In this document: piece by piece, positions 1 to 64,000 of the stretch
Layout of the letters: each line of letters begins with the position of its first letter
Position numbering within the stretch: the stretch's first letter is position 1
Assembly (NCBI GenBank): GCA_964574595.1
Contig: CAZNOF010000006.1
Location: forward strand, 21,532-85,531
DNA: 64,000 bases
Reading direction: 5' to 3'
Source of the DNA: an uncultured Pseudomonadales bacterium
GTDB taxonomy: Bacteria > Patescibacteriota > Microgenomatia > UBA1400 > PJMF01
Position numbers and translations under genes: made by a program
Notes under the pieces: model-generated
Databases searched by the model: none
Told to the model about the DNA's origin: nothing
What the model saw: only the letters and a program-made list of their open reading frames with translations

Positions 1-46
1 CCCCGTTGTTAAGACGGAGGGATTTCTCAAAATTCAAAATAAAAGC

Positions 47-256
47 TTATGCTTTTTTCAAAACTGGCATACCTGTGCGAGCGGTTTCCATAACGGCGTA
101 ACCTGCTGGTACTGCATCTAAGGCTGCATCTGGACGAACATCACGAGCAAAGAAGAAAATTCTTTGTTTGCGACCATTTTTCAAGGTCACTTCTCGGGTG
201 TGCAAATAGTAAGTTTGCCCCTTTTTGTTTGTGTAACTGAAGGCATTATTTGCCAT
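47..256 (-). CDS. small conserved hypothetical protein (69 aa, basic; KKGQTYYLH...TLKNGRKQ...FFF motif)
   Basis: Intact ORF. The sequence pattern resembles a widespread small uncharacterised bacterial protein family. No catalytic motif seen. Confidence 0.45.
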   Translation of the reverse strand: MANNAFSYTNKKGQTYYLHTREVTLKNGRKQRIFFFARDVRPDAALDAVPAGYAVMETARTGMPVLKKA

Positions 257-357
257 GTTGCTCCTTTTTCTCTCCTTTTCTTGAGGAGATGATCAATTTA
301 CTAATTGAACAAGCTTAAGCCTATCACACTCGAGTATTCTATCAAGAAGGAAATCTA

Positions 358-876
358 TTACTTCTGGTTAGTACTCTCCTTTTGAATAACTCCTCGCAAT
401 AAGGGCAGCTCCATCTCGTTATCATTGTTTTTCTCTTGTGAGACCACTACTTCAAATGGCAGAACGTCAGCAGAGATAGAACCACTACCTACATATCCAC
501 CTTTTTCCACTTCTAGGGTAAATGCTTTTTTCTTTGAGGAACCGTTTAAATCTTGCAACCAAACTTGATATGAAGCATCTTTTGCTACAGGCAAAGTAGC
601 AATCACGCTAAACTGAACTTTACCATCTTTGATTTCGTAACGAATTTCACCAGTCTCATTTTTACTTCCCTGCATTTCAACAGTACTCACGTCTTTAGCA
701 CCTTTGCGTAATTTGGTGTTATCAACTGGAGAGAGCTCAGAAATCGAAGTCCCATCGGCGAAATCAGGAATCTTGCCCTGTTTAGAGGATGTTTGGGCGT
801 TGTACCAACGAAAAATCAAAACGAAGATGATCAACAAAGCGATCAATGGAAATAAGAACGGCAAGAATTTTTTCAT
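358..876 (-). CDS. membrane-anchored hypothetical protein (N-terminal TM helix, extracytoplasmic domain)
   Basis: N-terminal hydrophobic segment FLPFLFPLIALLIIFVLIF followed by a hydrophilic domain. No recognisable motif. Confidence 0.45.
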   Translation of the reverse strand: MKKFLPFLFPLIALLIIFVLIFRWYNAQTSSKQGKIPDFADGTSISELSPVDNTKLRKGAKDVSTVEMQGSKNETGEIRYEIKDGKVQFSVIATLPVAKDASYQVWLQDLNGSSKKKAFTLEVEKGGYVGSGSISADVLPFEVVVSQEKNNDNEMELPLLRGVIQKESTNQK

Positions 877-893
877 AGGCCCCTATGGTGTCA

Positions 894-1532
894 TTATTTG
901 GCCAGGAAAGATTCGACAGTTGAGTTCAACTGCGGGGCAAGCGTCTTCTGACCATTTACGTAAAAAGTAGGTGTGCCATCAACACCAAGTTTGTTGGCAT
1001 CACTTACATCGGTCGCGATTTTGTCTTTGACCTCTTGGCTCTCTATTCTCTTCATCAGCTCAACTTTGTCAATCTGTAATTTATCGGCATACTCACCAAA
1101 TTTTTTCTGAACATCTGTTGAATTGAGCTCAGACCAATCTGTTTGGTTAGCATATAAGTAATCATGGAATTTCCAGAAGGTAGCCATATCGAAGGTAGCG
1201 GCAGCCTCAACTGCTTGTGCAGAAATCTGAGCATTTTTATGAACAGTCACCAGTGGGAATTGGCGGAAGATAAATCGAACGTCATTGCCATGTTTACTCA
1301 TCATCTGTTCCACTAATGGTTCTACAGAGCCACAGGCTGGACACTGCATATCTCCAAACTCAACCACTGTTACTTTGGCGTTTTCTGACCCTTTGACTAA
1401 ACGAGCATTATTCAGCAAGACTTTTTGATCAACGGGTGCAGTATCACTGCCTTTGGAAAAAATAGCAGCCACCACGACCACCAGTAAAATGGTGCCAAAA
1501 ATTGTACCTAATAATAATGGGAGATTTTTCAT
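894..1532 (-). CDS. DsbA-like thiol:disulfide oxidoreductase (thioredoxin fold)
   Basis: N-terminal signal/TM segment. CPAC active-site motif (FGDMQCPACG). Length and context typical of the DsbA/BdbD family. Confidence 0.75.
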   Translation of the reverse strand: MKNLPLLLGTIFGTILLVVVVAAIFSKGSDTAPVDQKVLLNNARLVKGSENAKVTVVEFGDMQCPACGSVEPLVEQMMSKHGNDVRFIFRQFPLVTVHKNAQISAQAVEAAATFDMATFWKFHDYLYANQTDWSELNSTDVQKKFGEYADKLQIDKVELMKRIESQEVKDKIATDVSDANKLGVDGTPTFYVNGQKTLAPQLNSTVESFLAK

Positions 1533-1541
1533 ATGCTTCCT

Positions 1542-1886
1542 TTATTCTCTTGGCCAAACTTGCTCACCAGTTGAAGTATCGGTAACTATAATAGCAGCTG
1601 TAGGACAGCTTTGAGCAGCTAATAATTTCGTGTCATCGTCATTTCCATCTTGAGAAAGAATGATGGCAATGTCCTCTTCATCTAAAGCAAAAACTGCCGG
1701 AGCAATTGCTACACAACTTGCTGCACCAATGCATTTTTCACGGATAACTTCAACTTTGTACTTACCAATTTGCTTTTCTTGAACAACTCGAGAAGTAGCA
1801 GGCGCCGTAACAGGAGCATGCGGCATGGTTGAAGGCACTGCGGTGACAGTGGGAGTAGGTTTAGATGCTTGGACGGGATCGGTCAT
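1542..1886 (-). CDS. ferredoxin (single [4Fe-4S]/[3Fe-4S] type) with Pro/Thr-rich N-terminal extension
   Basis: C-terminal about 65 aa has the cysteine pattern CIGAASC...SCPTAAI typical of small Fdx-type ferredoxins. N-terminal 40 aa is low complexity. Confidence 0.55.
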   Translation of the reverse strand: MTDPVQASKPTPTVTAVPSTMPHAPVTAPATSRVVQEKQIGKYKVEVIREKCIGAASCVAIAPAVFALDEEDIAIILSQDGNDDDTKLLAAQSCPTAAIIVTDTSTGEQVWPRE

Positions 1887-1935
1887 ATTTTTTAAATGAG
1901 TATTTGCATTCTACAGTACTCAACTGAAATGAAAC

Positions 1936-2643
1936 TTAGTAAAATTTCTCTCGATGTAATTGCTCTTTAGGCACACCTTTTGTTTGTAAAAGTGTCAGCA
2001 CGTCTGTCACCATTTTTTCGCTTCCGCAAGCAAAATAATGAGTATTTGGTAGGAGTGCATGCGTACTCAAACAGTCAGTCACATGTCCTCGACAAAGTGG
2101 CCAATCTTCTGGAGCTTGAGAGATCACTGGGTGAAATTGGAAATTTGGAAATGCTTGCATTAATTCGGCAAATTCGTCTTCCCAAAAAATCATATTTGGC
2201 TCTCTCATCCCCCAATAAAGCATAATCGGCTGAGTATTTTTCTTATTTTGCAGTTGATCCAAAACCATGCTTCTATATGGCGCAATCCCGGAGCCAGTCG
2301 CGATAAAGTGCAATGGTCCGGTCACAGTTTCTGGAACAGTAAAGACACCCAATGGGCACAGACAGGAAATTTCTTGACCAAATTCGAGGGATTGTAAATA
2401 TTTGACACCAATACCATTTGGAGCGATATCAAGCATCAAATCAAAACCATGCTCCTTGGCTGGGTTGCTGCAAATTGAGTACGAACGGCGCATTTGTGAG
2501 TCTGGCAATAAAATGGACATGTACTGACCGGCAGCAAATGTAACTTGATGAGGCTCAGTCCATTCAAAAGTGAATTGGATGAATCGATCATTCAAAAGTA
2601 ATTTCTCGGACAGTTTAGCTTTGCATTGTTTTGGTGGGATCAT
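1936..2643 (-). CDS. FNR-like FAD/NAD(P)-binding oxidoreductase (ferredoxin/flavodoxin reductase family)
   Basis: RRSYSI (RxYS FAD-binding) motif. GSGIAP NAD(P)-binding glycine motif. About 235 aa, typical of FNR-like modules. Confidence 0.65.
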   Translation of the reverse strand: MIPPKQCKAKLSEKLLLNDRFIQFTFEWTEPHQVTFAAGQYMSILLPDSQMRRSYSICSNPAKEHGFDLMLDIAPNGIGVKYLQSLEFGQEISCLCPLGVFTVPETVTGPLHFIATGSGIAPYRSMVLDQLQNKKNTQPIMLYWGMREPNMIFWEDEFAELMQAFPNFQFHPVISQAPEDWPLCRGHVTDCLSTHALLPNTHYFACGSEKMVTDVLTLLQTKGVPKEQLHREKFY

Positions 2644-2678
2644 ACTTTGGAGATGATACTAGGAAGATCAAGAAATGT

Positions 2679-3269
2679 CTATGAAGGAGCCTGGTTTGAC
2701 TCTAACGATTTTTGCCAATCACGACCAAACCAAATGCCAATAGCTAGTTTGGCAATTGCGGCATACTCAGTAGTTCTATCAACAAAGTTGTCTGTAATAA
2801 TGCCTATCAAACCACTTTTATGTTTCACATTTTCAATTCCTGAAATGTGAGAAGAAGCTACGCCCATTTCTTCTCCTTGGCGAATTCTGGCAGCTACAAT
2901 CTCTGGCACTTTAAACCGAGCTCCATTGCTAGCAAAGGTATTCCCTGATTCATCAACAACGACACCCCAGACAGTCGACCACATTTCTCCATCCATCTCG
3001 GTGACCCCACCTTCTAGACCGATGCCTATGTTGATCTCGCTTTTTCCCTGTTTGATGCCTGCCGCTAAAGCAGCTTTGGCTCGGTTTGTTGCCCCGAGTT
3101 TTGTTTCTGCATCACCTTGAGGTTGACTAGATACACCACTTGCCACTTCAAAGCCCTGCACCATCCCATGTGGCCAATGAGTCACGGTAGCTCTTTTGAC
3201 CGAGTTCACCTTAACAGGGTTGGTAGAACCCACAAAAAATGAAATAGTTGAAGAAGAATTATTCGTCAT
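2679..3269 (-). CDS. yjjX: inosine/xanthosine triphosphatase, YjjX family (non-canonical purine NTP phosphatase, DUF84)
   Basis: TNPVK, GVSSQPQGDAETKLGATNRA and GLIGIIT motifs align with E. coli YjjX (TNPAK / [20 protein letters not shown] / GAIGVFT). Confidence 0.7.
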   Translation of the reverse strand: MTNNSSSTISFFVGSTNPVKVNSVKRATVTHWPHGMVQGFEVASGVSSQPQGDAETKLGATNRAKAALAAGIKQGKSEINIGIGLEGGVTEMDGEMWSTVWGVVVDESGNTFASNGARFKVPEIVAARIRQGEEMGVASSHISGIENVKHKSGLIGIITDNFVDRTTEYAAIAKLAIGIWFGRDWQKSLESNQAPS

Positions 3270-3681
3270 GAGTTGCTTTCTGAGTTAACGATTTCTGGAT
3301 GGCTTTCAAGGAAAGTAGCAAACATTTCTGTCTACCATAAGCAATCTCATCAATACCCAATAACTCTTCCACATCGTGCTTTTTCATATTCAGAATACTC
3401 TTGACCGTTTTTTGAGGCACATACTGAGAAAGTAAACTCGTGGCAGCCAAACTAATGGCACAGCCTTGACCTTCCCAGCTCATCTCCAGTATTTTTTCTT
3501 TTGAGTCATCAAGTTTGAGAAAAATAGTAATTTCATCACCACATGAGGAGTTTCGTTCTTTCCACTCAATATCTGGCTGCTCTAACTTACCAAAATGATG
3601 AGGATGACTATATTCCTCTAAAATAATTTCTTGGTATAAATCATCGGACATAGAGATCTTATTTGCCAAATACTTTCGCAA
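3259..3681 (-). CDS. sufU: SUF system Fe-S scaffold, SufU/NifU-like N-terminal domain protein
   Basis: Conserved Cys in CGDEI and GQGCAIS motifs. Overlaps sufS by about 20 nt. About 140 aa, typical for SufU/IscU-like proteins. Confidence 0.7.
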   Translation of the reverse strand: MRKYLANKISMSDDLYQEIILEEYSHPHHFGKLEQPDIEWKERNSSCGDEITIFLKLDDSKEKILEMSWEGQGCAISLAATSLLSQYVPQKTVKSILNMKKHDVEELLGIDEIAYGRQKCLLLSLKAIQKSLTQKATHDE

Positions 3682-4906
3682 CTTTTTGTAAAGCTAAAAT
3701 CAGCGCGTCAATATCTTCTTGGCTGTTATACAGTTGGAAACTGACTCGAACGGTAGCCGGCCAACCAAATTTGGTATGAAGCGGCATTGTGCAATGATGC
3801 CCACTTCTCACCGCTACTCCTTCTGAATCCAGAATTTGACCCACATCATGAGCGTGCACACCTTCGTAAATGAAGGCAACAGACCCAACCCGGTCAATCA
3901 GTTTTTCTGAATCAACGATTCCAACAATTTTTACTTGAGGCAATTTTTTCAGCTCGGAAACAGCATAGTTCACCAGAGATTGATCATGCTTCAATAACTC
4001 GCTCATGCCAATTTTCTGTAGATACTTACAAGCTGCTGCCCAACCGATCAACCCCGCAACATCTGGAGTTCCAGCTGTAAATCGTTCTTCAATATCTTCG
4101 GCAAAATCAGTTTCAATTAAAGAAACGGTATTTATCATGCCACCGCCAAACAAAAATGGTGACAGGGTGTCAATAATTTCTTTTTTGATAAATAAGCCGC
4201 CAATGCCCATAGGTCCAAGCATTTTGTGAGCAGATACGACGTAAAAGTCGACACCAAGTTCTTTAAAGTGAATTGGCAGATGTGGCGCAGATTGGGCGCC
4301 GTCTATTAGTACTTTGGTTTTGGGGGAGGTTTTCTTGATCAAATCAGTCATTTTTTTGACAGGATTGACCGTTCCTAATGCATTTGAAACATGCGTAAAA
4401 CAAACAATTTTCACTTCATTTTCTTTGAGTATGTTCTCTAACTCAGAAAGATCTAACTCGCCAAATTCATTGACCGCTAGGTACTTCATCTTGGCATGTT
4501 TTCTCTTTGCAAGTTCTTGCCAAGGAACTAAGTTACTGTGATGTTCCATTTCAGTACAGATAATCACGTCACCTGGTTGAATGTGTGTTTCTCCCCAAGA
4601 GTAAGCCACTTGGTTAACAGCTTCTGTCGTATTTCGAACGGCGATGAACTCAACCGGCTGAGCTCCAAAGAAATGAGCAATTTCTTGCCGAGATTGATGA
4701 AAAAGTTTCGTACTCTCATCGCCAAGTTGATGAATTCCCCGATGGACATTAGCATTATGTTCACGATAATAACTACTTATCGCATCGATGACCGATGCTG
4801 GTTTTTGTGAGGTGGCTGCATTGTCTAAATACACAAGGCGCTTATCACCGTGGATTTTCTTTTGTAAAATAGGAAAATCAGCTAAAATACTTGATGAACT
4901 AAACAT
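3659..4906 (-). CDS. sufS: cysteine desulfurase SufS (PLP-dependent, class V aminotransferase fold)
   Basis: SAHKMLGPMG (PLP-lysine) and RSGHHC (active-site Cys) motifs. Start placed at the internal Met (MFSSSSILADFPIL) at 4906 rather than the ORF-track start at 4951, which would overlap the divergent GT2 gene. Confidence 0.85.
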   Translation of the reverse strand: MFSSSSILADFPILQKKIHGDKRLVYLDNAATSQKPASVIDAISSYYREHNANVHRGIHQLGDESTKLFHQSRQEIAHFFGAQPVEFIAVRNTTEAVNQVAYSWGETHIQPGDVIICTEMEHHSNLVPWQELAKRKHAKMKYLAVNEFGELDLSELENILKENEVKIVCFTHVSNALGTVNPVKKMTDLIKKTSPKTKVLIDGAQSAPHLPIHFKELGVDFYVVSAHKMLGPMGIGGLFIKKEIIDTLSPFLFGGGMINTVSLIETDFAEDIEERFTAGTPDVAGLIGWAAACKYLQKIGMSELLKHDQSLVNYAVSELKKLPQVKIVGIVDSEKLIDRVGSVAFIYEGVHAHDVGQILDSEGVAVRSGHHCTMPLHTKFGWPATVRVSFQLYNSQEDIDALILALQKVAKVFGK

Positions 4907-4944
4907 ATGCGTATTGTACCAGAATTGGGAGCAACCATTTAAGC

Positions 4945-5646
4945 ATGCCAAAAACTACTGACTTAGCAACATGTATTGTTCCCCTCTATAACGAAGGCTT
5001 GAATATAGCCCGCGTTTTGACTGAATTAACTCAACTTTCTTTCTTAGACCAAATTATCTGTGTAGACGATGGTTCTGTAGACAACTCAACAGCAGAAGTT
5101 GAGAAGTATTTTCCGAGAGCGGAGCTCATTAAATTACCGCAAAACATGGGCAAAGCATTTGCTGTAAAAACAGGGTTGGAGCACGCCAAATATGACAGTA
5201 TTTTGCTGTTTGATGCGGACATTAAAAACTTAGTCAGAACTGAGATTGCCACTTCTTTTGAACTCTTTAAAAAACAAAATATGGACATGCTGATTTTAGG
5301 CAGAACCTGCCCCAATCCAATTTTGCGTGCTACCCGCGGCGATATCATTGTTTCTGGAGAAAGGTGGATCAAAAAAGAAGATTTATCAACTGTTTTTAGA
5401 ACACTCCACTTTGATAAATTTGCATTGGAAGTAGCCATTAACTACTACATGGTGAAACAGAAGAAACATATATACTGGTTTCAGACCTCAGCCGAAAACA
5501 CCTTTAAAACTGCCAAATATGGATTTTGGGATGGCTGGATTTCAACCTTTGCCGAAATTGGCACGCTGTTCACATCTCGGTTCAGTATTGTGAACCAAGT
5601 GGTGAATTTTAAGCCTAAACAAATTACAGAAGACGCCCTCAATTAA
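4945..5646 (+). CDS. family 2 glycosyltransferase (GT-A fold)
   Basis: DDGSVDNS and DAD (DxD) motifs near the N-terminus. Sits inside the suf cluster on the opposite strand. Confidence 0.7.
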   Translation: MPKTTDLATCIVPLYNEGLNIARVLTELTQLSFLDQIICVDDGSVDNSTAEVEKYFPRAELIKLPQNMGKAFAVKTGLEHAKYDSILLFDADIKNLVRTEIATSFELFKKQNMDMLILGRTCPNPILRATRGDIIVSGERWIKKEDLSTVFRTLHFDKFALEVAINYYMVKQKKHIYWFQTSAENTFKTAKYGFWDGWISTFAEIGTLFTSRFSIVNQVVNFKPKQITEDALN

Positions 5647-6161
5647 TCAGTCTCTTTTAACTCTAAAAAGCCCTCAGTAATTATCTCTTCAGCTTGAGCC
5701 CGTGGAATGCCTCGACTTTGCAAATAAAATAAGTGTTCTTCCGGAATTGGACTAACACTCGCTGCGTGAGAACACTTCACATCGTCACTCAAAATTTCTA
5801 ATTCAGGAACCGCCTCCGCACTGGCTTTATCGGAGAGCAGCAAAATTCGTTCTTCTAAAAATGATTTAATTCCTGGGCAGTTCGGCTCAATTTTTATGCG
5901 TCCAAAAAATCGAATCCTACTTTGATCCTTGGCAACACCTTTCAAAACAGTTTGAGCCGAAGTATGTGCGGCTTTATGGACAATATATAAATTCACTTCT
6001 AATTGTGTTTTATCAGTTGTTAAGAACGCGCCTTTGATATCAGCGTGAGCGCCAACTCCATTCAACTCAACAATATAGTTACCGGGTTCTGCAATTGTGA
6101 TCACTTTGTGTTCATTTGCTTGTAGGGTAAAGATCGTATTTTCTTTGGGTGTTTGCGTCAT
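5643..6161 (-). CDS. sufD: SufD-like protein, short form (SufB/SufD C-terminal beta-helix region only)
   Basis: C-terminal RGI..AEE..GF motif shared by SufB/SufD. Only 172 aa (canonical SufD is about 400-440 aa). Directly follows sufB. Confidence 0.55.
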   Translation of the reverse strand: MTQTPKENTIFTLQANEHKVITIAEPGNYIVELNGVGAHADIKGAFLTTDKTQLEVNLYIVHKAAHTSAQTVLKGVAKDQSRIRFFGRIKIEPNCPGIKSFLEERILLLSDKASAEAVPELEILSDDVKCSHAASVSPIPEEHLFYLQSRGIPRAQAEEIITEGFLELKETD

Positions 6162-7588
6162 TAGCCGATACTTCCTTCCATCTCATGATCAATCAATCTA
6201 TTCATCTCAACAGCGTACTCTAAAGGTAGTTTTTTTACTAATCCATCAATAAATCCATTCACGATCATTTTTCTAGACATCTCTTCAGTTAGGCCGCGAC
6301 TCATCAAATAAAAGAGCTGCTCTTCACCAATTTTAGAGACTGTAGCTTCGTGTTGAACTTCTACAATATTATTGAAAATTTTATCAACCGGATATGTGTC
6401 AGAACGTGATTCTGGATCCAGCAACAACGCATCACAAATCACAGTATTTTTACTGTGGTGAGCAAGTGGACCAACGTTGACCATTCCACGATAACTAGTG
6501 CGTCCACCATTTTTACTAATTGATTTTGAGATAATTGTTGAACTGGTATAAGGTGCTAAATGAGTAGCTTTTGAACCAGTATCCTGGTGCTGTCCCGCAC
6601 CAGCGAGTGCCATAGAAAGAGTCTCCCCTTTGGCACCTTTGCCAGCCAAAATAAAACCTGGATACTTCATGGTTAATTTACTTCCCATGTTAAAGTCGGT
6701 CCAAATCATCTCAGCTTCTGCGTCTACCCATGCGCGCTTTGTCACTAAGTTATAAATATTTTTGTACCAATTTTGAACGGTGGTGTACTGACAGCGACCA
6801 CCTTTTTTAACAAAGATTTCTACCACTGCGGAGTGCAAAGAAGACGAGGAGAATGAAGGTGCTGTACAGCCTTCCACATAATGAACTTTAGCGCCTTCAT
6901 CCACGATGATTAACGTTCGTTCAAATTGACCCGCATTGGCTGCATTAATTCTAAAGTAAGTCTGCAACGGCATCTTCACTTCCACACCCTTCGGCACATA
7001 GACGAATGAACCACCTGACCAAACTGCCGTATTTAAGGCTGAGAATTTGTTGTCGCCACTAGGAATTAACTTACCAAAATACTCTTTAATTAATTCTGGA
7101 TACTGCTTTAAACCTTCATCCATCGATAAGAAAACGACACCATCTTTTGCCCAAATATTTTTAAGCGAGCCGTAAACTACTTCAGAGTCGTACTGCATTT
7201 TGACACCGGCTAAGTAATCTCGTTCTGCTGCTGGAATACCTAATTTATCAAAAGTAGCTTGAATTTCTGGCGGCACGTCAGCCCATGTTTTGGTAGCATC
7301 GGCAGGGCGTAAATAGTAATGAATCGCGTCGTAGTTAATGTCACTTAAGTTGCCACCCCACATGGGAGTTGGTTTTGATTCAAATTGTTGTAAAGCAATC
7401 AACCGTAGCTTCAACATCCATTCCGGTTCCTGTTTAATTGCAGAAATCTCTCTAACCACACCTTCATTTAAACCTGGCTTGATAATATGTTGATAGTTAG
7501 TCGTTGGATACGAGAATCCCTGCTCATAAGAGTCATCTTTGAGACTTGGGTCTAGCTCCTCAGTGTGTTTAGCGGCGAATCGAGACAT
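6161..7588 (-). CDS. sufB: Fe-S cluster assembly protein SufB
   Basis: 475 aa. Highly conserved SufB sequence throughout, with C-terminal GF(I/V)..V motif. Confidence 0.9.
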   Translation of the reverse strand: MSRFAAKHTEELDPSLKDDSYEQGFSYPTTNYQHIIKPGLNEGVVREISAIKQEPEWMLKLRLIALQQFESKPTPMWGGNLSDINYDAIHYYLRPADATKTWADVPPEIQATFDKLGIPAAERDYLAGVKMQYDSEVVYGSLKNIWAKDGVVFLSMDEGLKQYPELIKEYFGKLIPSGDNKFSALNTAVWSGGSFVYVPKGVEVKMPLQTYFRINAANAGQFERTLIIVDEGAKVHYVEGCTAPSFSSSSLHSAVVEIFVKKGGRCQYTTVQNWYKNIYNLVTKRAWVDAEAEMIWTDFNMGSKLTMKYPGFILAGKGAKGETLSMALAGAGQHQDTGSKATHLAPYTSSTIISKSISKNGGRTSYRGMVNVGPLAHHSKNTVICDALLLDPESRSDTYPVDKIFNNIVEVQHEATVSKIGEEQLFYLMSRGLTEEMSRKMIVNGFIDGLVKKLPLEYAVEMNRLIDHEMEGSIG

Positions 7589-7590
7589 AA

Positions 7591-7902
7591 TTATTTGTAA
7601 ATGAGTTCCTCTAGCTTAGGAAGATAATTTTGAATATTTGCCAGTGCATCCTTCAACTTGTTGGAGTCTGCATCAGTAATATTTAAGTCAGCAATCCATT
7701 TGTCCATTTCAGTACGAAATTCTTGCCATTTCTCAGGGCTCACAGTTAAGTCACCCAACTCAATATCTGTCTTAATCGTGGACAACCTTGTGCCAATTTG
7801 TAATAAGTCTGAGTAACGTCGATTCTCATCCAGCGCGTGACCTTCACTTTTTGCACGTGACTTTATGGCTGCAATTCGATCGTCAAAATTGAGTTCACTC
7901 AT
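7591..7902 (-). CDS. hypothetical protein inserted between sufC and sufB (103 aa, acidic, coiled-coil-like)
   Basis: Intact ORF translationally coupled to both neighbours (ATGA-type overlaps). No known motif. Confidence 0.4.
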   Translation of the reverse strand: MSELNFDDRIAAIKSRAKSEGHALDENRRYSDLLQIGTRLSTIKTDIELGDLTVSPEKWQEFRTEMDKWIADLNITDADSNKLKDALANIQNYLPKLEELIYK

Positions 7903-8675
7903 ATTTTTTCGTATCCTTTTGCTTCCAGTTCAGCGGCGAGATCACGGCCACCACTCTGAACAATTTTGCCAGCTTTCATGACGTGGACAAAATCAGGCTG
8001 TAAATACTTCAAAATCCGCTGATAGTGAGTAATCACGACTACGCCAGTCTGATGCTTTTCTACGATCTTTTTGACACCTTCTGCCACGGCACGCATAGCA
8101 TCAACATCTAATCCAGAGTCTGTCTCATCTAATATGGCGAATTTTGGTTCTAAAACGGCCATTTGTAAAATTTCAACTCGTTTTTTCTCACCGCCACTAA
8201 ACCCTTCGTTCAAACCTCGTTTTAAGAGTTCTGGTTTTACCTTTAATTCTTTGGCTAAACTTTCCAAGTGCTTTCGAAAAGCGAGAACTGTTGGAAATAA
8301 ACGGCTTGGTTCATTAGCAAAACGAGCGTTGTATGCCAACCGTAAGAAGTTTTGGACTTTGACGCCCGTTACTTCTACTGGATATTGAAACGCTAAAAAG
8401 ACACCCATCGCCGCGCGTTCATCAGGAGATTTTGCGAGTAAATCAGTCCCATCCAGGATTATTTTTGAGCCAGCGGCTTCATCAACTTCGTAAAAAGGAT
8501 GCCCAGCCAATGTATATGCCAAGGTAGATTTCCCTGAACCGTTTGGCCCCATGATGGCATGAACTTCACCAGGTTTTACAACAAGGTCGACACCTTTTAA
8601 AATTTCAGTTCGTTGTTGAGTTTGTTGATCGACAACTGAGACAAAAAGATTGGAAATCTCTAAAGTATTTTTCAT
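7899..8675 (-). CDS. sufC: Fe-S cluster assembly ATPase SufC (ABC-type)
   Basis: Walker A GPNGSGKST, ABC signature LNEGFSGGEKKR, Walker B ILDETDSGLD. 258 aa. Confidence 0.9.
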   Translation of the reverse strand: MKNTLEISNLFVSVVDQQTQQRTEILKGVDLVVKPGEVHAIMGPNGSGKSTLAYTLAGHPFYEVDEAAGSKIILDGTDLLAKSPDERAAMGVFLAFQYPVEVTGVKVQNFLRLAYNARFANEPSRLFPTVLAFRKHLESLAKELKVKPELLKRGLNEGFSGGEKKRVEILQMAVLEPKFAILDETDSGLDVDAMRAVAEGVKKIVEKHQTGVVVITHYQRILKYLQPDFVHVMKAGKIVQSGGRDLAAELEAKGYEKI

Positions 8676-9202
8676 AGCTTTTGAGCTGCTTTCTGAGCGA
8701 TAAGTAGGTCAGTTTTAATATTGGGAACTAAGTTATAGGAATCTAATTTTGACAGATCAAACCACTCAATTCCATCAGTTTCTTGTAGATTTTGTGAGAA
8801 ATCGATGGAATCAATTGGCTCGACCAAATATAAAAAATTCAAGTGCTGCTCACAACCACGCTTCCATTTTGCCGCAACTGTGTAGTGTTCAGGATCGGCG
8901 ATTCTGGCATCAAAATTTTCACGAGAGACAAAATGCAAATTGGTAGAAATTGGGTTTGGTAAGTACTCGCTATCAGGATCAACAATTTTTGACTCGGGAA
9001 TGGCTTTGACTTTAATTCCAGTCTCTTCCCAAAATTCTCGTTCCGCAGCGGCATGTGGCAACTCATCTGGTTCAATATGCCCACCAGGATTTAACCACAT
9101 ACCTAATTTCTTATGTTTAACTAGTAAAACTTTATTGTTTTGGATTAATACAGCCGCCACAGTTAAGCAGATCTTCGCTGGGTATTGGTGCAGGTTTGCC
9201 AT
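8672..9202 (-). CDS. NUDIX hydrolase
   Basis: Nudix box GGHIEPDELPHAAAEREFWEETGI (Gx5Ex7REuxEExGu). Confidence 0.75.
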   Translation of the reverse strand: MANLHQYPAKICLTVAAVLIQNNKVLLVKHKKLGMWLNPGGHIEPDELPHAAAEREFWEETGIKVKAIPESKIVDPDSEYLPNPISTNLHFVSRENFDARIADPEHYTVAAKWKRGCEQHLNFLYLVEPIDSIDFSQNLQETDGIEWFDLSKLDSYNLVPNIKTDLLIAQKAAQKL

Positions 9203-9211
9203 GCCTGGATT

Positions 9212-9802
9212 TTACCATGATAAGAGGCTCATCTGAACCCCTGCATCCTTTTTGGGAGTAAAGGTGAAATCAACGTCGCACTCGACTAACCGATTCCATT
9301 TATTTTTGAATTTCACTTTGCCTGTTTTCAGCCCGTAATCGTAGATATCTCTGGTCACGGCTACATCTTGTAGACAGTACTTTGATAAACTTTCCCAATC
9401 CTTGCTTTTGTAGTACTTAATTGCATCTAGACCATCGCCACTTTTACCAATTCCAAGTGTTTCTTTGGCCACTGCGTCCAAGCCAATTCGATGACCTACG
9501 CTATTTTTAATCCTGACCAATAAGTCTAAAGTCGCAATTTTGGAGATATCACCTTTGTAATATGGCACAAATGTTTGCATGTCAAAGTTGTCACAGTTAA
9601 AGCCTACGATCACATCTGCGGCTTCAAGTAAAGGAAAAAGCTTTGGTAAATCTTTTTCAAAGTAGCCCTGCATCTCACCTTGTCCGCTAAATCCGTCTCT
9701 GATACAAACTCCCACAAAAGAAATACCTAACCGGTCGGGGAAAAATCCGCCGACTTCATCAAATGTTTTTTGTGTTTCCACATCAAGAATAATTTGTCGC
9801 AT
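9212..9802 (-). CDS. DEDDy-type 3'-5' exonuclease domain protein (RNase H-like superfamily)
   Basis: Exo I LDVETQ, Exo II GFNCDNFD, Exo III YCLQDVAVTRDIY (Yx3D) motifs. 196 aa stand-alone domain. Confidence 0.5.
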   Translation of the reverse strand: MRQIILDVETQKTFDEVGGFFPDRLGISFVGVCIRDGFSGQGEMQGYFEKDLPKLFPLLEAADVIVGFNCDNFDMQTFVPYYKGDISKIATLDLLVRIKNSVGHRIGLDAVAKETLGIGKSGDGLDAIKYYKSKDWESLSKYCLQDVAVTRDIYDYGLKTGKVKFKNKWNRLVECDVDFTFTPKKDAGVQMSLLSW

Positions 9803-9811
9803 ACGTACTAT

Positions 9812-10423
9812 CTAACTCATAGCCTCATCAAAGCGTCGCGCTACTTCTGACCAATTTACCACGTTCCAAAATGCTTTAATGTAATCTGGACGGCGATTCT
9901 GATAGTTCAAGTAATAGGCATGTTCCCAAACATCTAAGCCTAAAACAGGAGTATGACCCTCCATCAGTGGAGAATCTTGATTCGCAGTAGATATAACAGC
10001 CAGCTTCTTCTCTTTACTTACCACCAGCCAAGCCCAACCTGAACCAAATCTGTTGGTAGCAGCCGTGTTAAATTCTTCGGCAAACTTTTCAAAACTACCA
10101 AACTGTTGGGTAATTGCTTCAGCAATTTTTCCGGTTGGAGTGCCACCAGCATTTGGAGCTAAAATAGCCCAAAATAATGAATGATTCGCGTGACCACCAC
10201 CATGGTTTTGAACGGCCGTTTTAATTTCAGCTGGCACTTCATTGATACCTTCCACCAACTCTTCTACAGATTTGGCTGCAAGCTCTGGGAACTTTTCTAC
10301 CGCAGCATTTAATTTATCAACGTAGGTTTGATGATGTTTTGTGTAGTGAATTTCCATCGTCTTTGCGTCGATGTGTGGCTCTAAAGCTGCGTATTCATAT
10401 GGCAATTTTGGTAAAGTGTACAT
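9812..10423 (-). CDS. sodA: superoxide dismutase, Fe/Mn family
   Basis: [10 protein letters not shown], metal-ligand context DVWEHAYY. 203 aa. Confidence 0.9.
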
Positions 10424-10453
10424 ATCTATCTCCTCTAAATAATTAATAGTTTT

Positions 10454-10804
10454 TTATCTTTTTGAACGATTTGATTTGGCTTTTGGTTCAGGTTCTGAAG
10501 CAGGCTCAGGTGGGGTCATAAAATTGAACATCATCGTCAGCAGTGCCTCTGCTGCATAACCTATAAAAGCATACACGAATAATGCAAAAAGTGTGTTGTA
10601 TTCCAAGATGCCACCTTTTTGCACCGCTGAACCAGGGAAAGCCAGCGAGAATGGCTTGAGTAATGGCTCACTGGTTTGATACACCCACGCGACCGCCTCT
10701 GAAGAACTACTTGCACCAAGTAACTTCAACAGGAAACGTGCCATTAATAAAAATTCTAGCAAGCTGATTACAAACGCCAAAATATCTTTAGGAAACTTAG
10801 ACAT
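10454..10804 (-). CDS. YggT/Ycf19-family small membrane protein
   Basis: About 117 aa from the internal Met MSKFPKD. Two hydrophobic helices with YggT-like ARFLLKLL pattern. The annotated 5' extension (10805-11158) is antisense to a better plus-strand gene and was trimmed. Confidence 0.45.
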   Translation of the reverse strand: MSKFPKDILAFVISLLEFLLMARFLLKLLGASSSSEAVAWVYQTSEPLLKPFSLAFPGSAVQKGGILEYNTLFALFVYAFIGYAAEALLTMMFNFMTPPEPASEPEPKAKSNRSKR

Positions 10805-10970
10805 AGTTGTGTCGAGTATAGCAAGTGAAATTGTCTGCCGCAAATTGGCTAATGATATAATAAATGAGTATTTGATCTGGAAATGACTAGTTTCACATGC
10901 TGAAATGAACCATTTCAGACCCTTATACACGCACATTCCAAAGTCCATATAGATGAAGAGGTAAGAACCC

Positions 10971-11468
10971 ATGAAGAAAGTAGTTCTGCTACTCACGCTC
11001 GTTGTGTCGTTTCTCGTCACTCTGCCGCATGCCATCGCCCAAGAAAGTGATGGGCTGCCATTTCGGGTCAATCCGGACACCGAGACAGTTGAGCTGCATT
11101 TAGGTGCTCCCGAGATGCAGGATTGCGTCAAACTTGAGTTTTCGATCGGAGTCGGCAAACATGCCGTTCCCTACGAATTTGATGTGATCATTCAAGGCTC
11201 TGGCGAGTATGCCGATGCCCGTTGGGCGTTCAACGTGTCGACCTTGTTACCTGAAAAAGCGGCCGGCAAGTTCATCGCCGTCATCCCGGTTGATCAGTTC
11301 CAGTTGAAGGATCCTGCAAATGGCAATTTGGATCCAACGAAACTGTTCGATCCGAAAAAAGTCACCGCCAGCGACTGGGGCCTATACTTCTGGGACGACA
11401 ATAAGGCCATGAAGGTAACAGTCAGTTCACTTGACATGACCCCTTGTGCTGTGGCCGTCGCCTCCTAA
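10971..11468 (+). CDS. secreted hypothetical protein (signal peptide MKKVVLLLTLVVSFLVTLPHAIA), noticeably GC-richer than surroundings
   Basis: Clear Sec signal peptide with AxA cleavage site. Coherent hydrophilic domain. RBS-like gagg upstream. Confidence 0.55.
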   Translation: MKKVVLLLTLVVSFLVTLPHAIAQESDGLPFRVNPDTETVELHLGAPEMQDCVKLEFSIGVGKHAVPYEFDVIIQGSGEYADARWAFNVSTLLPEKAAGKFIAVIPVDQFQLKDPANGNLDPTKLFDPKKVTASDWGLYFWDDNKAMKVTVSSLDMTPCAVAVAS

Positions 11469-11495
11469 TATCTATGTAATCTTTCATTGTGCTGA

Positions 11496-11520
11496 AGAGC
11501 TGGGGTAACCCGGCTCTTTT
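11496..11520. terminator. intrinsic terminator hairpin (AGAGCUGGG-GUAA-CCCGGCUCU + U-run) between convergent genes
   Basis: 9-bp stem (one G·U), tetraloop, then TTTT. Lies between the stop of 10971..11468 and the stop of mutY. Confidence 0.5.
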
Positions 11521-11525
11521 GACGT

Positions 11526-12524
11526 CTAGTGACCTAACTGAACACGATCAGCATGTATTGAAATCATTTCTTCCGTGACTAACCCTGAGATAAGTTTTTG
11601 AAACCGTTTATTATCAATTAATCCGTACTCGTCTTCCAATTTTTTTGCTAGCTGAGTCACATCATAAGAATCTGCTCGTAACAGATCCATGATTCGTCCT
11701 CGGAAAAATCGATCAGTATCTTCAAACCTGACTGTTTTTTTAATGCCACGAGGTTTTTTCGGTAAGCTCTTCAGCCAAGCCGCATAATTTTCCCAGCCGT
11801 GAGCTTGCGCTTTTTGATTGCTTTCGCAGTAATTACTTATCGGACACATTTCACATTTGGGAGAAGTGGCAATACACACCATTGCTCCTAAATCCATAAT
11901 TCCCTGATTCCAAGGATCCGCTTGCCCTGCTGGAAGCATCTCGTCAGCCAGCGAAAAGTAATCAGCCTTTAAATCAATTTGTGGATTCACTTGTTTTTCT
12001 GACCACTCAATTCCCTGTGTCCTAGCAATGACTCTTTTGATATTGGTATCAACTACACCCACCTGCATTCCAAAGGCGAAGGACATAATCGCTCGAGCGG
12101 TATATTTCCCAATACCCGGCAGTTGTAGCAACTCAACTTCGGTGGTTGGCCAAACTCCATTACTCTGCTCAATCTTCTGAGCAAGTTGCCACAAAAATTT
12201 GGCACGCCGGTTATACCCTAGTCCTTGCCAAAAAATCAGGACTTCTGCTAAAGTGGCCTTCGCCAAGTCTGCAGTGGACGGCCATTTGCTCATCCATGCT
12301 AAGAATTTGGGTATGACTCGATCAACTTGGGTTTGCTGCAACATCATCTCAGCCACCACAACTTTGTAGGGATCTCGTTTTAAAGATGAGGCAAAGTAGT
12401 GATCAAACGATTCATTCCGGGTTGCCGTTTTGGGACCTAACATTTTTTCTCGCCACGGCAAAACTCGACCATGCTGGCGCCACCATGAAAAAAGAGCTGT
12501 ATGTACAAGTGAAAGTTCTAACAT
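11526..12524 (-). CDS. mutY: A/G-specific adenine DNA glycosylase MutY (HhH-GPD + [4Fe-4S] + NUDIX-like C-term)
   Basis: HhH-GPD region (LPGIGKYTARAIMSFAFG). Four-Cys cluster CIATSPKCEMCPISNYC. 332 aa. Confidence 0.8.
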   Translation of the reverse strand: MLELSLVHTALFSWWRQHGRVLPWREKMLGPKTATRNESFDHYFASSLKRDPYKVVVAEMMLQQTQVDRVIPKFLAWMSKWPSTADLAKATLAEVLIFWQGLGYNRRAKFLWQLAQKIEQSNGVWPTTEVELLQLPGIGKYTARAIMSFAFGMQVGVVDTNIKRVIARTQGIEWSEKQVNPQIDLKADYFSLADEMLPAGQADPWNQGIMDLGAMVCIATSPKCEMCPISNYCESNQKAQAHGWENYAAWLKSLPKKPRGIKKTVRFEDTDRFFRGRIMDLLRADSYDVTQLAKKLEDEYGLIDNKRFQKLISGLVTEEMISIHADRVQLGH

Positions 12525-12555
12525 AGTCGGTCAAATTAAGTTACAATACTATACT

Positions 12556-13599
12556 ATGCAATTCTCGTTCGCCAAGCGATCCAGTGCAGCAGATTCTCTT
12601 TTGCTGTTTATGGTCACGGCCGCAGCGTCAGTATTACTCACCCGCTTTTATCTCTTTTTATTTGACTATCCACAAATTGCTCGTGGCCATATTCATTTTG
12701 CACACATTATTTTTGGGGGCATATTTTTATCAATCGGAAATATCCTGCTTTTAAGCATGCACGGCAGGCGAAGTCGTCAATTTGCTGCGGTTGTATCCGG
12801 AATAGGATTTGGGCAATTTATCGATGAATTGGGTAAATTTATTACTCAAGAAAATAATTATTTTTACCAGCCAGTACCAATGCTCATTTATCTTTGCTTT
12901 ATATTTCTATTTTTCTTATATCGATACTTCACTGAATATACTCCTCTCCAGCCACGAGAGTTGATGTACCAAATCTTGGAAGAGATGGAAGAAGTGGCAG
13001 AGGGAAGATTTTTTCCAGCCACCAAAAAGCGAATTTTATACTGGACTGAGAAGCTGAAACTCGAAACAAAGCAACAGTATCAACACTTTGCCTTAGGTAT
13101 CGAAAATATGGTCAGTCAGTTAAACGTGGCTTCTTCCCCACGCCCTAAACAGTATGTTCAAAAGATCAAATCCTCATGGATGTGGCTTGATGAATTTACG
13201 ACTGAGCGTCGACCAGTGTTTTACATTCTAATTTTAATTTTTGTACTCTATATTGGCATAACTTCTTTTGGTATCGGGTCTTTTTTATTCAATCTTTTAA
13301 ATAACAATTTCGATAAATTGAAATTTAAAGCTGCTACATCGTTTGACTGGTTTATGGTTGGCGGCTTATTTCTCTCTCAATTTTGGTCAATGCTAATTAT
13401 GGTCCGGGGTGTGTTTTACTTAATCGGTCGAAAGAGAAATCGAGCGTTGGCGCTCTTTAGAAACGGCTTAGCCGTGAACATTCTGGTGACGCAAGCATTC
13501 ACGTTCTACTTCGAACAGTTTTCAGCCACGATTGAACTGCTTTTTATTTTGGGTCTTTTCGCCATTATTCAAAATATTATTGAGGATGAGCTAGAGTAA
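12556..13599 (+). CDS. polytopic membrane protein, hypothetical
   Basis: Multiple hydrophobic helices. Start moved to the internal ATG (MQFSFAKRSS) to avoid a 95-nt overlap with mutY. Confidence 0.45.
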   Translation: MQFSFAKRSSAADSLLLFMVTAAASVLLTRFYLFLFDYPQIARGHIHFAHIIFGGIFLSIGNILLLSMHGRRSRQFAAVVSGIGFGQFIDELGKFITQENNYFYQPVPMLIYLCFIFLFFLYRYFTEYTPLQPRELMYQILEEMEEVAEGRFFPATKKRILYWTEKLKLETKQQYQHFALGIENMVSQLNVASSPRPKQYVQKIKSSWMWLDEFTTERRPVFYILILIFVLYIGITSFGIGSFLFNLLNNNFDKLKFKAATSFDWFMVGGLFLSQFWSMLIMVRGVFYLIGRKRNRALALFRNGLAVNILVTQAFTFYFEQFSATIELLFILGLFAIIQNIIEDELE

Positions 13600-14431
13600 T
13601 TTGAGTCAGCTCAGTGATTCGTTGTTTGCCCGTCGTATTTAAAAAGACTTTTATTTTTTCCAAATCAGGTGAACCATCTGGCATGCGCATTTGTCCAATT
13701 TCCTGCCACACAGATCTGCCAGCAGCGAAACCTTTTGCCCCATTTTCCATTGAAACTCTGAGGGCATTTGCAAACTCCTCATAATTCATACCGCGAGATA
13801 ACAGAATCCACGGCACATCTAATTCTGCAGTGATGGTGGCGCAGGCTAACGCATCTCCAGGATATTGAATTTTGAGAACATCACAATACTTTTGAAATTC
13901 TTGAAGAGTCTGTAAATGAGCATCTTGATACTCCGTTTTAGAGAGCGACTCTGACCCGTTGGGGTTATACATAATCGGCTCGATCAGAAACGAAATATCT
14001 TCATACTTACATGACTGGGACAACTCAATAATTAATTTCTTTTTTTCTAAAGCATTCTTTTCTGCTGGGTGATAATAAATGAGCAACTTTGCCACAGCAT
14101 AGTTACTTTTTACCTGATGAACACTCCACCCGGAAATGATGGTCGGAACTAATGATTTATCGCCAGAATAATCTGAGGCTTCGAGAGTCAGAATAAGTCC
14201 GGTGTTAGGCGCTTTATAATCAAGTGAGGGGAAGCCGAATTCTGGATCAACCAGCACTCCTGAACACATTCCCGAAAAAGCTTCCATAAATAAGATTTTT
14301 AGTTGAGTCACAATATATTGTGCTGTTTGATCTCGAATATCCATGTCAAACATTTTTGCCAGGGAACCTCGATGGTCAAACGGAGCAATCGTAAAAAAAC
14401 CCTCAGGCGTTTGGATGGAGCGCAAATTCAT
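13577..14431 (-). CDS. class I aldolase of the LacD/tagatose-1,6-bisphosphate aldolase family (DhnA-type TIM barrel)
   Basis: N-terminal FFTIAPFDHRGSL resembles the LacD (ISALAFDQRGAL) signature. 284 aa. Confidence 0.55.
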   Translation of the reverse strand: MNLRSIQTPEGFFTIAPFDHRGSLAKMFDMDIRDQTAQYIVTQLKILFMEAFSGMCSGVLVDPEFGFPSLDYKAPNTGLILTLEASDYSGDKSLVPTIISGWSVHQVKSNYAVAKLLIYYHPAEKNALEKKKLIIELSQSCKYEDISFLIEPIMYNPNGSESLSKTEYQDAHLQTLQEFQKYCDVLKIQYPGDALACATITAELDVPWILLSRGMNYEEFANALRVSMENGAKGFAAGRSVWQEIGQMRMPDGSPDLEKIKVFLNTTGKQRITELTQITLAHPQ

Positions 14432-14598
14432 ATTCTTCAGTATAGCTTACTCTCTTACTTGAATTCTACGGTTGACGGAAAGTTTGAAGGGTATTTTTAA
14501 AGCATGTTTGAACGGTTGATTAAGCTAGCAAGAATAATTCAGGGTTGCTGCATCACATGTGGAGGTCAATTAGAAATTTATTCTTCTAAACGAGCTTT

Positions 14599-16284
14599 TT
14601 GCAAAGTGTGCGGTACAAAAAACTGAGCTTATTTCTGCTAGGATGTATTCTATTGATGAGTTTATCGTTTCTAAAAAAGCTACCAATCAAAAAATATCTT
14701 CCAGAAATTCTTTTGGTGGTCATTGTGATAGTCGGCTTAGGTTTCCGACTGTTTCGCCTTTCTGATTTGCTCTGGGCTCAACGAGGATTTGATGATCAAC
14801 GAGATATGCTCGTCTCCAGACACATTGTGGATTTTGGTGAGACAATTGGTCGTGGTCCACTGGCGGGTGGTGGATTTAACCTCATTAAAAACTCTCCCTA
14901 CTATTATTATTTGACAGCTTTTTTGTGGTTTGTCTCAGGAGGTACACCTTTCTCTTTTTCTGTAACTTGCTTATTGCTTGTCAGCTTCGTTATTCCTCTT
15001 TCATATTTGGTAGGGAAACAATTATGGGATAAAAAAACTGGACTAATTGCGGCAGCCTTCTTCTCCTTAAACCAGGAGCTCATTTTTGAAAGTCGTCACT
15101 TCACTCAGCCCTACTTAATTCCACTCTTCACGCTGTCACTATTTTGGATTCTGACCTGGAAACCATCGATAAAAAGTGTCTGCTTAGCACTCTGTTGTTT
15201 ATTCATACCACTTCACTTTCATTACAGTATTTTGCTTTTCTTTCCAGTTGGGCTGTGGTGGATTTTGCATGTTTGGCTCGTTATTTTTGATGAGGGTAAA
15301 ACCAATAAAAAACAGCTTGCCTTACCTTTTTTAGTCGGAATAATTCTTGGATTGATCTGGATTTTTTCTACGTATACTCGATTTCCATTTGATCAAATCT
15401 ATTTTTTTGTCTTCAATTTTACTGGATCGAAGGGGCATTTTATTCTTAATGTTCAGAACAGTGCCTCTTTACTATTCAAACTCCTTTGGAGCCAAGTTAA
15501 TTTATTAAAAGAGGCCATCAGTGTTATTTTGCTAGCACTAACCTTATTCTGGCCAAAAGTACTGAGAGATCAGAAAAGTCAAAGGAATTTCTGGATTTTT
15601 AATTCATTTTTGATTTCTTACCTGCTAAGCATTTTTTTTGGTGGCAACCTTTTACAAAGTTATGTTTCAGGATTCGTTCCGTTTCTCTTGATAGGCATCG
15701 CTGTGGGATTACGAATCATCATTTTAAAGAATCGATTCGTGGGATATTTACTTACCGGGGTTTTACTGATCGCACTCACTCAAACGAGTAAAAACGCACT
15801 CTATTTTGATTTACCTGCTACTTCTTACTATGAAAAGTCTCGGCAAGCTACCAACGCAATTTACCAAGACTACAACCTGAACCACATCCAGTTAAATAAC
15901 GATAATCTTGAGGATTTTGGCGTCGTTACGTTAGTAACCGGCAATCCTCAACCATTTGATGGCTGGGGTACTTCTGGGATTTGGTTCTTACTAGAACAGA
16001 AGTTCAAACATCCGCTTGTTAAACTCAGTGACTGGGGCGTAAATAGCTACCCATTGGCTTCAAACCCCACTTTTTTGTACATGGTCTGCGACCATCGAAC
16101 AAATCCAGAGCTCATTGAAAAAGAGTGCCTAAATCGGTTCACGGGCGTCCGAGACTACTTGCTTCCAAATGAAAAGAAAATTTGGGAAACAGCAGATGTA
16201 ACTGTTTGGAGATTTGAAACCACTCTTAAATTGAAAAATAGACTGAGTTACTTCCACGTTTACAATGAACTGCTTCCCAAATAG
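14599..16284 (+). CDS. GT-C-type polytopic membrane glycosyltransferase (ArnT/PMT-like), putative
   Basis: 561 aa with about 12 predicted TM helices and a C-terminal soluble domain. Architecture typical of ArnT/PMT_2-like enzymes. No catalytic motif verified. Confidence 0.4.
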   Translation: MQSVRYKKLSLFLLGCILLMSLSFLKKLPIKKYLPEILLVVIVIVGLGFRLFRLSDLLWAQRGFDDQRDMLVSRHIVDFGETIGRGPLAGGGFNLIKNSPYYYYLTAFLWFVSGGTPFSFSVTCLLLVSFVIPLSYLVGKQLWDKKTGLIAAAFFSLNQELIFESRHFTQPYLIPLFTLSLFWILTWKPSIKSVCLALCCLFIPLHFHYSILLFFPVGLWWILHVWLVIFDEGKTNKKQLALPFLVGIILGLIWIFSTYTRFPFDQIYFFVFNFTGSKGHFILNVQNSASLLFKLLWSQVNLLKEAISVILLALTLFWPKVLRDQKSQRNFWIFNSFLISYLLSIFFGGNLLQSYVSGFVPFLLIGIAVGLRIIILKNRFVGYLLTGVLLIALTQTSKNALYFDLPATSYYEKSRQATNAIYQDYNLNHIQLNNDNLEDFGVVTLVTGNPQPFDGWGTSGIWFLLEQKFKHPLVKLSDWGVNSYPLASNPTFLYMVCDHRTNPELIEKECLNRFTGVRDYLLPNEKKIWETADVTVWRFETTLKLKNRLSYFHVYNELLPK

Positions 16285-16301
16285 CTCTCAGAGATCCAAA
16301 A

Positions 16302-16336
16302 AAGCACTGGTGTGGTTTGATCCATCAGCCAGTGCT
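16302..16336. terminator. bidirectional intrinsic terminator (AAGCACUGG...CCAGUGCUU flanked by A-run and U-run)
   Basis: 9-bp perfect stem with 17-nt loop. AAAAAA upstream and TTTT downstream, so it can terminate both convergent transcripts (GT-C gene and pnp). Confidence 0.6.
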
Positions 16337-16356
16337 TTTATCTAGGTCAATAAGTC

Positions 16357-18693
16357 TTATCGACGTGGACCTCTTGAGAAACCTCCACGGTCTCCACCTC
16401 GGCCACCTCGATCTCCACCTCTGTCATAGCCACCGCGGCCACCACCAAATGATGGTCTGCCACCGTCTCTACGACCACTGAAACCACCTCTGTCGCCGCC
16501 TCGGTCACCACCGCCATTGCCGCGTTTTTCAGCTGCTTCAGCTTCTTGTTCTGGAGTAAGCATTGTCAATTTGATTTTGCCATCTTCTTGAATGTCACTG
16601 ACGCGGACATGAACTTTTTCACCCATGGTTACGACGTCATTTGCATCTTGGACATAGTCGGTAGACATGGCAGAAACGTGAACTAAGCCATCTTTATTTG
16701 GAGCAATGTTGACGAAGGCGCCGTAACTTTCGATACGAACAACTTCTCCATCAAACTCTTCACCAATTTCAATGGATTTCATCATGCTACTAATGACTTT
16801 GTAAGCGTGATCAACTTTAGCTTGATCTGAAGAACCGATATTGACGATTCCCATGCCGGTTTCTTTGTCTTCATCGACTTCGATTTCAGCACCAGTCTCT
16901 TCAATAATACTCTTGATCATCTTGCCACCTGGACCAATCAACTCACCAATTCTGTCACCAGGAATTTGGAGCTGTTGAATCTTTGGAGCAGTTGGAGCAA
17001 GGGTCTTTCTTGGCTCAGCGATGACTTCCAACATTTTACCCATGATGTGCATACGACCAACTTTTGCTTGGCGTAAAGCTTGCTTCATGACTTCTGGAGG
17101 AATTCCTTTAATCTTGATATCCATTTGTAAGGCTGTGACACCTTCAGCGGTACCAGCGACTTTAAAGTCCATGTCACCGATGTGATCTTCCAAACCTTGG
17201 ATGTCAGATAAAACTACGTACTCTTCACCATCAGACATCAATCCCATTGCGATACCAGCCACTGGTCGTTTAATTGGCACACCGGCTGCCATTAAAGCCA
17301 TGGTTGATCCACAGACAGAACCTTGTGAGGTTGAGCCATTGGAACTGACCACGTTTGAAACGACTTGAATGGTGTATGGGAACTCTGCTTGTGATGGGAT
17401 GACTGGAATTAATGCTCTTTCAGCTAATGCACCATGACCAATTTCGCGGCGTTTTGGCGAACCAACGCGACCTGCTTCACCAGATGCAAATGGAGGCATT
17501 TCGTAGTGATGTATGTAATGTCTTTCTTCTTCACCCATCATGTCTTCAATTAGCTGACCTCGAGCTGGTGAGCCCAAAGTTGCGATTGATAACACTTGTG
17601 TCGCACCACGTTTGAACATTGCTGAACCGTGAGTACTGGCGAATAAGTCAACTTCACACCAAATTGGGCGGATTTCATCGGTCTTTCTGCCATCTGGACG
17701 AACTTTATCTTTAATGATCATCTTGCGACCAGCTTCAATCATTAACTCACCAAAGACATTCTTTAAGAAGGTTGGGTCAGCTAGGAGACCTGGCTCTTCG
17801 CCTTCAGCTGGTTGGTTTTCTGAAACGATCTTGTAAATCAATTCGTTCATACCACTTGGCTTTAAGACGCCTTCCAACTTAATCATCTCTAAGATCTCTT
17901 TTTCGTATTTCTTAGCAATCTCTTTTTTGGTTGCGGCAGCTTCTTTGGTTTTTTCTGTCTCTTCCACAACTGGAATGAGTTCGATTTTCTCTTTACCGAT
18001 ATCAGCCACGATTTGATTCATCTCAGCACAGATTTTGCCTAACTCTGATTGAGCTAAGTCAAAGGCTTCTAAGATTTTCTCTTCTTCAACTTCATTAGCA
18101 CCTGATTCAACCATGATGATGGCTTCACCTGTACCAGACACGATTAAGTCCATGTCAGCTTTGGCAGATTCAGACTCAGTTGGGTTGATCACGAATTTAC
18201 CATCGGCTTTTGTGTAGCCCACGCGTAAACCAGCGACTGGTCCGTCAAATGGAATTGAGGAAATGGATAAACCAATACCGGTAGCTAATAAGCCAAGCAT
18301 GTCAGCTGGATTCTCTTTATCTACTGAGAAAACAGTTACGATGACTTGGACTTCATGAGTCAAACCTTCTGGGAACATTGGTCTCATGGTTCGGTCAATT
18401 AAACGACCTTTTAAGACCGCGCCATCAGTTGGACGACCATCACGTTTCACCCAGCGAGAACCTTTAATGATTCCACCGGCGAATAACTTTTCTTGATACT
18501 CAACTGACAATGGGAAGTAACCCAAGTCAACTTTGCGACCAAGCGCAATAGTAGCCAGCACGGTTGTGCCACCACATGTCAAAAGGACGGCAGCATTTGC
18601 TTGTTCAGCAAATTTACCAACCTCTAATTTAATAACTTTGTCACCAACGTGAAGCTCACGGGTGTATGTGTTTGGGTATGTCGGGTATGACAT
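16357..18693 (-). CDS. pnp: polynucleotide phosphorylase (PNPase) with C-terminal RGG/RG-repeat tail
   Basis: Two RNase PH domains, KH and S1 regions conserved throughout. Last about 60 aa are GGDRGG/RGG repeats. Confidence 0.9.
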   Translation of the reverse strand: MSYPTYPNTYTRELHVGDKVIKLEVGKFAEQANAAVLLTCGGTTVLATIALGRKVDLGYFPLSVEYQEKLFAGGIIKGSRWVKRDGRPTDGAVLKGRLIDRTMRPMFPEGLTHEVQVIVTVFSVDKENPADMLGLLATGIGLSISSIPFDGPVAGLRVGYTKADGKFVINPTESESAKADMDLIVSGTGEAIIMVESGANEVEEEKILEAFDLAQSELGKICAEMNQIVADIGKEKIELIPVVEETEKTKEAAATKKEIAKKYEKEILEMIKLEGVLKPSGMNELIYKIVSENQPAEGEEPGLLADPTFLKNVFGELMIEAGRKMIIKDKVRPDGRKTDEIRPIWCEVDLFASTHGSAMFKRGATQVLSIATLGSPARGQLIEDMMGEEERHYIHHYEMPPFASGEAGRVGSPKRREIGHGALAERALIPVIPSQAEFPYTIQVVSNVVSSNGSTSQGSVCGSTMALMAAGVPIKRPVAGIAMGLMSDGEEYVVLSDIQGLEDHIGDMDFKVAGTAEGVTALQMDIKIKGIPPEVMKQALRQAKVGRMHIMGKMLEVIAEPRKTLAPTAPKIQQLQIPGDRIGELIGPGGKMIKSIIEETGAEIEVDEDKETGMGIVNIGSSDQAKVDHAYKVISSMMKSIEIGEEFDGEVVRIESYGAFVNIAPNKDGLVHVSAMSTDYVQDANDVVTMGEKVHVRVSDIQEDGKIKLTMLTPEQEAEAAEKRGNGGGDRGGDRGGFSGRRDGGRPSFGGGRGGYDRGGDRGGRGGDRGGFSRGPRR

Positions 18694-18907
18694 GAAAACT
18701 CCTCTAGTGGATTACTTACAAAAAAATAAGGGAAAGGAAAGAAGAAATTCTAAATTTTAATGATGAAGCTCTAAATTCTACCGCACATTAGAACCTCATT
18801 TTTAAACTTTAGAATCCAAATCTCCTTAGACTCCACAAAACGTATATTGTGATTATTATAGCATAGCTGTACCTTTTTACTGGATAGTTATCTAGGAGAA
18901 GGTCTCT

Positions 18908-19654
18908 ATGAACGATACTGGATCAGAAAAGCAGTCAAAACAAGAAACAACATCACCCAGAGACAAGTGGAGCTACGACCAATTTCGATCGTACATTCTT
19001 GAGGCTGGACGCAAGTTACCCATATCATTAAAGGACATGCCTAAGGAAATCACACTGGATCGAGAAAAAGGCGATACCCGCCCAAGTATTGGCACAATCA
19101 CCGATGAGATTTGGTCAGAAACAGCGAAAGATCCTCAACGAAATGAGCGGTTCAGAGCTGGTATTAGGACAACCGACGGGGGTCTTCGTTTTCAGCCGAT
19201 GGCTATTGGAACTGAGTATCATGTTTCGACAAAATCACCTCTTAAAACGAAAATCCTACAGAACCCAGTCACCTTATTAAAATACGACGTAAATGAGCTG
19301 AGACTTATGACTATTCATTCTCATGGGAAACAAGACTCGCCCCCATCTTCTAAAGATTTCTTGGACATTATTACTGATCAATCAGAAAAGCATGAAGTCG
19401 CTTTCGTCGTAGTAACCGAAACCACCAAATACTTACTGCTTCGCTCGTTTGAGACACCCGATTTACCCCCAGCACAAGCTGAGGCAATCATAAACACTGC
19501 GAAACTAAAAGTGGACATGCAGCAGATCGGCAAAAGTAGAGAGGATCAATTTAAAGTCCAATTAAAAGTCATGCTCGAAACCTGCAAAAGTCAGAGTTTA
19601 GCGTTATATAGAACAACCAATGGAAGTAATACCTACCAACGAGTGGAAATTTAA
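18908..19654 (+). CDS. hypothetical protein
   Basis: Intact 248-aa ORF divergent from pnp. No recognisable motif. Confidence 0.4.
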   Translation: MNDTGSEKQSKQETTSPRDKWSYDQFRSYILEAGRKLPISLKDMPKEITLDREKGDTRPSIGTITDEIWSETAKDPQRNERFRAGIRTTDGGLRFQPMAIGTEYHVSTKSPLKTKILQNPVTLLKYDVNELRLMTIHSHGKQDSPPSSKDFLDIITDQSEKHEVAFVVVTETTKYLLLRSFETPDLPPAQAEAIINTAKLKVDMQQIGKSREDQFKVQLKVMLETCKSQSLALYRTTNGSNTYQRVEI

Positions 19655-19656
19655 AC

Positions 19657-19926
19657 TTATTTAGTTAAGTTCAAGCGATCGATTAATTTTCGGTATCGCT
19701 CTTCACTCTTAGTTAATAAGAAGTTCAATAATCTTCGTCTCTTGGCAACTTGTTTTAACAAGCCACGGCGAGAGTGGTTATCTTTCTTATGTTTCTTTAA
19801 GTGTTCAGTTAATTCAAGAATGGAGTTGGTTAAGAGAGCAACTTGGACTTCTGGAGATCCAGTGTCACCTTCAAACAAGGCGTAATCCTTGATAATTTGT
19901 GTTTTACTTGTTTTGGTCAATGCCAT
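19657..19926 (-). CDS. rpsO: 30S ribosomal protein S15
   Basis: 89 aa. Conserved S15 sequence ([16 protein letters not shown]...). Confidence 0.9.
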
Positions 19927-20027
19927 ATTGGTATTTTCCTTTTTTCACCGAGTCGAAACCTGGGGAAAAAGTAGCCTTTTATTTAATAAGATGGATATTA
20001 TATCACAACAACTCGAGAGATAAACCT

Positions 20028-21473
20028 TTAGTCCTCTTCCACTTTGTAGGCAATCAAGTGATCGCCAATTTGGAATCTAACATTGCGTTTGAAAGTCATA
20101 CCGAACTCACTCTTGGTTCGAGCGATATCGATTTGATCTTTGCCATGCATCATTGATTTAATTTCTGGGTCTAATAAAATTTCATCACCACGTTTTAAGT
20201 GCAATTTATCAGTCTTTTTCACTTCACCAGTCACAACTCTACAACCGGCAATGACTTCACCCTTCATCTCAAAGATCTGTAAGATCTCGATGTCGCCCAG
20301 CACCACTTCATCAATGGTTGGCTCGAGAAGTTTCAACATCTGTTTTTGTAAGTCTTCGAGTAATTTGTAGATGACGTCGTATTGCTTAATCTTCACTTTA
20401 GCGTTTTTAGCCTTCTCTTCAACCTTTTTTGGAAGTTTAGTGTGGAAAACCAAAATCATTGAACCAGTGGTTTCTGCAAAATCGATATCATCTTCAGTCA
20501 CTTCACCCACACCAGATCGTAAGACCACAGTACTTTCCTCATCAATGTTTTGCATGATGGCTTCTAAAGTACCTTGGACATCTGCTTTAATCATCAATTT
20601 TAATTTTGGATGCTCGTTGAAAAGAGCGGTGTAGTCAGTTGGAACGCGAACTTCAGGCTCAGCGACCACTTCTTCTACGGCGGCTTCTTTGCCAACTTCT
20701 TGAATAATCGCACCTACGGCTGGAACATCAGTGAATCCTACAATTTCAGCTGGACTACCTGGTGTCACAGTGATAAGTGGTTTGCGATTTTCATCAACTA
20801 ATTGGCGAACTCGACCTAAAGCACCATCAGCCACTACGTCTTGGCGAACTCGCAAAGTACCTTGTTGGACAACTACAGTCGCAACTGCGCCACGTTTTTG
20901 ATCTTTGGTAGATTCAATGACTACTGCTTTCAAATCTGCATCTGGATCTGCTTGGTAGTTGTTCAACTCAGCCATCGTTAAGATTAGCTCGAGCAATTGA
21001 TCAACACCTTTACCTGTCTTGGCAGACAGCTCAACCACGTCAATTTCACCGCCGTAGCCATGAACTAAGACATCTTGCTCAGCAAGTTGGGCCTTTGCCA
21101 TATCTGGATAGACATTTGGTAAGTCGATTTTGTTAATAGCCACCACGTAAGGCACACCAGCTTCTTTAATATGACGAATTGACTCAATGGTTTGAGGTTT
21201 GACGCCATCATTAGCAGCCACAACTAAGACCACAATATCGGTCACCTTGGCACCACGAGCACGCATTTTGTTAAATGCTGAGTGGCCAGGAGTATCGATA
21301 AAAGTAATCTTCTTTTTCTCAAATTCAATCTGGTAGGCACCAATATGCTGCGTAATTCCACCCGCTTCACGAGCCGTGACGTGGGTTTTACGGATGTAAT
21401 CCAAGAGGGACGTCTTCCCGTGGTCGACGTGACCCATGATGGTTACAATTGGTGGTCTTGGTGTCAATGCCAT
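20028..21473 (-). CDS. infB: translation initiation factor IF-2, minimal form (G domain + domain II + C-terminal domains; no N-terminal extension)
   Basis: [12 protein letters not shown] (G1), DTPGH (G3), NKID (G4). 481 aa versus 700-900 aa typical for bacterial IF-2. Confidence 0.85.
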
Positions 21474-21476
21474 TAT

Positions 21477-22799
21477 TTATTCAGCTTTCTTGTCTTTTCT
21501 ATCGTTATCAAATGGTTTGTTATCAAAAGGTTTGCGACCTAACTTCATGCCTAAGGCATCTCGTTCAGCCATTTCTTTTTCAAACACAGTTACTTTTTCT
21601 TCAAGCATGGCTTTGAACTCATCGCTCATCTCTTCCATGGCTCTCCAGCGATCTTTAAATCGAGCTAAGTCGGCTAAAGTTGTCAATTTGTTTTGAATTA
21701 ATAACTCGCGAACTTCTGGTGTTAAGCCTGGGAAGGTATCGATTTCGTGTTCTTCTTCACCAGTGACAGCAGATTGGACATCGCCTGATGCTGATTGAAT
21801 GGTAATTTTGTACCCTGTCAATTTAGCAGCTAAACGAACGTTCTGTCCACCGCGACCAATGGCTAATGACAGTTGATCATCTGGAGCAGTCACGGTCACC
21901 ATCTTCATGGCTTCATCGATCTCAATCTTCAAATTCTCAGCAGGAGCTAAAGCACCTTTTAAGTAATCAACTTGATCTTCAGTGTATGGAATAATGTCGA
22001 TTTTTTCGTTGTTAACTTCACGAATGACTTCTTGGACACGCACACCGCGTTGACCAACACATGAACCAACTGGATCAACACCTTCTTGGGTTGATTTAAC
22101 AGCTAATTTAGTGCGGACACCGGCTTCACGAGCAATAGCCACAATTTTGACAGCACCTGAAGCGACTTCTGGAACTTCTCGTTCAAATAATTTAGAAACG
22201 AGTTCTTTTGAAGCACGAGAAACGATAATAGATTTACCCTTGAAAGTATCTCGAATTTCTTTGACATACACGGAGATACGATTGTTTAATCGATAAAACT
22301 CACCGCGCATTTGCTCTTCTGGAGGCATAATTCCTTGACCTCGACCTAAGTCTAAGATCACCATCTTGCCGTCCATACGGAGGATTTGAGCATTAATAAT
22401 TTCACCAATTCTGCCTTGGAAGTCAGAAATCACTTGGTCTTTTTCAGATTCACGGATCTTTTGTAAAATCACTTGCTTAGCAGTTTGCGCGGCAATACGG
22501 CCAAAACCAGCTGGAGTAACATCTTCTTTGACTTTTGGATTCCATTTCAAGACTTCGCCAGTCTCTTCATCTTTTTCCAAAACTGGATATTTGAAGATCT
22601 GTGACTCACCAGTATCGGCGTTCACTTCGGCAATGTAATGTGATTCTTCATCGAGTGGACCAAATTGTTTGCGGTATGCTGAAACTAACGCTTGCTGAAT
22701 ACCTTCCACAATAGATTCTGGGGTAATTCCACGTTCGTTAGAAATCTGTGCAATCGCAGCAGAAAATTCGGTACGAGCAACTTTTGGTGTGGCTGACAT
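21477..22799 (-). CDS. nusA: transcription termination/antitermination factor NusA with short charged C-terminal tail
   Basis: N-terminal RNAP-binding domain, S1 and two KH domains (GxxG motifs). 440 aa. Tail has KPFDNKPFDN repeat. Confidence 0.85.
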   Translation of the reverse strand: MSATPKVARTEFSAAIAQISNERGITPESIVEGIQQALVSAYRKQFGPLDEESHYIAEVNADTGESQIFKYPVLEKDEETGEVLKWNPKVKEDVTPAGFGRIAAQTAKQVILQKIRESEKDQVISDFQGRIGEIINAQILRMDGKMVILDLGRGQGIMPPEEQMRGEFYRLNNRISVYVKEIRDTFKGKSIIVSRASKELVSKLFEREVPEVASGAVKIVAIAREAGVRTKLAVKSTQEGVDPVGSCVGQRGVRVQEVIREVNNEKIDIIPYTEDQVDYLKGALAPAENLKIEIDEAMKMVTVTAPDDQLSLAIGRGGQNVRLAAKLTGYKITIQSASGDVQSAVTGEEEHEIDTFPGLTPEVRELLIQNKLTTLADLARFKDRWRAMEEMSDEFKAMLEEKVTVFEKEMAERDALGMKLGRKPFDNKPFDNDRKDKKAE

Positions 22800-23280
22800 A
22801 AAAATTCCTTCTTAATTGATATCTTTTACAAAAAAAGGACAGCCTGGGCGTCCTTCTCTACTCAATCTCAAACAGCCCTTATTATACACATTTTTTGAGG
22901 AAATTCAAAGGTGAGGTGGCAAAGGGAAAGATTTTGTGGAGAGGCGGGTTTTGGTTTATAAGCCAAAACCCACCTCAACTGTTAAGGATGCGAGCTTCTA
23001 GTTGCCGCCAACGGTGCCAGTATCTCCATTACCGGGAGAAGGACTTGGACCGTCATCGGGACCGTAGCTCAAGAGACACTTCTTCATGCTGCAGTACTCC
23101 TTACATAACTGAACATTGCAGTTGACCGCCTTGATGGCATCCGCTAAGGATTTGTCAACGTACATGATGATAATCTGGTTTTCCGCGACGTCAACCGTTA
23201 GTTATATGAGCAATCTAGATTACCAGAAGCGAGAAGTTATAGTAAAATAAAGAGAATTACATCCCCAGCTAGGAGTCATC

Positions 23281-23700
23281 ATGGCCGTCACAAAATTAAA
23301 TCCATACATTAATTACAAAGGGCAAGCAAAAGAAGCCTTGGAGTTTTATCATTCCTGTTTTGGTGGCGACTTGAAGATGACTACCTATAAAGAAGGCGGC
23401 ATGTCTCACGGACCCGCGACAGATAACTTGATCATGCATGGTCAATTGACCGTGAGCGACTCATTTACCTTGATGGTTTCTGACGCTCCAGAAGATATGC
23501 CAATTGATGCCGGCTCTAGTATCCAAGTTTCCATTAGTGGTGATAATGAAGCCGAGCTTCAAGGATATTGGGACAAATTAACTCAAGGTGGCTCAGTCAC
23601 CATGCCATACACAAAAGCTCCTTGGGGAGATACCTTTGGCATGTTTAAAGACAAATTCGGAACCAACTGGATGATCAATTGCGCTGGTAAAAAGGCCTAA
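23281..23700 (+). CDS. VOC/glyoxalase-superfamily protein, PhnB-like
   Basis: N-terminal LNPYINYKGQAKEALEFYHSCFGG matches the PhnB-like pattern (NPYL.F.G.A.EA..FY...FG). 139 aa. Confidence 0.6.
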   Translation: MAVTKLNPYINYKGQAKEALEFYHSCFGGDLKMTTYKEGGMSHGPATDNLIMHGQLTVSDSFTLMVSDAPEDMPIDAGSSIQVSISGDNEAELQGYWDKLTQGGSVTMPYTKAPWGDTFGMFKDKFGTNWMINCAGKKA

Positions 23701-23720
23701 TTTTCTGATACGCTTACTGA

Positions 23721-24287
23721 ATGCAGAAACCAACAAGAAAAACCTGGGTAATTGGCGGAATTATTGTGATTGCTGTTTTAGCACTAGCATCGAAAGGCTA
23801 TTCATCTCCGATGAATACCTCCCGAGACATTCTGTCTAGTTCTCATGATTATCGTGAACCAGCCCATTTTACCTATGATGCCAGTAAACTTCCTTCACTT
23901 GGAGCTTCAGAATCGGATGTGTACCGACTGTTGGGTTCAAATGTTGACAGACGGCTAAGTTATAAAACCACACATCAAAAAACAGTGAACGGCCAATCGT
24001 TTGAATTTAATAAAATTATTGAATATAACGATACTGTCTACAAGACAACACAACGAACTGATGGCGACGTCCAGGTTACCGACTCGCTCCCAGTTGAAAG
24101 TTCTGAAGTTGTCATCTTCCTTCTCGATGGAAAAGTCACTCATTTTGCTGGCTTTCACGGCACTAGACAATCACTTCAAGAAGACTATGCCCCTTCAGCT
24201 GACTCAGTTAATTTGGATGAGCAAGGTAAAGCATGGCCAGATTCCATGGAAGATATTAGAATGTACCGAGAAGAAACTGGCAGCTAA
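23721..24287 (+). CDS. membrane-anchored hypothetical protein
   Basis: N-terminal TM helix (WVIGGIIVIAVLALA), then a soluble domain. Convergent with the J-protein gene. Confidence 0.45.
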   Translation: MQKPTRKTWVIGGIIVIAVLALASKGYSSPMNTSRDILSSSHDYREPAHFTYDASKLPSLGASESDVYRLLGSNVDRRLSYKTTHQKTVNGQSFEFNKIIEYNDTVYKTTQRTDGDVQVTDSLPVESSEVVIFLLDGKVTHFAGFHGTRQSLQEDYAPSADSVNLDEQGKAWPDSMEDIRMYREETGS

Positions 24288-25142
24288 TTACTCAACGTCT
24301 TGAAGTTGTTCAAGAATTTTTTTCTGTTCTCGAGTCAATTTTTCTGGCACAGTCACGATTAAGCGGACGTATAAGTCACCACGACCTCGAGCCTGGAGGT
24401 GCTGCACACCTTCCCCACGTAACCGAATTAATGAGTGGGTCTGTGTTCCAGCGCGTACCTTCACCTTCAACGAACCTTCCAAAGTAGGAACTTCTGTGGT
24501 CCCCCCGAGTGCGGCAGTAGTAAATGAGATGTTCTGATCAACGTATAAATCGTAATTATCTCGTTTGAAAATGCGGTGTGGGGTTACTTCCAGCGTAATA
24601 TCAAACTCATCAAATCGAATTCGGGTGCCATTATCGGCTCCAGCAGGGATTTTAATGGTCTTCTTTTTACCGGCTACCTCAATGACTTTTTCCACGCCTT
24701 TGACGGCCTCCATGAACTCAATTCTCATAGAGTAGCGCTGTCGGCGTTGGCCACCAAATCCACCACTGAAAATATTTTCAAAAATATCAAACGGATCATT
24801 GAAATCCATGCCTTCAAATGGGTTTCCACCTGCCCCTTGTTGATATGACCATTGGAACGGACCTTGGCCAGCTCCTGAGAATGGATTGCCACCCCCGGCC
24901 CCACCCATATTGTTTTGGTTGAAAGCGTTGTGACCATAGGTATCGTAGGCCTGTTTCTTTTGGGCGTCAGATAACACCTGGTAGGCTTCATTGATTTCTT
25001 TGAATTTGGCCTCTGCACCAGCCTCTTTATTGTGGTCTGGGTGATGTTTAAGCGCCATCTTGCGATAAGCCGCCTTTATATCAGCTGCGGAAGCCGATTT
25101 TGATACACCTAAAATTTCGTAGTAGTCTCGAGTAGTTGCCAT
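24288..25142 (-). CDS. cbpA: J-domain co-chaperone, CbpA-like (DnaJ class lacking the Cys-rich zinc-finger domain)
   Basis: J domain with HPD (KHHPDHN). Gly-rich linker. DnaJ C-terminal substrate-binding domain. No CxxCxGxG repeats. 284 aa. Confidence 0.75.
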
Positions 25143-25345
25143 AAGTTGTTTATTCTAACAAGTTTTTTGTATTAAGTTAAGCAGACAAATAGATTGATTG
25201 CTAAATCCAGATCAGATATCGAGTGATATTATCAGAAATTAGGCCTATAACATTTACAAATTGGACTTTCTTTGCTATAATAACCGAGGTGATTGAATAG
25301 TCTGATCACACAGCGATCAGACCTAGCTCTTTAAAGGTAAAAACC

Positions 25346-25585
25346 GTGAATAAGAAGCGTCGTTTCCCAGGAATCGGTCGTGTTGCTCTCTTGTTAGTGT
25401 TCATCATTGTAACTTTAATCGGATTAGCTCTCGACTATCATGGGATTTGGGATTATATGCCCACGGAGCAGGATACTCCAAGCATCGTCATAGGACTCGC
25501 TTTAGCTCTTATTGGGCTGATCGGTTCCCTACTCACGTACAATAATTTGCGCAATTACCTGATTACGCACATTCATGAACTCTAG
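25346..25585 (+). CDS. small two-TM membrane protein, hypothetical (GTG start)
   Basis: 79 aa with two hydrophobic helices. aaagg RBS upstream of GTG. Followed by a strong terminator. Confidence 0.4.
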   Translation: MNKKRRFPGIGRVALLLVFIIVTLIGLALDYHGIWDYMPTEQDTPSIVIGLALALIGLIGSLLTYNNLRNYLITHIHEL

Positions 25586-25606
25586 TCGGTTCACCAACCG
25601 CATTAG

Positions 25607-25645
25607 ATTAAAAAGACCCCTGGCATGTATTGCAGGGGTTTTTTC
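25607..25645. terminator. bidirectional intrinsic terminator (ACCCCUG-loop-CAGGGGU with flanking A-run/U-run)
   Basis: AAAAAGACCCCTGGCATGTATTGCAGGGGTTTTTT. Confidence 0.6.
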
Positions 25646-25654
25646 TGTCAATTT

Positions 25655-25948
25655 TTACTTTCCTGCGTATTCGCTTTGCAGCCGTTCTTCTTCTGCCAAC
25701 AAATCTTTTTGCGCTTGGGTAATTTTGTTCAATCCTGCTTTTAAGTGGGGCTTTTGGCTAAAGTCCGGTTGGTTCACAATCGCCGCGTACTCTCGGCGCA
25801 AATGCAGCCTGCGATTGTTAATTCCCTGCCTGATAAACTCAAACTGCATGTGCGGACTGAGCTCAGCCCACTCTTCATATTTTTTGAGAAATTCCGGATC
25901 ATACTCGCCGAGTTTGATGGCGTCGTCGAGGTTGTATTTGGTTGGCAT
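25655..25948 (-). CDS. hypothetical protein (97 aa)
   Basis: Protein-like composition. Preferred over the overlapping Cys/Ser-rich plus-strand ORF 25575..26072. Confidence 0.4.
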   Translation of the reverse strand: MPTKYNLDDAIKLGEYDPEFLKKYEEWAELSPHMQFEFIRQGINNRRLHLRREYAAIVNQPDFSQKPHLKAGLNKITQAQKDLLAEEERLQSEYAGK

Positions 25949-25949
25949 A

Positions 25950-26786
25950 CTACTTATCCCATTCCGGAAGATTATCCCATGGCCCTGGGAAATTTGGTGG
26001 ATTCTTGACGTGATCTTTTCCCCAGGTCTCGATTGTCACATCTCTAAAATCAATTTTGTCAGTTGGGACTAATCGCCAGTCAAAAATAATTGCTCTTTTT
26101 TTGGAGTATCTCGCAATAAAAGTATACATGTTTTGATCGGGGTAATATTGATAAATCATCTGAGAAACTGGGCTGAGACGAGCGAACTCACCCGGCTCAA
26201 TGTATGACAGCTCGGTCAGGTTATGTGGACAACCAATTCGCTTGGGATCCATAAAACAGGTATTCTTGATAGCGGCATTCAAGATGAAAAAGTTTGAGGC
26301 TTGAGCACTGCCGTAACTTTCTAGGACATTTTGGAGAATCAATGAGCCACCTAAGGTAAATGTCAAAAAAGTCAGGACCGCTAATATGGCGTCAACTTGA
26401 ACAAACTGTTTGCTCCGTTTGGTTACTTTTAAAATCAACCTAAAAAAAGCATACGGTATCGCCGTTATGCCCAAGAACACACTCGCAGCTACGAACAAGA
26501 CTGTTGAAAAAAACACCGCTGGAGGCGGTACATGGGTATTTATGACTTGGTCTTTAATAAAAGCAATAATCAGCGGGGCGGCTAACCAGCACCCAAACCA
26601 CCCAAACGCCGGGAGAATAAAGACTAAATATTTTTTCCAAGATTGAATTTTTTTTGTAGAAAGATGGAAATGCGGCAAGATGTATTTGGGAAACAGGAAT
26701 AAAATCCACACGGCATACCCGAAAACACTTAATGAACCAACAACACCCAGAAATAATGAGAAGAAAAGAAGTTGATCCATACTCAC
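25950..26786 (-). CDS. polytopic membrane protein, hypothetical
   Basis: About 6 hydrophobic helices. Translationally coupled to the downstream 97-aa gene. Confidence 0.45.
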   Translation of the reverse strand: MSMDQLLFFSLFLGVVGSLSVFGYAVWILFLFPKYILPHFHLSTKKIQSWKKYLVFILPAFGWFGCWLAAPLIIAFIKDQVINTHVPPPAVFFSTVLFVAASVFLGITAIPYAFFRLILKVTKRSKQFVQVDAILAVLTFLTFTLGGSLILQNVLESYGSAQASNFFILNAAIKNTCFMDPKRIGCPHNLTELSYIEPGEFARLSPVSQMIYQYYPDQNMYTFIARYSKKRAIIFDWRLVPTDKIDFRDVTIETWGKDHVKNPPNFPGPWDNLPEWDK

Positions 26787-26817
26787 CTACTTTCTGGATT
26801 CAATTATACAGCTCTCA

Positions 26818-27231
26818 TTAACTCACTAATTTCTTGACACCTGGCGCGTTCAGTTGCATAACTTCCAGGGGATACTCTGCCAGTATGCGACCTTCTTGCT
26901 CGATAATAAACAGGTACTCCCCAACTTCTGGGAAAGGAAACCCTTCCAAGTTAGAGATCATGTTGGCTTTGCCATTATCACCAAATTTGATGTTGGCGAG
27001 CGCGGAAAACAGCTCTTCATTTGCTGGAGAGAGGGCTCGCAATTTCACTTGAGCTTCTTGATGTGGTTTACCTCGGAGAATGGCCACAAAGGACAGTTTT
27101 GGGTAATTCATAGGGACTTGTTGCACAAAAATTTTGTCAAAAATACCCATCACAGATAACTTCTTATCCTCGGAGGTGATCGCGTAATCAGCCAGAGCAA
27201 TGAGCTCTGGCTGAATCAAATGCTTATCCAT
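26818..27231 (-). CDS. hypothetical protein immediately downstream of dnaK
   Basis: Start set at Met38 (MDKHLIQ) with an AAGGAA RBS, 1 nt after the dnaK stop. The ORF-track start would overlap the dnaK 3' end by 110 nt. Confidence 0.4.
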   Translation of the reverse strand: MDKHLIQPELIALADYAITSEDKKLSVMGIFDKIFVQQVPMNYPKLSFVAILRGKPHQEAQVKLRALSPANEELFSALANIKFGDNGKANMISNLEGFPFPEVGEYLFIIEQEGRILAEYPLEVMQLNAPGVKKLVS

Positions 27232-27232
27232 G

Positions 27233-29170
27233 TTATTCCTTGACGACTTCGCCTTCTTCGGCAGCGCCTTTGTCATCGGCTTTGGCGCCATCTGCGGTTC
27301 CAGTTCCGGCTTCGGCAGCTCCCTCAGTTCCTGGTGCACCACTGGCAGCTGATTGAGCTTTCATCATGGCTTCACCAATTTTCTGGGAAGAGGTTAAGGT
27401 TTCTTCAGTCGCTTTATCAAGCTCTTCTTTGGTCGCGTCGTCTTTCTCAGCTAACTCTTTCAATTTCTTGACGTTTTCCTCGATATTTTTCTTGGTGTCT
27501 GCGTCGACTTTGTCGCCGTAATCAGCCAATTGTTTCTCGAGTTCAAAGACCACACTTTGAGCGTGATTTCTAGCTTCAACAAGCTCTTTCTTTCGTTTAT
27601 CTTCGTCGGCATACTTCTCAGCTTCAGCCTTCATGCGTTCCACTTCCTCATCTGAAAGGTTGGTAGAGTTTTGAATACTGATTTTTTGCTCTTTACCAGA
27701 CGTTTTCTCTTTGGCAGAAACGTTCAAGATACCGTTGGAGTCAATATCAAACGTGACTTCAATTTGTGGCATTCCTCGGCGAGCAGCTGGGATTCCATCC
27801 AAGATGAATCGACCTAATGACTTGTTGTCAGCGGCCATTTCACGCTCACCTTGTAAGACGTTAATCTCGACTTGAGTCTGATTATCAGCCGCAGTTGAGA
27901 AGGTTTGTGACTTACTGGTTGGGATGGTCGTGTTGCGATCGATCAAAGGAGTTCTGACACCACCTAAAGTCTCTAGACCTAATGTTAGTGGGGTCACGTC
28001 CAAGAGGACTACGTCTTTGACGTCTCCACCAATCACACCAGCTTGAATTGCAGCACCAACGGCCACGACTTCATCTGGGTTGACGCCTTGGTGAGGGGTT
28101 TTGCCAAAGAATTTCTTGACTTCTTCCACCACTTTAGGCATACGAGTCATACCACCAACTAAGACCACTTCTTGAATATCTGAAGCTTTCAACTTGGCGT
28201 CTGCCAAGGCTTTTTTGACAGGTTCGAAACTGCGTTTAATTAAGTCATCCACTAACTCTTCCAATTTTGCTCTAGTGAGCGTCATGGTTAAGTGAAGTGG
28301 TTGACCATCATCACCTTGACCAATGAATGGTTGGTTAATTTCAGTTTGAGCGGCAGAAGACAGCTCAATCTTGGCTTTTTCAGCAGAATCTTTAATACGC
28401 TGCATGGCTTGTGGATCTTTGGACAGATCTTTGCCAGTTTCTTTTTTGAACTCACTTAAAATCCACTCAATGACTTTACTGTCAAAGTCGTCACCACCCA
28501 AGAACGTGTCACCGTTGGTAGATTTGACTTCAAACACACCGCCACCAATTTCCAAGACGGAGATATCAAAAGTTCCACCACCTAAGTCGTAAACAGCGAT
28601 CACGCCGTTGCCTTTTTTATCAAGACCGTAGGCTAAAGCAGCGGCGGTTGGCTCGTTGACGATACGCTCGACTGTTAAGCCGGCAATTTCACCCGCTTGT
28701 TTGGTTGCTTGACGTTGAGAATCATCAAAGTAGGCTGGCACGGTAATCACGGCACGAGTTACTTCGCCACCAAGGTAGGCTTCAGCATCAGCTTTGGCTT
28801 TACCTAAAATCTTGGCAGAAATCTCTTGTGGTGAGTATTGTTTGGCAGCCACTTTAATCATGGCCATGCCATCTTTACCTTCGGCCACATCATAGGCCAC
28901 GTGTTTCATCGCGTTTTGCACGCGATCTGACTTCACTTTTTGACCCATAAAGCGCTTGACTGAGTTAATGGTAGCTTTTGGATTCAAGACCATTTGACGT
29001 TTGGCGGCATCGCCGACTACGTAGTTCTCGCCCTTAAATGAGACGATAGATGGAAAGGTATTTCGACCTTCCGCAGTTGGAATAACTTTTGGTGAACCAC
29101 CTTCCATCACAGCGACTGCTGAGTTGGTGGTACCTAAATCAATTCCGATTATTTTTCCTGTATTTGACAT
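27233..29170 (-). CDS. dnaK: molecular chaperone DnaK (Hsp70)
   Basis: [20 protein letters not shown] and other Hsp70 signatures. 645 aa. Confidence 0.95.
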
Positions 29171-29215
29171 ACAATCTCCTATAAATTCGCCCCCCTTCGG
29201 GGACCTTGTAATTTT

Positions 29216-29749
29216 TTATAACTCTTTCTCTGCTCCAACCACGACTTTGGCATGGCGGATGACTTCTCCATTCAATCTATATCCTCTGGAAACGACTTTC
29301 ATGACTTTTTCCAGATCTTTTTTGTCTTTGACTTCGACTTTATCAATCACTTCCATGGTGGCTGAATCAAACTTTTTGCCCATTACATCAATCTCTTCTA
29401 AACCTTCACCAGCTAAGGCTTGCTGGAACTGCATGACCACCATGTCTAAACCTTTATCTTTCAATTGATCCTTGGCTAAAATTAAGTGGTCCAAAGGTTG
29501 CAAGATACTTTCGATGACGCTCAAACTTGCCATCTTGGCCATTTTGGCTCGATCATCTTGCGTCCGGCGATGCAAATTTTGATAATCTGCTTGCGCGCGG
29601 CGCTGTTGTTCTTGTAGGTTTTTAATCTGTGCCTCTAAGTCAGCCACTCTATCGCCATTTTCTTCAACAGCTACCTCAATATCATCTGGATCCAGCTCTT
29701 CAGCGTCGTCGACCATATTTACCGGTATTTTGTGTACGTCGTCTGCCAT
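29216..29749 (-). CDS. grpE: nucleotide exchange factor GrpE
   Basis: RAQADYQNLHRRTQDD (GrpE signature). 177 aa. Precedes dnaK. Confidence 0.85.
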   Translation of the reverse strand: MADDVHKIPVNMVDDAEELDPDDIEVAVEENGDRVADLEAQIKNLQEQQRRAQADYQNLHRRTQDDRAKMAKMASLSVIESILQPLDHLILAKDQLKDKGLDMVVMQFQQALAGEGLEEIDVMGKKFDSATMEVIDKVEVKDKKDLEKVMKVVSRGYRLNGEVIRHAKVVVGAEKEL

Positions 29750-29759
29750 TGTGTTTCTC

Positions 29760-30488
29760 CTATTGGTTATTCACTAGTTCTTCAATCAAAGAGCGGAAGT
29801 AGCGCATCATGGGAATCACATATTGATAATCAAATCGATGTGACCCAATCACGCCTAATCGACAGTTATGTCCAGCCACTGGGAAACTCATATAGATGAA
29901 TCCCACTGGAGCTAAGAATTTATTGCCTAGTTCTGGTCCATAAACTACTCGAATTAAGTTTTCAGAAGCGCCAAATTCAAAAATTTCTTCGAGTAATTTG
30001 ACTTCTTCAATTAAGTTTAAGACGTGTCTCATGACTTCAATGTCATAAAACTCAGGCATCTGTAATAAGTTGGCGTAGCCAGCCGAATACAAATGTTTAT
30101 CATCAGTTAAACCAATACCTAATGAGTGAGATTTTTCAGCTAAAGCCTTTGTGACCTCATACATTAAGCTGTTCAGCTCTTTGCGAGAATCCCAAACGCG
30201 TTCCTTGGCAGACACTTCATCTGCTACAGAAAGTTCTTTCTCTTTCATTAACTCGTTCACATACAACTTCATGGCAATTGGGGTGGGCATACGACCAGCA
30301 CTACTGTGTGATTTATTTAAGTAGCCTTGCTTGGTTAAGTAGACCATCTCGTTGCGAATCGTCGCGGGTGAAACACCCAAACTGAACTTGCGATCCAATG
30401 TTTCAGAACCCACTGGCTCAGCCGTGGCAATGTACTCTTCGATGATGGAGCGTAAGATTTGTATTTGACGAGCGGTAAGATCTAACAT
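29760..30488 (-). CDS. hrcA: heat-inducible transcription repressor HrcA (short form)
   Basis: N-terminal winged-HTH LTARQIQILRSIIEEYIATAEPVGSETL. Start set at Met12 (RBS AAGGAAAG), leaving about 40 bp to the CIRCE-like operator. Gene order hrcA-grpE-dnaK. Confidence 0.8.
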   Translation of the reverse strand: MLDLTARQIQILRSIIEEYIATAEPVGSETLDRKFSLGVSPATIRNEMVYLTKQGYLNKSHSSAGRMPTPIAMKLYVNELMKEKELSVADEVSAKERVWDSRKELNSLMYEVTKALAEKSHSLGIGLTDDKHLYSAGYANLLQMPEFYDIEVMRHVLNLIEEVKLLEEIFEFGASENLIRVVYGPELGNKFLAPVGFIYMSFPVAGHNCRLGVIGSHRFDYQYVIPMMRYFRSLIEELVNNQ

Positions 30489-30527
30489 TGCTTTCCTTGT
30501 CTTAAAAACCCATAAAAACAACTGTAA

Positions 30528-30554
30528 TTAGCAATGTTACTCATTAACTGCTAA
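30528..30554. promoter_or_regulatory. CIRCE-like inverted repeat (TTAGCAATG-N9-AACTGCTAA), putative HrcA operator
   Basis: Matches TTAGCACTC-N9-GAGTGCTAA at 7/9 + 7/9 with the exact 9-nt spacer. Lies about 40 bp upstream of the hrcA start. Confidence 0.55.
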
Positions 30555-30568
30555 TGTGTCAAGGGTTA

Positions 30569-31342
30569 TTAGCGGACAGGTTTTCTGCAGACCAGGATGA
30601 GGTTATTTGGCTCTTTGAAGTGAAAGAACGTATTGATCAATTGTTTCACTGGGAAGCGGTTTTTAAAGGCAGACGCGCGATAGACTTTTTCCACTTCAAA
30701 ACCAACTGTTTCCACTTCAAAGCTGAGTAGTGATTCTGAGTAGAGGCGCATGTGACTATTTGGATTGATTGGCAACATCTCTTCTAAACCTTCATTGACC
30801 GGAACACTGACAATGAACTTGCCACCTGGTTTGGTCAGTTTATAAATGTGCTTTAAAACGGGAAAGGTTTCGCGCTGTTTAATGTGCTCTAAAACTTCTA
30901 ACAGCAGGATTTGGTCAAACTGATATTTCTTGGGTGATAAGCCTAACAAGTCAGTTTTTTGAAAGTGGAGATCAGGAAATTTAGCGATTAAATGATCAAC
31001 CGTTTTGGCGGCAATATCCGTACCTAAATAACTCAACTGACCATACTTTTTTAAAAGGACTGTTTCTAAATCGCCACGCCCAACACCTAAGTTGAGAAGT
31101 GATTTGTGAGGATCGATCAGCTTGGCAATCGTTTCGATGCGCCACTGCTCCATTGGGAAAACCCCTGGCTCCTTCGCAAAAATGTCATCCCAAAACTCGC
31201 CAGTATTCTCATCTGGCAAAAAATCCTGTTGTTGGCGATAGGTGCGAAGCAATTGGCTGTGCTTTCCTTGAGCCAGCAAGACTTTTCTTTTTTTCTCCCA
31301 GGCCACGGCTTTATTCATAACTGGATAATAAAACATTTCCAC
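30569..31342 (-). CDS. class I SAM-dependent methyltransferase
   Basis: Motif I LNLGVGRGDLE, motif II-like YLGTDI, post-I acidic residue, Rossmann-like spacing. 257 aa. Confidence 0.6.
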   Translation of the reverse strand: MEMFYYPVMNKAVAWEKKRKVLLAQGKHSQLLRTYRQQQDFLPDENTGEFWDDIFAKEPGVFPMEQWRIETIAKLIDPHKSLLNLGVGRGDLETVLLKKYGQLSYLGTDIAAKTVDHLIAKFPDLHFQKTDLLGLSPKKYQFDQILLLEVLEHIKQRETFPVLKHIYKLTKPGGKFIVSVPVNEGLEEMLPINPNSHMRLYSESLLSFEVETVGFEVEKVYRASAFKNRFPVKQLINTFFHFKEPNNLILVCRKPVR

Positions 31343-31377
31343 TTACATCTCTAGCTGAGATTCGGTATGCTTATTTC

Positions 31378-32805
31378 ATGGACAGCTATCGAAGTTACTC
31401 CCTCCGAACCGCCCGTTTAAAACTCATCCTTAGAACGGTCCCTTTTTTACTCCTGGTCGTGGGTGCCCTGGTGGGTGCTTGGCAAATTAAACAGGTCAGA
31501 GAGTTTTTTGGGCGAGCCAGCGGCGAGCCTGCCAATATTCAAATTGATAATCAAGCTGTTTTAGGCAACATGCCAAGACCCTGGCGAAATCTCGCCCAAG
31601 GTGGTGAGGATCATAACTGGCGGATGTCACCCACCGTCATGTCCGGGGTCAAAGCGCTACATCCTCAATATATTCGCTTAGACCACATCTATGACTTTTA
31701 CGATATTGTTCAAGGCACACCTGGAAATTTAACTTTCAACTTTAGCAAATTAGATGACGTATTGAATGACATTAAAGGGACTGGGGCAACTCCCTACATT
31801 TCTCTCTCCTATATGCCTCCTGCCATTTCTAATGGTGACCTAACCGGTAAACCAACTCGCTGGAGTGATTGGCAATTAGTTATTCAGAAGACGATTGAGC
31901 ACATTAGCGGCCAACGAGGCACACCCAATGTTTACTACGAAGTTTGGAACGAGCCAGATTTATTTGGCGGCTGGAAAACCTATGGTGATAAAAATTACCT
32001 GACTTTATACGATTATGCTGTGCGCGGCGCCAACGCTGCCGCCCCAAAGGTTCAGCCATTTAAAATTGGTGGCCCTGCCACAACCGCCCTCTATAAAAAT
32101 TGGTTTGACTCCCTGGCGAAATACACGGTCGAAAATAACTTGCGCCTCGATTTTTTCTCCTGGCACCGCTACAGCAAAGATTTAGATCAATACAAAAAAG
32201 ATATGGTGGATGTCCGAACTTGGGCCAAAGCCTATCCACAAATTGAAAGTACATTAGAGTATCAAATCACTGAGTGGGGACATGATAGTAACGTCAGTCC
32301 AGGGTATGACAATAATTTAGGCGCTGCTCATTCTGTTGCAGGTGCTATTCAAATGGTGGGATTCGTCGAAAAAGCCTTTGCTTTTGAGATTCAAGATGGC
32401 AAAGATCCAGCTGGTCAGAAGTATTGGGGCCGCTGGGGTTTGTACACACATCAAGATTTTGGGACAACACCTAAACCTCGTTATAACGCTTTTAAAATGC
32501 TCGATCAAATCGGCCAACAACGTTTGCAGTTACTTGGCAATGGCTCTTGGGTAAAAGGCTTAGCCGCAAAGGGCGACCAGGGTCAAATTCAAGTAATTTT
32601 AGCCAACTATGACACTAATGGTCTGCATAGCGAAACCGTGCCCATCACCCTTCAGAACATTAATCCGGGCAGTTATCAAATTACCAAGAAGTTTTTAAGT
32701 GGAGCTCAGCAAAAAGAGGACGTGGCCACCACCGCTGCCAGTCTCAGGTTCAACGTGCCAATGTCGGCGAACAGTGTTAGCTTTATTGAGGTGAAACAAC
32801 AGTAA
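31378..32805 (+). CDS. membrane-anchored glycoside hydrolase, clan GH-A (GH5/GH39-like TIM barrel)
   Basis: N-terminal TM. YYEVWNEPD (acid/base Glu in NEP). ITEWG (candidate nucleophile Glu). 475 aa. Confidence 0.5.
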   Translation: MDSYRSYSLRTARLKLILRTVPFLLLVVGALVGAWQIKQVREFFGRASGEPANIQIDNQAVLGNMPRPWRNLAQGGEDHNWRMSPTVMSGVKALHPQYIRLDHIYDFYDIVQGTPGNLTFNFSKLDDVLNDIKGTGATPYISLSYMPPAISNGDLTGKPTRWSDWQLVIQKTIEHISGQRGTPNVYYEVWNEPDLFGGWKTYGDKNYLTLYDYAVRGANAAAPKVQPFKIGGPATTALYKNWFDSLAKYTVENNLRLDFFSWHRYSKDLDQYKKDMVDVRTWAKAYPQIESTLEYQITEWGHDSNVSPGYDNNLGAAHSVAGAIQMVGFVEKAFAFEIQDGKDPAGQKYWGRWGLYTHQDFGTTPKPRYNAFKMLDQIGQQRLQLLGNGSWVKGLAAKGDQGQIQVILANYDTNGLHSETVPITLQNINPGSYQITKKFLSGAQQKEDVATTAASLRFNVPMSANSVSFIEVKQQ

Positions 32806-32822
32806 CTTGAAATTCGGCTGAA

Positions 32823-33980
32823 TTAACTCAAAACCTTCTCCACCAACTCCAACATTTTCTCTTTAAACGTGGCTTCACTAAACTTCATAGCGTGTTCGTG
32901 AATTTTTTTGGCGTCCCATTTTTTCTTTTGGAATTCGTAAATCGTCTCAATCAGGGCATTCGTATTTAAATTATCAAAGAACAAGCCCGTCACTCCTTCA
33001 GCAATGGTCTCCTGCGGCCCACCACTCCGGTGCGCCAGTACTGGAATACCATGTCCCATGGCTTCAACTGGGACGATGCCAAAGTCTTCATCTTCAACTG
33101 GATACAGTAAGGCGGTCGCCCCGGCGTAGAGTTTGTGTAAATCATCATCAAGGACTGCCCCCAAAAATTCCACGGTTGGACCAGCCATTTCCTTGAGCTT
33201 CGGCAGCAGCTTTCCATCACCAACTACTTTCAGTGGCAAGTGCAGCTCAGTGCACGCTTGAATCGCCATTTCCGGATGTTTGGCAAAGGCTAATCGATTA
33301 ACGTATAAAAAGTAGCCATCTTTTGTGACCGCGGAGGAACTCGAATCCTCTTTTTTCCAAGTTTGAACATCTTTCCAATCAGGAACCTGAACTGGCGGAT
33401 AGATCACTACCGAGTCTCTTCTGTAAAACTTGGCGATCCGGCGCTTCACTTCTTCTGAGTTGGCCACAAATTGATCAACTCGCTGTGCCACTTTGAAATC
33501 GACAATTCGCAAATAATGATTAATGAGTGTTCCAATAACTCTGGTCACTGGTTTACTCTCCCAGTCAGTCATAGTGCTGTACCCGTAAAGTGATCGAGCC
33601 GGAGTGTGACAGTAACAAATGTGCTTGCCGGTCGTTTTGACAGCTTTACCAAAGTAGGCATTAGATGAAGAAATCACTACGTCGTAGTCAGACAGGTCAA
33701 ATGACTCAAAGTAATTTGGTGCCCAAATCCGTAACGGAGAAAACAACTTCTTATAAAAAGGAATTTTGGTTAACCAGCTCTCTCTGATATCCCAATCTTT
33801 AAATTTTTGCCAATGGATGCCGGCTACCTCAGGATCAGAGAAGGCTACATAAACTGGTGCTGTTGGAAAAAGATCATGAATTGACTCCACCACTCGCTCG
33901 GCACCACCGTACTCTCGCAAGTAGTCATGAACTAAGGCAACTTTGAGGTTTTTCAGATCCAGTTTTTTAGAAGAGGGCAT
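32823..33980 (-). CDS. family 4 glycosyltransferase (GT-B fold)
   Basis: C-terminal EDFGIVPVEAMGHGIPVLAHRSGGPQE (EX7E motif region). Confidence 0.75.
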   Translation of the reverse strand: MPSSKKLDLKNLKVALVHDYLREYGGAERVVESIHDLFPTAPVYVAFSDPEVAGIHWQKFKDWDIRESWLTKIPFYKKLFSPLRIWAPNYFESFDLSDYDVVISSSNAYFGKAVKTTGKHICYCHTPARSLYGYSTMTDWESKPVTRVIGTLINHYLRIVDFKVAQRVDQFVANSEEVKRRIAKFYRRDSVVIYPPVQVPDWKDVQTWKKEDSSSSAVTKDGYFLYVNRLAFAKHPEMAIQACTELHLPLKVVGDGKLLPKLKEMAGPTVEFLGAVLDDDLHKLYAGATALLYPVEDEDFGIVPVEAMGHGIPVLAHRSGGPQETIAEGVTGLFFDNLNTNALIETIYEFQKKKWDAKKIHEHAMKFSEATFKEKMLELVEKVLS

Positions 33981-34995
33981 TTTGGACTCCTACTTCAAAC
34001 TCGTCAGGTGGAAGTAATTTTAGTAATGAGGTAAATTCGAGCTCTTCAAACAATTTTTCCACATCCTGCTTCTTATAGCTGGTTAAACGGCACTGTTCTA
34101 ACTCGAGAGTGATGGGTGCATTTCGATCAATAGTGGCGAGTTGCTGACTCAAAATGGCGTCTTCATGACCCTCAGCGAGCTTCTTGACTAATTTAGCAGT
34201 CATTATCTCATGTCTGCTAATTTCTTTTTCTCCAATTTGGATTGATTCATAGATCTTATTTAGACTATCAAATTCTTGAATCAATTTTATGGCTCCTTTT
34301 TCGCCGATTCCGGTGACTCCAGGGATATTGTCGGATGCATCACCCATTAAGGCTTTTAAATCCACAATTTGATCAGGTCGAACACCCATCCTGGCTTGGA
34401 CTTCTTCTGGGCCATACTCTCGATCAGGTAATTTAGGGGGTCTGCCTGGCATCCAAACGTGAGTGGTATCAGTTACTAGTTGAAAGGCGTCTCGATCGCC
34501 GGTGACAATGATTGTTAAATCTGGGACTAATCCTCGACCATCACCTTCTACTTGGCGCAACTCATCAAGTTGACGTGACAAGGTTCCAATTAGATCATCA
34601 GCCTCATATCCTGGCAGTTCAAACTGGGGAATATTCAGTGCCGTCACCACTTGCTTAATCAAATCAATCTGTCCCTTCAAGTCGTCTGGCATTTCAGCGC
34701 GGTTGGCTTTGTAACCTACAAAATCGGCATGACGGAAGGTGGGCTTAGCATTGTCGAATGTGCAAACGATATACTCCGGATCAAAGTCTTTAACGACCGT
34801 CAGCAAAATTCGAGTAAAACCGTATACGGCATTGACTAACAATCCTGAAGAAGTCGATAAATCACGAAACGCATGGTATGCACGATAGATCAGAGCATGA
34901 CCATCGATCAGGATGATGTTTTTTGACATGGGGAAATTGTAACACTTTACTCGATTTGAGCATAAAGCGATAATTGAGGAATGGTTGGCCATCAC
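33967..34995 (-). CDS. stand-alone 5'-3' exonuclease / flap endonuclease (Pol I N-terminal-domain homologue, no polymerase domain)
   Basis: LILIDGHALIYRAYHA N-terminus. Conserved acidic clusters. HhH-like GIGEKGA. 342 aa. Confidence 0.8.
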   Translation of the reverse strand: MMANHSSIIALCSNRVKCYNFPMSKNIILIDGHALIYRAYHAFRDLSTSSGLLVNAVYGFTRILLTVVKDFDPEYIVCTFDNAKPTFRHADFVGYKANRAEMPDDLKGQIDLIKQVVTALNIPQFELPGYEADDLIGTLSRQLDELRQVEGDGRGLVPDLTIIVTGDRDAFQLVTDTTHVWMPGRPPKLPDREYGPEEVQARMGVRPDQIVDLKALMGDASDNIPGVTGIGEKGAIKLIQEFDSLNKIYESIQIGEKEISRHEIMTAKLVKKLAEGHEDAILSQQLATIDRNAPITLELEQCRLTSYKKQDVEKLFEELEFTSLLKLLPPDEFEVGVQNALF

Positions 34996-35715
34996 TCCTC
35001 AGAAAACCTGACTCTGCCATCGCCTGAAAAACCAGTCACTAATCTGGAAGCGAGCCGGTTATTGGAAGTCGATGCAAATCCGTTGTTGTTGGGCAGAGAA
35101 AAGCTGTTCATCAAAAGACTTCTCAGTGGTTGTTCTGTCGCCCCATCTTCAGAAGTAACTCAGGTTGAGATTACTGGTATTTCAGCAGAGTCAAAAAAGG
35201 CGATCGAGTGGATGGTCCTTTGGGATGGACACAAGCGATCTCCCCAAGAGTTACTTGCCTTTATGAATCCTCGAGATCTTGGGCCACAAGTTGAGTTCAA
35301 TAAAAGCCATGTTCCCGAATTGCTCGATTCTCTTAAACTCTATTTTGCGGGTGTCACTGGGAATCTGGATAGCATCATTGAGCGAGTTACCAACAAAAAG
35401 GGTAACTGCCTCGAATACTCTTTAGTCATGCAGCTGGTATTAAAAGCCTACTACCCAGTTGAGGTGGCTGATGCTCAGTTGTTAGCATTCTCCTCTTTTG
35501 ATTACTCTAGACATTACTATCTCTATCACAAAGTGGTAGTCGAGGAACTCGATATTAACTTTCTGACGTTATTTAAAGGTCACACTCGCTGGAGATCTAG
35601 AGAAGAGGCAGAGGAAAAAATAAGAGAAGGCAGCACTGGCAAACAAGCTGACCAAGCCGCTATTTACGCCTCGTTTCTACAATTAGTTGATTACTCCTTA
35701 AAGAAAACTGATTGA
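34981..35715 (+). CDS. hypothetical protein
   Basis: 244-aa ORF with protein-like composition. No motif. Confidence 0.4.
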   Translation: MVGHHSSENLTLPSPEKPVTNLEASRLLEVDANPLLLGREKLFIKRLLSGCSVAPSSEVTQVEITGISAESKKAIEWMVLWDGHKRSPQELLAFMNPRDLGPQVEFNKSHVPELLDSLKLYFAGVTGNLDSIIERVTNKKGNCLEYSLVMQLVLKAYYPVEVADAQLLAFSSFDYSRHYYLYHKVVVEELDINFLTLFKGHTRWRSREEAEEKIREGSTGKQADQAAIYASFLQLVDYSLKKTD

Positions 35716-35745
35716 CTTTCAATCAGAAAGTCGTATTATCCCCCT

Positions 35746-35970
35746 CAGTACTTGCTTTGCCTTGGTTCGCCTCGGCATCCATTAAAGTGTTAGTTTTGCT
35801 CTGGCTACATTCCCCTATCCCCCTAAGGTGAAGTGTTCCAACGGTGTAAGATCAACAGGCAAAGCAAGTACTTCCTTATACTAAGGGAAGCGATTTGGTC
35901 CTATCGGATCATCTTCGCGAGACAGTTAGGAAAACTTTTAAAGCCCGCGGAGAAATCCAAGGGCTTTTTT
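35746..35970 (+). ncRNA. candidate structured ncRNA A (about 225 nt) with its own promoter (TTGACT-16-TATTAT at 35712-35739) and intrinsic terminator (AAGCCC-N-GGGCUUUUUU at 35941-35970)
   Basis: No ORF. Consensus promoter. Transcript begins at a 15-nt segment AGUACUUGCUUUGCC (35747-35761) perfectly complementary to 35858-35872. Ends with a hairpin + U6 terminator. Confidence 0.45.
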
Positions 35971-36030
35971 ATTGCTTTCTTTCCCATTTCTCTTTCTTGA
36001 CTTCACTTTCAAAAATCGTAGAATCATGCA

Positions 36031-36333
36031 CGTACTTGCTCTGTTCTGGATAATTCCGGATGGCAGATTATGGATGCGGGAAGCGCCTGGTGGCGCTGAC
36101 CGAATGAATGATGATGGGCTCCTTGTGTGGGATCCCTCAACCTGCACAAGGGCAAATGTGAAATGTGGTTAGCAACGGTAAAGATGAAGTTTGCCGGAAA
36201 ATCGCAGCCGCGTAGAAAAGGATAGAGCAAGTACTCCTCGTGTTACTTTTCGGCCGGTTCATCCGAGCCGCCACCGCAAAGTGACACCAGACCAATTTGA
36301 AACCTAGGACGAGTTTGCTCGCTAGGTTTTTTT
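36031..36333 (+). ncRNA. candidate structured ncRNA B (about 300 nt), paralogous 5' end to ncRNA A; promoter TTGACT-16-TAGAAT (35997-36024), terminator 36301-36333
   Basis: No credible ORF. 5' segment GUACUUGCUCU (36032-36042) complementary to AGAGCAAGUAC (36225-36235). Several internal hairpins (AGCGCC/GGCGCU, CCUUGUG/CACAAGG). Strong terminator ACCUAGGACGAG-UUUG-CUCGCUAGGU + U7. Promoter/5' end about 70% identical to element A. Confidence 0.45.
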
Positions 36334-36397
36334 ATACTTGTGCACATTAACATCCCTTTTAAGATTTTTAGACTATTTAGACTAAGGAGCAGAGACA

Positions 36398-37009
36398 ATG
36401 GCTACGAAATCGTTACGTGATGCTCGTGGTGAGTTAGTGCTCGATCCCCTGAGATTGTTGGCTTGGTCAGGCTACCACGTGCCGCTCAGCCATCAGTTGA
36501 GTCGTGAACGGTATCTGTGGGATTCTGGCGTGGTTGCTTTGATTGTTGGGAACGAAGGTCAAGTTTCTAGAACGATTGGTCCATTCGCCCTGAAGGAAGT
36601 TCAGTTTGAAACGCGGCAAATGCTGACAAATGCGCGTGAGTGGATGCAGCAAGAGATGAACGATTTCTACCATCGGATTACCCTCAATGACTGGCAGATT
36701 GCCAAAATCTGGAGTTACTCACTCCATCCCAACTTCAAGCTCTTCAAGCATACAGTTGGTGAGCCGTTCCACGTTACTGAATTTAAGGTGGCTGATCTGA
36801 AGTCTGTGGCGGATAAGGCTTGGTCTGTCTGGGAATGGTACGGAGCAATCAGGACACACACCGAAAGTAGCGTCCCATTCAATGAATTTACTTTGTCAAA
36901 TGTGCGCGTTACGTTCGCCAATGCCGGCGCGGTTTATTCAGCCGGTGGCATCAACTTTAAAGACGGATTGGACATGGTTCGAGAGCTGCATGTCGGCGAA
37001 AACACATAG
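36398..37009 (+). CDS. hypothetical protein, GC-richer than neighbours
   Basis: 203-aa ORF with AAGGAG RBS 8 nt upstream. Codon composition visibly GC-shifted. Confidence 0.45.
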   Translation: MATKSLRDARGELVLDPLRLLAWSGYHVPLSHQLSRERYLWDSGVVALIVGNEGQVSRTIGPFALKEVQFETRQMLTNAREWMQQEMNDFYHRITLNDWQIAKIWSYSLHPNFKLFKHTVGEPFHVTEFKVADLKSVADKAWSVWEWYGAIRTHTESSVPFNEFTLSNVRVTFANAGAVYSAGGINFKDGLDMVRELHVGENT

Positions 37010-37040
37010 TCAAGAAATCAAATTAAGGAGTTCAGCACAA

Positions 37041-37068
37041 AACCGCTTCATATGAGGCGGTTTTTTAT
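37041..37068. terminator. bidirectional intrinsic terminator (AAACCGCUUCAUA/UGAGGCGGUUUUUU)
   Basis: Hairpin with 7/8-bp stem flanked by an A-run and a U-run between convergent 36398..37009 and ftsH. Confidence 0.5.
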
Positions 37069-39050
37069 TACCCCTCAACGATCATGCCCTCTTGGCCTTT
37101 CACAAAGGCTTTGGTGCCGGCTTTTGGCGCACCCATGATCTCGATGAACTCATCGGCATCAACGGTTTCATTCTCGATTAAGCGCTGGGAAATTTTATCA
37201 AGTTGTTTGCGATACTTTTTAAGCATGGTCATAGCGCGTTTTTCACCTTCAGCGATGATGGCATTTACTTCCAAGTCGACTTGTTCCTGGAATCGATCGG
37301 AAATCTTAGAAGGCTCGCCGCCTCGACCATAACCCATGTCATATTGTGGCGCAAAATTGACTGGACCCAATTTACTCATACCATAATCAGTAACCATCGC
37401 TCTGGCGGTGCGAGTGGCTTTATCGATGTCTGAACTAGCGCCTGCTGTTAGCTCATTAAAAATCAGCTGCTCAGCGGCTCGGCCGCCGAGTAGGACAGCA
37501 ATATCATCAAGGAGTTCTGATCGAGTCACTTGGACTTTATCTTTCTCTGGCGGAGTCAAAGTGAAACCTAAGGCCATACCTCGGGAAAGAATTGAGATGC
37601 GGTGCACTGGATCTGCATGAGGTGAGAAGTGTGCAATCACGGCGTGACCACCTTCGTGATAAGCCGTCATACTGCGTTCTTCATCGTCAAATAAACGTTT
37701 TTTACTTGGTCCAAGCTTCACTTTTAAGGAGGCTTCTTCAATATCAGCGTAATCAATTTCAATTCGATTGTTGCGAGCAGCAGAAATAGCCGCTTCGTTA
37801 AGCATGTTTTCCAGATCAGCACCTGAGAAACCGACTGTCCGTTTGGCAACTTTGTCCCATTGAACATCTTTATTGAAGGATTTCCCTCTGGCATGAATAC
37901 TTAAGATGAACTTTCGTTCTTCCAAATCTGGCAAGTTCACCTGAACTCGACGGTCAAAACGGCCTGGTCTCACCAAGGCTGGATCGAGCATGTCACCACG
38001 GTTGGTGGCAGCCATTACAATCACGTTATCATTTGGGGTAAAGCCATCCATCTCGACGAGAATTTGGTTTAAGGTTTGCTCTCTTTCGTCATGTCCACCC
38101 ATACTGCCTTGACCGCGAATGCGACCAATTGCGTCAATTTCATCAATAAAAATAATTGATGGAGCGTACTTTTTAGCAGTTTGGAATAAATCACGAACGC
38201 GGGAAGCACCTACACCCACCAACATCTCCATAAATTCAGATCCAGCCATTGATAAGAATTGCACGTTGGCTTCACCGGCGACAGCTCGGGCTAACAACGT
38301 CTTACCTGTTCCAGAAGGACCAACCAGTAAAACACCTTTTGGTGTTCTGGCACCCACCTTTTTGTACTTCTTAGGATGCTTCATGAAGTCGACGATTTCC
38401 TCAAGTTCCTGCTTGGCTTCGTCCATGCCACCCACATCCGAGAACTTGGTATCTTGTTTGCCTTTGATAAACAACTTGGCTTTACTTCTACCAATCCCCA
38501 TGATGCCATCTTGAGCACCTCGAGCTTGACGGAAGAGGAACAAGAAAATCACCGCCATCAAGATGATAGGCAAGATATTGATCACTAATTGCCACCCCAT
38601 ATCCATCAGGGTTAAGTTCTTAATTTCAACGTTCACACTGCTTAAATCCAGGCCAGATTTGTTTAAGACATCCAAAACTTGTTGTCCGTCTTCTTTACGA
38701 GTGATCTTTTCTGAGGAATCTTTATAGAAAATATGAACATCTGAACCGGCCACTTCAAGTTTATTGATTTTTTGGGCTTTCACATCACCAACCAATTCAG
38801 ACAGAGTGATTTCGTTCTGTTTTCCCAGGCCAAACAAAGAAATAATGAATGGTAAGAACAGCAACCCTACAAAGACAAACAACAGTCCTTTTGTCAAAAG
38901 TTGGTTCATATTGAGCTGTAACTCAACTTTTTTAGGCTCAGTTGGCTTATTTTCACCACCGACTTGGTTAGAAGCCTGATTAGCTGGCTCTTTTTTGGCG
39001 TCTTGTTTTCTAAATCTTGGGATTCGAATTGGTGGAACTGGTTTCTCCAT
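37068..39050 (-). CDS. ftsH: ATP-dependent zinc metalloprotease FtsH
   Basis: TM helices. AAA module (GPSGTGKT Walker A, DEID Walker B, SRH). HEGGH zinc motif. 660 aa. Confidence 0.9.
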
Positions 39051-39181
39051 ATTTTGCGTCTCTTTCTTATCGATATGCTAGTCAAGCAATGTGCTGTAGT
39101 TTAGCACAAATCACTATACTTTAGGAGGAAGATGTTGAAATCAATTCAGGCTCAGCCATATCTGCAAAGAGTCCTATAATA

Positions 39182-39210
39182 ATTGACTTTTCTCATCTTT
39201 TTTGATATAA
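39182..39210 (+). promoter_or_regulatory. near-perfect sigma70 promoter TTGACT-17-TATAAT
   Basis: TTGACT at 39182-39187, 17-nt spacer, TATAAT at 39205-39210. About 175-nt leader to the ATG at 39389. Leader begins with a small hairpin + U7. Confidence 0.55.
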
Positions 39211-39388
39211 TTTGACCCGATGAGATCGTCTTTTTTTGCGACTAAATCAACTGATTTATTTGCGAAATTGACTGCCTCAGCACTTTAACAGTTTACACAT
39301 TCTCCTCGAGTATTTGGAGATCATTAAAGAGAGCGCTTCAATGTGCTCTGTTAGTGATCTTTCAACTATTCAAATATGGAGATTTTCG

Positions 39389-40120
39389 ATGAAAAACGTA
39401 GACTCAATGCGCGTCCTGACGTACGCCACGATTGCTGGCACGATTCTGGCATTTCTTACCGCAATATTCCTACCCATTTACCTGTTCAATCAAGTAAAAC
39501 GGGAAGTTATTGTTGTTACCGCCACCCCCGCCCCGACCTCAATTGTCGAGTTAGTCGCCCCGCAAGGCTGCCAAGCCAAGCAGGTAAACGACCTGCTCCC
39601 GATAAGTGTCTTTGTCTACCCAGTGTATGACACTTCTCGAGATAACATGACCAGCACCTCCGCAGTTGTTCCCAAGGGATTCAAGCCCGATTCAATTCAG
39701 GTCAGCCGCATTTCAAGGGATCAAGCATTCCTGAAAGTGACAATCACCTATAATATGTCCAATCATCCGCTCATTTTGGATGGCTGGGTACTTTCAGAAT
39801 ATATGGCTTTTGCAGGTGAAATTGCAGATTGCCAGAACTACGGCGTTACCTACGCTAGCGGTCAATGGCTCTTAAACGATATCAATCAGTTCGTATGTCA
39901 GCTGGCAGTGGTCGCTGAATCGAACTACAGCGTCTACATGCTTGACAGCCAGAACAAGCTGCAAGTCTACCAAACCATCAATGGTGTGGCAGACGCGGAG
40001 TATCCATTCAAGGGTTCGTTCAATGCAGATGACGGAACGCTCTATATCCAGATCACCGGCGACGAACGTAAACAGTTCGTCGATGCCAAATACATCAAGC
40101 TGGGCAACAAAGTCTGCTAG
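39389..40120 (+). CDS. membrane-anchored hypothetical protein (N-terminal TM, extracytoplasmic domain with 4 Cys), GC-richer
   Basis: Start chosen at ATG 39389 with a GGAG RBS 8 nt upstream. TM helix VLTYATIAGTILAFLTAIFLPIYLF. Confidence 0.45.
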   Translation: MKNVDSMRVLTYATIAGTILAFLTAIFLPIYLFNQVKREVIVVTATPAPTSIVELVAPQGCQAKQVNDLLPISVFVYPVYDTSRDNMTSTSAVVPKGFKPDSIQVSRISRDQAFLKVTITYNMSNHPLILDGWVLSEYMAFAGEIADCQNYGVTYASGQWLLNDINQFVCQLAVVAESNYSVYMLDSQNKLQVYQTINGVADAEYPFKGSFNADDGTLYIQITGDERKQFVDAKYIKLGNKVC

Positions 40121-40212
40121 TAATTAGAACAATCGAATACATGTGTAAATTGTAGGGTCAGCCGGAAACGGCTGATCCTATCCTAAAGAGACGAAACATT
40201 CGTCTTTTTAAG

Positions 40213-41022
40213 ATGGGATTTATAAAGAAAGAACTTATGACTCAGATTGAATCACTTCGATTTTTTATTCCTGAACCAGATGAAGATCTGGATGAGGCTT
40301 ATTTAGGTAAATCTACCGTTGAAAAAATGCGATCTGCCAAACTCTTCACTGACGAGCCGGAAACCAACCTTGATGCTCCTAAAGAAGAGGCTGAAAAGAC
40401 ACCTGCTGATCATACTGCCTCAGATCTAGCTACAGAGAATGCCCTTTTAGAAGCAGCTCTTCAAAAGGAACAAGATGCCTTCGTGATGGAAGAGCAGTTC
40501 CCCGCCGCCGTCTTTAAACGAGAAATGGACCCAACTATTAAAGAACCAACTGTTCAAGATTGGGCTCGCGTCGCTCGCCAATTGCAAACCACTTTTGAAG
40601 AGACATTTGCAGGTCGAACTCGTCAAATTTTAGACAAAGAAACTCATCGATATTCAAGAAAAACTCGCAGACCTGAAGGCGTGCAGAAGAGACGAGATGC
40701 TCAAAAAATGAATCGTGGTGAAGAAACCCAGAATGCTGACGAATTCCGCTGGGGCTCATGGACTTCTCGAGATCACCGCTTTGATAAATTCGACAAAAAG
40801 AATAAAACTCGCAGTAAAAAAAGCTTCCATCCAGAGAATCGCAAACCTCAATACATGACACCTCATGAGATGAAAGAGTTAAAGAAAGCCAAAAACTTGC
40901 GAAAAAATATTGATAAGTCAATGGATAATGTATTTATGGGTCGACCATACACGCCAGCCTATCAATACAGACAAGCTCCAATTGATAATCGTCGTTACGA
41001 ACGCAACTCGTTTAGCGAATAA
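40213..41022 (+). CDS. hypothetical highly charged (K/R/E-rich) protein
   Basis: 269-aa ORF with an acidic N-terminal half and a basic C-terminal half. No motif. Confidence 0.4.
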   Translation: MGFIKKELMTQIESLRFFIPEPDEDLDEAYLGKSTVEKMRSAKLFTDEPETNLDAPKEEAEKTPADHTASDLATENALLEAALQKEQDAFVMEEQFPAAVFKREMDPTIKEPTVQDWARVARQLQTTFEETFAGRTRQILDKETHRYSRKTRRPEGVQKRRDAQKMNRGEETQNADEFRWGSWTSRDHRFDKFDKKNKTRSKKSFHPENRKPQYMTPHEMKELKKAKNLRKNIDKSMDNVFMGRPYTPAYQYRQAPIDNRRYERNSFSE

Positions 41023-41362
41023 TACTGCCCTCTTTGACAGCTTCAGGTAACGGAAAAATAATTGGCTTGCCGTCAGATTCGGCGGAGTCGTCTGAGCCCA
41101 TGATCATCATGCCTTGACTGACTGCCTCACCCATTTTTCGCTCGGCTAAGTTAATGACGAATGGAAATTTTTTGTTCAAGAAATTCTCTGGGGTGTACCA
41201 TTTTTTAACACCTGACAAGATCGTTTTTGTGCCAATTTCAGCGCCAAAGTCCACCGTAAACTGAATCAATTTATTACTCCACTCAGGCATGGTAGCTTCA
41301 GTCACCAACCCGACTCGGAGGTCTACTTTTTCAAAATCAGCGTATTCAATAGTTGGTTTCAT
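41012..41362 (-). CDS. tRNA-binding domain protein (CsaA/Trbp111-like, EMAP/Myf OB fold)
   Basis: VDLRVGLVTEA...KL..F.VDFG...TILSGV matches the tRNA-binding-domain signature. 116 aa. Immediately downstream of trpS. Confidence 0.7.
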   Translation of the reverse strand: MKPTIEYADFEKVDLRVGLVTEATMPEWSNKLIQFTVDFGAEIGTKTILSGVKKWYTPENFLNKKFPFVINLAERKMGEAVSQGMMIMGSDDSAESDGKPIIFPLPEAVKEGSIIR

Positions 41363-41368
41363 AGGTCC

Positions 41369-42379
41369 TTAGTTGAGTTTATTTTTAATGCCAATTGTTT
41401 CGTACACTTCATCCATGGTTTGTTTGGCCACCTGGCGAGCTTTTGCGGCGCCTTCAGCCAAAATTTGTTTCACCATCTCTGGATTTGCGGCCAATTCAGC
41501 GCGTTTCTCTCGAGCCGGAGCAAATAACCGTTGATGAGCGGCCAGCAATTTTTGCTTGACTTCTACATCGCCAACTTGACCAAGAGTGTAGCGTTTTTTT
41601 AAATCCGTCACTTCTGCCAAGTCATCGTTGATTAAATCGTGATAAATAAAGACTGGATTGCCTTCGACTTTACCTGGATCTGTAGCTTTTTTACGATTTG
41701 GGTCGGTGAAAGAGCTCATAATCTGCTTTTTGATGACTTCTTCGTCTTCAAAAATGCCAATCGTATTGTTTAAACTTTTACTCATTTTGCGCTCGCCATC
41801 TGTGCCCACAATTCGGCCAGTTTCTTTACGAATTAAGGCCTCAGGCAGTGGAAAAAGCTCTGTCTGGTACGCACGATTAAAAGCCTCAGCCATATCTCGA
41901 GTAATCTCGACGTGTTGGCGCTGGTCGTCACCGACTGGCACGCCACTTGGCTTGTAGAGCAGAATATCCGCTGCCATCAAGATTGGGTAGTTAAAAAGAC
42001 CCATATTGATCGACTCTACAGAAGCTCCTTTTTGGAGTTTATCTTTAAAAGCGTGCATTCTCTGCATATGGCCATAGGTGACGTAATTTGCCAATACAAC
42101 GGCTAATTGAGAGTGTTCTGGCACATCTGACTGTCTGAAGAAGACTGATTTCTGAGGATCCAGGCCTAACGCCAAGTAATCTAGCACCACACCCTCGATG
42201 TTTTTCTCGAGAGTTTCTTTAGTTTGAACAGTTGTTAAGGCGTGCAAATCCGCTACAAAATAGTAGGTTTCTTCATCCCGATTTTGCAGTTCTAAAGCTG
42301 GTTTAATAAAGCCAAAATAATTGCCAATGTGCAGCGTGCTGCCACTAGGCGTAATTCCAGCTAAAATACGATTTTTCAT
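41369..42379 (-). CDS. trpS: tryptophanyl-tRNA synthetase
   Basis: TPSGSTLHIGNYFG (HIGH-class motif), KMSKS, class Ic length 336 aa. Confidence 0.85.
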   Translation of the reverse strand: MKNRILAGITPSGSTLHIGNYFGFIKPALELQNRDEETYYFVADLHALTTVQTKETLEKNIEGVVLDYLALGLDPQKSVFFRQSDVPEHSQLAVVLANYVTYGHMQRMHAFKDKLQKGASVESINMGLFNYPILMAADILLYKPSGVPVGDDQRQHVEITRDMAEAFNRAYQTELFPLPEALIRKETGRIVGTDGERKMSKSLNNTIGIFEDEEVIKKQIMSSFTDPNRKKATDPGKVEGNPVFIYHDLINDDLAEVTDLKKRYTLGQVGDVEVKQKLLAAHQRLFAPAREKRAELAANPEMVKQILAEGAAKARQVAKQTMDEVYETIGIKNKLN

Positions 42380-42410
42380 AAGTTCCTAATTTCTTGTTGC
42401 ATTATATAGC

Positions 42411-43193
42411 CTATTTGCTAATTAACGATATTACCTGAATTGTATCCTCAACTTCCAGGTCTATAACTGGTATTTTTAACTGTTTTGATAACTTGTTTGC
42501 AATAATTGGAAAGGTTGACTGCTCACTAAAATGATGACCTAACTCCAAAAGAGTGATACCTAAATCTTCGGCATACTTAGTAGCCTCTTGCTCAAACTCT
42601 CCTGCGATATAGAGATCTGGTTTTAGCTGGTCAAAGAACTCACTAATAAACCCTTGTCCAGAAGTAATTGCAATTCGAGAAAACCTGGTTCTTTTTCTTC
42701 CGGCAACTCGAACATGTGAATTTCCCAAAACTTGAACTCTGCTAATCAGTTCTTCTAGCGATATTGGATACTCTTTGCTCAAATTTACTCCACCAATTAA
42801 ACTTCTTCCTTGATAAGAAGTGATTGCTTTTGAAGAGGGAATTTTCAAAATGTCACAAAGTGAATCAATGATACCTCCTTCGCAAAAATCCAAATTAAGG
42901 TGACAACGATACACAGAAAGTTGATGCTTTGCGGCAAAGGAAATTTTCTGCAAGTTATTTCCTGTCAGCGGATAGTGAATTTCCGTTGGCCCGTGGTGAA
43001 CGATTAAAAAATCGCAGTTCGCTTCTATTGCTCTCTCTATAGCCAAAAGCGAGTAGTCTAATGTCAAACCGATTTTAGTAACTCGCTGTGCATGATTACC
43101 TTGAAGAAGACCTACGTAATCAAACGGAGCTAGATTGGGAGGTGCAAATTCTTCCAGTAATTTAATCACATCTGCGACAACCATTTTTTTCAT
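42411..43193 (-). CDS. Nif3-family dinuclear metal centre protein (YbgI/YqfO-like)
   Basis: N-terminal MKKMVVADVIKLLEEFAP...VGLLQG and IVHHGP motif typical of NIF3. 260 aa. Confidence 0.7.
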   Translation of the reverse strand: MKKMVVADVIKLLEEFAPPNLAPFDYVGLLQGNHAQRVTKIGLTLDYSLLAIERAIEANCDFLIVHHGPTEIHYPLTGNNLQKISFAAKHQLSVYRCHLNLDFCEGGIIDSLCDILKIPSSKAITSYQGRSLIGGVNLSKEYPISLEELISRVQVLGNSHVRVAGRKRTRFSRIAITSGQGFISEFFDQLKPDLYIAGEFEQEATKYAEDLGITLLELGHHFSEQSTFPIIANKLSKQLKIPVIDLEVEDTIQVISLISK

Positions 43194-44170
43194 ATCTTTC
43201 CTTTCTTATGTTTAATAAAAATAACGGGTGAAATATCTTCAGGGTGCTTCAAAAAGTTATATGCAGGCAAAGCACTTAGGGCATCGGGTGACAAGATAAC
43301 TGAGTTGGACTGAACTGTATTTCCATAAACTGTGTAACCAGCCAATTCATTAACCACCATTGACCTTGCTAACTCCTCCTGCATGAGATCAATGTCTTTT
43401 TGCTTCTTTCTTTCTAAGTAGAGTTGATTCAGGGTGTTAACAACTTTTTTCTTATTACAAGTTAACAGCAACTCTGAAATTCTCTTTAGTTCTTCAGAAT
43501 AAGAAATCTCATGAGCTTCAAAAAACGCGTTCATTGAAGTAACTTCTACCCTGTCAGAAAAACCTATATTTCTTACTTCTTCTTTAATCTTCAGGGCTGT
43601 TGCCTCAAGTTTCAGTAGAAAACTTGCGTGTGTTTCACAGGTAGCTTTTAAAATATTTGGATCGAAAGCTTCAACATCAGCCAAATGAATTTTTAAGTGA
43701 AAATCAAAATTACGTTTGGAAAATAAAATTGATACATCGTGTAATACGGCTAATAATTTTTGAGCTGCCGATCCAATGCCTTGATCTAACTGATATCTTT
43801 CGCTGTAGTCGGGACAAACCGGGGAAACTAGTGATAAGGGTAACCCATGGACTCGCGAGTATATGCAATGTCTCGCTAAAGATGAATATTCATCCAGCGG
43901 ATAATGCCTCAACGGATCAATAGCTGGTAGTTGGTTTTGAAGCAAATCAAGAATCAGCAAGCAAGTATCTTCACAAATATTCGAAAGGTTATCTAAGCAT
44001 TTTGTTCCAAGGTGGGGTTCTAAACTCAGAACTAAATGAAGTGCTTCCTCAATAGCCCGATTCAAAATATCATTCTTTGGCTGCAAAGATAACGCATTTT
44101 CATGTTCACTAAACCTAATTCCACTAAGAGAAAGTTTTTCTCTATCTTGTTCAGATTTTAAGTTTGGCAA
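43190..44170 (-). CDS. hypothetical protein downstream-coupled to Nif3
   Basis: 326-aa ORF overlapping the Nif3 start by 4 nt. No motif recognised. Confidence 0.4.
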   Translation of the reverse strand: MPNLKSEQDREKLSLSGIRFSEHENALSLQPKNDILNRAIEEALHLVLSLEPHLGTKCLDNLSNICEDTCLLILDLLQNQLPAIDPLRHYPLDEYSSLARHCIYSRVHGLPLSLVSPVCPDYSERYQLDQGIGSAAQKLLAVLHDVSILFSKRNFDFHLKIHLADVEAFDPNILKATCETHASFLLKLEATALKIKEEVRNIGFSDRVEVTSMNAFFEAHEISYSEELKRISELLLTCNKKKVVNTLNQLYLERKKQKDIDLMQEELARSMVVNELAGYTVYGNTVQSNSVILSPDALSALPAYNFLKHPEDISPVIFIKHKKGKI

Positions 44171-44328
44171 ACTTGCGCCAAAGTCCCTCCGGCAACAATG
44201 GGTATTTTTGATAAATACTGGTTAGTAATCTTTCATTTTTACTCATATCTCCTTTAAAAGGTGGGGGGTTTTAGGTATGACTACCACGGTGGTTACCCCC
44301 AGGTCTTATAAATGACCTACCTTTACGC

Positions 44329-44712
44329 TTACTCAGAATCCGACTTTGATTTAGCTCGTTGTTCTATCCTCCATTGAACTTGTCCTTTCCATTCCTCAAT
44401 TCCCCAAAATTCACCAGAATTCTCATCTAAACGCTGGATAACTAGGTCACGGATTGCGGGGATATGGTTTTCAGAAATACCCCGTGAGCGACAAAGTTCA
44501 TCTATGTTCTCCCAGACTAAAAGCGCTATTTCTGGTACGTGCCTGCTATCTTGTTCTAGTTCCCTGTCAGTCATTTGAGACTCCTTGCACTCGGAAAGAT
44601 CGTCGGTTTCTTGAGAGCTGCTGCTAATTAGTAAAGAGAAAGAAGTTTTGCATGTAAAACCTGATTCTCTGTACCTTTTTAGCAACAAAAAAACTCCTTT
44701 GCAGGAGTTCAA
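44329..44712 (-). CDS. hypothetical protein
   Basis: 127-aa ORF, acidic C-terminal half. Confidence 0.35.
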   Translation of the reverse strand: MNSCKGVFLLLKRYRESGFTCKTSFSLLISSSSQETDDLSECKESQMTDRELEQDSRHVPEIALLVWENIDELCRSRGISENHIPAIRDLVIQRLDENSGEFWGIEEWKGQVQWRIEQRAKSKSDSE

Positions 44713-44739
44713 CTTTATTTATTGGCAGAATAAAACGCG

Positions 44740-45048
44740 TTACAGAACTCCCTTTTCAGATGAAGAGTCCCACCAGGATTCAGAGAATTTTCCTCGGGAA
44801 ATTTCTCGAGAACCACGACTGACCGTGGCAATGCCAACGCCCACTTTTTCAGCAATTTGCCTTTGAGGCATGCCTGACTTGAGGAGTCTAACGATTTCAA
44901 TTCGTTGATTCAGCTCTAGAATTTCTTTAGGTGTCAAAATACCTTCCAAAAAATCACTCATTTCTGACTGAGTTTTGGGTTGTAAAAAAGTAGTTGCAAG
45001 TTGTGTTGTTTGTTTCACCGTACTAGTATGATAGTACAAAACAGACAA
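44740..45048 (-). CDS. TrpR-like HTH protein, YerC/YecD family (possible shorter start at Met30, 44961)
   Basis: ILTPKEILELNQRIEIVRLLKSGMPQRQIAEKVGVGIATVSRGSRE matches the YerC/YecD Trp-repressor-like signature. Confidence 0.55.
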   Translation of the reverse strand: MSVLYYHTSTVKQTTQLATTFLQPKTQSEMSDFLEGILTPKEILELNQRIEIVRLLKSGMPQRQIAEKVGVGIATVSRGSREISRGKFSESWWDSSSEKGVL

Positions 45049-45088
45049 ATGTCAATTCTGAGTTTATAGTTAATGTTGAAAGTAGTTT

Positions 45089-45979
45089 ATGCCTAGATTC
45101 GAATTACCTAGTATCACTGAGTCAATCAAACTTACTGCTTGGGATAAACCTGCCAAAAGCAGTAGAGTTGAAAAGATTGGCAACGCGATTGCACTCATTC
45201 ATGAAGGAATTCCACTTGAGGAGTCGTACATCAAAACCCTTTTTGGGGACAATCCTCCACCTGACTTAGATGGCACATTTGACTCCATCAATTTAGCAAC
45301 TGACGAGATTGCCAGAGATCCCAATGATGATCTTTCTATTAGAGTTGCCTTTGAAAATATGTACAAGCAAAAACAAGTCGAAATTGCTGCAGATATACAA
45401 AGAGTTAAGGAAGCAAATGAGGCTCTCCCATTAATGCAGCGCATTAGAAATCGCTTAACTGGGCGAAACGCCATTCGTACCTGGAATACTGGACCCAATT
45501 TTGACAAACGATCCAAGAAACAACAATTGGCTGATTTTATTGAATCCGAGAAAAGAGAGCGACGCCATCATTTGGCCTTAGGAACTCGATCTGATTACTT
45601 TCGACAAGGTTATCAAGAAGTTGAAATTGAGTTACGAGCCAAAATGATTCTGGAGGATGACCCAGCAATCTTCAAGCAATTTTTTGACACAATCAAGCTG
45701 ACACCCCAAAAACCTTTTCTAATCATCTATGGACATGGCGGTGACCGAGAGGGTCAACCACAAAAGTGGCAAATTGGCGAGTCCTTCACTCAAAACTATA
45801 CCGATTTAACTGAAGTTTTTAAAAAAATGCAGGCAGAAACTGGTAAATACTCGGCTATTCTGCTGGTTTCTTGCAATGGCAATAAATTAACACCACCAGA
45901 TGCAGGTGGCTCCCCCGTTTTTTACGCTGAGGGCCTCGCAGGATTGCGAGTACCAGGGAAAGTAGCGAAAGTTTTATAA
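45089..45979 (+). CDS. hypothetical protein
   Basis: 296-aa ORF. No motif. Confidence 0.4.
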   Translation: MPRFELPSITESIKLTAWDKPAKSSRVEKIGNAIALIHEGIPLEESYIKTLFGDNPPPDLDGTFDSINLATDEIARDPNDDLSIRVAFENMYKQKQVEIAADIQRVKEANEALPLMQRIRNRLTGRNAIRTWNTGPNFDKRSKKQQLADFIESEKRERRHHLALGTRSDYFRQGYQEVEIELRAKMILEDDPAIFKQFFDTIKLTPQKPFLIIYGHGGDREGQPQKWQIGESFTQNYTDLTEVFKKMQAETGKYSAILLVSCNGNKLTPPDAGGSPVFYAEGLAGLRVPGKVAKVL

Positions 45980-46873
45980 TTCTTCAATACGAACACTTGG
46001 GTTCATATCTGGAGTATCAATCAACTTGAGGTATTTCTCAGTGGTGGTAATTCGCTTGTGACCTACTAATTGAGAGACGTACACCAAAGGTGTACCGGCT
46101 TTCAATTGCTCGATAATAAAGGTGTGGCGTAAGTCGTTAACTTTACCATCTTTAATACCAGCTAAGCGGAAGTAGCGATCAATAGCGGTTCTGATGTTAC
46201 GAACTAAGAAAGGTCGGCAAGTTTTGGTTAAAAACAAGGTTTTTTCTCGAGCTCGTGGACGAATTCTCATGTACTCGGTTAAAGCGTTCTTAGCAGCTGT
46301 ATTCAAAGGAACTTTACGTGCTTCTCGAGAATTTTGAGCCTGAATGAAGATCACGTTATGATCCATATCAACCTCATTTACTTGGAGAGAAGAAAGTTCA
46401 CTAATACGCATTCCTGTCTGGAGTAAGATCTCGACGATACCGTAAATACGGACATCACTTCGACAAGCATCTCGCAAAGCGCGATACTCTAATTTTGACA
46501 ATACTCGAGGAGGAACTTGATCATATTTTGGATGAGTAATCACATCTGCTGGATTCTCAGTTAAAGCACCTTGAGCAATTAAGTAACGGAAAAAGGACTT
46601 AATTGAGTTGATTTTTCGAGAGATAGATTTACCGGTGTAGCGTTGCTTCTTGAGTAATTCTTTAAATTCCTCGATATCGTCAGAAACGATTTCATCAACT
46701 TTGGTTTTGTTTCGCTCAGCTAAAAACTGGAGCACTTGCTCCACATCTTTACTATAAGCGATAACCGTAGCGTGTGCTCGGCCTGCCGTGACTAAATATT
46801 GAGTGAACTGCTCGCGCATTTCAGATAATGAGTCTAAATTCATATTCTTGTCTTCTAGCTTGTTACAGGGCAA
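45974..46873 (-). CDS. xerD: tyrosine site-specific recombinase, XerC/XerD-like
   Basis: N-terminal SAM-like domain. Catalytic R...HxLRHT...HKRITTTEKY (R-H-R-Y tetrad context). 299 aa. Confidence 0.8.
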   Translation of the reverse strand: MPCNKLEDKNMNLDSLSEMREQFTQYLVTAGRAHATVIAYSKDVEQVLQFLAERNKTKVDEIVSDDIEEFKELLKKQRYTGKSISRKINSIKSFFRYLIAQGALTENPADVITHPKYDQVPPRVLSKLEYRALRDACRSDVRIYGIVEILLQTGMRISELSSLQVNEVDMDHNVIFIQAQNSREARKVPLNTAAKNALTEYMRIRPRAREKTLFLTKTCRPFLVRNIRTAIDRYFRLAGIKDGKVNDLRHTFIIEQLKAGTPLVYVSQLVGHKRITTTEKYLKLIDTPDMNPSVRIEEL

Positions 46874-47004
46874 AATGTACTCAAGCGATTCTTATTAACT
46901 AGTAGTTATAATCTCGTTCTACAAGAGCTTATAATATCACAGAAAGGGTTTTTACGCAATTCTCGCGCTTAGTATACCATCCAGTCACAGTTTTCGGTAT
47001 AACT

Positions 47005-47313
47005 TTGGTTGTAATTGCGGTTTGCGTGTCGTTATATTTCAACGCTCGAGAAATTAAAAGTTCTTCCGATTTAGTGACTCATCTACGATCCCAGGTGGAC
47101 CAGCGGCAGCAAGAGTTCGAAAGAGTGAAAAAAGAGGCAAATAGAGCGCAAACTTCTCTTAATCAGGAAAGTATTATTCGCGATGAGTTACTCATGCAAA
47201 AACCGGGTGAATATATCGTCCAAATGCCTGATTTACCAGAACCTATAATCAATCAGAAGGTGACACAAAAACAGCTTTCACCGTGGCAAGAGTGGCAGTT
47301 ACTTTTAAACTAA
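47005..47313 (+). CDS. septum-formation initiator family protein (FtsB/DivIC-like), putative
   Basis: N-terminal TM helix, coiled-coil segment, then IRDELLMQKPGEYIV resembling the FtsB/DivIC ARExLGxxkPGE motif. Confidence 0.5.
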   Translation: MVVIAVCVSLYFNAREIKSSSDLVTHLRSQVDQRQQEFERVKKEANRAQTSLNQESIIRDELLMQKPGEYIVQMPDLPEPIINQKVTQKQLSPWQEWQLLLN

Positions 47314-47332
47314 GCATCAATTAAAATTGCAG

Positions 47333-48274
47333 CTACCCACCGAGAGCCCAGAAATAAAATCCGGTCATTGCTCCGCTAGCTTTTACCCAAAACTCCAAGA
47401 GTGTCCATTGTAAGAGAGCTGGCGTATAGCCATGCAGTCGTACTCCAGCAGATAGAAAATGCCCAAAACTTGTCCAAAACTGCTGCCAACTTTGGCGAAT
47501 GACTGGCCTAGCAAATCGATACCCCTGCAAAACAAAGTACAAATAACAGGCCATCTCACCTCTTTGGTAATAGAGATACTGCAGGTCATACTCTCTGGGC
47601 GTTAACCACCGATTGTGAAATACCACCATATCTGGAGAATAAAAGTACTGCTGCCACCTGGTTAAACCCCGCAAAGCAATCTCCCCATCTTCACAGTTTT
47701 GGCCAACCGAGCCTGGACCTAGCCACTCCTTAAAGTTTCCCACCTGCTGAAAGAACCGTTTCCGAAACGCCATATTATTACCAACCCCAATCATTTTGCC
47801 ATGATTTCCAGGCTTGGTAATACGATGTGATTGAGGATGTTGCACATTTTTAAAACTGGAGGGACAGCGAAATCCATGATGCTTTTCAGGCTGAAATGGC
47901 CTTGTTTGGCCAAATACACCGGCCACATCTGGATATTGAGTAAAAATACGAACGATTTCTTTCAACCAGTCCTGATCTGGGAGGCAGTCATCATCGGTGA
48001 ATGCAATTAGGGGCGCTTTTGCCATCGAAATCCCCCGATTCAAGGCTTTACTCTTGTTTTTCTCTGGCACTAGCACATATTGAAACGAGCTAAAAGCAGC
48101 TTGAAATTTGGCCTTTTGAGGCGCTGTGAGGCTATTTTTGCCCTGAACTACCACAATGACCTCTATCGGCACATCCCGACTTTTCCTCAAGGCTTCAAGG
48201 CAAGCGGTCAGGCTCTGGGGACGATTTGAGCTGGCAATGACTACCGTTATGATGGGATCTCGTGAATTAGGCAT
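47333..48274 (-). CDS. family 2 glycosyltransferase
   Basis: TVVIASSNRP...IEVIVVVQG N-terminal GT-A pattern and FTDDDCLPDQDW (DxD). 313 aa. Confidence 0.65.
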   Translation of the reverse strand: MPNSRDPIITVVIASSNRPQSLTACLEALRKSRDVPIEVIVVVQGKNSLTAPQKAKFQAAFSSFQYVLVPEKNKSKALNRGISMAKAPLIAFTDDDCLPDQDWLKEIVRIFTQYPDVAGVFGQTRPFQPEKHHGFRCPSSFKNVQHPQSHRITKPGNHGKMIGVGNNMAFRKRFFQQVGNFKEWLGPGSVGQNCEDGEIALRGLTRWQQYFYSPDMVVFHNRWLTPREYDLQYLYYQRGEMACYLYFVLQGYRFARPVIRQSWQQFWTSFGHFLSAGVRLHGYTPALLQWTLLEFWVKASGAMTGFYFWALGG

Positions 48275-48331
48275 ATTCTTCTTGGCGATTGCTTATAGCA
48301 TACCAGACGTGGTAAACTAACTCTCTATCCG

Positions 48332-48400
48332 CGCGGGATAGTGTACGGTGCACGTGAGGCTCATAATCTCGCAGGTCGGGTTCGACTCCCGATCCCGCAA
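48332..48400 (+). tRNA. tRNA with CAU anticodon (Met / initiator-like; 69 nt, CCA not encoded)
   Basis: Hand-folded. Acceptor CGCGGGA/UCCCGCA with a C1·A72 mismatch and A73 (E. coli tRNA-fMet has CGCGGGG/CCCCGCA+A). U8 A9. 3-bp D stem GUG/CAC with a GG-containing loop. Anticodon loop CUCAUAA. Perfect T arm UCGGG-UUCGACU-CCCGA. Followed by a weak hairpin + U7. The anticodon stem has two G·U pairs and Y11:R24, which is atypical for initiators. Confidence 0.5.
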
Positions 48401-48459
48401 CATAAGAAACAAGAAAATCGCCCCAGAGGCGGTTTTTTTGTACCTCTGCCTAAGATTTT

Positions 48460-51018
48460 TTGTTTTATACTATAATCCAGATTATGCCATTAGAAATTTT
48501 TATTCCTGGTGCTTCTGAGCATCAAGCACCTGAATCGAAACCCCTAGCGAGTGGTCTCGTCATCAATGCTCGAGGCGAAACGCTTGATTCAACACAAAAA
48601 ACCCAATTATTTATTACAAATGAAAAAGGTACAATTAAAGAAGTTGCCCCACTCGGACAAGAAAGACCCACTATGAACGGCGAGTACTCTCCTACCTCTC
48701 ATATTCCACAAGATGAACCAGAAGACATGAGAAGAACACTTGTAGAAACAGAAGCGGTGAAAACAGGACGAGCCTATAAATCAGATACGATCCTCGAAGC
48801 GGTAGCGAACAATGAAATACCCAAACTCTCGCACGGGCTGTACGATTTGGTTTTTGAGTTGGGATCAACAAATATTGACTGGCGAAAAGATGTAGAACCC
48901 ATCTTAACTGCAGCAGGCATCAATACTCTCAATCCAGATATGGGCGCGAACTGGGATCCTAAGCGTGACACGCTAGCTGAAGCATGGGGTTTGGGAAACT
49001 CTGCCGAGCTGGCGATGTATATTGAAAATGCTGCTGACATTAAGGATGGAAGTTTAGGTTCTTTAGTAGAAATCGGTATGTCCGTCTACTCAGCGGTTAT
49101 TAGTGGGCAGCATGTGGATATTCACTTTGACGAACACTTTGAGGAAACCTTAGAAGACCCCGGCGCCATCGCACAATTTGAAGCGTTAAAGACACAACTA
49201 GCAGCAATTCAAAAAAAATACGGTCACTTAGTCTCGGTTGAGTACAATAGTACTCGTCAAAACTATGCTGAGAAAATTCAATTGGCCATGGAGAGACAAC
49301 GGAATCCTGAAACCGCCAACAAGCCAATTACCAAAGAAAAATTGCAAGAATTTGCCGAAAAAAGAAGACAGAGATTGGCAAAAAAGAAACGCAAAGTGGT
49401 TTACGGCGGATCTTCTGCGCCTTTCGATAAATCACTGCAACTCTCCTTTGACACTGAGCAAGACTTAATTCAACAAATTTTTGGTGGCGAAGCAGCTATG
49501 GATGTACTTAACAGAGAGCCACTCAAATCTGCCTGGGATCGTGCCTACGAAGAAGGTATTAGTAAAGATGAGCAGATCAAACGTATGAACTTCTTATTCC
49601 AAATGGAAGCTGGTCCCAAAAGCCAAGCCGACATTTTACTCTGGATCATTCAAGCTAGAGCCGAGTCGATGGCTGCCATAACGGAAACACCGTTCCTGCT
49701 CCTAAATGCTTTAGAAGAAGGGCAACAAGTAGGCGTCCTCTCTGAAGACTTAGATGCTGACTTTTATGTGCAACACCTGTTTGGCAGAAGAGCACCAGAT
49801 CTTGAAAAAACGACTGGACCATTGCCAATTTACGACCAGCTCCGAGATAAACGAGAGACAATTACCTTTAAATCCATCAAAAATGAACCTGAACTCAAAA
49901 AGACTCGGCTCTTCTCACGTGCTGATAATGTCCGTCGCACTCGAGCCATTTCCTCACAGCAGTTACTAGGTATCAATGAAAAGGCCAGAAAAATTGCGGG
50001 TGACGAGGAAATTGAGTTGTTTATCTTTAGTCGAGATTTGACTGATTTTGCACAGAAGTGCCAAATTATTGCCGACAATGAAACCTTTGAGGGTCGTGAA
50101 GTGTTCTACAACAACTTAAGTAAGTTTAACGATAACATGGAGGCCATGGTGGCTGAGCATGCTGGAGATAAAGAACATGCCGTAGAGATTGTTTGGAATG
50201 CGATCAAAGCTGCTGTAGAGCTCAACCCATTTGCGCCATCATTAGAGAAGCACTTGAATGAAGTCAAGGCCACTTGTGCCACTTTGAAAGAATTGGTTGC
50301 GGCTCATCCGGACGCTGATGGCAATCCATACTTAACTCCAGAAGAAATGAAGTTAATGGTTGATTATGTGGCTCCTCTCCACGACATCTTAAAACTCCTC
50401 GGTGCTCCAAATGTCCAAGCTATCCCTGACCATGAAGTCTTTGCTGGATACATCGTAAACACTTACTTTGAGAAACTTGGATTTACTCCACAAGAAGTAG
50501 CATTCATTGCCGGCGTGATTGGCAATCATGAGAACATCTTTAAAGAGAAAGAGCGTGATAAGTACTCTTCATCAGAGAAATCAGTGGACCGAGGAGTTGC
50601 TCTCTTCTTTATCGCAGATGGCTTAACTGGCGTTGTGTCTGAGGAAAATGGGGTCATAAAACTCGATCCAGCTCAACTTGATGAACGTTTCGGCAAGCTC
50701 TATGTCAATCACATGGATCCAGAGACTCGAAAAGTTGCGCTGCCACGACCAGAATGGGGCTTCTCAACCGTCAAAGATTATCTGGCTACGTTTGATACGC
50801 TGGAAGCAAAATACGGCTTCAAATTTGATCCAGGTGCTCGAAAGATGTTGATTGATTCTGCTGTTAAAGCAATTGATACCACGCTCGGGAACAATGGCAA
50901 ACGAAAAGAAGAGGCATCCAACAAAAAACCACTCATGACTGATCCGGAACTGATTAATTTGATGAAAACACGATCGGCACTCAAGAAGATTGGCCGCGAG
51001 CTAGCACCAGCAGCCTAG
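48460..51018 (+). CDS. large multidomain hypothetical protein with C-terminal HD-domain-like motifs (alternative start ATG 48484)
   Basis: 852 aa. C-terminal third contains H...PLHDILKLLG...FFIADG, resembling the H / HD / D signature of HD phosphohydrolases. N-terminal regions unassigned. Confidence 0.4.
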   Translation: MFYTIIQIMPLEIFIPGASEHQAPESKPLASGLVINARGETLDSTQKTQLFITNEKGTIKEVAPLGQERPTMNGEYSPTSHIPQDEPEDMRRTLVETEAVKTGRAYKSDTILEAVANNEIPKLSHGLYDLVFELGSTNIDWRKDVEPILTAAGINTLNPDMGANWDPKRDTLAEAWGLGNSAELAMYIENAADIKDGSLGSLVEIGMSVYSAVISGQHVDIHFDEHFEETLEDPGAIAQFEALKTQLAAIQKKYGHLVSVEYNSTRQNYAEKIQLAMERQRNPETANKPITKEKLQEFAEKRRQRLAKKKRKVVYGGSSAPFDKSLQLSFDTEQDLIQQIFGGEAAMDVLNREPLKSAWDRAYEEGISKDEQIKRMNFLFQMEAGPKSQADILLWIIQARAESMAAITETPFLLLNALEEGQQVGVLSEDLDADFYVQHLFGRRAPDLEKTTGPLPIYDQLRDKRETITFKSIKNEPELKKTRLFSRADNVRRTRAISSQQLLGINEKARKIAGDEEIELFIFSRDLTDFAQKCQIIADNETFEGREVFYNNLSKFNDNMEAMVAEHAGDKEHAVEIVWNAIKAAVELNPFAPSLEKHLNEVKATCATLKELVAAHPDADGNPYLTPEEMKLMVDYVAPLHDILKLLGAPNVQAIPDHEVFAGYIVNTYFEKLGFTPQEVAFIAGVIGNHENIFKEKERDKYSSSEKSVDRGVALFFIADGLTGVVSEENGVIKLDPAQLDERFGKLYVNHMDPETRKVALPRPEWGFSTVKDYLATFDTLEAKYGFKFDPGARKMLIDSAVKAIDTTLGNNGKRKEEASNKKPLMTDPELINLMKTRSALKKIGRELAPAA

Positions 51019-51914
51019 TTTTTACGAAGCTTATAAACGAGTTTTTGATGAACAGGAATAGCTTCAACTGAGAAGCCAAGCTGCTTAAAGCAAGCCATCA
51101 GTTCGGCGTACTGGGCCAAACAATATTCATACCAATTAGTCAATGATTTGGCTTGTTCAAAAACACTTCTGTAGTGAACGACCAGCAGGGTTCCTTCTGG
51201 TTTCATTAATGAAGTGATGTGTCTAGCCAGAAACATCAACTCTGGCGATTTGCCAGACATCAGTTCTTGGGTAGCTGTTTTAAATAGCTCAGCATCTCGA
51301 TATAACTCTTGAATGTGCTGGCCCGACTTTTCCGCCCAAGTATTTAACAAATAATCATCAAGAAAATGATTGGTCGTTACAAGATCGTATTGTGGGTCAT
51401 TTGGCAGAACGAGGAGTTCAGAAACCAGTTTTTTGACAGCGAATTGAGGGTGAAAAAAGCGTAAAACTGTCTCTAATTTCTCCAATGAGGCTAGATCCGT
51501 ATCCAACAACGCAACTTCCCCTGTAAAGTTATGACGAGCCAATGCAATCTCAACTTTGGGAGCCCAGCCAGGCAGCAGATCAATCACGTTCATTTCCGAA
51601 GTCAATTTCACTGATTTCAGTAATTCATACCAGAGGTCTGAAATGTGATGGAAGCCTTCTAAATAACGCATGAACTCAGCGGTTCTTCTGCCTACATCGT
51701 CATGTTGCCTGCCAATGAATTCTGTCTCCGAGTACAGCCCCTTCTCGGCATACTCGACCATAAACTGTAAGTCAAAAGCCACGTTTTCTTGCTCCAAAGG
51801 CGTCAACGTAGAACTCAGTTTTTGCAGGCGGTCTAAGTAAGAAGATATTTGAGAAGAGGTGGATGAGGTGCTCATGAGGAATTGCCGTATAATATCATCT
51901 GGAACACTCGCCAT
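51015..51914 (-). CDS. hypothetical protein with weak Rossmann/SAM-methyltransferase-like motifs
   Basis: VIDLLPGWAP (motif I-like), VALLDTD (motif II-like), DLVTTNHFLDDY (motif IV-like). Start uncertain because the annotated start overlaps the divergent gene. Confidence 0.35.
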   Translation of the reverse strand: MASVPDDIIRQFLMSTSSTSSQISSYLDRLQKLSSTLTPLEQENVAFDLQFMVEYAEKGLYSETEFIGRQHDDVGRRTAEFMRYLEGFHHISDLWYELLKSVKLTSEMNVIDLLPGWAPKVEIALARHNFTGEVALLDTDLASLEKLETVLRFFHPQFAVKKLVSELLVLPNDPQYDLVTTNHFLDDYLLNTWAEKSGQHIQELYRDAELFKTATQELMSGKSPELMFLARHITSLMKPEGTLLVVHYRSVFEQAKSLTNWYEYCLAQYAELMACFKQLGFSVEAIPVHQKLVYKLRKN

Positions 51915-53040
51915 GCAACTTGATCAATCCACCACTTCTGCCGAAGCAATTCAGTTGAGAAAAAAACTGACCAGAATTGCGCGTGGCTTACGACATACAA
52001 CACTGCCTGAAGTTCTTGACTATTCCCTGCCTCAATCCGTCTCATCAGATACGATTCGTTTTAAAGACACCTTCATCTCTCGAAAGCGGATTGTGCTTTT
52101 AACCGGAAGTTGTAGTGTTGCCAGTTGTACGATGTGTCATTTGCCCAATGAAGCACTTTGGAAAGATCGGCCACAGCCCACACAAAAAAACTTGCTGGAT
52201 CAGTTTTCGGCCGCGTTCGCAGAAGACAAGATCAATAATTACGACATGATCACGATTTATAATAACGGCAATTTTTTTTCCGATCGCGAAGTTCCACCTG
52301 AGGTGCGCCTCAAGATTGCTGATCAAATTAATACCGCTGGCTGCAAGTACTTGCTCGTCGAGTCTCTTCCCCAGTTCATCACCTCAACAGCACTTCAAGA
52401 AATGAGTACGGCACTTGGAAATACCAAGCTCGTCCTATCGATTGGTCTCCAATCTGCCAATGACTATGTGCGTGAAGTGGCGGTGAACTCAACTTGTTCA
52501 AAACAACAATTTGAACGAGTGGTCAAGGAAGCCACCGAACTTGGTCACGAGATAATGACCTTCTTAATGCTCAAACCACCTTTTTTAACGGAACAAGAAG
52601 GCATTGATGACATGATTCAAAGCTTAGAGTACCTGACGTCTTTAGGACTCACAGAAACTGCCATTTGCCCAACTCAAGTTTCTGACTTTACGATTGCAGA
52701 TGTCCTTTTCACTGAGAAATCATTTACTCCACCGTGGTTATGGTCGGCGATAGAAGTTTTAAAGATTGCTCAACAAAAAAACCTGACTTTGCCACGCTTT
52801 GCCACATCCGTCTTGAGCTCTTCACATCTTGAGAATTTAAAGTTGGCGTATAATTGTGATCAATGTTCTGATCGATTCATCCATCTTTTAGAAGAATACA
52901 ATAACTCAAGAAATATTGATGCTCTCGTCAATTTTTCATGTTCATGCAAAGAAGAATATGATCGGCAACTTGCCCAAGCAGTCACCTTAGAAAGCTTAGA
53001 ATCGCGCATTACGGCGTTCACTCAAGCCCATTTTGTCTAA
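51859..53040 (+). CDS. radical-SAM-like protein with non-canonical Cx4Cx2C cluster and C-terminal extra Cys motifs (start uncertain; Met at 51916 possible)
   Basis: LLTGSCSVASCTMCHLP (C-x4-C-x2-C). TIM-barrel-like length. C-terminal CDQC...SCSC. Confidence 0.4.
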   Translation: MDEVLMRNCRIISSGTLAMQLDQSTTSAEAIQLRKKLTRIARGLRHTTLPEVLDYSLPQSVSSDTIRFKDTFISRKRIVLLTGSCSVASCTMCHLPNEALWKDRPQPTQKNLLDQFSAAFAEDKINNYDMITIYNNGNFFSDREVPPEVRLKIADQINTAGCKYLLVESLPQFITSTALQEMSTALGNTKLVLSIGLQSANDYVREVAVNSTCSKQQFERVVKEATELGHEIMTFLMLKPPFLTEQEGIDDMIQSLEYLTSLGLTETAICPTQVSDFTIADVLFTEKSFTPPWLWSAIEVLKIAQQKNLTLPRFATSVLSSSHLENLKLAYNCDQCSDRFIHLLEEYNNSRNIDALVNFSCSCKEEYDRQLAQAVTLESLESRITAFTQAHFV

Positions 53041-53043
53041 TAT

Positions 53044-54006
53044 ATGAATATCTCCTCTCCCACTTTTCAAGCCCTTACTAATCCCGTGCTTTTGACAGAA
53101 CTGCAAAACTACCGAAAGAGGCGCGGCTTTGAGGCAGAGAAAGTTGTACAACAAAAACAAGAACTACTGGCAAAATACTGCACGGATTGGCAGATTGACA
53201 CCTTAATTGTGCCAGTTAGCGGCGGAGTTGACTCTGCGGTGGTGGCAGCCTTAACGGCGGTTGTAACACAGAAAAATCAAACGCTCAAAAAAGTGATCCT
53301 GCTTTTTATTCCTCAGTTCAATGAGGGCAGTTCGAACCAAGCCGATGCTCAAAAAAAAGTCGAACTTCTGGCAGACAAACTTCAAGTTGAGCTCATTACC
53401 TTTGATATTTCAAACTTGCACCAAACTGTGATCGAAGAACTCAATAAAAAATCTCTCAGCAGTGGCTGGCTAAAAGGCCAAGTGACGACCTATTTGAGAA
53501 CGCCCGTTTGGTATAGTTTAGCGGCTCAACTAGCCGAGGCAGGCCATCGGGCAATCGTCTCCGGCACTATTAATTTTGATGAAGGCAGCTATCTGGGCTA
53601 CTTCTCTAAAAGCTCTGACGCCATGACTGACATTCAGCTGATTTCCGATTTACATAAGTCGGAAGTCAAAAAAATTGCTGAGTACTTTCGGATTCCTGAA
53701 GAGATTAGAAACGCGATTCCCAACGGGGACATGTATGACAATAGAAATGACGAAGCTGTTTTTGGAACGAGTTATGATTTTGTGGAACTGTATAGTTGGT
53801 TTCTTCAGCTACCTGAAGCGGAGCAAGCACGGAAATTGAAAGGTTGGCCGGCGGCAGCTCAAAAAGAGTTCGAGCGGATGAGAGCAAATCTAGAACGACT
53901 TCATGAATATAATCGGCACAAATATACTGTCGCCCCACAAGGACTGCACTTCACGGTATTTGAGGCAACTATTCCCGGTGGCTGGACATTAGTAAAATAT
54001 GTTTGA
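53044..54006 (+). CDS. nadE: NadE-like PP-loop ATP pyrophosphatase (NH3-dependent NAD+ synthetase family)
   Basis: PP-loop VPVSGGVDSAVVAAL. C-terminal ISDLHKSEVKKIAEYFRIPEEIRNAIPNGDMYDNRNDEAVFGTSYDFVELY matches the NadE L.K.EV..LA..LG.P..I..K.PSA.L..Q.DE...G..Y..LD pattern. Confidence 0.6.
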   Translation: MNISSPTFQALTNPVLLTELQNYRKRRGFEAEKVVQQKQELLAKYCTDWQIDTLIVPVSGGVDSAVVAALTAVVTQKNQTLKKVILLFIPQFNEGSSNQADAQKKVELLADKLQVELITFDISNLHQTVIEELNKKSLSSGWLKGQVTTYLRTPVWYSLAAQLAEAGHRAIVSGTINFDEGSYLGYFSKSSDAMTDIQLISDLHKSEVKKIAEYFRIPEEIRNAIPNGDMYDNRNDEAVFGTSYDFVELYSWFLQLPEAEQARKLKGWPAAAQKEFERMRANLERLHEYNRHKYTVAPQGLHFTVFEATIPGGWTLVKYV

Positions 54007-55732
54007 CCATCGCCTCAATCCGTACTTCCAAAAATGGCTGGGTCTCAATCAGGATGAGCTTGATGCAGCTTTCAGTGCCTTGCCCGATATTGATCAGCTA
54101 AATCCAGAAAACAGATTTTGCTGGAAAGTCTTACGAGACACGCATTACGCCACGGTTTGTGAACAGCTTGACACGCAAGAACTCATTAAAGCAGGTTTTT
54201 TTGATGACACGATTAATTTTCAAGATACGGTCTTCTCACATCAAAAAGTTGCCCAAGTGGGAATTCCAACCCGGAAACTTGATACGTTATTAGGGAAAAG
54301 TTCAAATTCTGCAAAACCAAAAGTCGTTTTGTTAAGTACCGGCGCGTTTGCCCATGCGCACTTTGGTCATATTCATATGATGGAGCAAGCAAAAAAAGCA
54401 GTTGAACAATCTGGGAAAATTGTAGTCGGCGGATTCCTCTCTCCCTCTCACCAAGATTATATTTCTTATAAATTGGGCTCGATCGCACCTCTTTTTTCGA
54501 TTGAGGAAAGATTGGCTGCCTTACGATTATTGACCGATGAATCAGACTGGTTAGACGTGGCACTGACGGAATCCCTTTACCGTAAAACATCCGTCAACTT
54601 CACTGATATCATTGAAAGTTTGCAAATCTATCTTGGAGAACTCTATCCGACGGAATCTATTGAAGTCATCTATGTCTTTGGATCTGATAATGCGAAGTTC
54701 TGTTATGCATTCGCTCATCTTGGTAGCGCCATCTGCGTCCAAAGAGATACTTTTCATGAAGAGTGGCAAACGTATCAGCAGTTATTTAAAACCAACCACC
54801 GAATTTTATTTACCAATGCCATCATCCCGTACTCCACCTATGCATCCTCAAAAAATAGAACCGTCAAATCAGAAACTCCTGCCACGCCAAAGTTAGTGAA
54901 AAAGCATAAAACACTTTTACTTCGTGATGACCGAGACTACCTATTAGAAAAATGGCCGATTGGGAATACAACTCAGTTGAAAACTACCTTGGATTTATTT
55001 CACCAACGCCTAACTCAGCTCTTAGAAGAAGCATTGTCAAAAGACGAAACCTTCAGTTGGCAGGTGATCAAAAATCCCATGAATGAGCAGAAAAAAAAGT
55101 TAGCTGAGCTGATGAGAAATCAGCTTGTGATCAATTTAGATGAATGTACCCAAGGAAGTCACGCTTTGCGTGTGTCACGCTTGTTCTCTTTGTTTGACTC
55201 ACAAACAAAACCACTCAAACTCGTGGCAACTCCTGGCTCTGAATCAATCGAAAAACAGTTAGCGCAAATTCCGGCTGGTAAGTACCAGCTGACGGACGAT
55301 GACATTTCAACTGGTTTTACGACAACACAGGCTCGCAAACTTTTGGAAGCAACTGAGCATCATATTTCTGAAGTGACCAGTCTTTCAACAAACGATGCTT
55401 CGGTGCATGAAGTCTTAGATCTACGGGACTTTCTTGTGGGTGCTCCTGCCAGCGGGTTAGTGATTGAGCTGTCTGACAACAAGTACCGAGTTCCGTACTT
55501 GTGGCCGTATGTCAATATTTCCAGGCGTGGCTCACTACCATTTTTGGCGAGTTTTGAGTTCTCTAAACAGATATGGCAAGCAAATGCGGCGTTTTTTAAA
55601 GCCGTTGCACCTACAATGACACTAAGCGAAATAGATCCATACAGGGCTGAAATCTTTTACTTCTTTGGATTCACCGCACAGACAACAATCGTTGAGCTAT
55701 GTCTGAAACATGTTCAATTACTGAATCTTTAA
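53999..55732 (+). CDS. fusion protein: HxGH nucleotidyltransferase (NadD/NMNAT-like) domain + C-terminal type I phosphoribosyltransferase domain
   Basis: VVLLSTGAFAHAHFGHIHMM resembles the G.F.P.H.GH signature of NMN/NaMN adenylyltransferases (Ala for Pro). C-terminal KYQLTDDDISTGFTTTQA is a PRPP-binding loop of type I PRTases. 577 aa. 8-nt overlap with nadE. Confidence 0.5.
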   Translation: MFDHRLNPYFQKWLGLNQDELDAAFSALPDIDQLNPENRFCWKVLRDTHYATVCEQLDTQELIKAGFFDDTINFQDTVFSHQKVAQVGIPTRKLDTLLGKSSNSAKPKVVLLSTGAFAHAHFGHIHMMEQAKKAVEQSGKIVVGGFLSPSHQDYISYKLGSIAPLFSIEERLAALRLLTDESDWLDVALTESLYRKTSVNFTDIIESLQIYLGELYPTESIEVIYVFGSDNAKFCYAFAHLGSAICVQRDTFHEEWQTYQQLFKTNHRILFTNAIIPYSTYASSKNRTVKSETPATPKLVKKHKTLLLRDDRDYLLEKWPIGNTTQLKTTLDLFHQRLTQLLEEALSKDETFSWQVIKNPMNEQKKKLAELMRNQLVINLDECTQGSHALRVSRLFSLFDSQTKPLKLVATPGSESIEKQLAQIPAGKYQLTDDDISTGFTTTQARKLLEATEHHISEVTSLSTNDASVHEVLDLRDFLVGAPASGLVIELSDNKYRVPYLWPYVNISRRGSLPFLASFEFSKQIWQANAAFFKAVAPTMTLSEIDPYRAEIFYFFGFTAQTTIVELCLKHVQLLNL

Positions 55733-55743
55733 AGCTTCTGCAA

Positions 55744-56841
55744 TTACCCTGAGTGAGTGTACGTTTGTGGAGACTGATTCCACTTATAACTAGAACTGGA
55801 CGGAACACTTGGTGGCTGAGAATTGTATTTAGCCGCTTGAGCTTGAGCTTGTCTGGCTGCTTCTTCAGCTTCTTCTTTAATTCGTTGGCGATTTTTCTCT
55901 TCTCGATACTCTTTAAGCTGGGCGTCCATATCAATTGGCTTTTTCAAAACTTTCACTTTTGTAAACAACTCAATAACTTGACCATCCCTGTGCTCAACTT
56001 CAAACTCAAAGCGTGAGAAATCTCGTCCTGTCTCTGAGTCAATATCTCCTATATTTGCAAAAGAACCTGGGACAACTTGAAACTTTGACTTAGCCCCTGG
56101 GGCTTCTTCAGTCAGTAAGATTGGACGAATGAGGTCGTACTTATCTGGGTCTTTGCACGAGATAATCAGCTCTTTCTCACCATTGGCATTATTGATATAA
56201 AGGATGTCAACTTCATTGCTTGGATCATTAATATCACTCGGATTAAATCGCAAAGTCACGAGCTGGCCGTTACCACCCTTAACTAGACCCTCGATGCGGA
56301 CGATTGGTAACTTCTCGACTTGCTTATCGATGGCTTTCTTGACTTGTTCTCGTTTTGCCATCTCTCTGAATGAATCCATGGCGGAAACAAGCTTGGTATT
56401 TAAACCAATACTCGCTAGAGAAGACTTATCAATCTTGTTATCAATTTCATCAACCCGCAGCTCTAATAAGTCAGCCAAGTTTCCTAAGAATTCATCGCTT
56501 TCATCACCGTAGAACCATTCAAACTTGGTTCCTTGAAGGGCTGCCTTCCCCCCACCATCTCTTACCAGCTTAATAAAGCTTTCGATATTCGCTTTTTCTG
56601 CAGCACTTATTGTTTCCGTGTCAAAAATAAGTTCACCCGTACCAGATTTAAATGCTTTATCTCGTGTCACACCCTGATCATGTTCATCTGGATCAGAGAG
56701 TGGTTTTTCAGAAAAGACGAACTTCTGGTCACCAATAAATTTAGATAGAAAGCTACCCTCTGTAGATTCTTTCTCAGGTGGCAAATCCATTTCAGTTTTA
56801 AATTCTTTTGGATCAAAGCGTCTATTCGGATTTTCTGTCAT
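55744..56841 (-). CDS. hypothetical acidic protein, last gene of the ATP-grasp/AAA/VWA operon
   Basis: 365-aa ORF. C-terminal Q/A-rich tail. No motif. Confidence 0.4.
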   Translation of the reverse strand: MTENPNRRFDPKEFKTEMDLPPEKESTEGSFLSKFIGDQKFVFSEKPLSDPDEHDQGVTRDKAFKSGTGELIFDTETISAAEKANIESFIKLVRDGGGKAALQGTKFEWFYGDESDEFLGNLADLLELRVDEIDNKIDKSSLASIGLNTKLVSAMDSFREMAKREQVKKAIDKQVEKLPIVRIEGLVKGGNGQLVTLRFNPSDINDPSNEVDILYINNANGEKELIISCKDPDKYDLIRPILLTEEAPGAKSKFQVVPGSFANIGDIDSETGRDFSRFEFEVEHRDGQVIELFTKVKVLKKPIDMDAQLKEYREEKNRQRIKEEAEEAARQAQAQAAKYNSQPPSVPSSSSYKWNQSPQTYTHSG

Positions 56842-56869
56842 ACTTTCCTATCTCTTGTAATTTCGTAAT

Positions 56870-58498
56870 TTACCATTCTGGAACAACCTCATTGCCACTT
56901 ACTTTGGCGCTTGCACCTGGTCCCATGTAGTTGTGACCAGCTTGGTTCTTAGGTTTCAGCATATTCCACAGTGGCATACTATCGATGTAGTCGTAGACGA
57001 TTTTGTAATCACTTGGTGTCTTCTCATCACCAAAAACACCAGATAAATAGACTTCTCTCAAGGCTTCTCTTACTACATTTCCCCAGTTAATTTCAGCTGG
57101 TTCTTCGAGCCCACCGTTTGGAGTTTCTTCTGCCGTACGGTTAATACCAGCAATCATTGCATCAACTAAAGCAGAGACATCCCGCTGATCAAAGACATAC
57201 GAGCCACCGTTCTTCTTCGTTCGACCAATTAAACCTTTACTGACCATTTCTGAAAGAGAAACATGGAGCGTAGCGATACTTTTGCAGACAACATTTACTT
57301 TGTCAGCTGGCAAAGATTCAAAGTATGACTTTTGTGGAGTTTCCACGCCTCTTCTTCCCTTAATCAGTTTGCCATTCACACGTACATCTGGATCATCACC
57401 TACCATCTTAAATTTGAGGATATTTTCTACATACTCAGGAGTTACATTTGGTAAAACAACTGTTTCATTGCGACTTTGCCAGGCGTCTGAAAGATACGAA
57501 CGGCCGGAAACAGCTGGTGGGTTCTGAGCCATGACAATAAATGCGTCAGGACTTCTCACCACGGGTGGTCTAAACCCAGATACTGAGAAACTTACTGTAT
57601 TGACTTCTAGCAAAGGCAAAAGCACTTCCAACACACTTGTGTTATCTACAGTATTTGGCTCATCTAAAGCCAAGATTCCACCCCATTCGATAATCTCTAC
57701 AGCGGGAGAATCTTTCCATGTGTATTCAGATTTAATTAAGAGCTCCAAATTAATCTGACTCATCAGGGCTTTAGCAGCATCCAATACTTCTTCATCGTCA
57801 AGAGCTTTACTCTCTAAAAGCTCAATCAAGTTGTCGTAGACAATGATTAAGTCGCGGTCTGCACTTGTAAGTTTATCTTCTTTTCCGTCTGCAATCAGTT
57901 TTTTTCTCCATTCAACTTGTCTGGAGACACCAGCTGATTTCAGCAATCTCATCACTGTTGGCAGGATAATTTCTTTTTGATCAGAAACGCGACTACCAAT
58001 AATATTTGATTCTTTGGTGCCAGCTGAGAAACTTAAGCGATAGTATGGTTGACCAATGATCGCGGAAAACACCCAGGTCGCAAATGTTTTAGAAACAGCT
58101 GGAGGACCTTCCAAAGTCATCGGCTGGCGACGATTGTAACGGACACCAATTTCTCCTAGCACCCACAGTGTTGTTTCATCAAGCATGACCTGTTCTTGGA
58201 TATGCTCCCACTGCGTGATGCGCTCCTGCATTTTTTCATTGGCTGGCATCTCTGGGATACGGACGATCACTGGAGTATCAAACTCAGGGCAATACATACG
58301 GACAATTTGGTGTCGTTCATCATCATTCTTGGCATAAAATCTCAATGCACTACTATCATCACCTAAAACAGAGTGATACTCACTCCAGTTGATTTTTTGA
58401 TACTGCTCACGAGCTGCTTCACGGCTACGTTCACGTTGGAGTTCAATTGCTGTTTTGCCAGCTTCTGGATTCTTGCTAGTTGGATTCTGCTCGTGCAT
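56870..58498 (-). CDS. AAA+ ATPase of the MoxR / AAA_5 (dynein-related) class with degenerate Walker A
   Basis: GPPAVSKT (P-loop with Ser in place of the second Gly). Walker B ILALDEP. Sensor-1-like MAQNP. 542 aa with long N-terminal extension. Confidence 0.55.
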   Translation of the reverse strand: MHEQNPTSKNPEAGKTAIELQRERSREAAREQYQKINWSEYHSVLGDDSSALRFYAKNDDERHQIVRMYCPEFDTPVIVRIPEMPANEKMQERITQWEHIQEQVMLDETTLWVLGEIGVRYNRRQPMTLEGPPAVSKTFATWVFSAIIGQPYYRLSFSAGTKESNIIGSRVSDQKEIILPTVMRLLKSAGVSRQVEWRKKLIADGKEDKLTSADRDLIIVYDNLIELLESKALDDEEVLDAAKALMSQINLELLIKSEYTWKDSPAVEIIEWGGILALDEPNTVDNTSVLEVLLPLLEVNTVSFSVSGFRPPVVRSPDAFIVMAQNPPAVSGRSYLSDAWQSRNETVVLPNVTPEYVENILKFKMVGDDPDVRVNGKLIKGRRGVETPQKSYFESLPADKVNVVCKSIATLHVSLSEMVSKGLIGRTKKNGGSYVFDQRDVSALVDAMIAGINRTAEETPNGGLEEPAEINWGNVVREALREVYLSGVFGDEKTPSDYKIVYDYIDSMPLWNMLKPKNQAGHNYMGPGASAKVSGNEVVPEW

Positions 58499-58506
58499 TT
58501 AGTCCT

Positions 58507-58929
58507 TTAATTCATTCTGCATGTGTAATCAAACACATGTTGTAAATTTGGTGATAAATCAGACACATTTGTGTTATTTAAGAGTACAAAAAGGCGACCT
58601 TTGTTATCACTATGACCTGCCTGGGAAGCTGTTTGTTGCCAACCCATTAAATCGGTGTACATACTTAATAACTGATCTTGATCCTTACAAGTAATCAGGA
58701 CGACCACGCCTACCTTGAAAAAGGTGTTGACGATGTCGAACAGTTTGGCGGCCCCAATTTTCTCAACTTGATCTCCAGAAAGAGTTTGACACATCTGGCC
58801 TTTACTCTTAATGATGTTCACAATTTCCATGCCATTTGTGTCTTTGTCAGTCACAAAAAGGGAGACAAAATGAGAACCTTCTGGGGTTGGGGTAAGACGT
58901 TTAGTGATGAACTCTTCAACGGTATTCAT
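58507..58929 (-). CDS. hypothetical small protein (140 aa)
   Basis: Intact ORF between the AAA_5 and VWA genes. Alpha/beta-like composition. No motif. Confidence 0.4.
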   Translation of the reverse strand: MNTVEEFITKRLTPTPEGSHFVSLFVTDKDTNGMEIVNIIKSKGQMCQTLSGDQVEKIGAAKLFDIVNTFFKVGVVVLITCKDQDQLLSMYTDLMGWQQTASQAGHSDNKGRLFVLLNNTNVSDLSPNLQHVFDYTCRMN

Positions 58930-58962
58930 AGGTAGCTTTCACGGTATTGTACTGCACCTTCT

Positions 58963-61764
58963 TTATTTTTTAAACTCATTTGGGTTACTAATAATGTATT
59001 GAAAAATGATTGGTAATACAATCGTTAACTCTGCTGTATCTGAGAATGAGTTACTTATACCTTCAAATTTCACCTTGCCAACTTTAGCCGTTAGTCCCTC
59101 ACGAGTATAGTAATTGTTCAGCTCTTGAGTGATCTCAGCGCGCAATCCGTCTGGTAACAGAGGAAAGACTTCATTGACAAATTCTGTATTCTGACCGATA
59201 CCAAACCCTAACAGGGCCAAATCTATATTATTATTTGTGGCATCAGACTGCACTTGTTTAATGACCTCTTTGAGCAAATCACTTGGTGCGAGCGGGATAT
59301 TTGGAATGCTATCAGTTGGTTGACCATCTGTTAAGACAATTAAGAAATCTCGCTTCTTACCGCTTCTGGCTGTCTCTTCATTTCTTGTTGCTAATTCTTT
59401 GAACGTGGATAACATGGCACTGGAGGTTGGTGTGCCATTTCTTGGTACCATTAAGAGACCACCAATATTCCTCTTCTGCTCTTCACTCAACTCCTCATCT
59501 GTGTCTTCCGTTTCTGCATAGGATTTAAACACTTTCATAGTCGTGCCATCACTAAACTCCGTAAATCCCTCCACCGCGAACTCAATTCCCAACGCGGTAA
59601 ATACTGTAGATAAAATGGTTACCATCTTGAACGCTTCGCGAATCTTATCGTCCATAGAACCAGATAAGTCGACTAAAATAGTAAATCGATAATTTTTCTT
59701 ATTTGGCTTCTCCTCATATGCTAAAACATCTCGGCCACCCTCACCTCGTTTGCGATCGATATCTCGGTCAATATCTAACTCACCTTCATCTTCAGAATAG
59801 CGAGTTCTCGGATGATTCTTGGGTCTGAAAATTGGCGAAAACTCATCAACTAGTGTTTCAATTGCTAACTTAATCTCTGGCAATCTGCTTACTGTATCAA
59901 ATACCTCCATGGTATCTTCAACTTCCGACATAAATTGATCATTCGCTCTCTGAATTTGATCCAAAATATCTTGGGGAACTGGAGGTAATTCTCTTGGCGA
60001 GGGGGATGGCTTTTTTTGCTCAGGAATTGGCTTTCTCGTGGCGGATTGTTGATTCTCTTCTCCTGAATCACTGGCCTCTTCACTTTCTTCACCTTCTTTT
60101 CCATTTTCACTCTCACTTGATTCAGATTCACCACTCTCTTGTCCTGGCTGGCCGGCCTCACCGGACTCACCTTCACCCGCTTCGCCTTCACCGGACTCAC
60201 CCTCCCCACTTTCACCCTCTGAACTCTCACCGCTGTCATCACCTGATTCAGATTTCTCACCTTTTTGCTGCTGTTTCTGCTTCTCTGAAACCTTACTCGG
60301 TCGGCTGACGCCTTCTTTATCAGATTTGCCTTCTAATTTTTCATTGACTTCATCTTCAACTTCGCCAAGTTCTTGCTGAGCCTTATCCTTCATTCCTTGC
60401 TTGGTATCTTCTTTGACTTTATCGAACTGTTCTTTAATTTTTTCTTTGGACTCTTCGCTGACTTTATCCCATGGAATTTCAGGTTTCCCGCCTTGAGAAC
60501 TACTTTCTCCACTTTGGGATTGTTCGCCAGATTGCCCACTTGCTGAACCTGATTGAGAACTTGGTTGAGAAGAGCTTGAAGAGCTTTGTTGACCTGATTC
60601 TTGTCCTGCCTGACTGCCTTGACCTGAATCAGAACCCTCCTGAGCTTCCTGGCTTTCACCAGACCCGCCAGATTCTTCACCTGATTCTCCTGAGCCGGCA
60701 CCAGATTGTTGACCCTGTTGACCAGGTTGACCCTGCTGGCCAGGTTGGCTCTGTTGCTGTCCTTGCTGCTGTTGTTCTTCTTCTTTACGTTGTTCGTCGA
60801 TGAGTTCTGCCAACTCTTTTTGGACTTCTGGAGGCAAAGAGTCAAAATCGATGATGACGAATTGACCACCATCTTTCCCTTCAAATTGCCCACCCTCGAT
60901 CAGTTGATCAATAAACTCTTTCAAGGATTGATCATCAACAGATTTTTCAACTAATTCTTTGTAAATATTCCAAATGTCACGGTAAACAATCGCGCGAGCC
61001 TTTGCTTGCTCTTGAATTTGCTCTTCCTTGGCATACATGTCTGGAACGGCATCCCAAAAAGCTTCCATCAGCGGGGCAATTTTTTGAAATGCTGCCTCTA
61101 CATCTGGATCGATACTTTTAATGAGTGCGGAAAACTCATCCATTTTAGTTTGGTCAATTTCGGTGTATGGATCAACTCCATAGATCGGGGTTTTTTGGTC
61201 TACGTTGAGGGTTCCAGCCACTTGCCTGCCGTAAAAATACTGACGCATCACGCCACCTAAGATCATGTGTTTTGGAATGTAGCCAAGTTTTTTCTCAACT
61301 TGTTGATTGATGGTGATATCTAAGCCGCCACCTTTTGCGACATCGACATCCAGATGAGATTTAATCAGCTCCTTGCCTCGGCGGTGAACTCGGTCAGCGG
61401 CATTTTCAATTCCACAGTCTTCGGCAAAGTTAAAACCTATGGCAAATCCTAATTGTGACCACTCGTCTTTGGTAAAGTGTTTCACACGACTCATCCAAAC
61501 ATGAAGTGCTTCATGCAAAGCAACACCCACACAATACTCACGAGATTTCCCGAGTAAGTCATTCTCATCCATCACAATATAATTTTCTTGAAAGTTCCAG
61601 TACCAACCTTGACCTTTTTTCCAAATAACAGGAATGTCTTTGCCCGGATTCGCAAATTTCACGATTTCAGCACACTGACGTCGCGTTTCTTCTCGATAAA
61701 CGACTTCGGATCTGCCAGTGTCTGCCTCGTGTGAAATCATAGATAAATCAGCATTATACTTCAA
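58963..61764 (-). CDS. metallopeptidase-like (HExxH) N-terminal domain + long acidic/Q/G/S-rich disordered linker + C-terminal von Willebrand factor A domain (DUF2201-like architecture)
   Basis: VGVALHEALHVWMS (HExxH). About 250 aa of QQG / SGE / EGES repeats. C-terminal MIDAS motif ILVDLSGSMDD (DxSxS). 933 aa. Confidence 0.6.
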   Translation of the reverse strand: MKYNADLSMISHEADTGRSEVVYREETRRQCAEIVKFANPGKDIPVIWKKGQGWYWNFQENYIVMDENDLLGKSREYCVGVALHEALHVWMSRVKHFTKDEWSQLGFAIGFNFAEDCGIENAADRVHRRGKELIKSHLDVDVAKGGGLDITINQQVEKKLGYIPKHMILGGVMRQYFYGRQVAGTLNVDQKTPIYGVDPYTEIDQTKMDEFSALIKSIDPDVEAAFQKIAPLMEAFWDAVPDMYAKEEQIQEQAKARAIVYRDIWNIYKELVEKSVDDQSLKEFIDQLIEGGQFEGKDGGQFVIIDFDSLPPEVQKELAELIDEQRKEEEQQQQGQQQSQPGQQGQPGQQGQQSGAGSGESGEESGGSGESQEAQEGSDSGQGSQAGQESGQQSSSSSSQPSSQSGSASGQSGEQSQSGESSSQGGKPEIPWDKVSEESKEKIKEQFDKVKEDTKQGMKDKAQQELGEVEDEVNEKLEGKSDKEGVSRPSKVSEKQKQQQKGEKSESGDDSGESSEGESGEGESGEGEAGEGESGEAGQPGQESGESESSESENGKEGEESEEASDSGEENQQSATRKPIPEQKKPSPSPRELPPVPQDILDQIQRANDQFMSEVEDTMEVFDTVSRLPEIKLAIETLVDEFSPIFRPKNHPRTRYSEDEGELDIDRDIDRKRGEGGRDVLAYEEKPNKKNYRFTILVDLSGSMDDKIREAFKMVTILSTVFTALGIEFAVEGFTEFSDGTTMKVFKSYAETEDTDEELSEEQKRNIGGLLMVPRNGTPTSSAMLSTFKELATRNEETARSGKKRDFLIVLTDGQPTDSIPNIPLAPSDLLKEVIKQVQSDATNNNIDLALLGFGIGQNTEFVNEVFPLLPDGLRAEITQELNNYYTREGLTAKVGKVKFEGISNSFSDTAELTIVLPIIFQYIISNPNEFKK

Positions 61765-62557
61765 ATAATCGCTCGAAAGAGTTGGTAATTATGTCTAAAA
61801 CTGGCTTGTGGCTTCTGCCTTTTTGGGCAAGATATTCATAATGTACCTCTGCCAAATGGCGAACTTCTTCGATCACGTATTCGTGGCACGTTTCATCCTT
61901 CGCAAACATCGTAAATGACACGTACTTCAATCCTGGAAATGTCAGCAGTACTTTTTTAGCAATTTTTTTGAGTTGACGAGAGGCTTGTCCAGTCACATCC
62001 ATATACGCAAAAGAATTTGTTTGAAAATCAACTTTTTTTCCTGCCTCGACAAAACTGATCACATTCTCGTGGGTCCGAACTTTTTCGAGCACTTGAATGA
62101 AGCCTGTGTCACTCAAGAAGACTTGATACTCGTTGCCCTGAAGTTGCTTTTCTATCAGCACGTTTTGTTCGACTTTGCTCAAGGTCTCAAATGCTTCAAT
62201 TAACTGTTTTAAGGAATAAATAGTCGTTAGCTCATCACCTTTGGCATTCGCATTTTCTAATTTCAGTGAAATTGGGAAGAGTATTTTTTGAGCGAAAGCC
62301 ACAGCTCTAGATAAATCTTGGGATGAGAAAACTGCCGACTGGGGTATACACAGTTTAGCGTCCTGCAAGACTTTTTGCGTAAAGTATCGATTGCCCAAGA
62401 TCAGTCCTATGTTATAGGGTACCATCGGCAAATACTCGCCAATCACAAAGCGCTGTTTGCCATTTTTCGTGAAGACTTGAATATCAGTGCCAACAACTTC
62501 TTCTACTTGGAAATGATTTTTGAGTGCGTAATCAAGAATTTGTTGATGCATTTTCAT
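61754..62557 (-). CDS. ATP-grasp-fold protein, paralogue of the upstream ligase, possibly degenerate
   Basis: Aligns by eye with the 333-aa ATP-grasp protein (FPISLKLENANAKG vs YPVVVKPVNDGQG; LIEKQLQGNEYQVFL vs LLEKHIFGEEYRVLI). Lacks the terminal E-x-N...PG Mg-binding motif. Confidence 0.45.
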   Translation of the reverse strand: MKMHQQILDYALKNHFQVEEVVGTDIQVFTKNGKQRFVIGEYLPMVPYNIGLILGNRYFTQKVLQDAKLCIPQSAVFSSQDLSRAVAFAQKILFPISLKLENANAKGDELTTIYSLKQLIEAFETLSKVEQNVLIEKQLQGNEYQVFLSDTGFIQVLEKVRTHENVISFVEAGKKVDFQTNSFAYMDVTGQASRQLKKIAKKVLLTFPGLKYVSFTMFAKDETCHEYVIEEVRHLAEVHYEYLAQKGRSHKPVLDIITNSFERLFEV

Positions 62558-63555
62558 ACGTTAAAACTCACTTCCACCAGCGGTTTGGCAACGTCATGAG
62601 ACTGACCTTTTCCTGGGACAGTATGCAGTGATAAACCTGGGTAGGCATTGAGCTCGCAGATTATCCATTCCTGTTTTGTAAGTGGTTTACTAATATCCTG
62701 ACAGATCAAGTCTAAACCCACATATGCCAATCCGCCCACCGCATCTAAAACGCGACTTGCCAACTTTTTGACACTTGGATGAGCTCGATTTGTGATATCT
62801 TCACAACCGCCACCTTTTGAGACATTGGTATTTGGCCGAAGCTGCACAACAGCACCTTGTGCTGGAACAGATTGAAGATTTTGCTGATTTTTCGCTAAGA
62901 AAGTACTCACCACTTCATCCATTTTAATTTCACACAAGCAAGTGATTCTGGGATTCATTCGTCGAAAGTTTTCTGCTTCAATCAACTGTTTAATTGAGTG
63001 CTTGCCATCACCAAGGACTCGTGCTGGAGTTCGGTGGACTGCCGCAAAATAGCCAGTCTTGGTAATCAAGACTCGATACTCTTCACCAAAGATATGCTTT
63101 TCAAGTAAGAAGACTGAGGAACTATGATTTTCCTTCGCGTAACGATCAATGCAGGTACTCAGTTCCGTTGGTGATTCAATAAGTGAATACACGAAGTTTC
63201 CTTGGCCATCATTAACTGGCTTAACCACTACGGGGTAAGCTACTTCATCGGCAAACTTGAGTGCCTCCCTTTTTTGATAAATACTAAACACTTTGCCTGG
63301 TGCCACATTGATCTTGTTCATTTCCAGGACTTTTTTGGTATAGAACTTATCGCTAGCAATCCAGCCGGAGGTGAAAGAAGAACAGGAAGAACTGATATCA
63401 AACAGCAGTTCTTTATGACCATTAAGAGACGCGACAGTAATTGGCGTGTCATCGATAAACCGTAGCCGAGCTCCATTTTTTTCGGCAGCAACTAAAAAAA
63501 GATTGGTATTGTAGTGAATGTCTTTTCTTTTCATCAAGTTTAAATCTGGGCGCAA
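62554..63555 (-). CDS. ATP-grasp ligase (RimK / cyanophycin-synthetase-like peptide ligase family)
   Basis: YPVVVKPVNDGQGNFV (ATP-binding lysine loop), EKHIFGEEYRVLI, C-terminal WIICELNAYPGL (E-x-N Mg site). 333 aa. Confidence 0.6.
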   Translation of the reverse strand: MRPDLNLMKRKDIHYNTNLFLVAAEKNGARLRFIDDTPITVASLNGHKELLFDISSSCSSFTSGWIASDKFYTKKVLEMNKINVAPGKVFSIYQKREALKFADEVAYPVVVKPVNDGQGNFVYSLIESPTELSTCIDRYAKENHSSSVFLLEKHIFGEEYRVLITKTGYFAAVHRTPARVLGDGKHSIKQLIEAENFRRMNPRITCLCEIKMDEVVSTFLAKNQQNLQSVPAQGAVVQLRPNTNVSKGGGCEDITNRAHPSVKKLASRVLDAVGGLAYVGLDLICQDISKPLTKQEWIICELNAYPGLSLHTVPGKGQSHDVAKPLVEVSFNV

Positions 63556-63597
63556 TTATACAGGGTCAGCCAAGCAGCGAGCTGCTACAATCATGAC

Positions 63598-64000
63598 ATG
63601 CACATTTACCTTGTCCGACACACAAAGTATCACAATCCGGAAAATGTCTTTCCCTTTCATTTGCCGGTCAATTTATCAGTGGAAGGACGCGAGCATGCCA
63701 AACGAATCGCAGCTTGGTTCAAGGACAAAAAACTTGGTCAAATTCCAATTTATTCCAGTCCAATTGTCCGTTGTGTCCAAACCTCGGAAATTATTGCCGC
63801 TCAAACAGATTCCTTTGTTACTGCTGATGACAGACTCGTAGAAACATTTAGTCCTGGAATTCAGGGCACTCACAAACCAGAAAAAGATGAGTGGAAGATT
63901 GAAGATGAGGATCCAACTCGTGAGTCAATTGAGTCTATCCGCCAACGAGCCAGTTCCATATTTGAAGAAAAACTCAACCACAATCACAACTGTATTTTAG
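63598..64000 (+). CDS. histidine phosphatase family protein (SixA/PGAM-like), 5' partial in window; not in supplied ORF track
   Basis: Hand translation from ATG 63598: MHIYLVRHTKYHNPENVF...GREHAKRIAAWF...IPIYSSPIVRCVQTSEIIA, matching the LVRHG / YSSPL.RA.QTA signature. Open to the window end. Confidence 0.55.
   Translation, partial: MHIYLVRHTKYHNPENVFPFHLPVNLSVEGREHAKRIAAWFKDKKLGQIPIYSSPIVRCVQTSEIIAAQTDSFVTADDRLVETFSPGIQGTHKPEKDEWKIEDEDPTRESIESIRQRASSIFEEKLNHNHNCIL

Follow-up and report, generated by a model that had tools for sequence, protein, structure and literature searches.

What is encoded in the gap between a 244-aa gene and a 203-aa open reading frame of this genome, which belongs to the Patescibacteria (CPR), a group of ultra-small bacteria? 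An earlier note on the window (the whole 64,000-nt stretch of DNA that was analysed) had placed here two tandem non-coding units, A and B, on the + strand and had read them as paralogous RNAs without a match, with a 6S-like pair and a novel lineage-specific structured RNA as two options. We found that its promoters, closing helices, terminators and paralogy stand, and the option of a lineage-specific, unmatched structured RNA is supported, whereas the 6S-like option, the partial similarity to RNase P RNA and the raised GC content are not. In our view A and B are probably real RNA genes. The best explanation overall that we propose, held with somewhat less than even confidence, is an undescribed, fast-evolving sRNA family of a narrow Patescibacteria clade.

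Two predicted RNA units on the + strand

The features of unit A are as follows.

35712-35972, + strand: unit A, with promoter, closing-helix domain, 3' hairpins and terminator
35712-35739, + strand: promoter, -35 TTGACT (35712-17), 16-nt spacer, -10 TATTAT (35734-39), 10/12 to the sigma-70 consensus
35746-35972, + strand: predicted RNA A, about 225 nt, with closing-helix domain, two 3' hairpins and terminator
35747-35762, + strand: 5' arm of the closing helix P1, AGUACUUGCUUUGCCU, beginning at the predicted transcription start
35817-35825, + strand: apical loop AUCCCCCUA, a UCCC-type pyrimidine loop at the tip of a long internal hairpin
35857-35872, + strand: 3' arm of P1, AGGCAAAGCAAGUACU, 16 nt, 100% complementary to the 5' arm
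35940-35970, + strand: intrinsic terminator, an AAAGCCC..GGGCUUU stem (hairpin 35940-35967) followed by a U-run, in the MFE and centroid folds

The predicted RNA A has a minimum free energy (MFE) of -75.9 kcal/mol (z -4.5), and none of the shuffled sequences folds as well. Its closing helix encloses 94 nt, giving a closed domain of 126 nt with the arms, and the fold shows a one-sided bulge of about 24 nt in thermodynamic prediction. The loop AUCCCCCUA (RNA positions 72-80) is unpaired with a probability of 0.96-0.99, a value reached by 1% of shuffles. The -35 box of unit A overlaps the TGA stop codon (35713-15) of the upstream 244-aa gene.

Unit B follows with the same general order of elements.

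35997-36335, + strand: unit B, with promoter, closing-helix domain, 3' hairpin and terminator
35997-36024, + strand: promoter, -35 TTGACT (35997-36002), 16-nt spacer, -10 TAGAAT (36019-24), 10/12 to the sigma-70 consensus
36031-36335, + strand: predicted RNA B, about 305 nt, with a closing-helix domain holding four internal hairpins, a long 3' hairpin and terminator
36032-36047, + strand: 5' arm of the closing helix P1, GUACUUGCUCUGUUCU, part of a 16-nt inverted repeat
36132-36140, + strand: apical loop AUCCCUCAA on an 11-bp stem
36219-36234, + strand: 3' arm of P1, AGGAUAGAGCAAGUAC, forming 14 Watson-Crick and 2 G.U pairs with the 5' arm
36237-36289, + strand: long 3' hairpin GUGUUACUUU...AAAGUGACAC in the MFE fold, with a counterpart in the related locus L037
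36299-36333, + strand: intrinsic terminator, an AACCUAG..CUAGGUU stem (hairpin 36299-36330) followed by U7

The predicted RNA B folds at -127.1 kcal/mol (z -6.1), again with no shuffle folding as well, while the opposite strand reaches only -92.3 kcal/mol (z -3.05). Its P1 encloses 171 nt, so that the closed domain measures 203 nt with the arms, and both DNA mismatches in the helix become G.U or U.G pairs on the + strand. In the MFE and centroid predictions the interior is a multi-branched junction. The loop AUCCCUCAA is unpaired with a probability of 0.97-1.00, which none of 100 shuffles attained. The L037 counterpart of the long 3' hairpin (GUGUUACUUUCGGCCGG...) is conserved, with changes of the wobble type only.

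Both promoters lie where the earlier note had put them, and the closing inverted repeats of A and B are present, although its coordinates for the 3' arm of B were off by one. Its terminators also held: both appear as hairpins followed by U-runs in the MFE folds, and a simple terminator scan overlooks them because their outer loops exceed 8 nt. The claim that local GC is clearly higher was not borne out, as 200-nt windows range from 0.43 to 0.505 in the gap and from 0.41 to 0.52 in the flanks. The gap contains open reading frames of 66-69 aa, which had been dismissed as not credible; no encoded peptide is conserved between the units or in relatives (tblastx, all E>0.1). A small protein or type I toxin gene was rejected on the same comparison between the units, which gave no match below E 0.1, and on the lack of any ATG ORF of at least 10 aa in unit A.

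Paralogy of A and B

Over their promoter and 5' segments A and B share about 70% identity, as noted earlier, and the 22-base pattern of promoter plus 5' arm matches only A and B in the 64 kb, with 0 matches expected. The 10-mer AGTACTTGCT that the note had pointed out is exact in the 5' arm of A and occurs as AGCAAGTACT in both 3' arms, while the 5' arm of B carries CGTACTTGCT. In hand-made alignments, the P1 helices of A and B differ by three compensatory double changes and two wobble changes, with no disruptive change in the 16-bp core; the L037 row of this P1 alignment may fuse arms that belong to two different units on either side of an assembly gap. The arms ACUUGCU/AGCAAGU are the sole internal sequence identical in A, B and L037, and the interiors diverge. 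The common promoter, 5' arm and 3' arm, together with a similar AUCCC apical loop, support the view that A and B are paralogues, as judged from sequence.

Relatives and distribution

The comparison set consists of five units from four genomes, namely A and B of the window and one unit each from L037, L046 and L052. L037 holds clear orthologues, with an A-like 5' part (local-alignment z 8-9) and a B-like 3' part (z 9.5-9.9), and it probably also carries a tandem pair that is hidden by the assembly gap (N10, L037 10893-10902). In L046 and L052 a promoter-to-terminator RNA of the same build stands at the same site, with no detectable sequence similarity (z about 0); its homology to the window type is thus positional and architectural only. 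More distant relatives have nothing at this site. The genomes of L042 and L045 lack the RNA here.

Near-consensus promoters with 16-nt spacers were found in all five units (11/12 in L037, 11/12 in L046 and 10/12 in L052), as were hairpin-plus-U terminators, and the TTGAC-N14-TCGTA..AT layout of unit A recurs in unit B and in L037. The MFE z-scores of the folded units range from -4.1 to -6.4. Mismatches in the long helices are all G.U-compatible, and on the RNA strand only: this holds for the two in P1 of B and for each of the 6-7 in a 22-bp helix of L052, whose RNA strand folds at -122 kcal/mol versus -109 for the opposite strand. The tail hairpins of L046 and L052 differ by three double changes within 5 bp, and UACUU...AAGUA helices recur in both. 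A covariance model of these two tails was dropped, as MAFFT placed their first hairpin out of register and a pair of sequences provides no power.

Further copies of the units were sought in the 64-kb window and 133 related loci, and none was found; with the five units as queries, blastn returned self matches only from 1.09 Mb of related loci, and a regular-expression search for ACTTGCT...AGCAAGT helices gave nothing convincing. A metagenome scan with the promoter plus 5' arm pattern yielded 0 matches, viral scans with three patterns yielded none or chance matches in coding or unrelated DNA, and blastn against phages yielded no match. Among the best 24 of 80 metagenome loci from a scan with the FtsH C-terminus, no RNA-sized non-coding gap follows ftsH. 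Any 300-340-aa ORF next to ftsH in those 24 loci begins at most about 150 nt past the ftsH stop, sometimes behind an ORF of about 140 aa. At 92% FtsH identity the RNA can still be recognised, and at 87% it no longer aligns. On this sequence evidence, the RNA family is restricted to a few close relatives and evolves very fast.

The insertion site and its neighbours

The RNA pair sits in an insertion site of variable content between ftsH and the gene for a 5'-3' exonuclease. This site is an indel hot-spot whose occupants in relatives are unrelated to each other, including proteins of 523 aa and 993 aa, and the locus marks a point of insertion within a gene pair that was once contiguous. We rejected the reading of the RNA regions as pseudogene remnants, since neither tblastn nor blastp detected any similarity of the 523-aa, 993-aa, 244-aa and 203-aa proteins to these regions or among themselves.

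Neither neighbouring gene appears to be tied to the RNA. The 244-aa family has no Pfam match, and its AlphaFold2 model (pLDDT 85) gives weak matches to papain- or transglutaminase-like proteases and suggests no RNA-binding fold. A partnership of this protein with the RNA was rejected because L046 and L052 carry the RNA without a 244-aa gene alongside, and the distant family members P0004, P0005 and P0011 are located elsewhere with no adjoining RNA. The co-oriented 203-aa ORF starts 65 nt downstream of unit B; a link to it was likewise rejected, as it is an orphan that is missing from relatives, and its product bears no relation to the 208-aa protein encoded next to P0004.

In L037, L046 and L052 the units run into the 3' end of a convergent ftsH with no gene downstream, which indicates a free-standing gene and not a leader. 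A riboswitch or other cis-acting leader was rejected on this arrangement and on the position of A, which precedes the promoter of B.

Tests against described RNA families

At the gathering score, Rfam 15 reported only a tRNA-Met at 48332 in the whole window, and at E<=10 it returned chance-level noise over 35600-36450, L052 and L046. ARAGORN detected no tmRNA. No described family explains either unit, in agreement with the earlier failure to match them to tmRNA, SRP RNA or a riboswitch, for which no model matched even at E<=10. RNase P RNA, to which partial similarity had been suggested, gave no model match at E<=10 either, and the sole string resembling GAAAGUC (35725-35731) falls outside the transcript, within the spacer of the unit A promoter. 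The 6S-like option fared no better: no 6S model matched, B is predicted to fold as a multi-branched domain and not a rod, and about 100 nt of hairpins lie beyond the closing helix.

A retron ncRNA (msr-msd) was rejected because the neighbours are the 244-aa family, the 203-aa orphan, the 5'-3' exonuclease and FtsH, with no reverse-transcriptase gene; an a1/a2-like inverted repeat is present and by itself is not diagnostic of a retron. A MITE or other inverted-repeat element is not supported either, given inverted repeats with no flanking direct repeat, no dispersed copies in the window or the 133 related loci, and arm changes that are compensatory or G.U on one strand.

As in UCCC-loop anti-Shine-Dalgarno (anti-SD) sRNAs, each unit stands alone as a gene that has a promoter and an intrinsic terminator of its own. 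The UCCC is unpaired in the apical loops of A, B and L037 (probability 0.80-0.99; 0-7% of shuffles), and in L046 and L052 its probability of 0.58-0.63 is matched by 26-41% of shuffles and is not significant. The RsaE and LhrC models of Rfam gave no match.

Proposed function and alternatives

Most likely, the RNAs act as ordinary regulatory small RNAs. Each unit would be transcribed from its own strong sigma-70-type promoter into an RNA whose very first stretch is the 5' arm of a helix of 16-19 bp; this helix would close a branched domain and bury the 5' end, and additional hairpins and the intrinsic terminator would complete the unit. As trans-acting base-pairing regulators, the RNAs could use the exposed UCCC-type loop (AUCCCCCUA in A, AUCCCUCAA in B) to pair with the purine-rich Shine-Dalgarno sequence of target mRNAs and so block translation initiation. 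The closing helix and terminator may provide stability, and the duplicate copies may serve dosage or divergent target ranges. In Rsa RNAs and RNAIII, unpaired UCCC motifs bind SD sequences and 5' hairpins have been proposed to confer stability (PMC2790875), and the UCCC motifs of the multicopy LhrC sRNAs bind the SD region (PMC4132741). The anti-SD loop mechanism specifically, suggested by this analogy with UCCC-loop sRNAs of Gram-positive bacteria and by the unpaired loops of A, B and L037, is possible, though we would not favour it over its negation. UCCC is a short motif, which counts against it, and typical anti-SD sRNAs are smaller than A and B and have simpler folds. When 57 start regions in the window were scanned with RNAduplex, only long nonspecific duplexes came out and no target was identified. 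The invariant arms ACUUGCU/AGCAAGU hint at sequence-specific recognition, which the base-pairing model leaves unexplained.

Alternatively, the RNAs could be bound or processed by protein, with the invariant closing duplex (GUACUUGCU / AGCAAGUAC, 16-22 bp) as a protein platform or RNase III site of an RNP scaffold or sequestering RNA. We consider this unlikely. The arms are identical in A, B and L037 despite diverged interiors, similar UACUU...AAGUA helices appear in L046 and L052, the long helices are either perfect or interrupted by wobble pairs only, and the RNAs are large and multi-branched. However, no candidate partner was found, the 244-aa protein being disfavoured by both its gene neighbourhoods and its model, and the arm identity of A and B could stem from recent duplication or gene conversion. 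A bolder version, which we think improbable, would make the RNAs a Patescibacteria-specific structured class: the same duplex would be a platform for specific recognition or for processing, the closed domains of 126 and 203 nt would in mature form be components or decoys of an RNP and not ordinary antisense sRNAs, and the ftsH-exonuclease junction would be a dedicated landing site exchanging such genes. A 6S-like pair sequestering RNA polymerase as open-promoter mimics is very unlikely. The long closing helix of 5' and 3' sequences, the closed domain of about 200 nt in B, the strong promoters and the precedent of two 6S paralogues in some bacteria speak for it; yet no 6S model matched the window, L046 or L052 even at E<=10, the MFE and centroid folds of B lack a rod with a two-sided central bubble, the closed domain of A has only 126 nt, hairpins of about 100 nt follow the closing helix, and sequence turnover is far above the expectation for a polymerase-binding RNA.

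The units might also have no RNA function, as MITE-like relics or structured filler whose promoters and bidirectional terminator insulate ftsH and its neighbours. The hot-spot with its unrelated occupants, the resemblance of the arms to 16-bp terminal inverted repeats with a common end sequence, the very narrow distribution and the fast turnover would all fit. Nevertheless, there is little chance that this is so: target-site duplications and further copies in the 64 kb or the 1.09 Mb of related loci are absent, the two arms change in a coordinated way between A and B, mismatches give G.U pairs on just one strand, and all five units retain near-consensus promoters on the RNA strand with nothing downstream needing them. 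Least credible of all is that the units act in cis as a leader of the 203-aa gene (a tandem riboswitch or an attenuator), or that they encode a small protein or toxin. Unit B does present a P1-closed multi-stem domain and a terminator 65 nt upstream of that co-oriented ORF, but A is followed by the promoter of B and not by a gene, the ORF is an orphan, no riboswitch model matched and no peptide is conserved; the gene order of L037, L046 and L052, where the units end at the convergent ftsH, largely disposes of the leader.

Comparison with known systems

Lineage-specific sRNAs are common in bacteria, and for this reason the regulatory sRNA pair that we favour is unsurprising in kind. Full-text literature searches turned up no account of regulatory RNAs from Patescibacteria (CPR). 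The duplicated, well-delimited locus is a concrete candidate for metatranscriptome mapping; it lets UCCC-loop regulation, known from Firmicutes, be tested in reduced genomes and shows how fast such RNAs turn over.

Bacterial Y RNAs (YrlA/YrlB) are encoded in tandem next to rsr and are paralogous, and their terminal sequences form a long protein-binding stem. The RNAs described here are similarly tandem, paralogous and structured with paired terminal sequences, but there is no match to a Y-RNA model, no TROVE/Rsr protein among the annotated neighbours and no tRNA-like module. They share with 6S RNA (SsrS) the long 5'-end helix, the strong promoter and, in B, the size of the closed domain. Unlike 6S RNA, they turn over rapidly in sequence and match neither its model nor, in the predicted folds, its rod with a central bubble; since about 100 nt lie beyond the closing helix, the transcript's 3' end is not part of it.

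The LhrC copies are about 100 nt long, near-identical to one another and not known to have a long 5'/3' closing helix. The present pair differs from them in phylum, in matching no Rfam sRNA and in its divergence, A and B being so different that only promoter, arms and loop align. It resembles LhrC1-5 of Listeria monocytogenes in consisting of sibling copies with a promoter each, four LhrC copies lying in one locus, and there the UCCC in loops or single-stranded stretches binds the G-rich SD region of the target mRNA (PMC4132741). RsaE/RoxS and other Rsa RNAs of Staphylococcus aureus, like hairpins of RNAIII, combine a 5' hairpin thought to be stabilising with a rho-independent terminator; in Rsa RNAs the unpaired UCCC of the most conserved regions pairs with the SD, and the fold persists although the helices vary in sequence (PMC2790875). 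Here, in contrast, sequence and covariance-model similarity to Rsa RNAs is absent, a long-range helix that closes 94-171 nt takes the place of a local hairpin as the 5' element, and for the relatives L046 and L052 the evidence on UCCC is weak. By analogy, the pair would be an analogue of the UCCC-loop anti-SD sRNAs and not a member, and the best reading is a new, fast-evolving, lineage-specific sRNA pair matching no described family.

Two tandem units of one design

The gap at 35716-36397 is flanked by a 244-aa ORF (34981-35715, +) and a 203-aa ORF (36398-37009, +). Promoter, inverted-repeat and fold analysis revealed the same design in units A and B, as the earlier note had described, and the coordinates proposed there proved correct to within one base.

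Features of units A and B
35712-35739, +, promoter of A, TTGACT-16-TATTAT, 10/12 against consensus
35747-35762 / 35857-35872, +, arms of the closing helix (P1) of A, 16 nt, perfect, enclosing 94 nt
35940-35970, +, GC-rich stem and U-run of A, 3' of the helix and hairpins
35997-36024, +, promoter of B, TTGACT-16-TAGAAT, 10/12 against consensus
36032-36047 / 36219-36234, +, arms of P1 of B, 16 nt (14 Watson-Crick pairs, G.U and U.G), enclosing 171 nt
36299-36333, +, GC-rich stem and U-run of B, 3' of the helix and hairpins
Minimum free energy: A, -75.9 kcal/mol, z -4.5; B, -127.1 kcal/mol, z -6.1

Because the inverted repeat starts 7 nt past the -10 box in both units, each predicted transcript opens with a long domain-closing helix. 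None of the shuffled sequences matched the fold strength of A or B, and a 22-base pattern of promoter plus 5' arm occurs twice in the 64 kb, at A and B only, with 0 matches expected. The locally raised GC content that had been noted did not hold up (gap 0.43-0.505 vs flanks 0.41-0.52).

The earlier view that the gap encodes no credible protein was borne out: tblastx comparison of the units with one another and with their relatives found no conserved peptide (all E>0.1), and unit A has no ATG ORF reaching 10 codons. The fold of B is much weaker on the reverse strand (-92.3, z -3.05, vs -127.1 forward), as is that of the unit in the related locus L052 (-108.8 vs -122.2); the strands of A are alike (-73.2 reverse, -75.9 forward). 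The imperfections in the long helices, two in P1 of B and six to seven in the 22-bp 5' helix of L052, are all G.U on the proposed RNA strand and become A.C mismatches if read on the other. Within the 16-bp core of P1, three pairs differ between A and B on both sides, two have turned wobble and none is disrupted. Promoters, terminators, strand-specific helices and the lack of coding potential therefore make it likely that A and B are a pair of stable RNA genes.

Known RNA classes and mobile elements

Rfam 15 at E<=10 returned nothing for the gap, L052 or another related locus, L046, in keeping with the earlier note, which had matched neither RNA to tmRNA, SRP RNA or a riboswitch, and giving no support to a resemblance to RNase P. 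A tRNA-Met (CAT) at 48332-48401 (+) is the sole Rfam or ARAGORN match in the window. A leader or riboswitch was rejected, since in three genomes the unit stops against the ftsH 3' end with no downstream gene; a retron, since no reverse-transcriptase gene lies nearby; and a MITE, since the units lack a target-site duplication, their two arms have changed in concert, and neither the window nor 1.09 Mb of related loci yielded a further copy. Sequence comparison excluded a decayed copy of the junction's alternative occupants. A perfect AGTACTTGCT at 52342-52355, overlapping its own palindrome within ORF 51859-53040, is probably a chance match because it has no partner arm. An exact copy of GTGTTACTTTCGGCCGG lying in a short stretch between genes of a high-GC viral contig (L039 7300-7404, IMG/VR UViG_3300042938_001279) was likewise judged chance, the rest of that contig being unlike unit B.

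Related RNA loci

L046 and L052 each carry one unit of 330-350 nt, with a same-strand promoter (11/12 and 10/12, in that order; 16-nt spacers), a helix beginning at the transcription start, fold z of -4.1 and -6.4, and a terminator common to the RNA unit and the convergent ftsH. They are clearly homologues of one another (alignment z 12). Both also have a tail hairpin with three compensatory changes among the five pairs of its inner stem. In sequence, neither resembles the window type significantly (alignment z ~0), so that their putative kinship with A and B is one of position, orientation, promoter layout and architecture.

A third relative, L037, has the same promoter as the window units (TTGACA-16-TATTAT, 11/12) and the arms GGACUUGCUGU (5') and AUAGCAAGUUC (3'). 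Its 5' part aligns best to unit A (z 8-9) and its 3' part to unit B (z 9.5-9.9); an N10 scaffold gap (10893-10902) lies inside the RNA locus exactly between them, and an independent Logan contig (L038, end 3732) breaks at the same base. We infer from this a tandem RNA pair collapsed by assembly, in which the apparent L037 closing helix may join arms from two different units. A four-sequence count of P1, on a hand-built alignment whose L037 row possibly mixes two units, gave 93% of cells paired and double changes in 8/16 pairs, and 0/500 shuffles reached the observed pairing or covariation score; for that reason its L037 row was given no weight.

The ftsH-exonuclease junction

The host belongs to the Patescibacteria (CPR): a MAG recorded as 'Patescibacteria group bacterium' is its closest genome at species level, and the named relatives of its FtsH are Candidatus Pacebacteria or Patescibacteria. 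In distant relatives (FtsH ~78%, and locus L001), a 5'-3' exonuclease gene directly follows ftsH, co-directionally; the two are contiguous in L001 (5950-6080), L053 and the P0021 locus. Across the 24 metagenome loci that matched best, a co-directional, exonuclease-sized ORF of 300-340 aa mostly comes within ~150 nt of ftsH, sometimes with a ~140-aa ORF before it. Within the clade of FtsH identity >=85% the junction is opened, with varied occupants always in opposite orientation.

Occupants of the junction
Window (34996-37067): 244-aa gene, RNA A, RNA B, 203-aa orphan ORF
L037: 242-aa gene and RNA
L046 and L052: RNA alone
L042-44: unrelated 523-aa ORF (L042 6998-8569)
L045: unrelated 993-aa ORF (6996-9977)

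The 523-aa and 993-aa ORFs have no Pfam domains. The junction is an insertion hot-spot in this clade, with unrelated, always antisense-oriented occupants. No sigma-70-like promoter was detected on the exonuclease strand of the L046 (4684-5122) and L052 (3643-4080) spacers, where the -35 box of the RNA is only ~37 nt away from the start codon of the exonuclease gene. The exonuclease there may rely on transcription reading through from ftsH, in which case the RNA would lie antisense to this intercistronic transcript.

The family of the 244-aa protein is rare, comprising 11 clusters (50% identity) in a set of 1.8 billion representatives; N33, P34, E40, G66, N142-C143-x-E145, Q151 and L168 are invariant, and R177 in an R-H motif is nearly so. 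The AF2 model of the protein (pLDDT 85) gave no more than weak fold matches (E>0.05), with USP28, vasohibin and LapG among papain/transglutaminase-like cysteine proteases, and the protein is probably a cysteine peptidase. An RNA tied to this protein was rejected: the family is found elsewhere without the RNA, and the two are unlinked. A strong ribosome-binding site (AAGGAG) accompanies the 203-aa ORF, which has no homologue but itself among 5.8 billion proteins, no Pfam, PHROG or NCBIfam match and no counterpart in L037; by these searches it is a true orphan. In its longest form (GTG at 34995) the exonuclease ORF overlaps the divergent 244-aa gene at the start of the latter (34981). Since exonuclease relatives start at MSKNI/MSRNI, the true start is probably near 34929, which would leave ~50 nt for two divergent promoters. 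Elsewhere in L037, at 6820-7848 on the minus strand of that locus, the GH39 and glycosyltransferase genes, which in the window lie only 17 nt apart, are separated by an insertion of three genes for small Arg-rich proteins (62, 49 and 52 aa). All three have a Shine-Dalgarno sequence and a terminator of their own, and two also have a near-consensus promoter (TTGAAA-TATAAT).

Possible function

The predicted folds of A, B and L037 each place, inside the closed domain, an apical hairpin whose pyrimidine loop bears UCCC (AUCCCCCUA, AUCCCUCAA and CUUCCCCUCAUCC, respectively), with an unpaired probability of 0.8-0.99, equalled by <=7% of shuffles. In L046 and L052 there are UUCCUUC and UUCAUCCC loops, for which the unpaired test was not significant. 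Given this display and the precedent of other UCCC-loop RNAs, we tentatively favour trans-acting repression of translation, which the exposed loops of A and B would exert. The main rival, an RNA bound by protein or processed by RNase III, appears rather less probable; it is suggested by the invariant arm sequence ACUUGCU/AGCAAGU, which an antisense model leaves unexplained. A functionless relic we consider improbable, and the 6S-like role that the earlier note had offered for A and B is more doubtful still. No target or partner of the two RNAs was found.

The distribution of the family is very narrow. Its main interest lies in the very cleanly delimited locus, together with the fact that we found no described regulatory RNAs of CPR bacteria in the literature. 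The family is new and of an ordinary kind, that of the free-standing bacterial sRNA. Rsa RNAs, RNAIII and the multicopy LhrC sRNAs share, as their recognised signature, unpaired UCCC loops that pair with the Shine-Dalgarno sequence (PMC2790875; PMC4132741), and a 5' hairpin has been proposed as the source of the stability of Rsa RNAs (PMC2790875).

Follow-up and report, generated by a model that had tools for sequence, protein, structure and literature searches.

A compact tRNA(CAU) gene on a Patescibacteria chromosome, very probably encoding the initiator tRNA of its lineage

Bacteria normally have three tRNAs with a CAU anticodon: the initiator, the elongator tRNA-Met and tRNA-Ile2. The 64,000-nucleotide stretch of DNA considered here (64 kb; hereafter 'the window') encodes a single tRNA, which carries this anticodon, is short, and joins an initiator-like acceptor end to a D arm and an anticodon stem that depart from those of canonical initiators. 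An earlier reading of the letters alone (the sequence-only reading) left three explanations side by side: a tRNA-fMet with relaxed identity elements, as in a reduced lineage; a tRNA-Ile2 or an elongator tRNA-Met with an odd acceptor; or a fold misplaced by a few nucleotides. It also hinted at the attachment site of a genomic island. Here, we ask which tRNA the gene encodes and whether its compact shape reflects decay or a conserved design.

The gene itself is genuine. ARAGORN reports a tRNA-Met with anticodon CAT at 48332-48401 (+) as the sole tRNA of the 64-kb window, and Rfam family RF00005 aligns to 48332-48400 (+) over model positions 1-71 of 71 with a score of 41.8 bits (E=1.8e-5; gathering score 29), which is the only match to any Rfam family in the whole 64-kb window. 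The two programs agree with the sequence-only reading on the position, the anticodon, the length (69 nt up to the discriminator) and the lack of any other tRNA in 64 kb, and they give the same fold, which disposes of the suspicion that the fold was off by a few nucleotides. The 3' end of the gene reads ...GCAA followed directly by CAT, i.e. CCA is not templated.

The 5' strand of the acceptor stem, CGCGGGA (48332-48338, +), faces the 3' strand UCCCGCA, which is followed by the discriminator A73 (together 48393-48400, +; A72 at 48399, A73 at 48400). The stem has G2-C71, C3-G70 and G4-C69, and C1 (48332) stands opposite A72 without a Watson-Crick pair, the Rfam alignment marking 1:72 as non-standard; the initiator-like acceptor end described earlier is thus confirmed from both sequence and alignment. 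After U8 and A9 comes a reduced D arm of 13 nt (48341-48353, +; Rfam alignment), in which the stem GUGU/GCAC closes a 5-nt loop, ACGGU. Its pairs are G10-C25, U11-A24 and G12-C23 plus a U13.G22 wobble, so that the 3-bp D stem of the earlier account stands by the ARAGORN count and becomes one of 4 bp by that of Rfam, which includes the wobble. The anticodon arm (48354-48372, +; ARAGORN and Rfam) has the loop CUCAUAA, as previously read, with the anticodon CAU at 48362-48364. Its stem consists of U27.G43, G28-C42, A29-U41, G30-C40 and G31.U39, that is, two G-C pairs and one A-U pair with a G.U pair at either end; the earlier description was right about the flanking G.U pairs and the lack of three consecutive G-C pairs, and wrong in counting only one G-C pair of five. 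Among the three pairs that matter in initiators (29:41, 30:40 and 31:39), only 30:40 is G-C. G26 forms a Watson-Crick G-C pair at 26:44, the variable region reads CAGG (a variable loop of 3-4 nt), and the T arm is UCGGG / UUCGACU / CCCGA (48376-48392, +; Rfam). G18, G19 and the T-loop UUCGA are kept, and none of the four stems is broken. Taken singly, the sequence folds only modestly better than its shuffled versions (z=-2.05).

The gene content around the tRNA points to its host. The window encodes a short IF2 (481 aa), NusA, PNPase, DnaK, FtsH and SufB, and the named homologues of the adjacent glycosyltransferase (GT2) gene come from the Patescibacteria group and Candidatus Levybacteria; on this gene set and these homologues, we assign the window to a Patescibacteria chromosome. 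Many of its open reading frames (ORFs) have no family match (20 ORFs were scanned against family libraries).

To look at relatives, species-representative genomes were scanned with a degenerate DNA pattern for the tRNA, comprising 5' CGCGGG, U8, a short D-arm region, RGGCUCAUAAYCY and a T-loop motif. Conservation of CGCGGG, of R29/Y41, of Y39 and of the short D arm is partly a matter of construction, these being fixed by the pattern, which left free the sequence of the D arm (its length being fixed), the 3' acceptor strand and the discriminator. The scan returned at least 119 matching loci, at least 116 of which carry the same tRNA of 69-70 nt. Three of the 119 listed (L003, L021 and L065) were excluded as canonical-type initiators of other phyla; masked Ns in the D arm were all that let L003 and L065 match, and the D arm of L021 is shortened. 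The records of the at least 116 loci are labelled Patescibacteria group, Paceibacterota/Pacebacteria, Microgenomates, Levybacteria, Woesebacteria, Roizmanbacteria and Parcubacteria, and about half of the 116 listed are labelled 'uncultured Pseudomonadales/Gammaproteobacteria'. The latter labels are probably wrong, because many of these loci share the recombinase (Xer) gene discussed below and some of the isolate names contain 'PATE'. Two loci so labelled, L020 and L113, hold the nearest Xer matches among the matches listed. Genes of the compact type are routinely auto-annotated in metagenome-assembled genomes (MAGs).

The 116 listed loci reduce to 64 distinct sequences, which formed the covariation alignment. 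In it, 99.5-99.6% of the cells of the cloverleaf are standard pairs, and changes on both sides occur in eight pairs (nine counting 26:44), including compensatory changes in three of the five pairs of the T arm; the covariation score was reached by 0 of 500 shuffles, and slid controls all drop to 23-57% paired. Two sites that the pattern left unconstrained, A72 and A73, are invariant (64/64). U11:A24, noted earlier as elongator-type and evident in the fold of the window tRNA, likewise recurs in all 64 homologues, and U13.G22 and most of the D loop, whose sequence was unconstrained, are invariant or nearly so. G2-C71, C3-G70 and G4-C69 do not vary in the family, their 5' strand lying within the CGCGGG that the pattern required. 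In the anticodon stem, 29:41 is A-U in 59 homologues and G-C in 5, and 31:39 is G.U in 63 and G-C in one (the pattern permitted both). At 26:44, 58 homologues have G-C and the other 6 have A-U; with a pair always formed there, the anticodon helix is effectively one of 6 bp and the variable loop one of 3 nt. Almost all of the relatives listed also lack a templated CCA. Since the short form is conserved and its pairing is maintained by compensatory change across relatives, we read the compact shape as a selected, conserved design, the norm of the lineage and not a product of decay. The same comparison shows the short variable loop, the 5-nt D loop, U11:A24 and the Watson-Crick pair at 26:44 to be conserved traits of the lineage.

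Which of the three CAU tRNAs this design represents was addressed by comparison with Escherichia coli metY (initiator), metT (elongator tRNA-Met) and ileX (tRNA-Ile2), which were taken by coordinates and aligned to the window tRNA (blastn of the window tRNA matched nothing in E. coli genomes). The window tRNA is 62% identical to metY, 49% to metT and 51% to ileX, and shares with them 13, 5 and 5 of 15 acceptor positions, respectively; four Patescibacteria elongator-type CAU tRNAs are 49-51% identical to the window tRNA and share 6-9 of the 15. The window tRNA has the marks expected of an initiator in its CAU anticodon, C1xA72, G2-C71, C3-G70, G4-C69 and A73. Methionyl-tRNA formyltransferase (Fmt) recognises its substrate chiefly by the 1x72 mismatch in combination with 2:71 and 3:70 (PMC6265465). 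Two other marks of the class are absent: positions 29:41, 30:40 and 31:39 read A-U/G-C/G.U where the class has three G:C pairs in a row, and U11:A24 takes the place of A11:U24. Three G-C pairs at 29-31:39-41 are a highly conserved rule of initiators and not an absolute one, and work from the RajBhandary laboratory reportedly identified A11:U24 as an initiator mark and a minor Fmt determinant in E. coli. The A-U/G-C/G.U stem makes the tRNA a less canonical member of the class without excluding initiator function.

The relatives bear on the same question through their other tRNAs. Besides the short tRNA, the 116 listed loci have between them 91 tRNA(CAU) genes, 73-78 nt long, in which the D loop is normal and 1:72 is paired. 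In about 90 of the 116, such a separate elongator-type tRNA(CAU) lies near the short tRNA, mostly 40-250 nt away and divergently transcribed. The short tRNA is thus not the elongator of the lineage. Neighbouring tRNAs in these loci have normal D loops, the initiator alone being compact, and no second tRNA with C1xA72 was found in the 64-kb window or in about 0.9 Mb (8-kb loci) of the Patescibacteria loci listed.

Taken together, the ARAGORN and Rfam results, conservation in the family and covariation lead us to regard the gene at 48332-48400 (+) as very probably encoding the tRNA-fMet-type initiator of its host, a Patescibacteria/CPR bacterium, in the lineage's compact form. Of the readings offered earlier, that of a tRNA-fMet with relaxed identity elements in a reduced lineage is the one upheld, by the conservation, the metY-like acceptor and the separate elongator of relatives. 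Judging from those relatives and from the 64 kb at hand, it would also be the sole initiator of the source genome. Several observations weigh against the initiator reading: the loss of the A11:U24 mark to U11:A24, the single G-C pair of three in the anticodon stem, the lack of an elongator tRNA(CAU) within the 64-kb window (unlike most of the relatives listed), and the untemplated CCA, which is templated in 74.7% of bacterial initiator genes (PMC5143459).

If the gene is the initiator, its working can be sketched by analogy with established initiator biology, on which the proposed charging, modification, P-site use and exclusive role in initiation are modelled. The tRNA would be made from a single-gene transcription unit ending at a hairpin-U7 terminator, its 5' end would be matured and, CCA being untemplated, CCA would be added post-transcriptionally. 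Methionyl-tRNA synthetase (MetRS) would charge it through the CAU anticodon and A73. C1xA72 with G2-C71 and C3-G70 would make the charged tRNA a substrate for methionyl-tRNA formyltransferase, a prediction drawn solely from the conserved acceptor determinants, and the C1xA72 mismatch would keep it from EF-Tu and peptidyl-tRNA hydrolase. IF2, which the window encodes, would bring it to the ribosomal P site, where the purine:pyrimidine pairs 29:41/30:40/31:39 (A-U/G-C/G.U) may take the place of the usual three G-C pairs.

The transcription unit can be traced in outline. A gap of 57 nt separates the tRNA from the divergent GT2 gene. Within it, TTGCTT, an 18-nt spacer and TGgTAAACT (an extended -10) at 48289-48318 (+) form a possible promoter, a weak reading taken from the letters and from the position in the gap. 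A consensus promoter scan reported no sigma-70 site of acceptable quality immediately upstream of the gene; it passed over the candidate because the -35 hexamer matches at three of six positions. On the 3' side, a hairpin followed by U7 occupies 48409-48441, with a 14-bp stem in which an A-tract pairs with the U-tract (-17.6 kcal/mol; z=-6.06; 0 of 200 shuffles as good). A consensus scan gives only its minus-strand version; from the modelled fold, the element looks like a bidirectional intrinsic terminator that ends the tRNA transcription unit. With this hairpin-U7 on one side and the 57-nt gap to the divergent GT2 gene on the other, the tRNA looks like a self-contained transcription unit.

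Four other explanations have to be weighed against the formylated compact initiator. The one that survives best, and which we nonetheless think improbable, is that the tRNA initiates without formylation, its dependence on Fmt having been lost or relaxed, as would be mirrored in U11:A24 and the compact D arm. The replacement of A11:U24 by U11:A24 in 64 of 64 distinct homologues fits this idea. So does a tblastn search with E. coli Fmt and Def, which gave no hit in the window or in the related loci listed (about 0.9 Mb in all), but that search spanned less than 1% of each genome and had low power. Against it stand the major Fmt determinants (the 1x72 mismatch, G2-C71 and C3-G70; PMC6265465), whose invariance in the family suggests selection.

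Less probable still is an elongator tRNA-Met with an unusual acceptor end, or one tRNA-Met serving both purposes. Mammalian mitochondria do manage with a single dual-purpose tRNA-Met, and this explanation can draw on U11:A24 as the elongator-type arrangement, on an anticodon stem without three G-C pairs and on the lack of a second tRNA(CAU) in the 64-kb window. It founders on C1xA72, which is invariant in at least 116 genomes (C1 being set by the pattern), on the acceptor, which shares 13 of 15 positions with metY, the E. coli initiator, and 5 of 15 with the elongator tRNA-Met of E. coli, and on the adjoining elongator-type tRNA(CAU), with paired 1:72 and a normal D arm, of about 90 of the 116 listed relatives. 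The common D arm of metT, ileX and the Patescibacteria neighbour tRNA is UAGCUCAGUUGGUUAGAGCA, with small variations, and the reduced D arm of the window tRNA is unlike it. These three resemble the window tRNA in CAU, A73 and the general cloverleaf and are 49-51% identical to it; their 1:72 is paired, as G-C in metT and ileX and mostly as G.U in the Patescibacteria neighbour.

A tRNA-Ile2, in which TilS would convert C34 to lysidine for the reading of AUA, is a shade less probable again. It would account for CAU in the loop CUCAUAA, which E. coli ileX also has. The acceptor stem and D arm are nevertheless unlike those of ileX (5 of 15 acceptor positions, 51% overall), and a mismatched 1:72 is no feature of an elongator. 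Some of the relatives' loci hold a tRNA-Ile(UAU), which offers an alternative route to AUA. TilS was not identified among the 20 window ORFs scanned, the sole PP-loop ATPase (53044-54006) matching NAD synthase. The earlier suggestion of a tRNA-Ile2 or a Met elongator with an odd acceptor is accordingly set aside, on C1xA72 and on the acceptor match of 5 of 15 to metT and to ileX.

The attachment-site hint concerned a tyrosine recombinase placed at about 1.5 kb, and such a gene does lie at 45974-46873 (-), 1,459 nt from the tRNA. It has Pfam Phage_integrase and SAM-like domains, and in NCBIfam it scores highest against XerD/XerC/XerA, with about 158 bits, which falls short of the equivalog cut-offs. 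Orthologues found by tblastn in 66 of the 116 listed loci have a median amino-acid identity of 67% (up to 80%) and lie a median of 850 nt from the short tRNA. Between recombinase and tRNA, a small ORF at 47005-47313 (+) resembles DivIC weakly (Pfam DivIC, 24 bits, below cut-off), and homologues of it occur near the tRNA in 24 of the 116 listed loci (tblastn). From this synteny, we take Xer-DivIC-tRNA to be a conserved neighbourhood and the Xer-like recombinase to be a conserved core gene, not an island integrase. Compared with the relatives listed, the GT2 gene that separates DivIC from the tRNA is peculiar to the window; its best homologue (P0003) belongs to a glycosyltransferase cluster that is unrelated and includes no tRNA. 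The 3' end of the tRNA (24 nt, up to 3 mismatches) is not repeated anywhere else in the 64-kb window, and the one 12-mer of the tRNA region to be found again in the window is part of the 3' flank and not of the tRNA. GC content (0.38-0.47; 0.38-0.45 in the region of the tRNA) is flat, with no step beside the gene. A genomic island or att site is rejected on these grounds (no 3'-end repeat, flat GC, a conserved syntenic Xer), and the hint given earlier falls with it; a phage origin of the compact tRNA is rejected as well, the pattern having no match in viral contigs. The least probable explanation of all, a degenerate copy (an att remnant or pseudogene) left by a mobile element with the recombinase nearby, could appeal to the short length (69 nt), the moderate Rfam score (41.8 bits), the recombinase 1.46 kb off and the window-specific GT2 gene, but it is contradicted by the lack of a 3'-end repeat, the flat GC content, a syntenic recombinase 67-80% identical in 66 of the 116 listed loci, a short form conserved with compensatory substitutions, and a pattern unmatched in viral contigs.

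For the source genome, the compact initiator would be something ordinary, a housekeeping gene that is neither a pseudogene nor an island attachment site. As a class, it would represent a bacterial initiator of variant but conserved structure, from which two textbook marks have been dropped: at least 116 species of a very large and little-studied radiation appear to keep the formylation and acceptor marks, to do without the three G-C pairs and A11:U24, and to have shrunk the D loop of the initiator alone. A broader interpretation, which we put forward tentatively and would not yet favour, is that the Patescibacteria, or at least their Microgenomates and Paceibacteria-type groups, miniaturised the initiator tRNA and no other, in a lineage-wide re-tuning for Fmt, IF3 and the P site that co-evolved with a reduced translation apparatus. 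If that is true, the known exceptions to the rule of three G-C pairs, a few mycoplasmas and alpha-proteobacteria, would be joined by a large bacterial radiation. The family would offer a natural, conserved test case of which initiator features are indispensable and of how IF3 and P-site checking adapt, and annotators would do well to treat a short, low-scoring tRNA(CAU) in CPR genomes as a real initiator. The searchable literature, whose coverage is incomplete, held no description of a CPR/Patescibacteria initiator tRNA of such structure; U11:A24, a 5-nt D loop and a Watson-Crick 26:44 pair were found described for no bacterial initiator, and nothing useful was found on formyltransferase or deformylase in CPR bacteria.

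Among known systems, the canonical initiator is the closest. E. coli metY shares with the window tRNA the CUCAUAA loop, C1xA72, A73, G2-C71, C3-G70 and G4-C69 as well as G26, U27, G30-C40 and G31, and the sole difference between the two acceptors is a compensatory change at 7:66. The window tRNA differs from metY in length (69 versus 74 nt to the discriminator) and in its D arm (13 nt with a 5-nt loop versus 17 nt); from the canonical initiator in U11:A24 for A11:U24 and in A29-U41 and G31.U39 for G-C; and from the metY-type initiator in its Watson-Crick 26:44 pair, its 3-4-nt variable loop and its lack of a templated CCA. D-loop-reduced mitochondrial tRNAs likewise combine a recognisable cloverleaf with a D loop and a variable region that are shortened, and to that extent the window tRNA resembles them. 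Unlike them, it keeps G18, G19, UUCGA and four stems, and in its lineage the initiator alone is compact.

The anticodon stem has its nearest counterpart in the au/GC/gu initiators, a natural variant of some mycoplasmas and alpha-proteobacteria in which three purine:pyrimidine pairs are kept (PMC5389676). Rhizobial ribosomes have apparently co-evolved with an initiator whose first pair is A-U (PMC5389676). Like the window tRNA, the au/GC/gu variants have A-U and G.U as first and third pair and retain the middle G-C (PMC5389676). In its passages on these pairs, PMC5389676 names only mycoplasmas and alpha-proteobacteria as bearers of au/GC/gu, whereas here the arrangement is found in at least 116 Patescibacteria-type genomes; and to the anticodon-stem pairs with which those passages deal, the window tRNA adds a reduced D arm and U11:A24.

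Of the 116 Patescibacteria loci among the matches listed, about 90 have, besides the compact initiator tRNA, a second tRNA gene of normal length with a CAU anticodon, and across these loci it usually lies 40–250 nt away in divergent orientation (e.g. at 7180–7254 of L009 and 4393–4467 of L030, both 8-kb loci from related genomes); none is present within the 64-kb window. This normal-length tRNA(CAU) is probably the elongator tRNA-Met of these genomes. Among the 91 such genes in the loci listed, 83 have a G1·U72 wobble and 85 the anticodon loop UUCAUAA with U32, and the 31:39 pair is non-Watson–Crick (A·A in 75/91 and A·C in 13/91). These are conserved peculiarities of the normal-length tRNA itself. 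G1·U72 is also found in the elongator tRNA-Met of Firmicutes.

In two relatives among the loci listed, the gene for the compact initiator encodes the complete CCA end (L083, 3497–3569; L097, 4543–4615); these may represent intermediate or ancestral states. The elongator-type gene of L083 is on the opposite strand, about 80 nt from the initiator; that of L097 follows in tandem, 1 nt downstream, and L097 is the only one of the sequences listed in which the compact initiator has G31–C39.

The genes around the initiator form a conserved neighbourhood, comprising a Xer-like recombinase, a DivIC-like open reading frame (ORF) and the tRNA, that is shared by the window (recombinase and DivIC-like ORF at 45974–47313), loci L020 and L113, and 64 others among those listed. 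Relative to the recombinase, the tRNA occurs in two arrangements, window-like in 21 of the loci listed and inverted in 44. The glycosyltransferase (GT2) gene at 47333–48274 is an insertion specific to the window when compared with related loci. Directly downstream of the tRNA is an 852-aa ORF (48460–51018, + strand), followed by a 299-aa ORF (51015–51914, − strand); neither has a significant match in family searches (for the 852-aa ORF there is only a weak 22.7-bit match to Nuc_deoxyri_tr2) or a homologue among the 116 related loci listed. An ORF at 51859–53040 (+ strand), adjoining NadE-like and NMN-adenylyltransferase-like genes, matches RaSEA, the radical SAM protein of archaeosine biosynthesis (TIGR01210), at 201 bits, slightly below the 212-bit cut-off; such a match is unexpected for a bacterium.

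Among the matches listed for L004–L121, about half of the metagenome-assembled genomes with the Patescibacteria-type tRNA have record titles that read ‘uncultured Pseudomonadales’ or ‘Gammaproteobacteria’; in the loci listed, the Xer gene is shared by many of the genomes so titled. A few other records bear the names Clostridia, Limisphaerales, Methylomirabilota or Limnocylindrales in their titles. Records with such non-Patescibacteria titles are probably mislabelled or mis-binned.

A tRNA-Ile with the anticodon UAU, uncommon in bacteria, was tallied by ARAGORN in seven of the loci L004–L121 among the matches listed, which suggests that some Patescibacteria decode AUA without lysidine. The window also encodes a short initiation factor IF2 of 481 aa (20028–21473, − strand), covering positions 83–580 of the 587-position IF-2 model, that may be relevant to the handling of the unusual initiator; compared with longer IF2 proteins, it is without their N-terminal extension.

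Follow-up and report, generated by a model that had tools for sequence, protein, structure and literature searches.

Within the window, by which we mean the whole 64,000-nucleotide stretch of DNA analysed, there is a real gene encoding a rare three-part putative enzyme, in which two copies of a base-cleaving fold are joined to a predicted, very divergent metal-dependent HD phosphoesterase. Judged from sequence, its family is new and comprises about 140 cluster representatives, none of them from a cultured organism. The best explanation of the protein is that it would dismantle or remodel nucleotides in salvage or clean-up, cleaving a phosphoester and cleaving or exchanging a base-sugar bond, and we give this an even chance of being correct. 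Two known catalytic folds are joined in one protein family. Should the enzyme remove the phosphate as well as the base of a nucleotide, a single protein would be enough for nucleotide breakdown or clean-up. The catalytic residues predicted here can be named, and the dismantling idea is therefore directly testable. The features of the locus are as follows:

48471 to 48476, + strand: TATAAT, resembling a -10 box, with its end 7 nt from the ATG (read from the sequence).
48484 to 51018, + strand: coding sequence, 844 amino acids plus stop codon (open reading frame list, recorded product).
48484 to 48834, + strand: aa 1-117, variable N-terminus lacking predicted structure (homologues do not align; low pLDDT).
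48835 to 49269, + strand: aa 118-262, putative NDT-like domain 1 (PF15891 match, residue conservation).
49375 to 49767, + strand: aa 298-428, putative NDT-like domain 2 (hhalign to domain 1).
49768 to 50115, + strand: aa 429-544, helical linker between the modules (low-confidence prediction).
50116 to 50898, + strand: aa 545-805, putative divergent HD-superfamily domain (conservation, Pfam HD on the consensus, AF2 and Foldseek).
50899 to 51015, + strand: aa 806-844, variable loop and then a C-terminal helix (AF2 model).
51015 to 51914, - strand: convergent gene of 299 aa, weakly methyltransferase-like (Pfam Methyltransf_23, E 1.5e-3).

The open reading frame list contains a frame of 852 amino acids on the + strand, running from a TTG at 48460 to 51018, as the first-pass annotation of this DNA had reported. 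That annotation suggested that translation really begins at the ATG at 48484. This is the better start, because the recorded product is exactly the 844-aa protein that begins there, and the alignment of the homologue P0002 begins at its own Met-1. The gene had also been placed directly after a tRNA and its terminator, and both are found. A tRNA-Met(CAT) lies at 48332-48401, detected also by Rfam, which finds nothing else in the window. The studied gene is the first after it, separated from it by a GC hairpin at 48419-48431 and the T7 run that follows. One scan reported the hairpin on the - strand. We considered a tRNA-bounded island and rejected it; within the window the 3' end of the tRNA has no second copy, long direct repeats are lacking and the GC content is flat.

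A TATAAT had been assigned to 48467-72. The box is indeed present, but at 48471-48476; TATACT stands at 48466-71. Between the box and the ATG there is no visible Shine-Dalgarno sequence, and at three other loci (L016, L017 and L018) comparable boxes precede the ATG of relatives by 6-8 nt. This arrangement is consistent with the near-leaderless mRNA proposed earlier, although a scan found no matching -35 box. The TATAAT is plausibly a promoter of a leaderless mRNA.

The protein had been called an orphan, and this was wrong. A word-index homologue search returned one homologue, and such searches gave only 1-3 relatives, that with a 53-sequence profile included. Since the word index missed the family, an exhaustive HMM search was needed. 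It found 140 cluster representatives at E <= 1e-3, with 59 at E <= 1e-30, and all 140 derive from metagenomes or MAGs. Identity to the 844-aa protein is 27-53% among full-length homologues. Where there are clear module matches, 17 representatives match both halves, 77 the C-terminal half only and 39 the N-terminal half only. The halves are found alone or fused, either to each other or to a NUDIX or LSDAT-type SLOG domain. NUDIX, LSDAT-type SLOG and NDT-like domains all handle nucleotides or ADP-ribose. No split-gene arrangement was seen, in that no N-module reading frame adjoins the C-only relatives. Single-sequence searches with the protein against Pfam, NCBIfam, PHROGs and the PDB gave almost no matches, no Pfam or NCBIfam model covers the HD plus tandem-NDT family, and the NDT-NDT-HD architecture was not recovered in the sequence libraries or literature searched. 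The distribution of the family is sparse and patchy, with one locus in a MAG labelled Myxococcota, two in MAGs labelled Pseudomonadales and the rest on metagenome contigs; the scan for related loci used a 9-sequence alignment.

From profile matches we identify aa ~118-428 as two tandem nucleoside 2-deoxyribosyltransferase (NDT)-like domains (PF15891), with paired glutamates E166/E196 and E375/E401. The first-pass annotation had seen no motif in the N-terminal 550 aa, and so overlooked both. The key residues of domain 1 are G127-S128, R134, E166 and the motif S190-L-G-S-L-V-E196-I-G. PF15891 matches the 844-aa protein over aa 129-201 with E 1.2e-4 and 22.8 bits, below the cut-off of 30. The family consensus for domain 1 scores 38.8 bits against the same cut-off, and 29 of 54 relatives match the model, the best at 1e-40. 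E166 is present in 50 of 51 relatives and E196 in 49 of 51; some relatives (P0006, P0007 and P0142) lack the domain-1 glutamate. In domain 2 the corresponding residues are G309-S-S, E375 and S395...E401, with E375 conserved in 38/41 relatives and E401 in 38/43. Its consensus matches PF15891 weakly (E 0.023). Aligned with each other by hhalign, domains 1 and 2 match with a probability of 96.6% (E 5e-10), with the pairing of E166 with E375 and E196 with E401. On this alignment domain 2 is a diverged duplicate of domain 1.

Domain 1 resembles the NDT/DNPH1 (Rcl) superfamily (PF15891, PF05014) in its predicted Rossmann-type fold, in the Gly-Ser that follows its first strand, in its internal Glu (E166) and in an S-x-G-x-x-x-E-x-G-like motif late in the domain (S190...E196). 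The spacing of S190...E196 is the same as that of S87...E93 in rat DNPH1. However, hhalign of domain 1 against rat DNPH1, using a query sequence identical to PDB 2khz, finds no match, and the DNPH1-like reading of S190 and E196 is therefore one of motif resemblance only. A search of PDB sequences with the domain-1 profile also gave no match. In the NDT of L. leichmannii the catalytic nucleophile is Glu98 (PMC3710099). E196 and E401 sit in the matching late motif, their putative equivalence to Glu98 and to Glu93 of DNPH1 being by motif spacing only. Unlike the homodimeric NDT/DNPH1 proteins, the studied protein has both of its diverged copies on a single chain, which also carries the putative HD domain. 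Known members of the fold are dimers with active sites shared between subunits, and since the NDT domain is duplicated in tandem an intramolecular pseudo-dimer is plausible. The first 117 residues have pLDDT values of 23-35 in a full-length AF2 model that is itself poor (pLDDT 45, built from two sequences), and the linker at aa 429-544 differs in length and sequence among homologues.

In the C-terminal half, near-invariant ligand residues together with weak scores support a very divergent HD-superfamily domain at aa ~545-805, in agreement with the fold proposed earlier. The ligand pattern H590...H633-D634...H650...H682...D712 is present in at least 98% of ~95 relatives (H590 90/91, H633 91/92, D634 91/92, H650 93/94, H682 94/95 and D712 96/96). 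The first-pass annotation had picked out three motifs here. Its 'APLHDILKLLG' contains H633-D634 and its 'FFIADGLTG' contains D712, and these are the conserved residues. By contrast the His of its 'KEHAVE' (H565) is not conserved, the conserved first His being H590 in 'EKHLNEV', and it missed H650 and H682. Beside the ligands lie K637, after H633-D634, and E683, after H682 (94/96). Pfam HD matches the family consensus with 23.8 bits (cut-off 22; E 5.8e-5), the match spanning 3-112 of its 116 positions. It does not match the 844-aa protein alone, and individually matches 6 of 56 relatives of the C-module set at E <= 0.01. PDB sequences searched with the HD-module profile gave no match. A weak match of the protein to Cas3-HD also favours the HD assignment.

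An AF2 model of aa 530-844 has pLDDT 95.8 and pTM 0.93, and is nearly all helical with one short beta-hairpin. When this model was used in Foldseek the best matches were all HD-fold and all weak (E >= 0.06, TM about 0.3). Those at the top were the phosphodiesterase (PDE) catalytic domains of PDE9A/PDE4 and the HD-like domain of GppA (probability 1.00) and PPX (0.98). The C-terminal helix corresponds to model residues 291-311, and aa 806-844 are weakly conserved.

The six-residue H...HD...H...H...D pattern is diagnostic of a dinuclear HD site (PMC8177086), and the studied protein has the two extra histidines of that subclass, H650 and H682, between the HD and the last D. In its ligand pattern, HD-x-x-K and predicted helical fold it is like the dinuclear HD phosphohydrolases (YqeK type) and HD phosphodiesterases (PgpH, class I PDE), although in sequence the similarity is at the edge of detection. 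In HD phosphatases a conserved Arg lies some 3 residues ahead of the first His (PMC8177086). Unlike them, the family has Leu at position 587 in 87/90 relatives. Because that Arg is replaced by a conserved L587, phosphodiesterase or even oxygenase chemistry is possible. The H...HD...H...HH...D pattern of HD phosphodiesterases of the HD-GYP and PgpH type is also absent, as H682 is followed by E683 where they have an HH pair. Finally, unlike these phosphohydrolases and phosphodiesterases the domain has its own conserved basic C-terminal extension (R-x6-R/N-H ... K ... R-P-E-W), here R735, N742, H743, K750 and R755-P-E-W758; position 742 is Arg in 94/97 relatives and Asn in this protein.

These observations suggest how the protein might act. 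It would be a cytoplasmic enzyme with two catalytic modules. The NDT copies may pack as the intramolecular pseudo-dimer, and this module would act on a nucleotide or nucleoside, cleaving or exchanging its base-sugar bond. The six ligands of the HD domain would bind two metal ions for the hydrolysis of a phosphoester, and R735, H743, K750 and R755 would hold phosphates. Both activities could act sequentially on one substrate, for example by removal of phosphate and then release of the base, and the outcome would be the breakdown or recycling of nucleotides or nucleotide-derived by-products. The genomic contexts of family members are heterogeneous. The genes that flank the full-length relative P0005 encode a kinase of the PRK family, Ham1 (ITPase), SAH hydrolase and a PfkB sugar/nucleoside kinase, and the P0003 gene comes after an HhH-GPD glycosylase. 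We favour salvage or clean-up because of these contexts, the absence of the family from phages, plasmids and viral contigs, and the weakness of its sole match to a defence model. The gene may at times be recruited beside a biosynthetic cluster that would use SAM and make NAD-like intermediates.

Such a cluster lies to the right of the studied gene. Analysis of the neighbours exposed nine genes at 51015-63555 that form a conserved, uncharacterised cluster, encoding a RaSEA-like radical SAM enzyme, NAD-synthesis-like enzymes (a NadE-like protein and an NMNAT-like/PRT-like fusion), two ATP-grasp ligases, a MoxR-vWA pair and a methyltransferase-like protein; in other genomes it includes a 2OG oxygenase. 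A literature search did not find this combination of genes. The first gene of the cluster is the convergent 299-aa gene, whose 3' end overlaps that of the studied gene by 4 nt and which is a recurrent neighbour of HD modules. The studied protein might therefore be an accessory enzyme of the cluster, serving to trim or recycle a nucleotide-derived intermediate or product of the pathway or to exchange its base, a reading that we consider possible but unlikely. Besides abutting a cluster that is itself conserved, the gene has relatives placed beside parts of it. At L003 an HD-only relative is followed by a convergent homologue of the 299-aa gene (31% identity, E 2e-28). At L017 an HD-only relative heads a same-strand row of B12-binding radical SAM, CoaE, second radical SAM and methyltransferase genes, together with homologues of the window's 365-aa protein (E 2e-11) and of its RimK-like ligase (37% identity, E 1e-72). 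On this reading the protein would resemble the HD phosphohydrolase OxsA, which works in concert with the radical SAM enzyme OxsB. The HD gene adjoining a B12-binding radical SAM gene at L017 recalls OxsA/OxsB of oxetanocin A biosynthesis, a documented HD and B12-radical-SAM pair (PMC8177086), and in the window the radical SAM gene is two genes away from the HD-encoding gene. However, OxsA has a four-ligand H...HD...D site (PMC8177086) and no homology to it was seen beyond the superfamily level, and unlike OxsB the radical SAM enzyme of the window is RaSEA-like and not B12-dependent.

Other loci separate the gene from the cluster. Further homologues of the 299-aa gene are found in the clusters at L010 and L013, yet the L010/L011, L012 and L013/L014 clusters have no HD or NDT module in the sequence analysed at each locus, up to 8 kb either side of the NMNAT-PRT gene. 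Moreover, cluster genes are not found near five full-length relatives (L001, L002, L015, the P0004 contig and L018). Because it is convergent, the studied gene is not co-transcribed with the cluster in the window. Thus the link to the downstream genes is real but facultative. The first-pass annotation had seen a module with a downstream rSAM/NadE/PRTase trio; that trio belongs to the larger conserved cluster, and the association holds at some loci and fails at others.

A broader proposal is that the gene and the nine-gene cluster together form an undescribed pathway that builds and recycles an NAD-like dinucleotide or nucleotide-peptide metabolite. The PRT-like domain would couple ribose phosphate with a base, after which the NMNAT-like domain would adenylylate the product and the NadE-like enzyme would amidate it. 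Tailoring could come from the radical SAM enzyme and the methyltransferase-like protein (or the 2OG oxygenase in other genomes), and the ATP-grasp ligases would add amino acids. The HD plus tandem-NDT protein would cleave the product or swap its base, and CD38-type enzymes do cleave or base-swap NAD(P). We think this pathway improbable.

It is equally doubtful that the protein is a conflict or defence effector, depleting nucleotides or NAD+ when triggered, a reading that comes near the earlier suggestion. The NDT-like effector domain of retron Ec86 acts on the nucleotide cofactor NAD+ and depletes it (PMC13276650), and NDT domains have been proposed as abortive-infection fusion toxins (PMC3710099). 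Some HD-module relatives are fused to SLOG domains, which are nucleotide-signal sensors in Thoeris. The patchy spread of the family would fit, as would the adjacent tRNA, an integrase 1.5 kb upstream and the nearby MoxR-vWA pair. However, unlike retron Ec86 the gene has no reverse transcriptase or ncRNA partner seen nearby, and its architecture and genomic setting differ. Among defence models the protein matches Cas3-HD alone, and weakly (Cas3a2, E 1.2e-3, PADLOC). Among the neighbours the 299-aa gene weakly matches NsnC (E 7e-3, PADLOC) and the others have no match. Relatives are absent from 50,697 phage records, 72,556 plasmid records and a viral contig collection, and the neighbours of relatives are housekeeping genes. 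The protein has no sensor or regulatory domain, and in the window the 3' end of the tRNA is unrepeated and there is no compositional break. The earlier suggestion of a nucleotide-signalling or nucleotide-depletion module thus found no supporting evidence.

Lastly, it is very improbable that the HD module is not a hydrolase and acts instead as a dinuclear-iron oxygenase (MIOX/PhnZ/TmpB type) or a non-catalytic ligand-binding module: all known HD oxygenases share its H...HD...H...H...D ligand set (PMC8177086) and the phosphatase Arg is missing, but the conserved basic residues R735, K750 and R755 suggest a phosphate-bearing ligand, the NDT-like, NUDIX and SLOG fusion partners are all nucleotide-handling, and the nearest structural matches are phosphodiesterases and PPX/GppA.

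The gene under study lies beside a tRNA gene, in the following arrangement.

48332-48401, tRNA-Met(CAT), preceding the open reading frame
48419-48431, GC hairpin with a T7 run, between the tRNA-Met gene and the open reading frame
48460 (TTG)-51018, + strand, open reading frame of 852 aa as given in the ORF listing

As the first-pass annotation had proposed, the ATG at 48484 is preferable as the start, since the recorded product is exactly the 844-aa protein beginning there, and the alignment with the closest homologue (P0002) begins at the first Met of P0002 itself. The TATAAT box occupies 48471-48476, four bases to the right of the position 48467-72 originally reported, with 7 nt between its end and the ATG and no Shine-Dalgarno sequence in that interval. 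Of the seven family genes examined, four (those of the window and of loci L016, L017 and L018) have a TATAAT or TATTAT sequence 6-8 nt ahead of the ATG and lack a Shine-Dalgarno sequence. Because of this recurrence a leaderless mRNA is plausible, probably as a lineage trait, and the sequences suggest that such mRNAs are common in these lineages. The earlier idea of a near-leaderless transcript thus gains plausibility from box spacing and recurrence, although a consensus scan found no -35 partner for the box.

The protein is not the orphan it was taken to be. A word-index search returned one homologue only, P0002, with 43% identity; an exhaustive HMM search using a two-sequence profile gave 140 cluster representatives at E <= 1e-3, 119 at E <= 1e-10 and 59 at E <= 1e-30. 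Where their source was seen, it was a metagenome or MAG in every case. No relatives were found by tblastn in phages or plasmids (50,697 and 72,556 records, respectively), or by a scan of viral contigs. When the matches are placed on the full-length profile two separable modules are seen, at aa ~118-428 and aa ~545-805. Among proteins that match the modules clearly, 17 carry both, 77 the C-terminal module only and 39 the N-terminal only, and the single-module counts include some fragments. Elsewhere the C-terminal module is joined to SLOG domains of the LSDAT type (best E 5e-26) and to NUDIX, and the N-terminal module to NUDIX (E 1e-14 to 1e-17), fusion partners that all bind or process nucleotides or ADP-ribose. 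The protein has a new architecture and represents a new divergent family inside known superfamilies.

Judged from sequence and a predicted structure, the C-terminal module is a genuine, very divergent HD-superfamily domain. In an alignment of 53 sequences H590, H633, D634, K637, H650, E683, D712, H743 and W758 are invariant. The expected conservation of ligands in homologues was found over some 95 aligned domains, with six positions kept: H590 (90/91), H633 (91/92), D634 (91/92), H650 (93/94), H682 (94/95) and D712 (96/96). According to the literature, the sequence pattern H...HD...H...H...D is diagnostic of a dinuclear HD site (PMC8177086). Within the H...HD...D motif first noted, H633-D634 and D712 are near-invariant, whereas the His of 'KEHAVE' (H565) is not conserved, and the conserved first His is H590.

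The window protein alone does not match Pfam HD, and no Pfam or NCBIfam model covers the module. The family consensus matches Pfam HD with 23.8 bits (cut-off 22) and spans positions 3-112 of the 116 in the model. Of 56 relatives in the C-module set, 6 match Pfam HD individually, and PADLOC places a weak Cas3 HD (Cas3a2) match at aa 587-689. An AF2 model made from the 53-sequence alignment (pLDDT 95.8, pTM 0.93) is helical except for one short beta-hairpin. Foldseek found no strong match to it in the PDB (best E 0.06, TM 0.3-0.37), and the top ranks are nearly all of HD fold, being PDE9A, PDE4, PDE1B, GppA (probability 1.00) and PPX (0.98), with the tRNA-processing enzyme 3wfp also among them. 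The profile evidence, though weak, is consistent, the structural evidence agrees, also weakly, and the original HD assignment stands for a very divergent member. HD phosphatases have an Arg before the first His where this family has a conserved Leu (L587), and HD phosphodiesterases have an HH pair in place of H682-E683 (PMC8177086). A family-specific basic extension (R735, H743, K750, R755-P-E-W758) suggests a phosphate-rich ligand. Beyond the HD core the family has a conserved R-H pair, whose Arg is present in 94 of 97 relatives but is Asn in the window protein (aa 742, 50704-50706).

The N-terminal 550 aa, in which no motif had been recognized, contain two NDT-like sub-domains. Pfam PF15891 (Nuc_deoxyri_tr2) matches the window protein weakly at aa 129-201 and is matched by 29 of 54 relatives (best 1e-40); the consensus of the first sub-domain scores 38.8 bits, above the cut-off of 30. 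The second is a diverged duplicate of the first (hhalign probability 96.6%, E 5e-10), and in their alignment E166 corresponds to E375, and S190...E196 to S395...E401. These glutamates are conserved in 50/51 (E166), 49/51 (E196), 38/41 (E375) and 38/43 (E401) relatives. The S-x5-E spacing is that of S87...E93 in rat DNPH1 (the sequence used is identical to PDB 2khz). Since the first sub-domain gave no profile match to rat DNPH1 and has no detectable sequence relative in the PDB, this mapping is a resemblance and not a proof. Known members of the fold are dimers, in which a Glu nucleophile cleaves or transfers the base-sugar bond (PMC3710099); the tandem duplicate could supply the dimer inside one chain. 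Some full-length relatives (P0006, P0007 and P0142) have Lys or Ser at the E196 position, and thus in some family members one of the two copies may be degenerate. The domain-2 Glu is retained in P0006 and P0142, and P0007 has Gln at the E401 position.

The domain composition is well supported. Our preferred reading of function, which has about an even chance of being right, is an enzyme that dismantles or remodels nucleotides by phosphoester cleavage and by cleavage or exchange of the base-sugar bond, for salvage or clean-up. The five full-length relatives examined lie in unrelated genomic settings.

Neighbours of full-length relatives
P0002 (L001): transposase, carotenoid genes
27%-identity relative (L002): P-type ATPase, pilus ATPase, YkuD
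P0003 (L015): HhH-GPD glycosylase
P0004: DUF4012
P0005 (L018): PRK-family kinase, Ham1 ITPase, SAH hydrolase, PfkB kinase

The context of P0005 fits nucleoside salvage or clean-up. It lies amid nucleoside and nucleotide housekeeping genes (L018 8290-14822), including one for a YbaK-like editing protein.

It is possible, though we think it unlikely, that the protein is instead a dedicated accessory enzyme of the nine genes to its right.

51015-51914, - strand, 299 aa, weakly methyltransferase-like
51859-53040, + strand, RaSEA-like radical SAM (TIGR01210, 2e-59)
53044-54006, + strand, NadE-like
53999-55732, + strand, NMNAT-like/PRT-like fusion
55744-56841, - strand, 365 aa, without family match
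56870-58498, - strand, MoxR-type AAA_5
58963-61764, - strand, vWA protein, 933 aa
61754-62557, - strand, ATP-grasp ligase
62554-63555, - strand, ATP-grasp ligase like the cyanophycin-synthetase ATP-grasp domain (1.5e-67)

Eight of the nine have homologues in L013/L014, five in L010/L011 and two in L012; 51015-63555 is a conserved, uncharacterised gene cluster, and a literature search for its gene combination found nothing. The link to the cluster recurs but is facultative. In L003 the gene after an HD-only relative converges on it and is homologous to the 299-aa gene (31% identity, E 2e-28), an arrangement exactly like that of the window. In L017 another HD-only relative (P0035) heads a same-strand gene row (1394-9243), with a B12-binding radical SAM gene directly after it, a pairing that recalls OxsA/OxsB of oxetanocin biosynthesis, and then CoaE, a second radical SAM and a methyltransferase; the row also has homologues of two genes of the window cluster, those for the 365-aa protein and the RimK-like ligase. 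The module with the downstream radical SAM, NadE and PRTase genes envisaged in the first-pass annotation is favoured by these two loci, but the clusters of L010-L014 have no HD or NDT gene up to 8 kb either side of the NMNAT-PRT gene, and no cluster genes lie near the five full-length relatives.

A conflict effector depleting nucleotides or NAD is improbable. PADLOC gave weak matches only, to Cas3a2 (the protein itself) and NsnC (the 299-aa neighbour). The window contains no repeat of the tRNA-Met 3' end, with no att-like copy downstream, and no long direct repeats or GC shift, the GC content being flat across the region. Upstream of tRNA-Met, at a distance of 1.5 kb, is a tyrosine recombinase (45974-46873; Phage_integrase plus N-terminal SAM-like domain), with a GT2 glycosyltransferase gene in between; the integrase is XerC/D-like in appearance. 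That the HD module is non-hydrolytic is very improbable.

The protein itself is moderately interesting, and the adjacent cluster may be more so. For the NMNAT-like/PRT-like fusion there are at least 35 homologues (30-35% identity), and it directly follows a NadE-like gene in all four loci examined. L010 and L012 also have a PhyH-like 2OG-Fe(II) oxygenase, either fused with NadE or as an insertion behind it, and 3 kb upstream in Variovorax (L012) there is a Mom-family gene. With the listed GTG as its start, the radical SAM frame shares 56 nt (51859-51914) with the 5' end of the divergent 299-aa gene; alignments with its homologues begin only at residue 33, and translation therefore probably starts at a point further downstream. 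The vWA gene has short tandem repeats at 60153-60221 with a spacing of 9-15 nt, and aa 315-582 of its product weakly match a Gly-rich collagen-like adhesin model.
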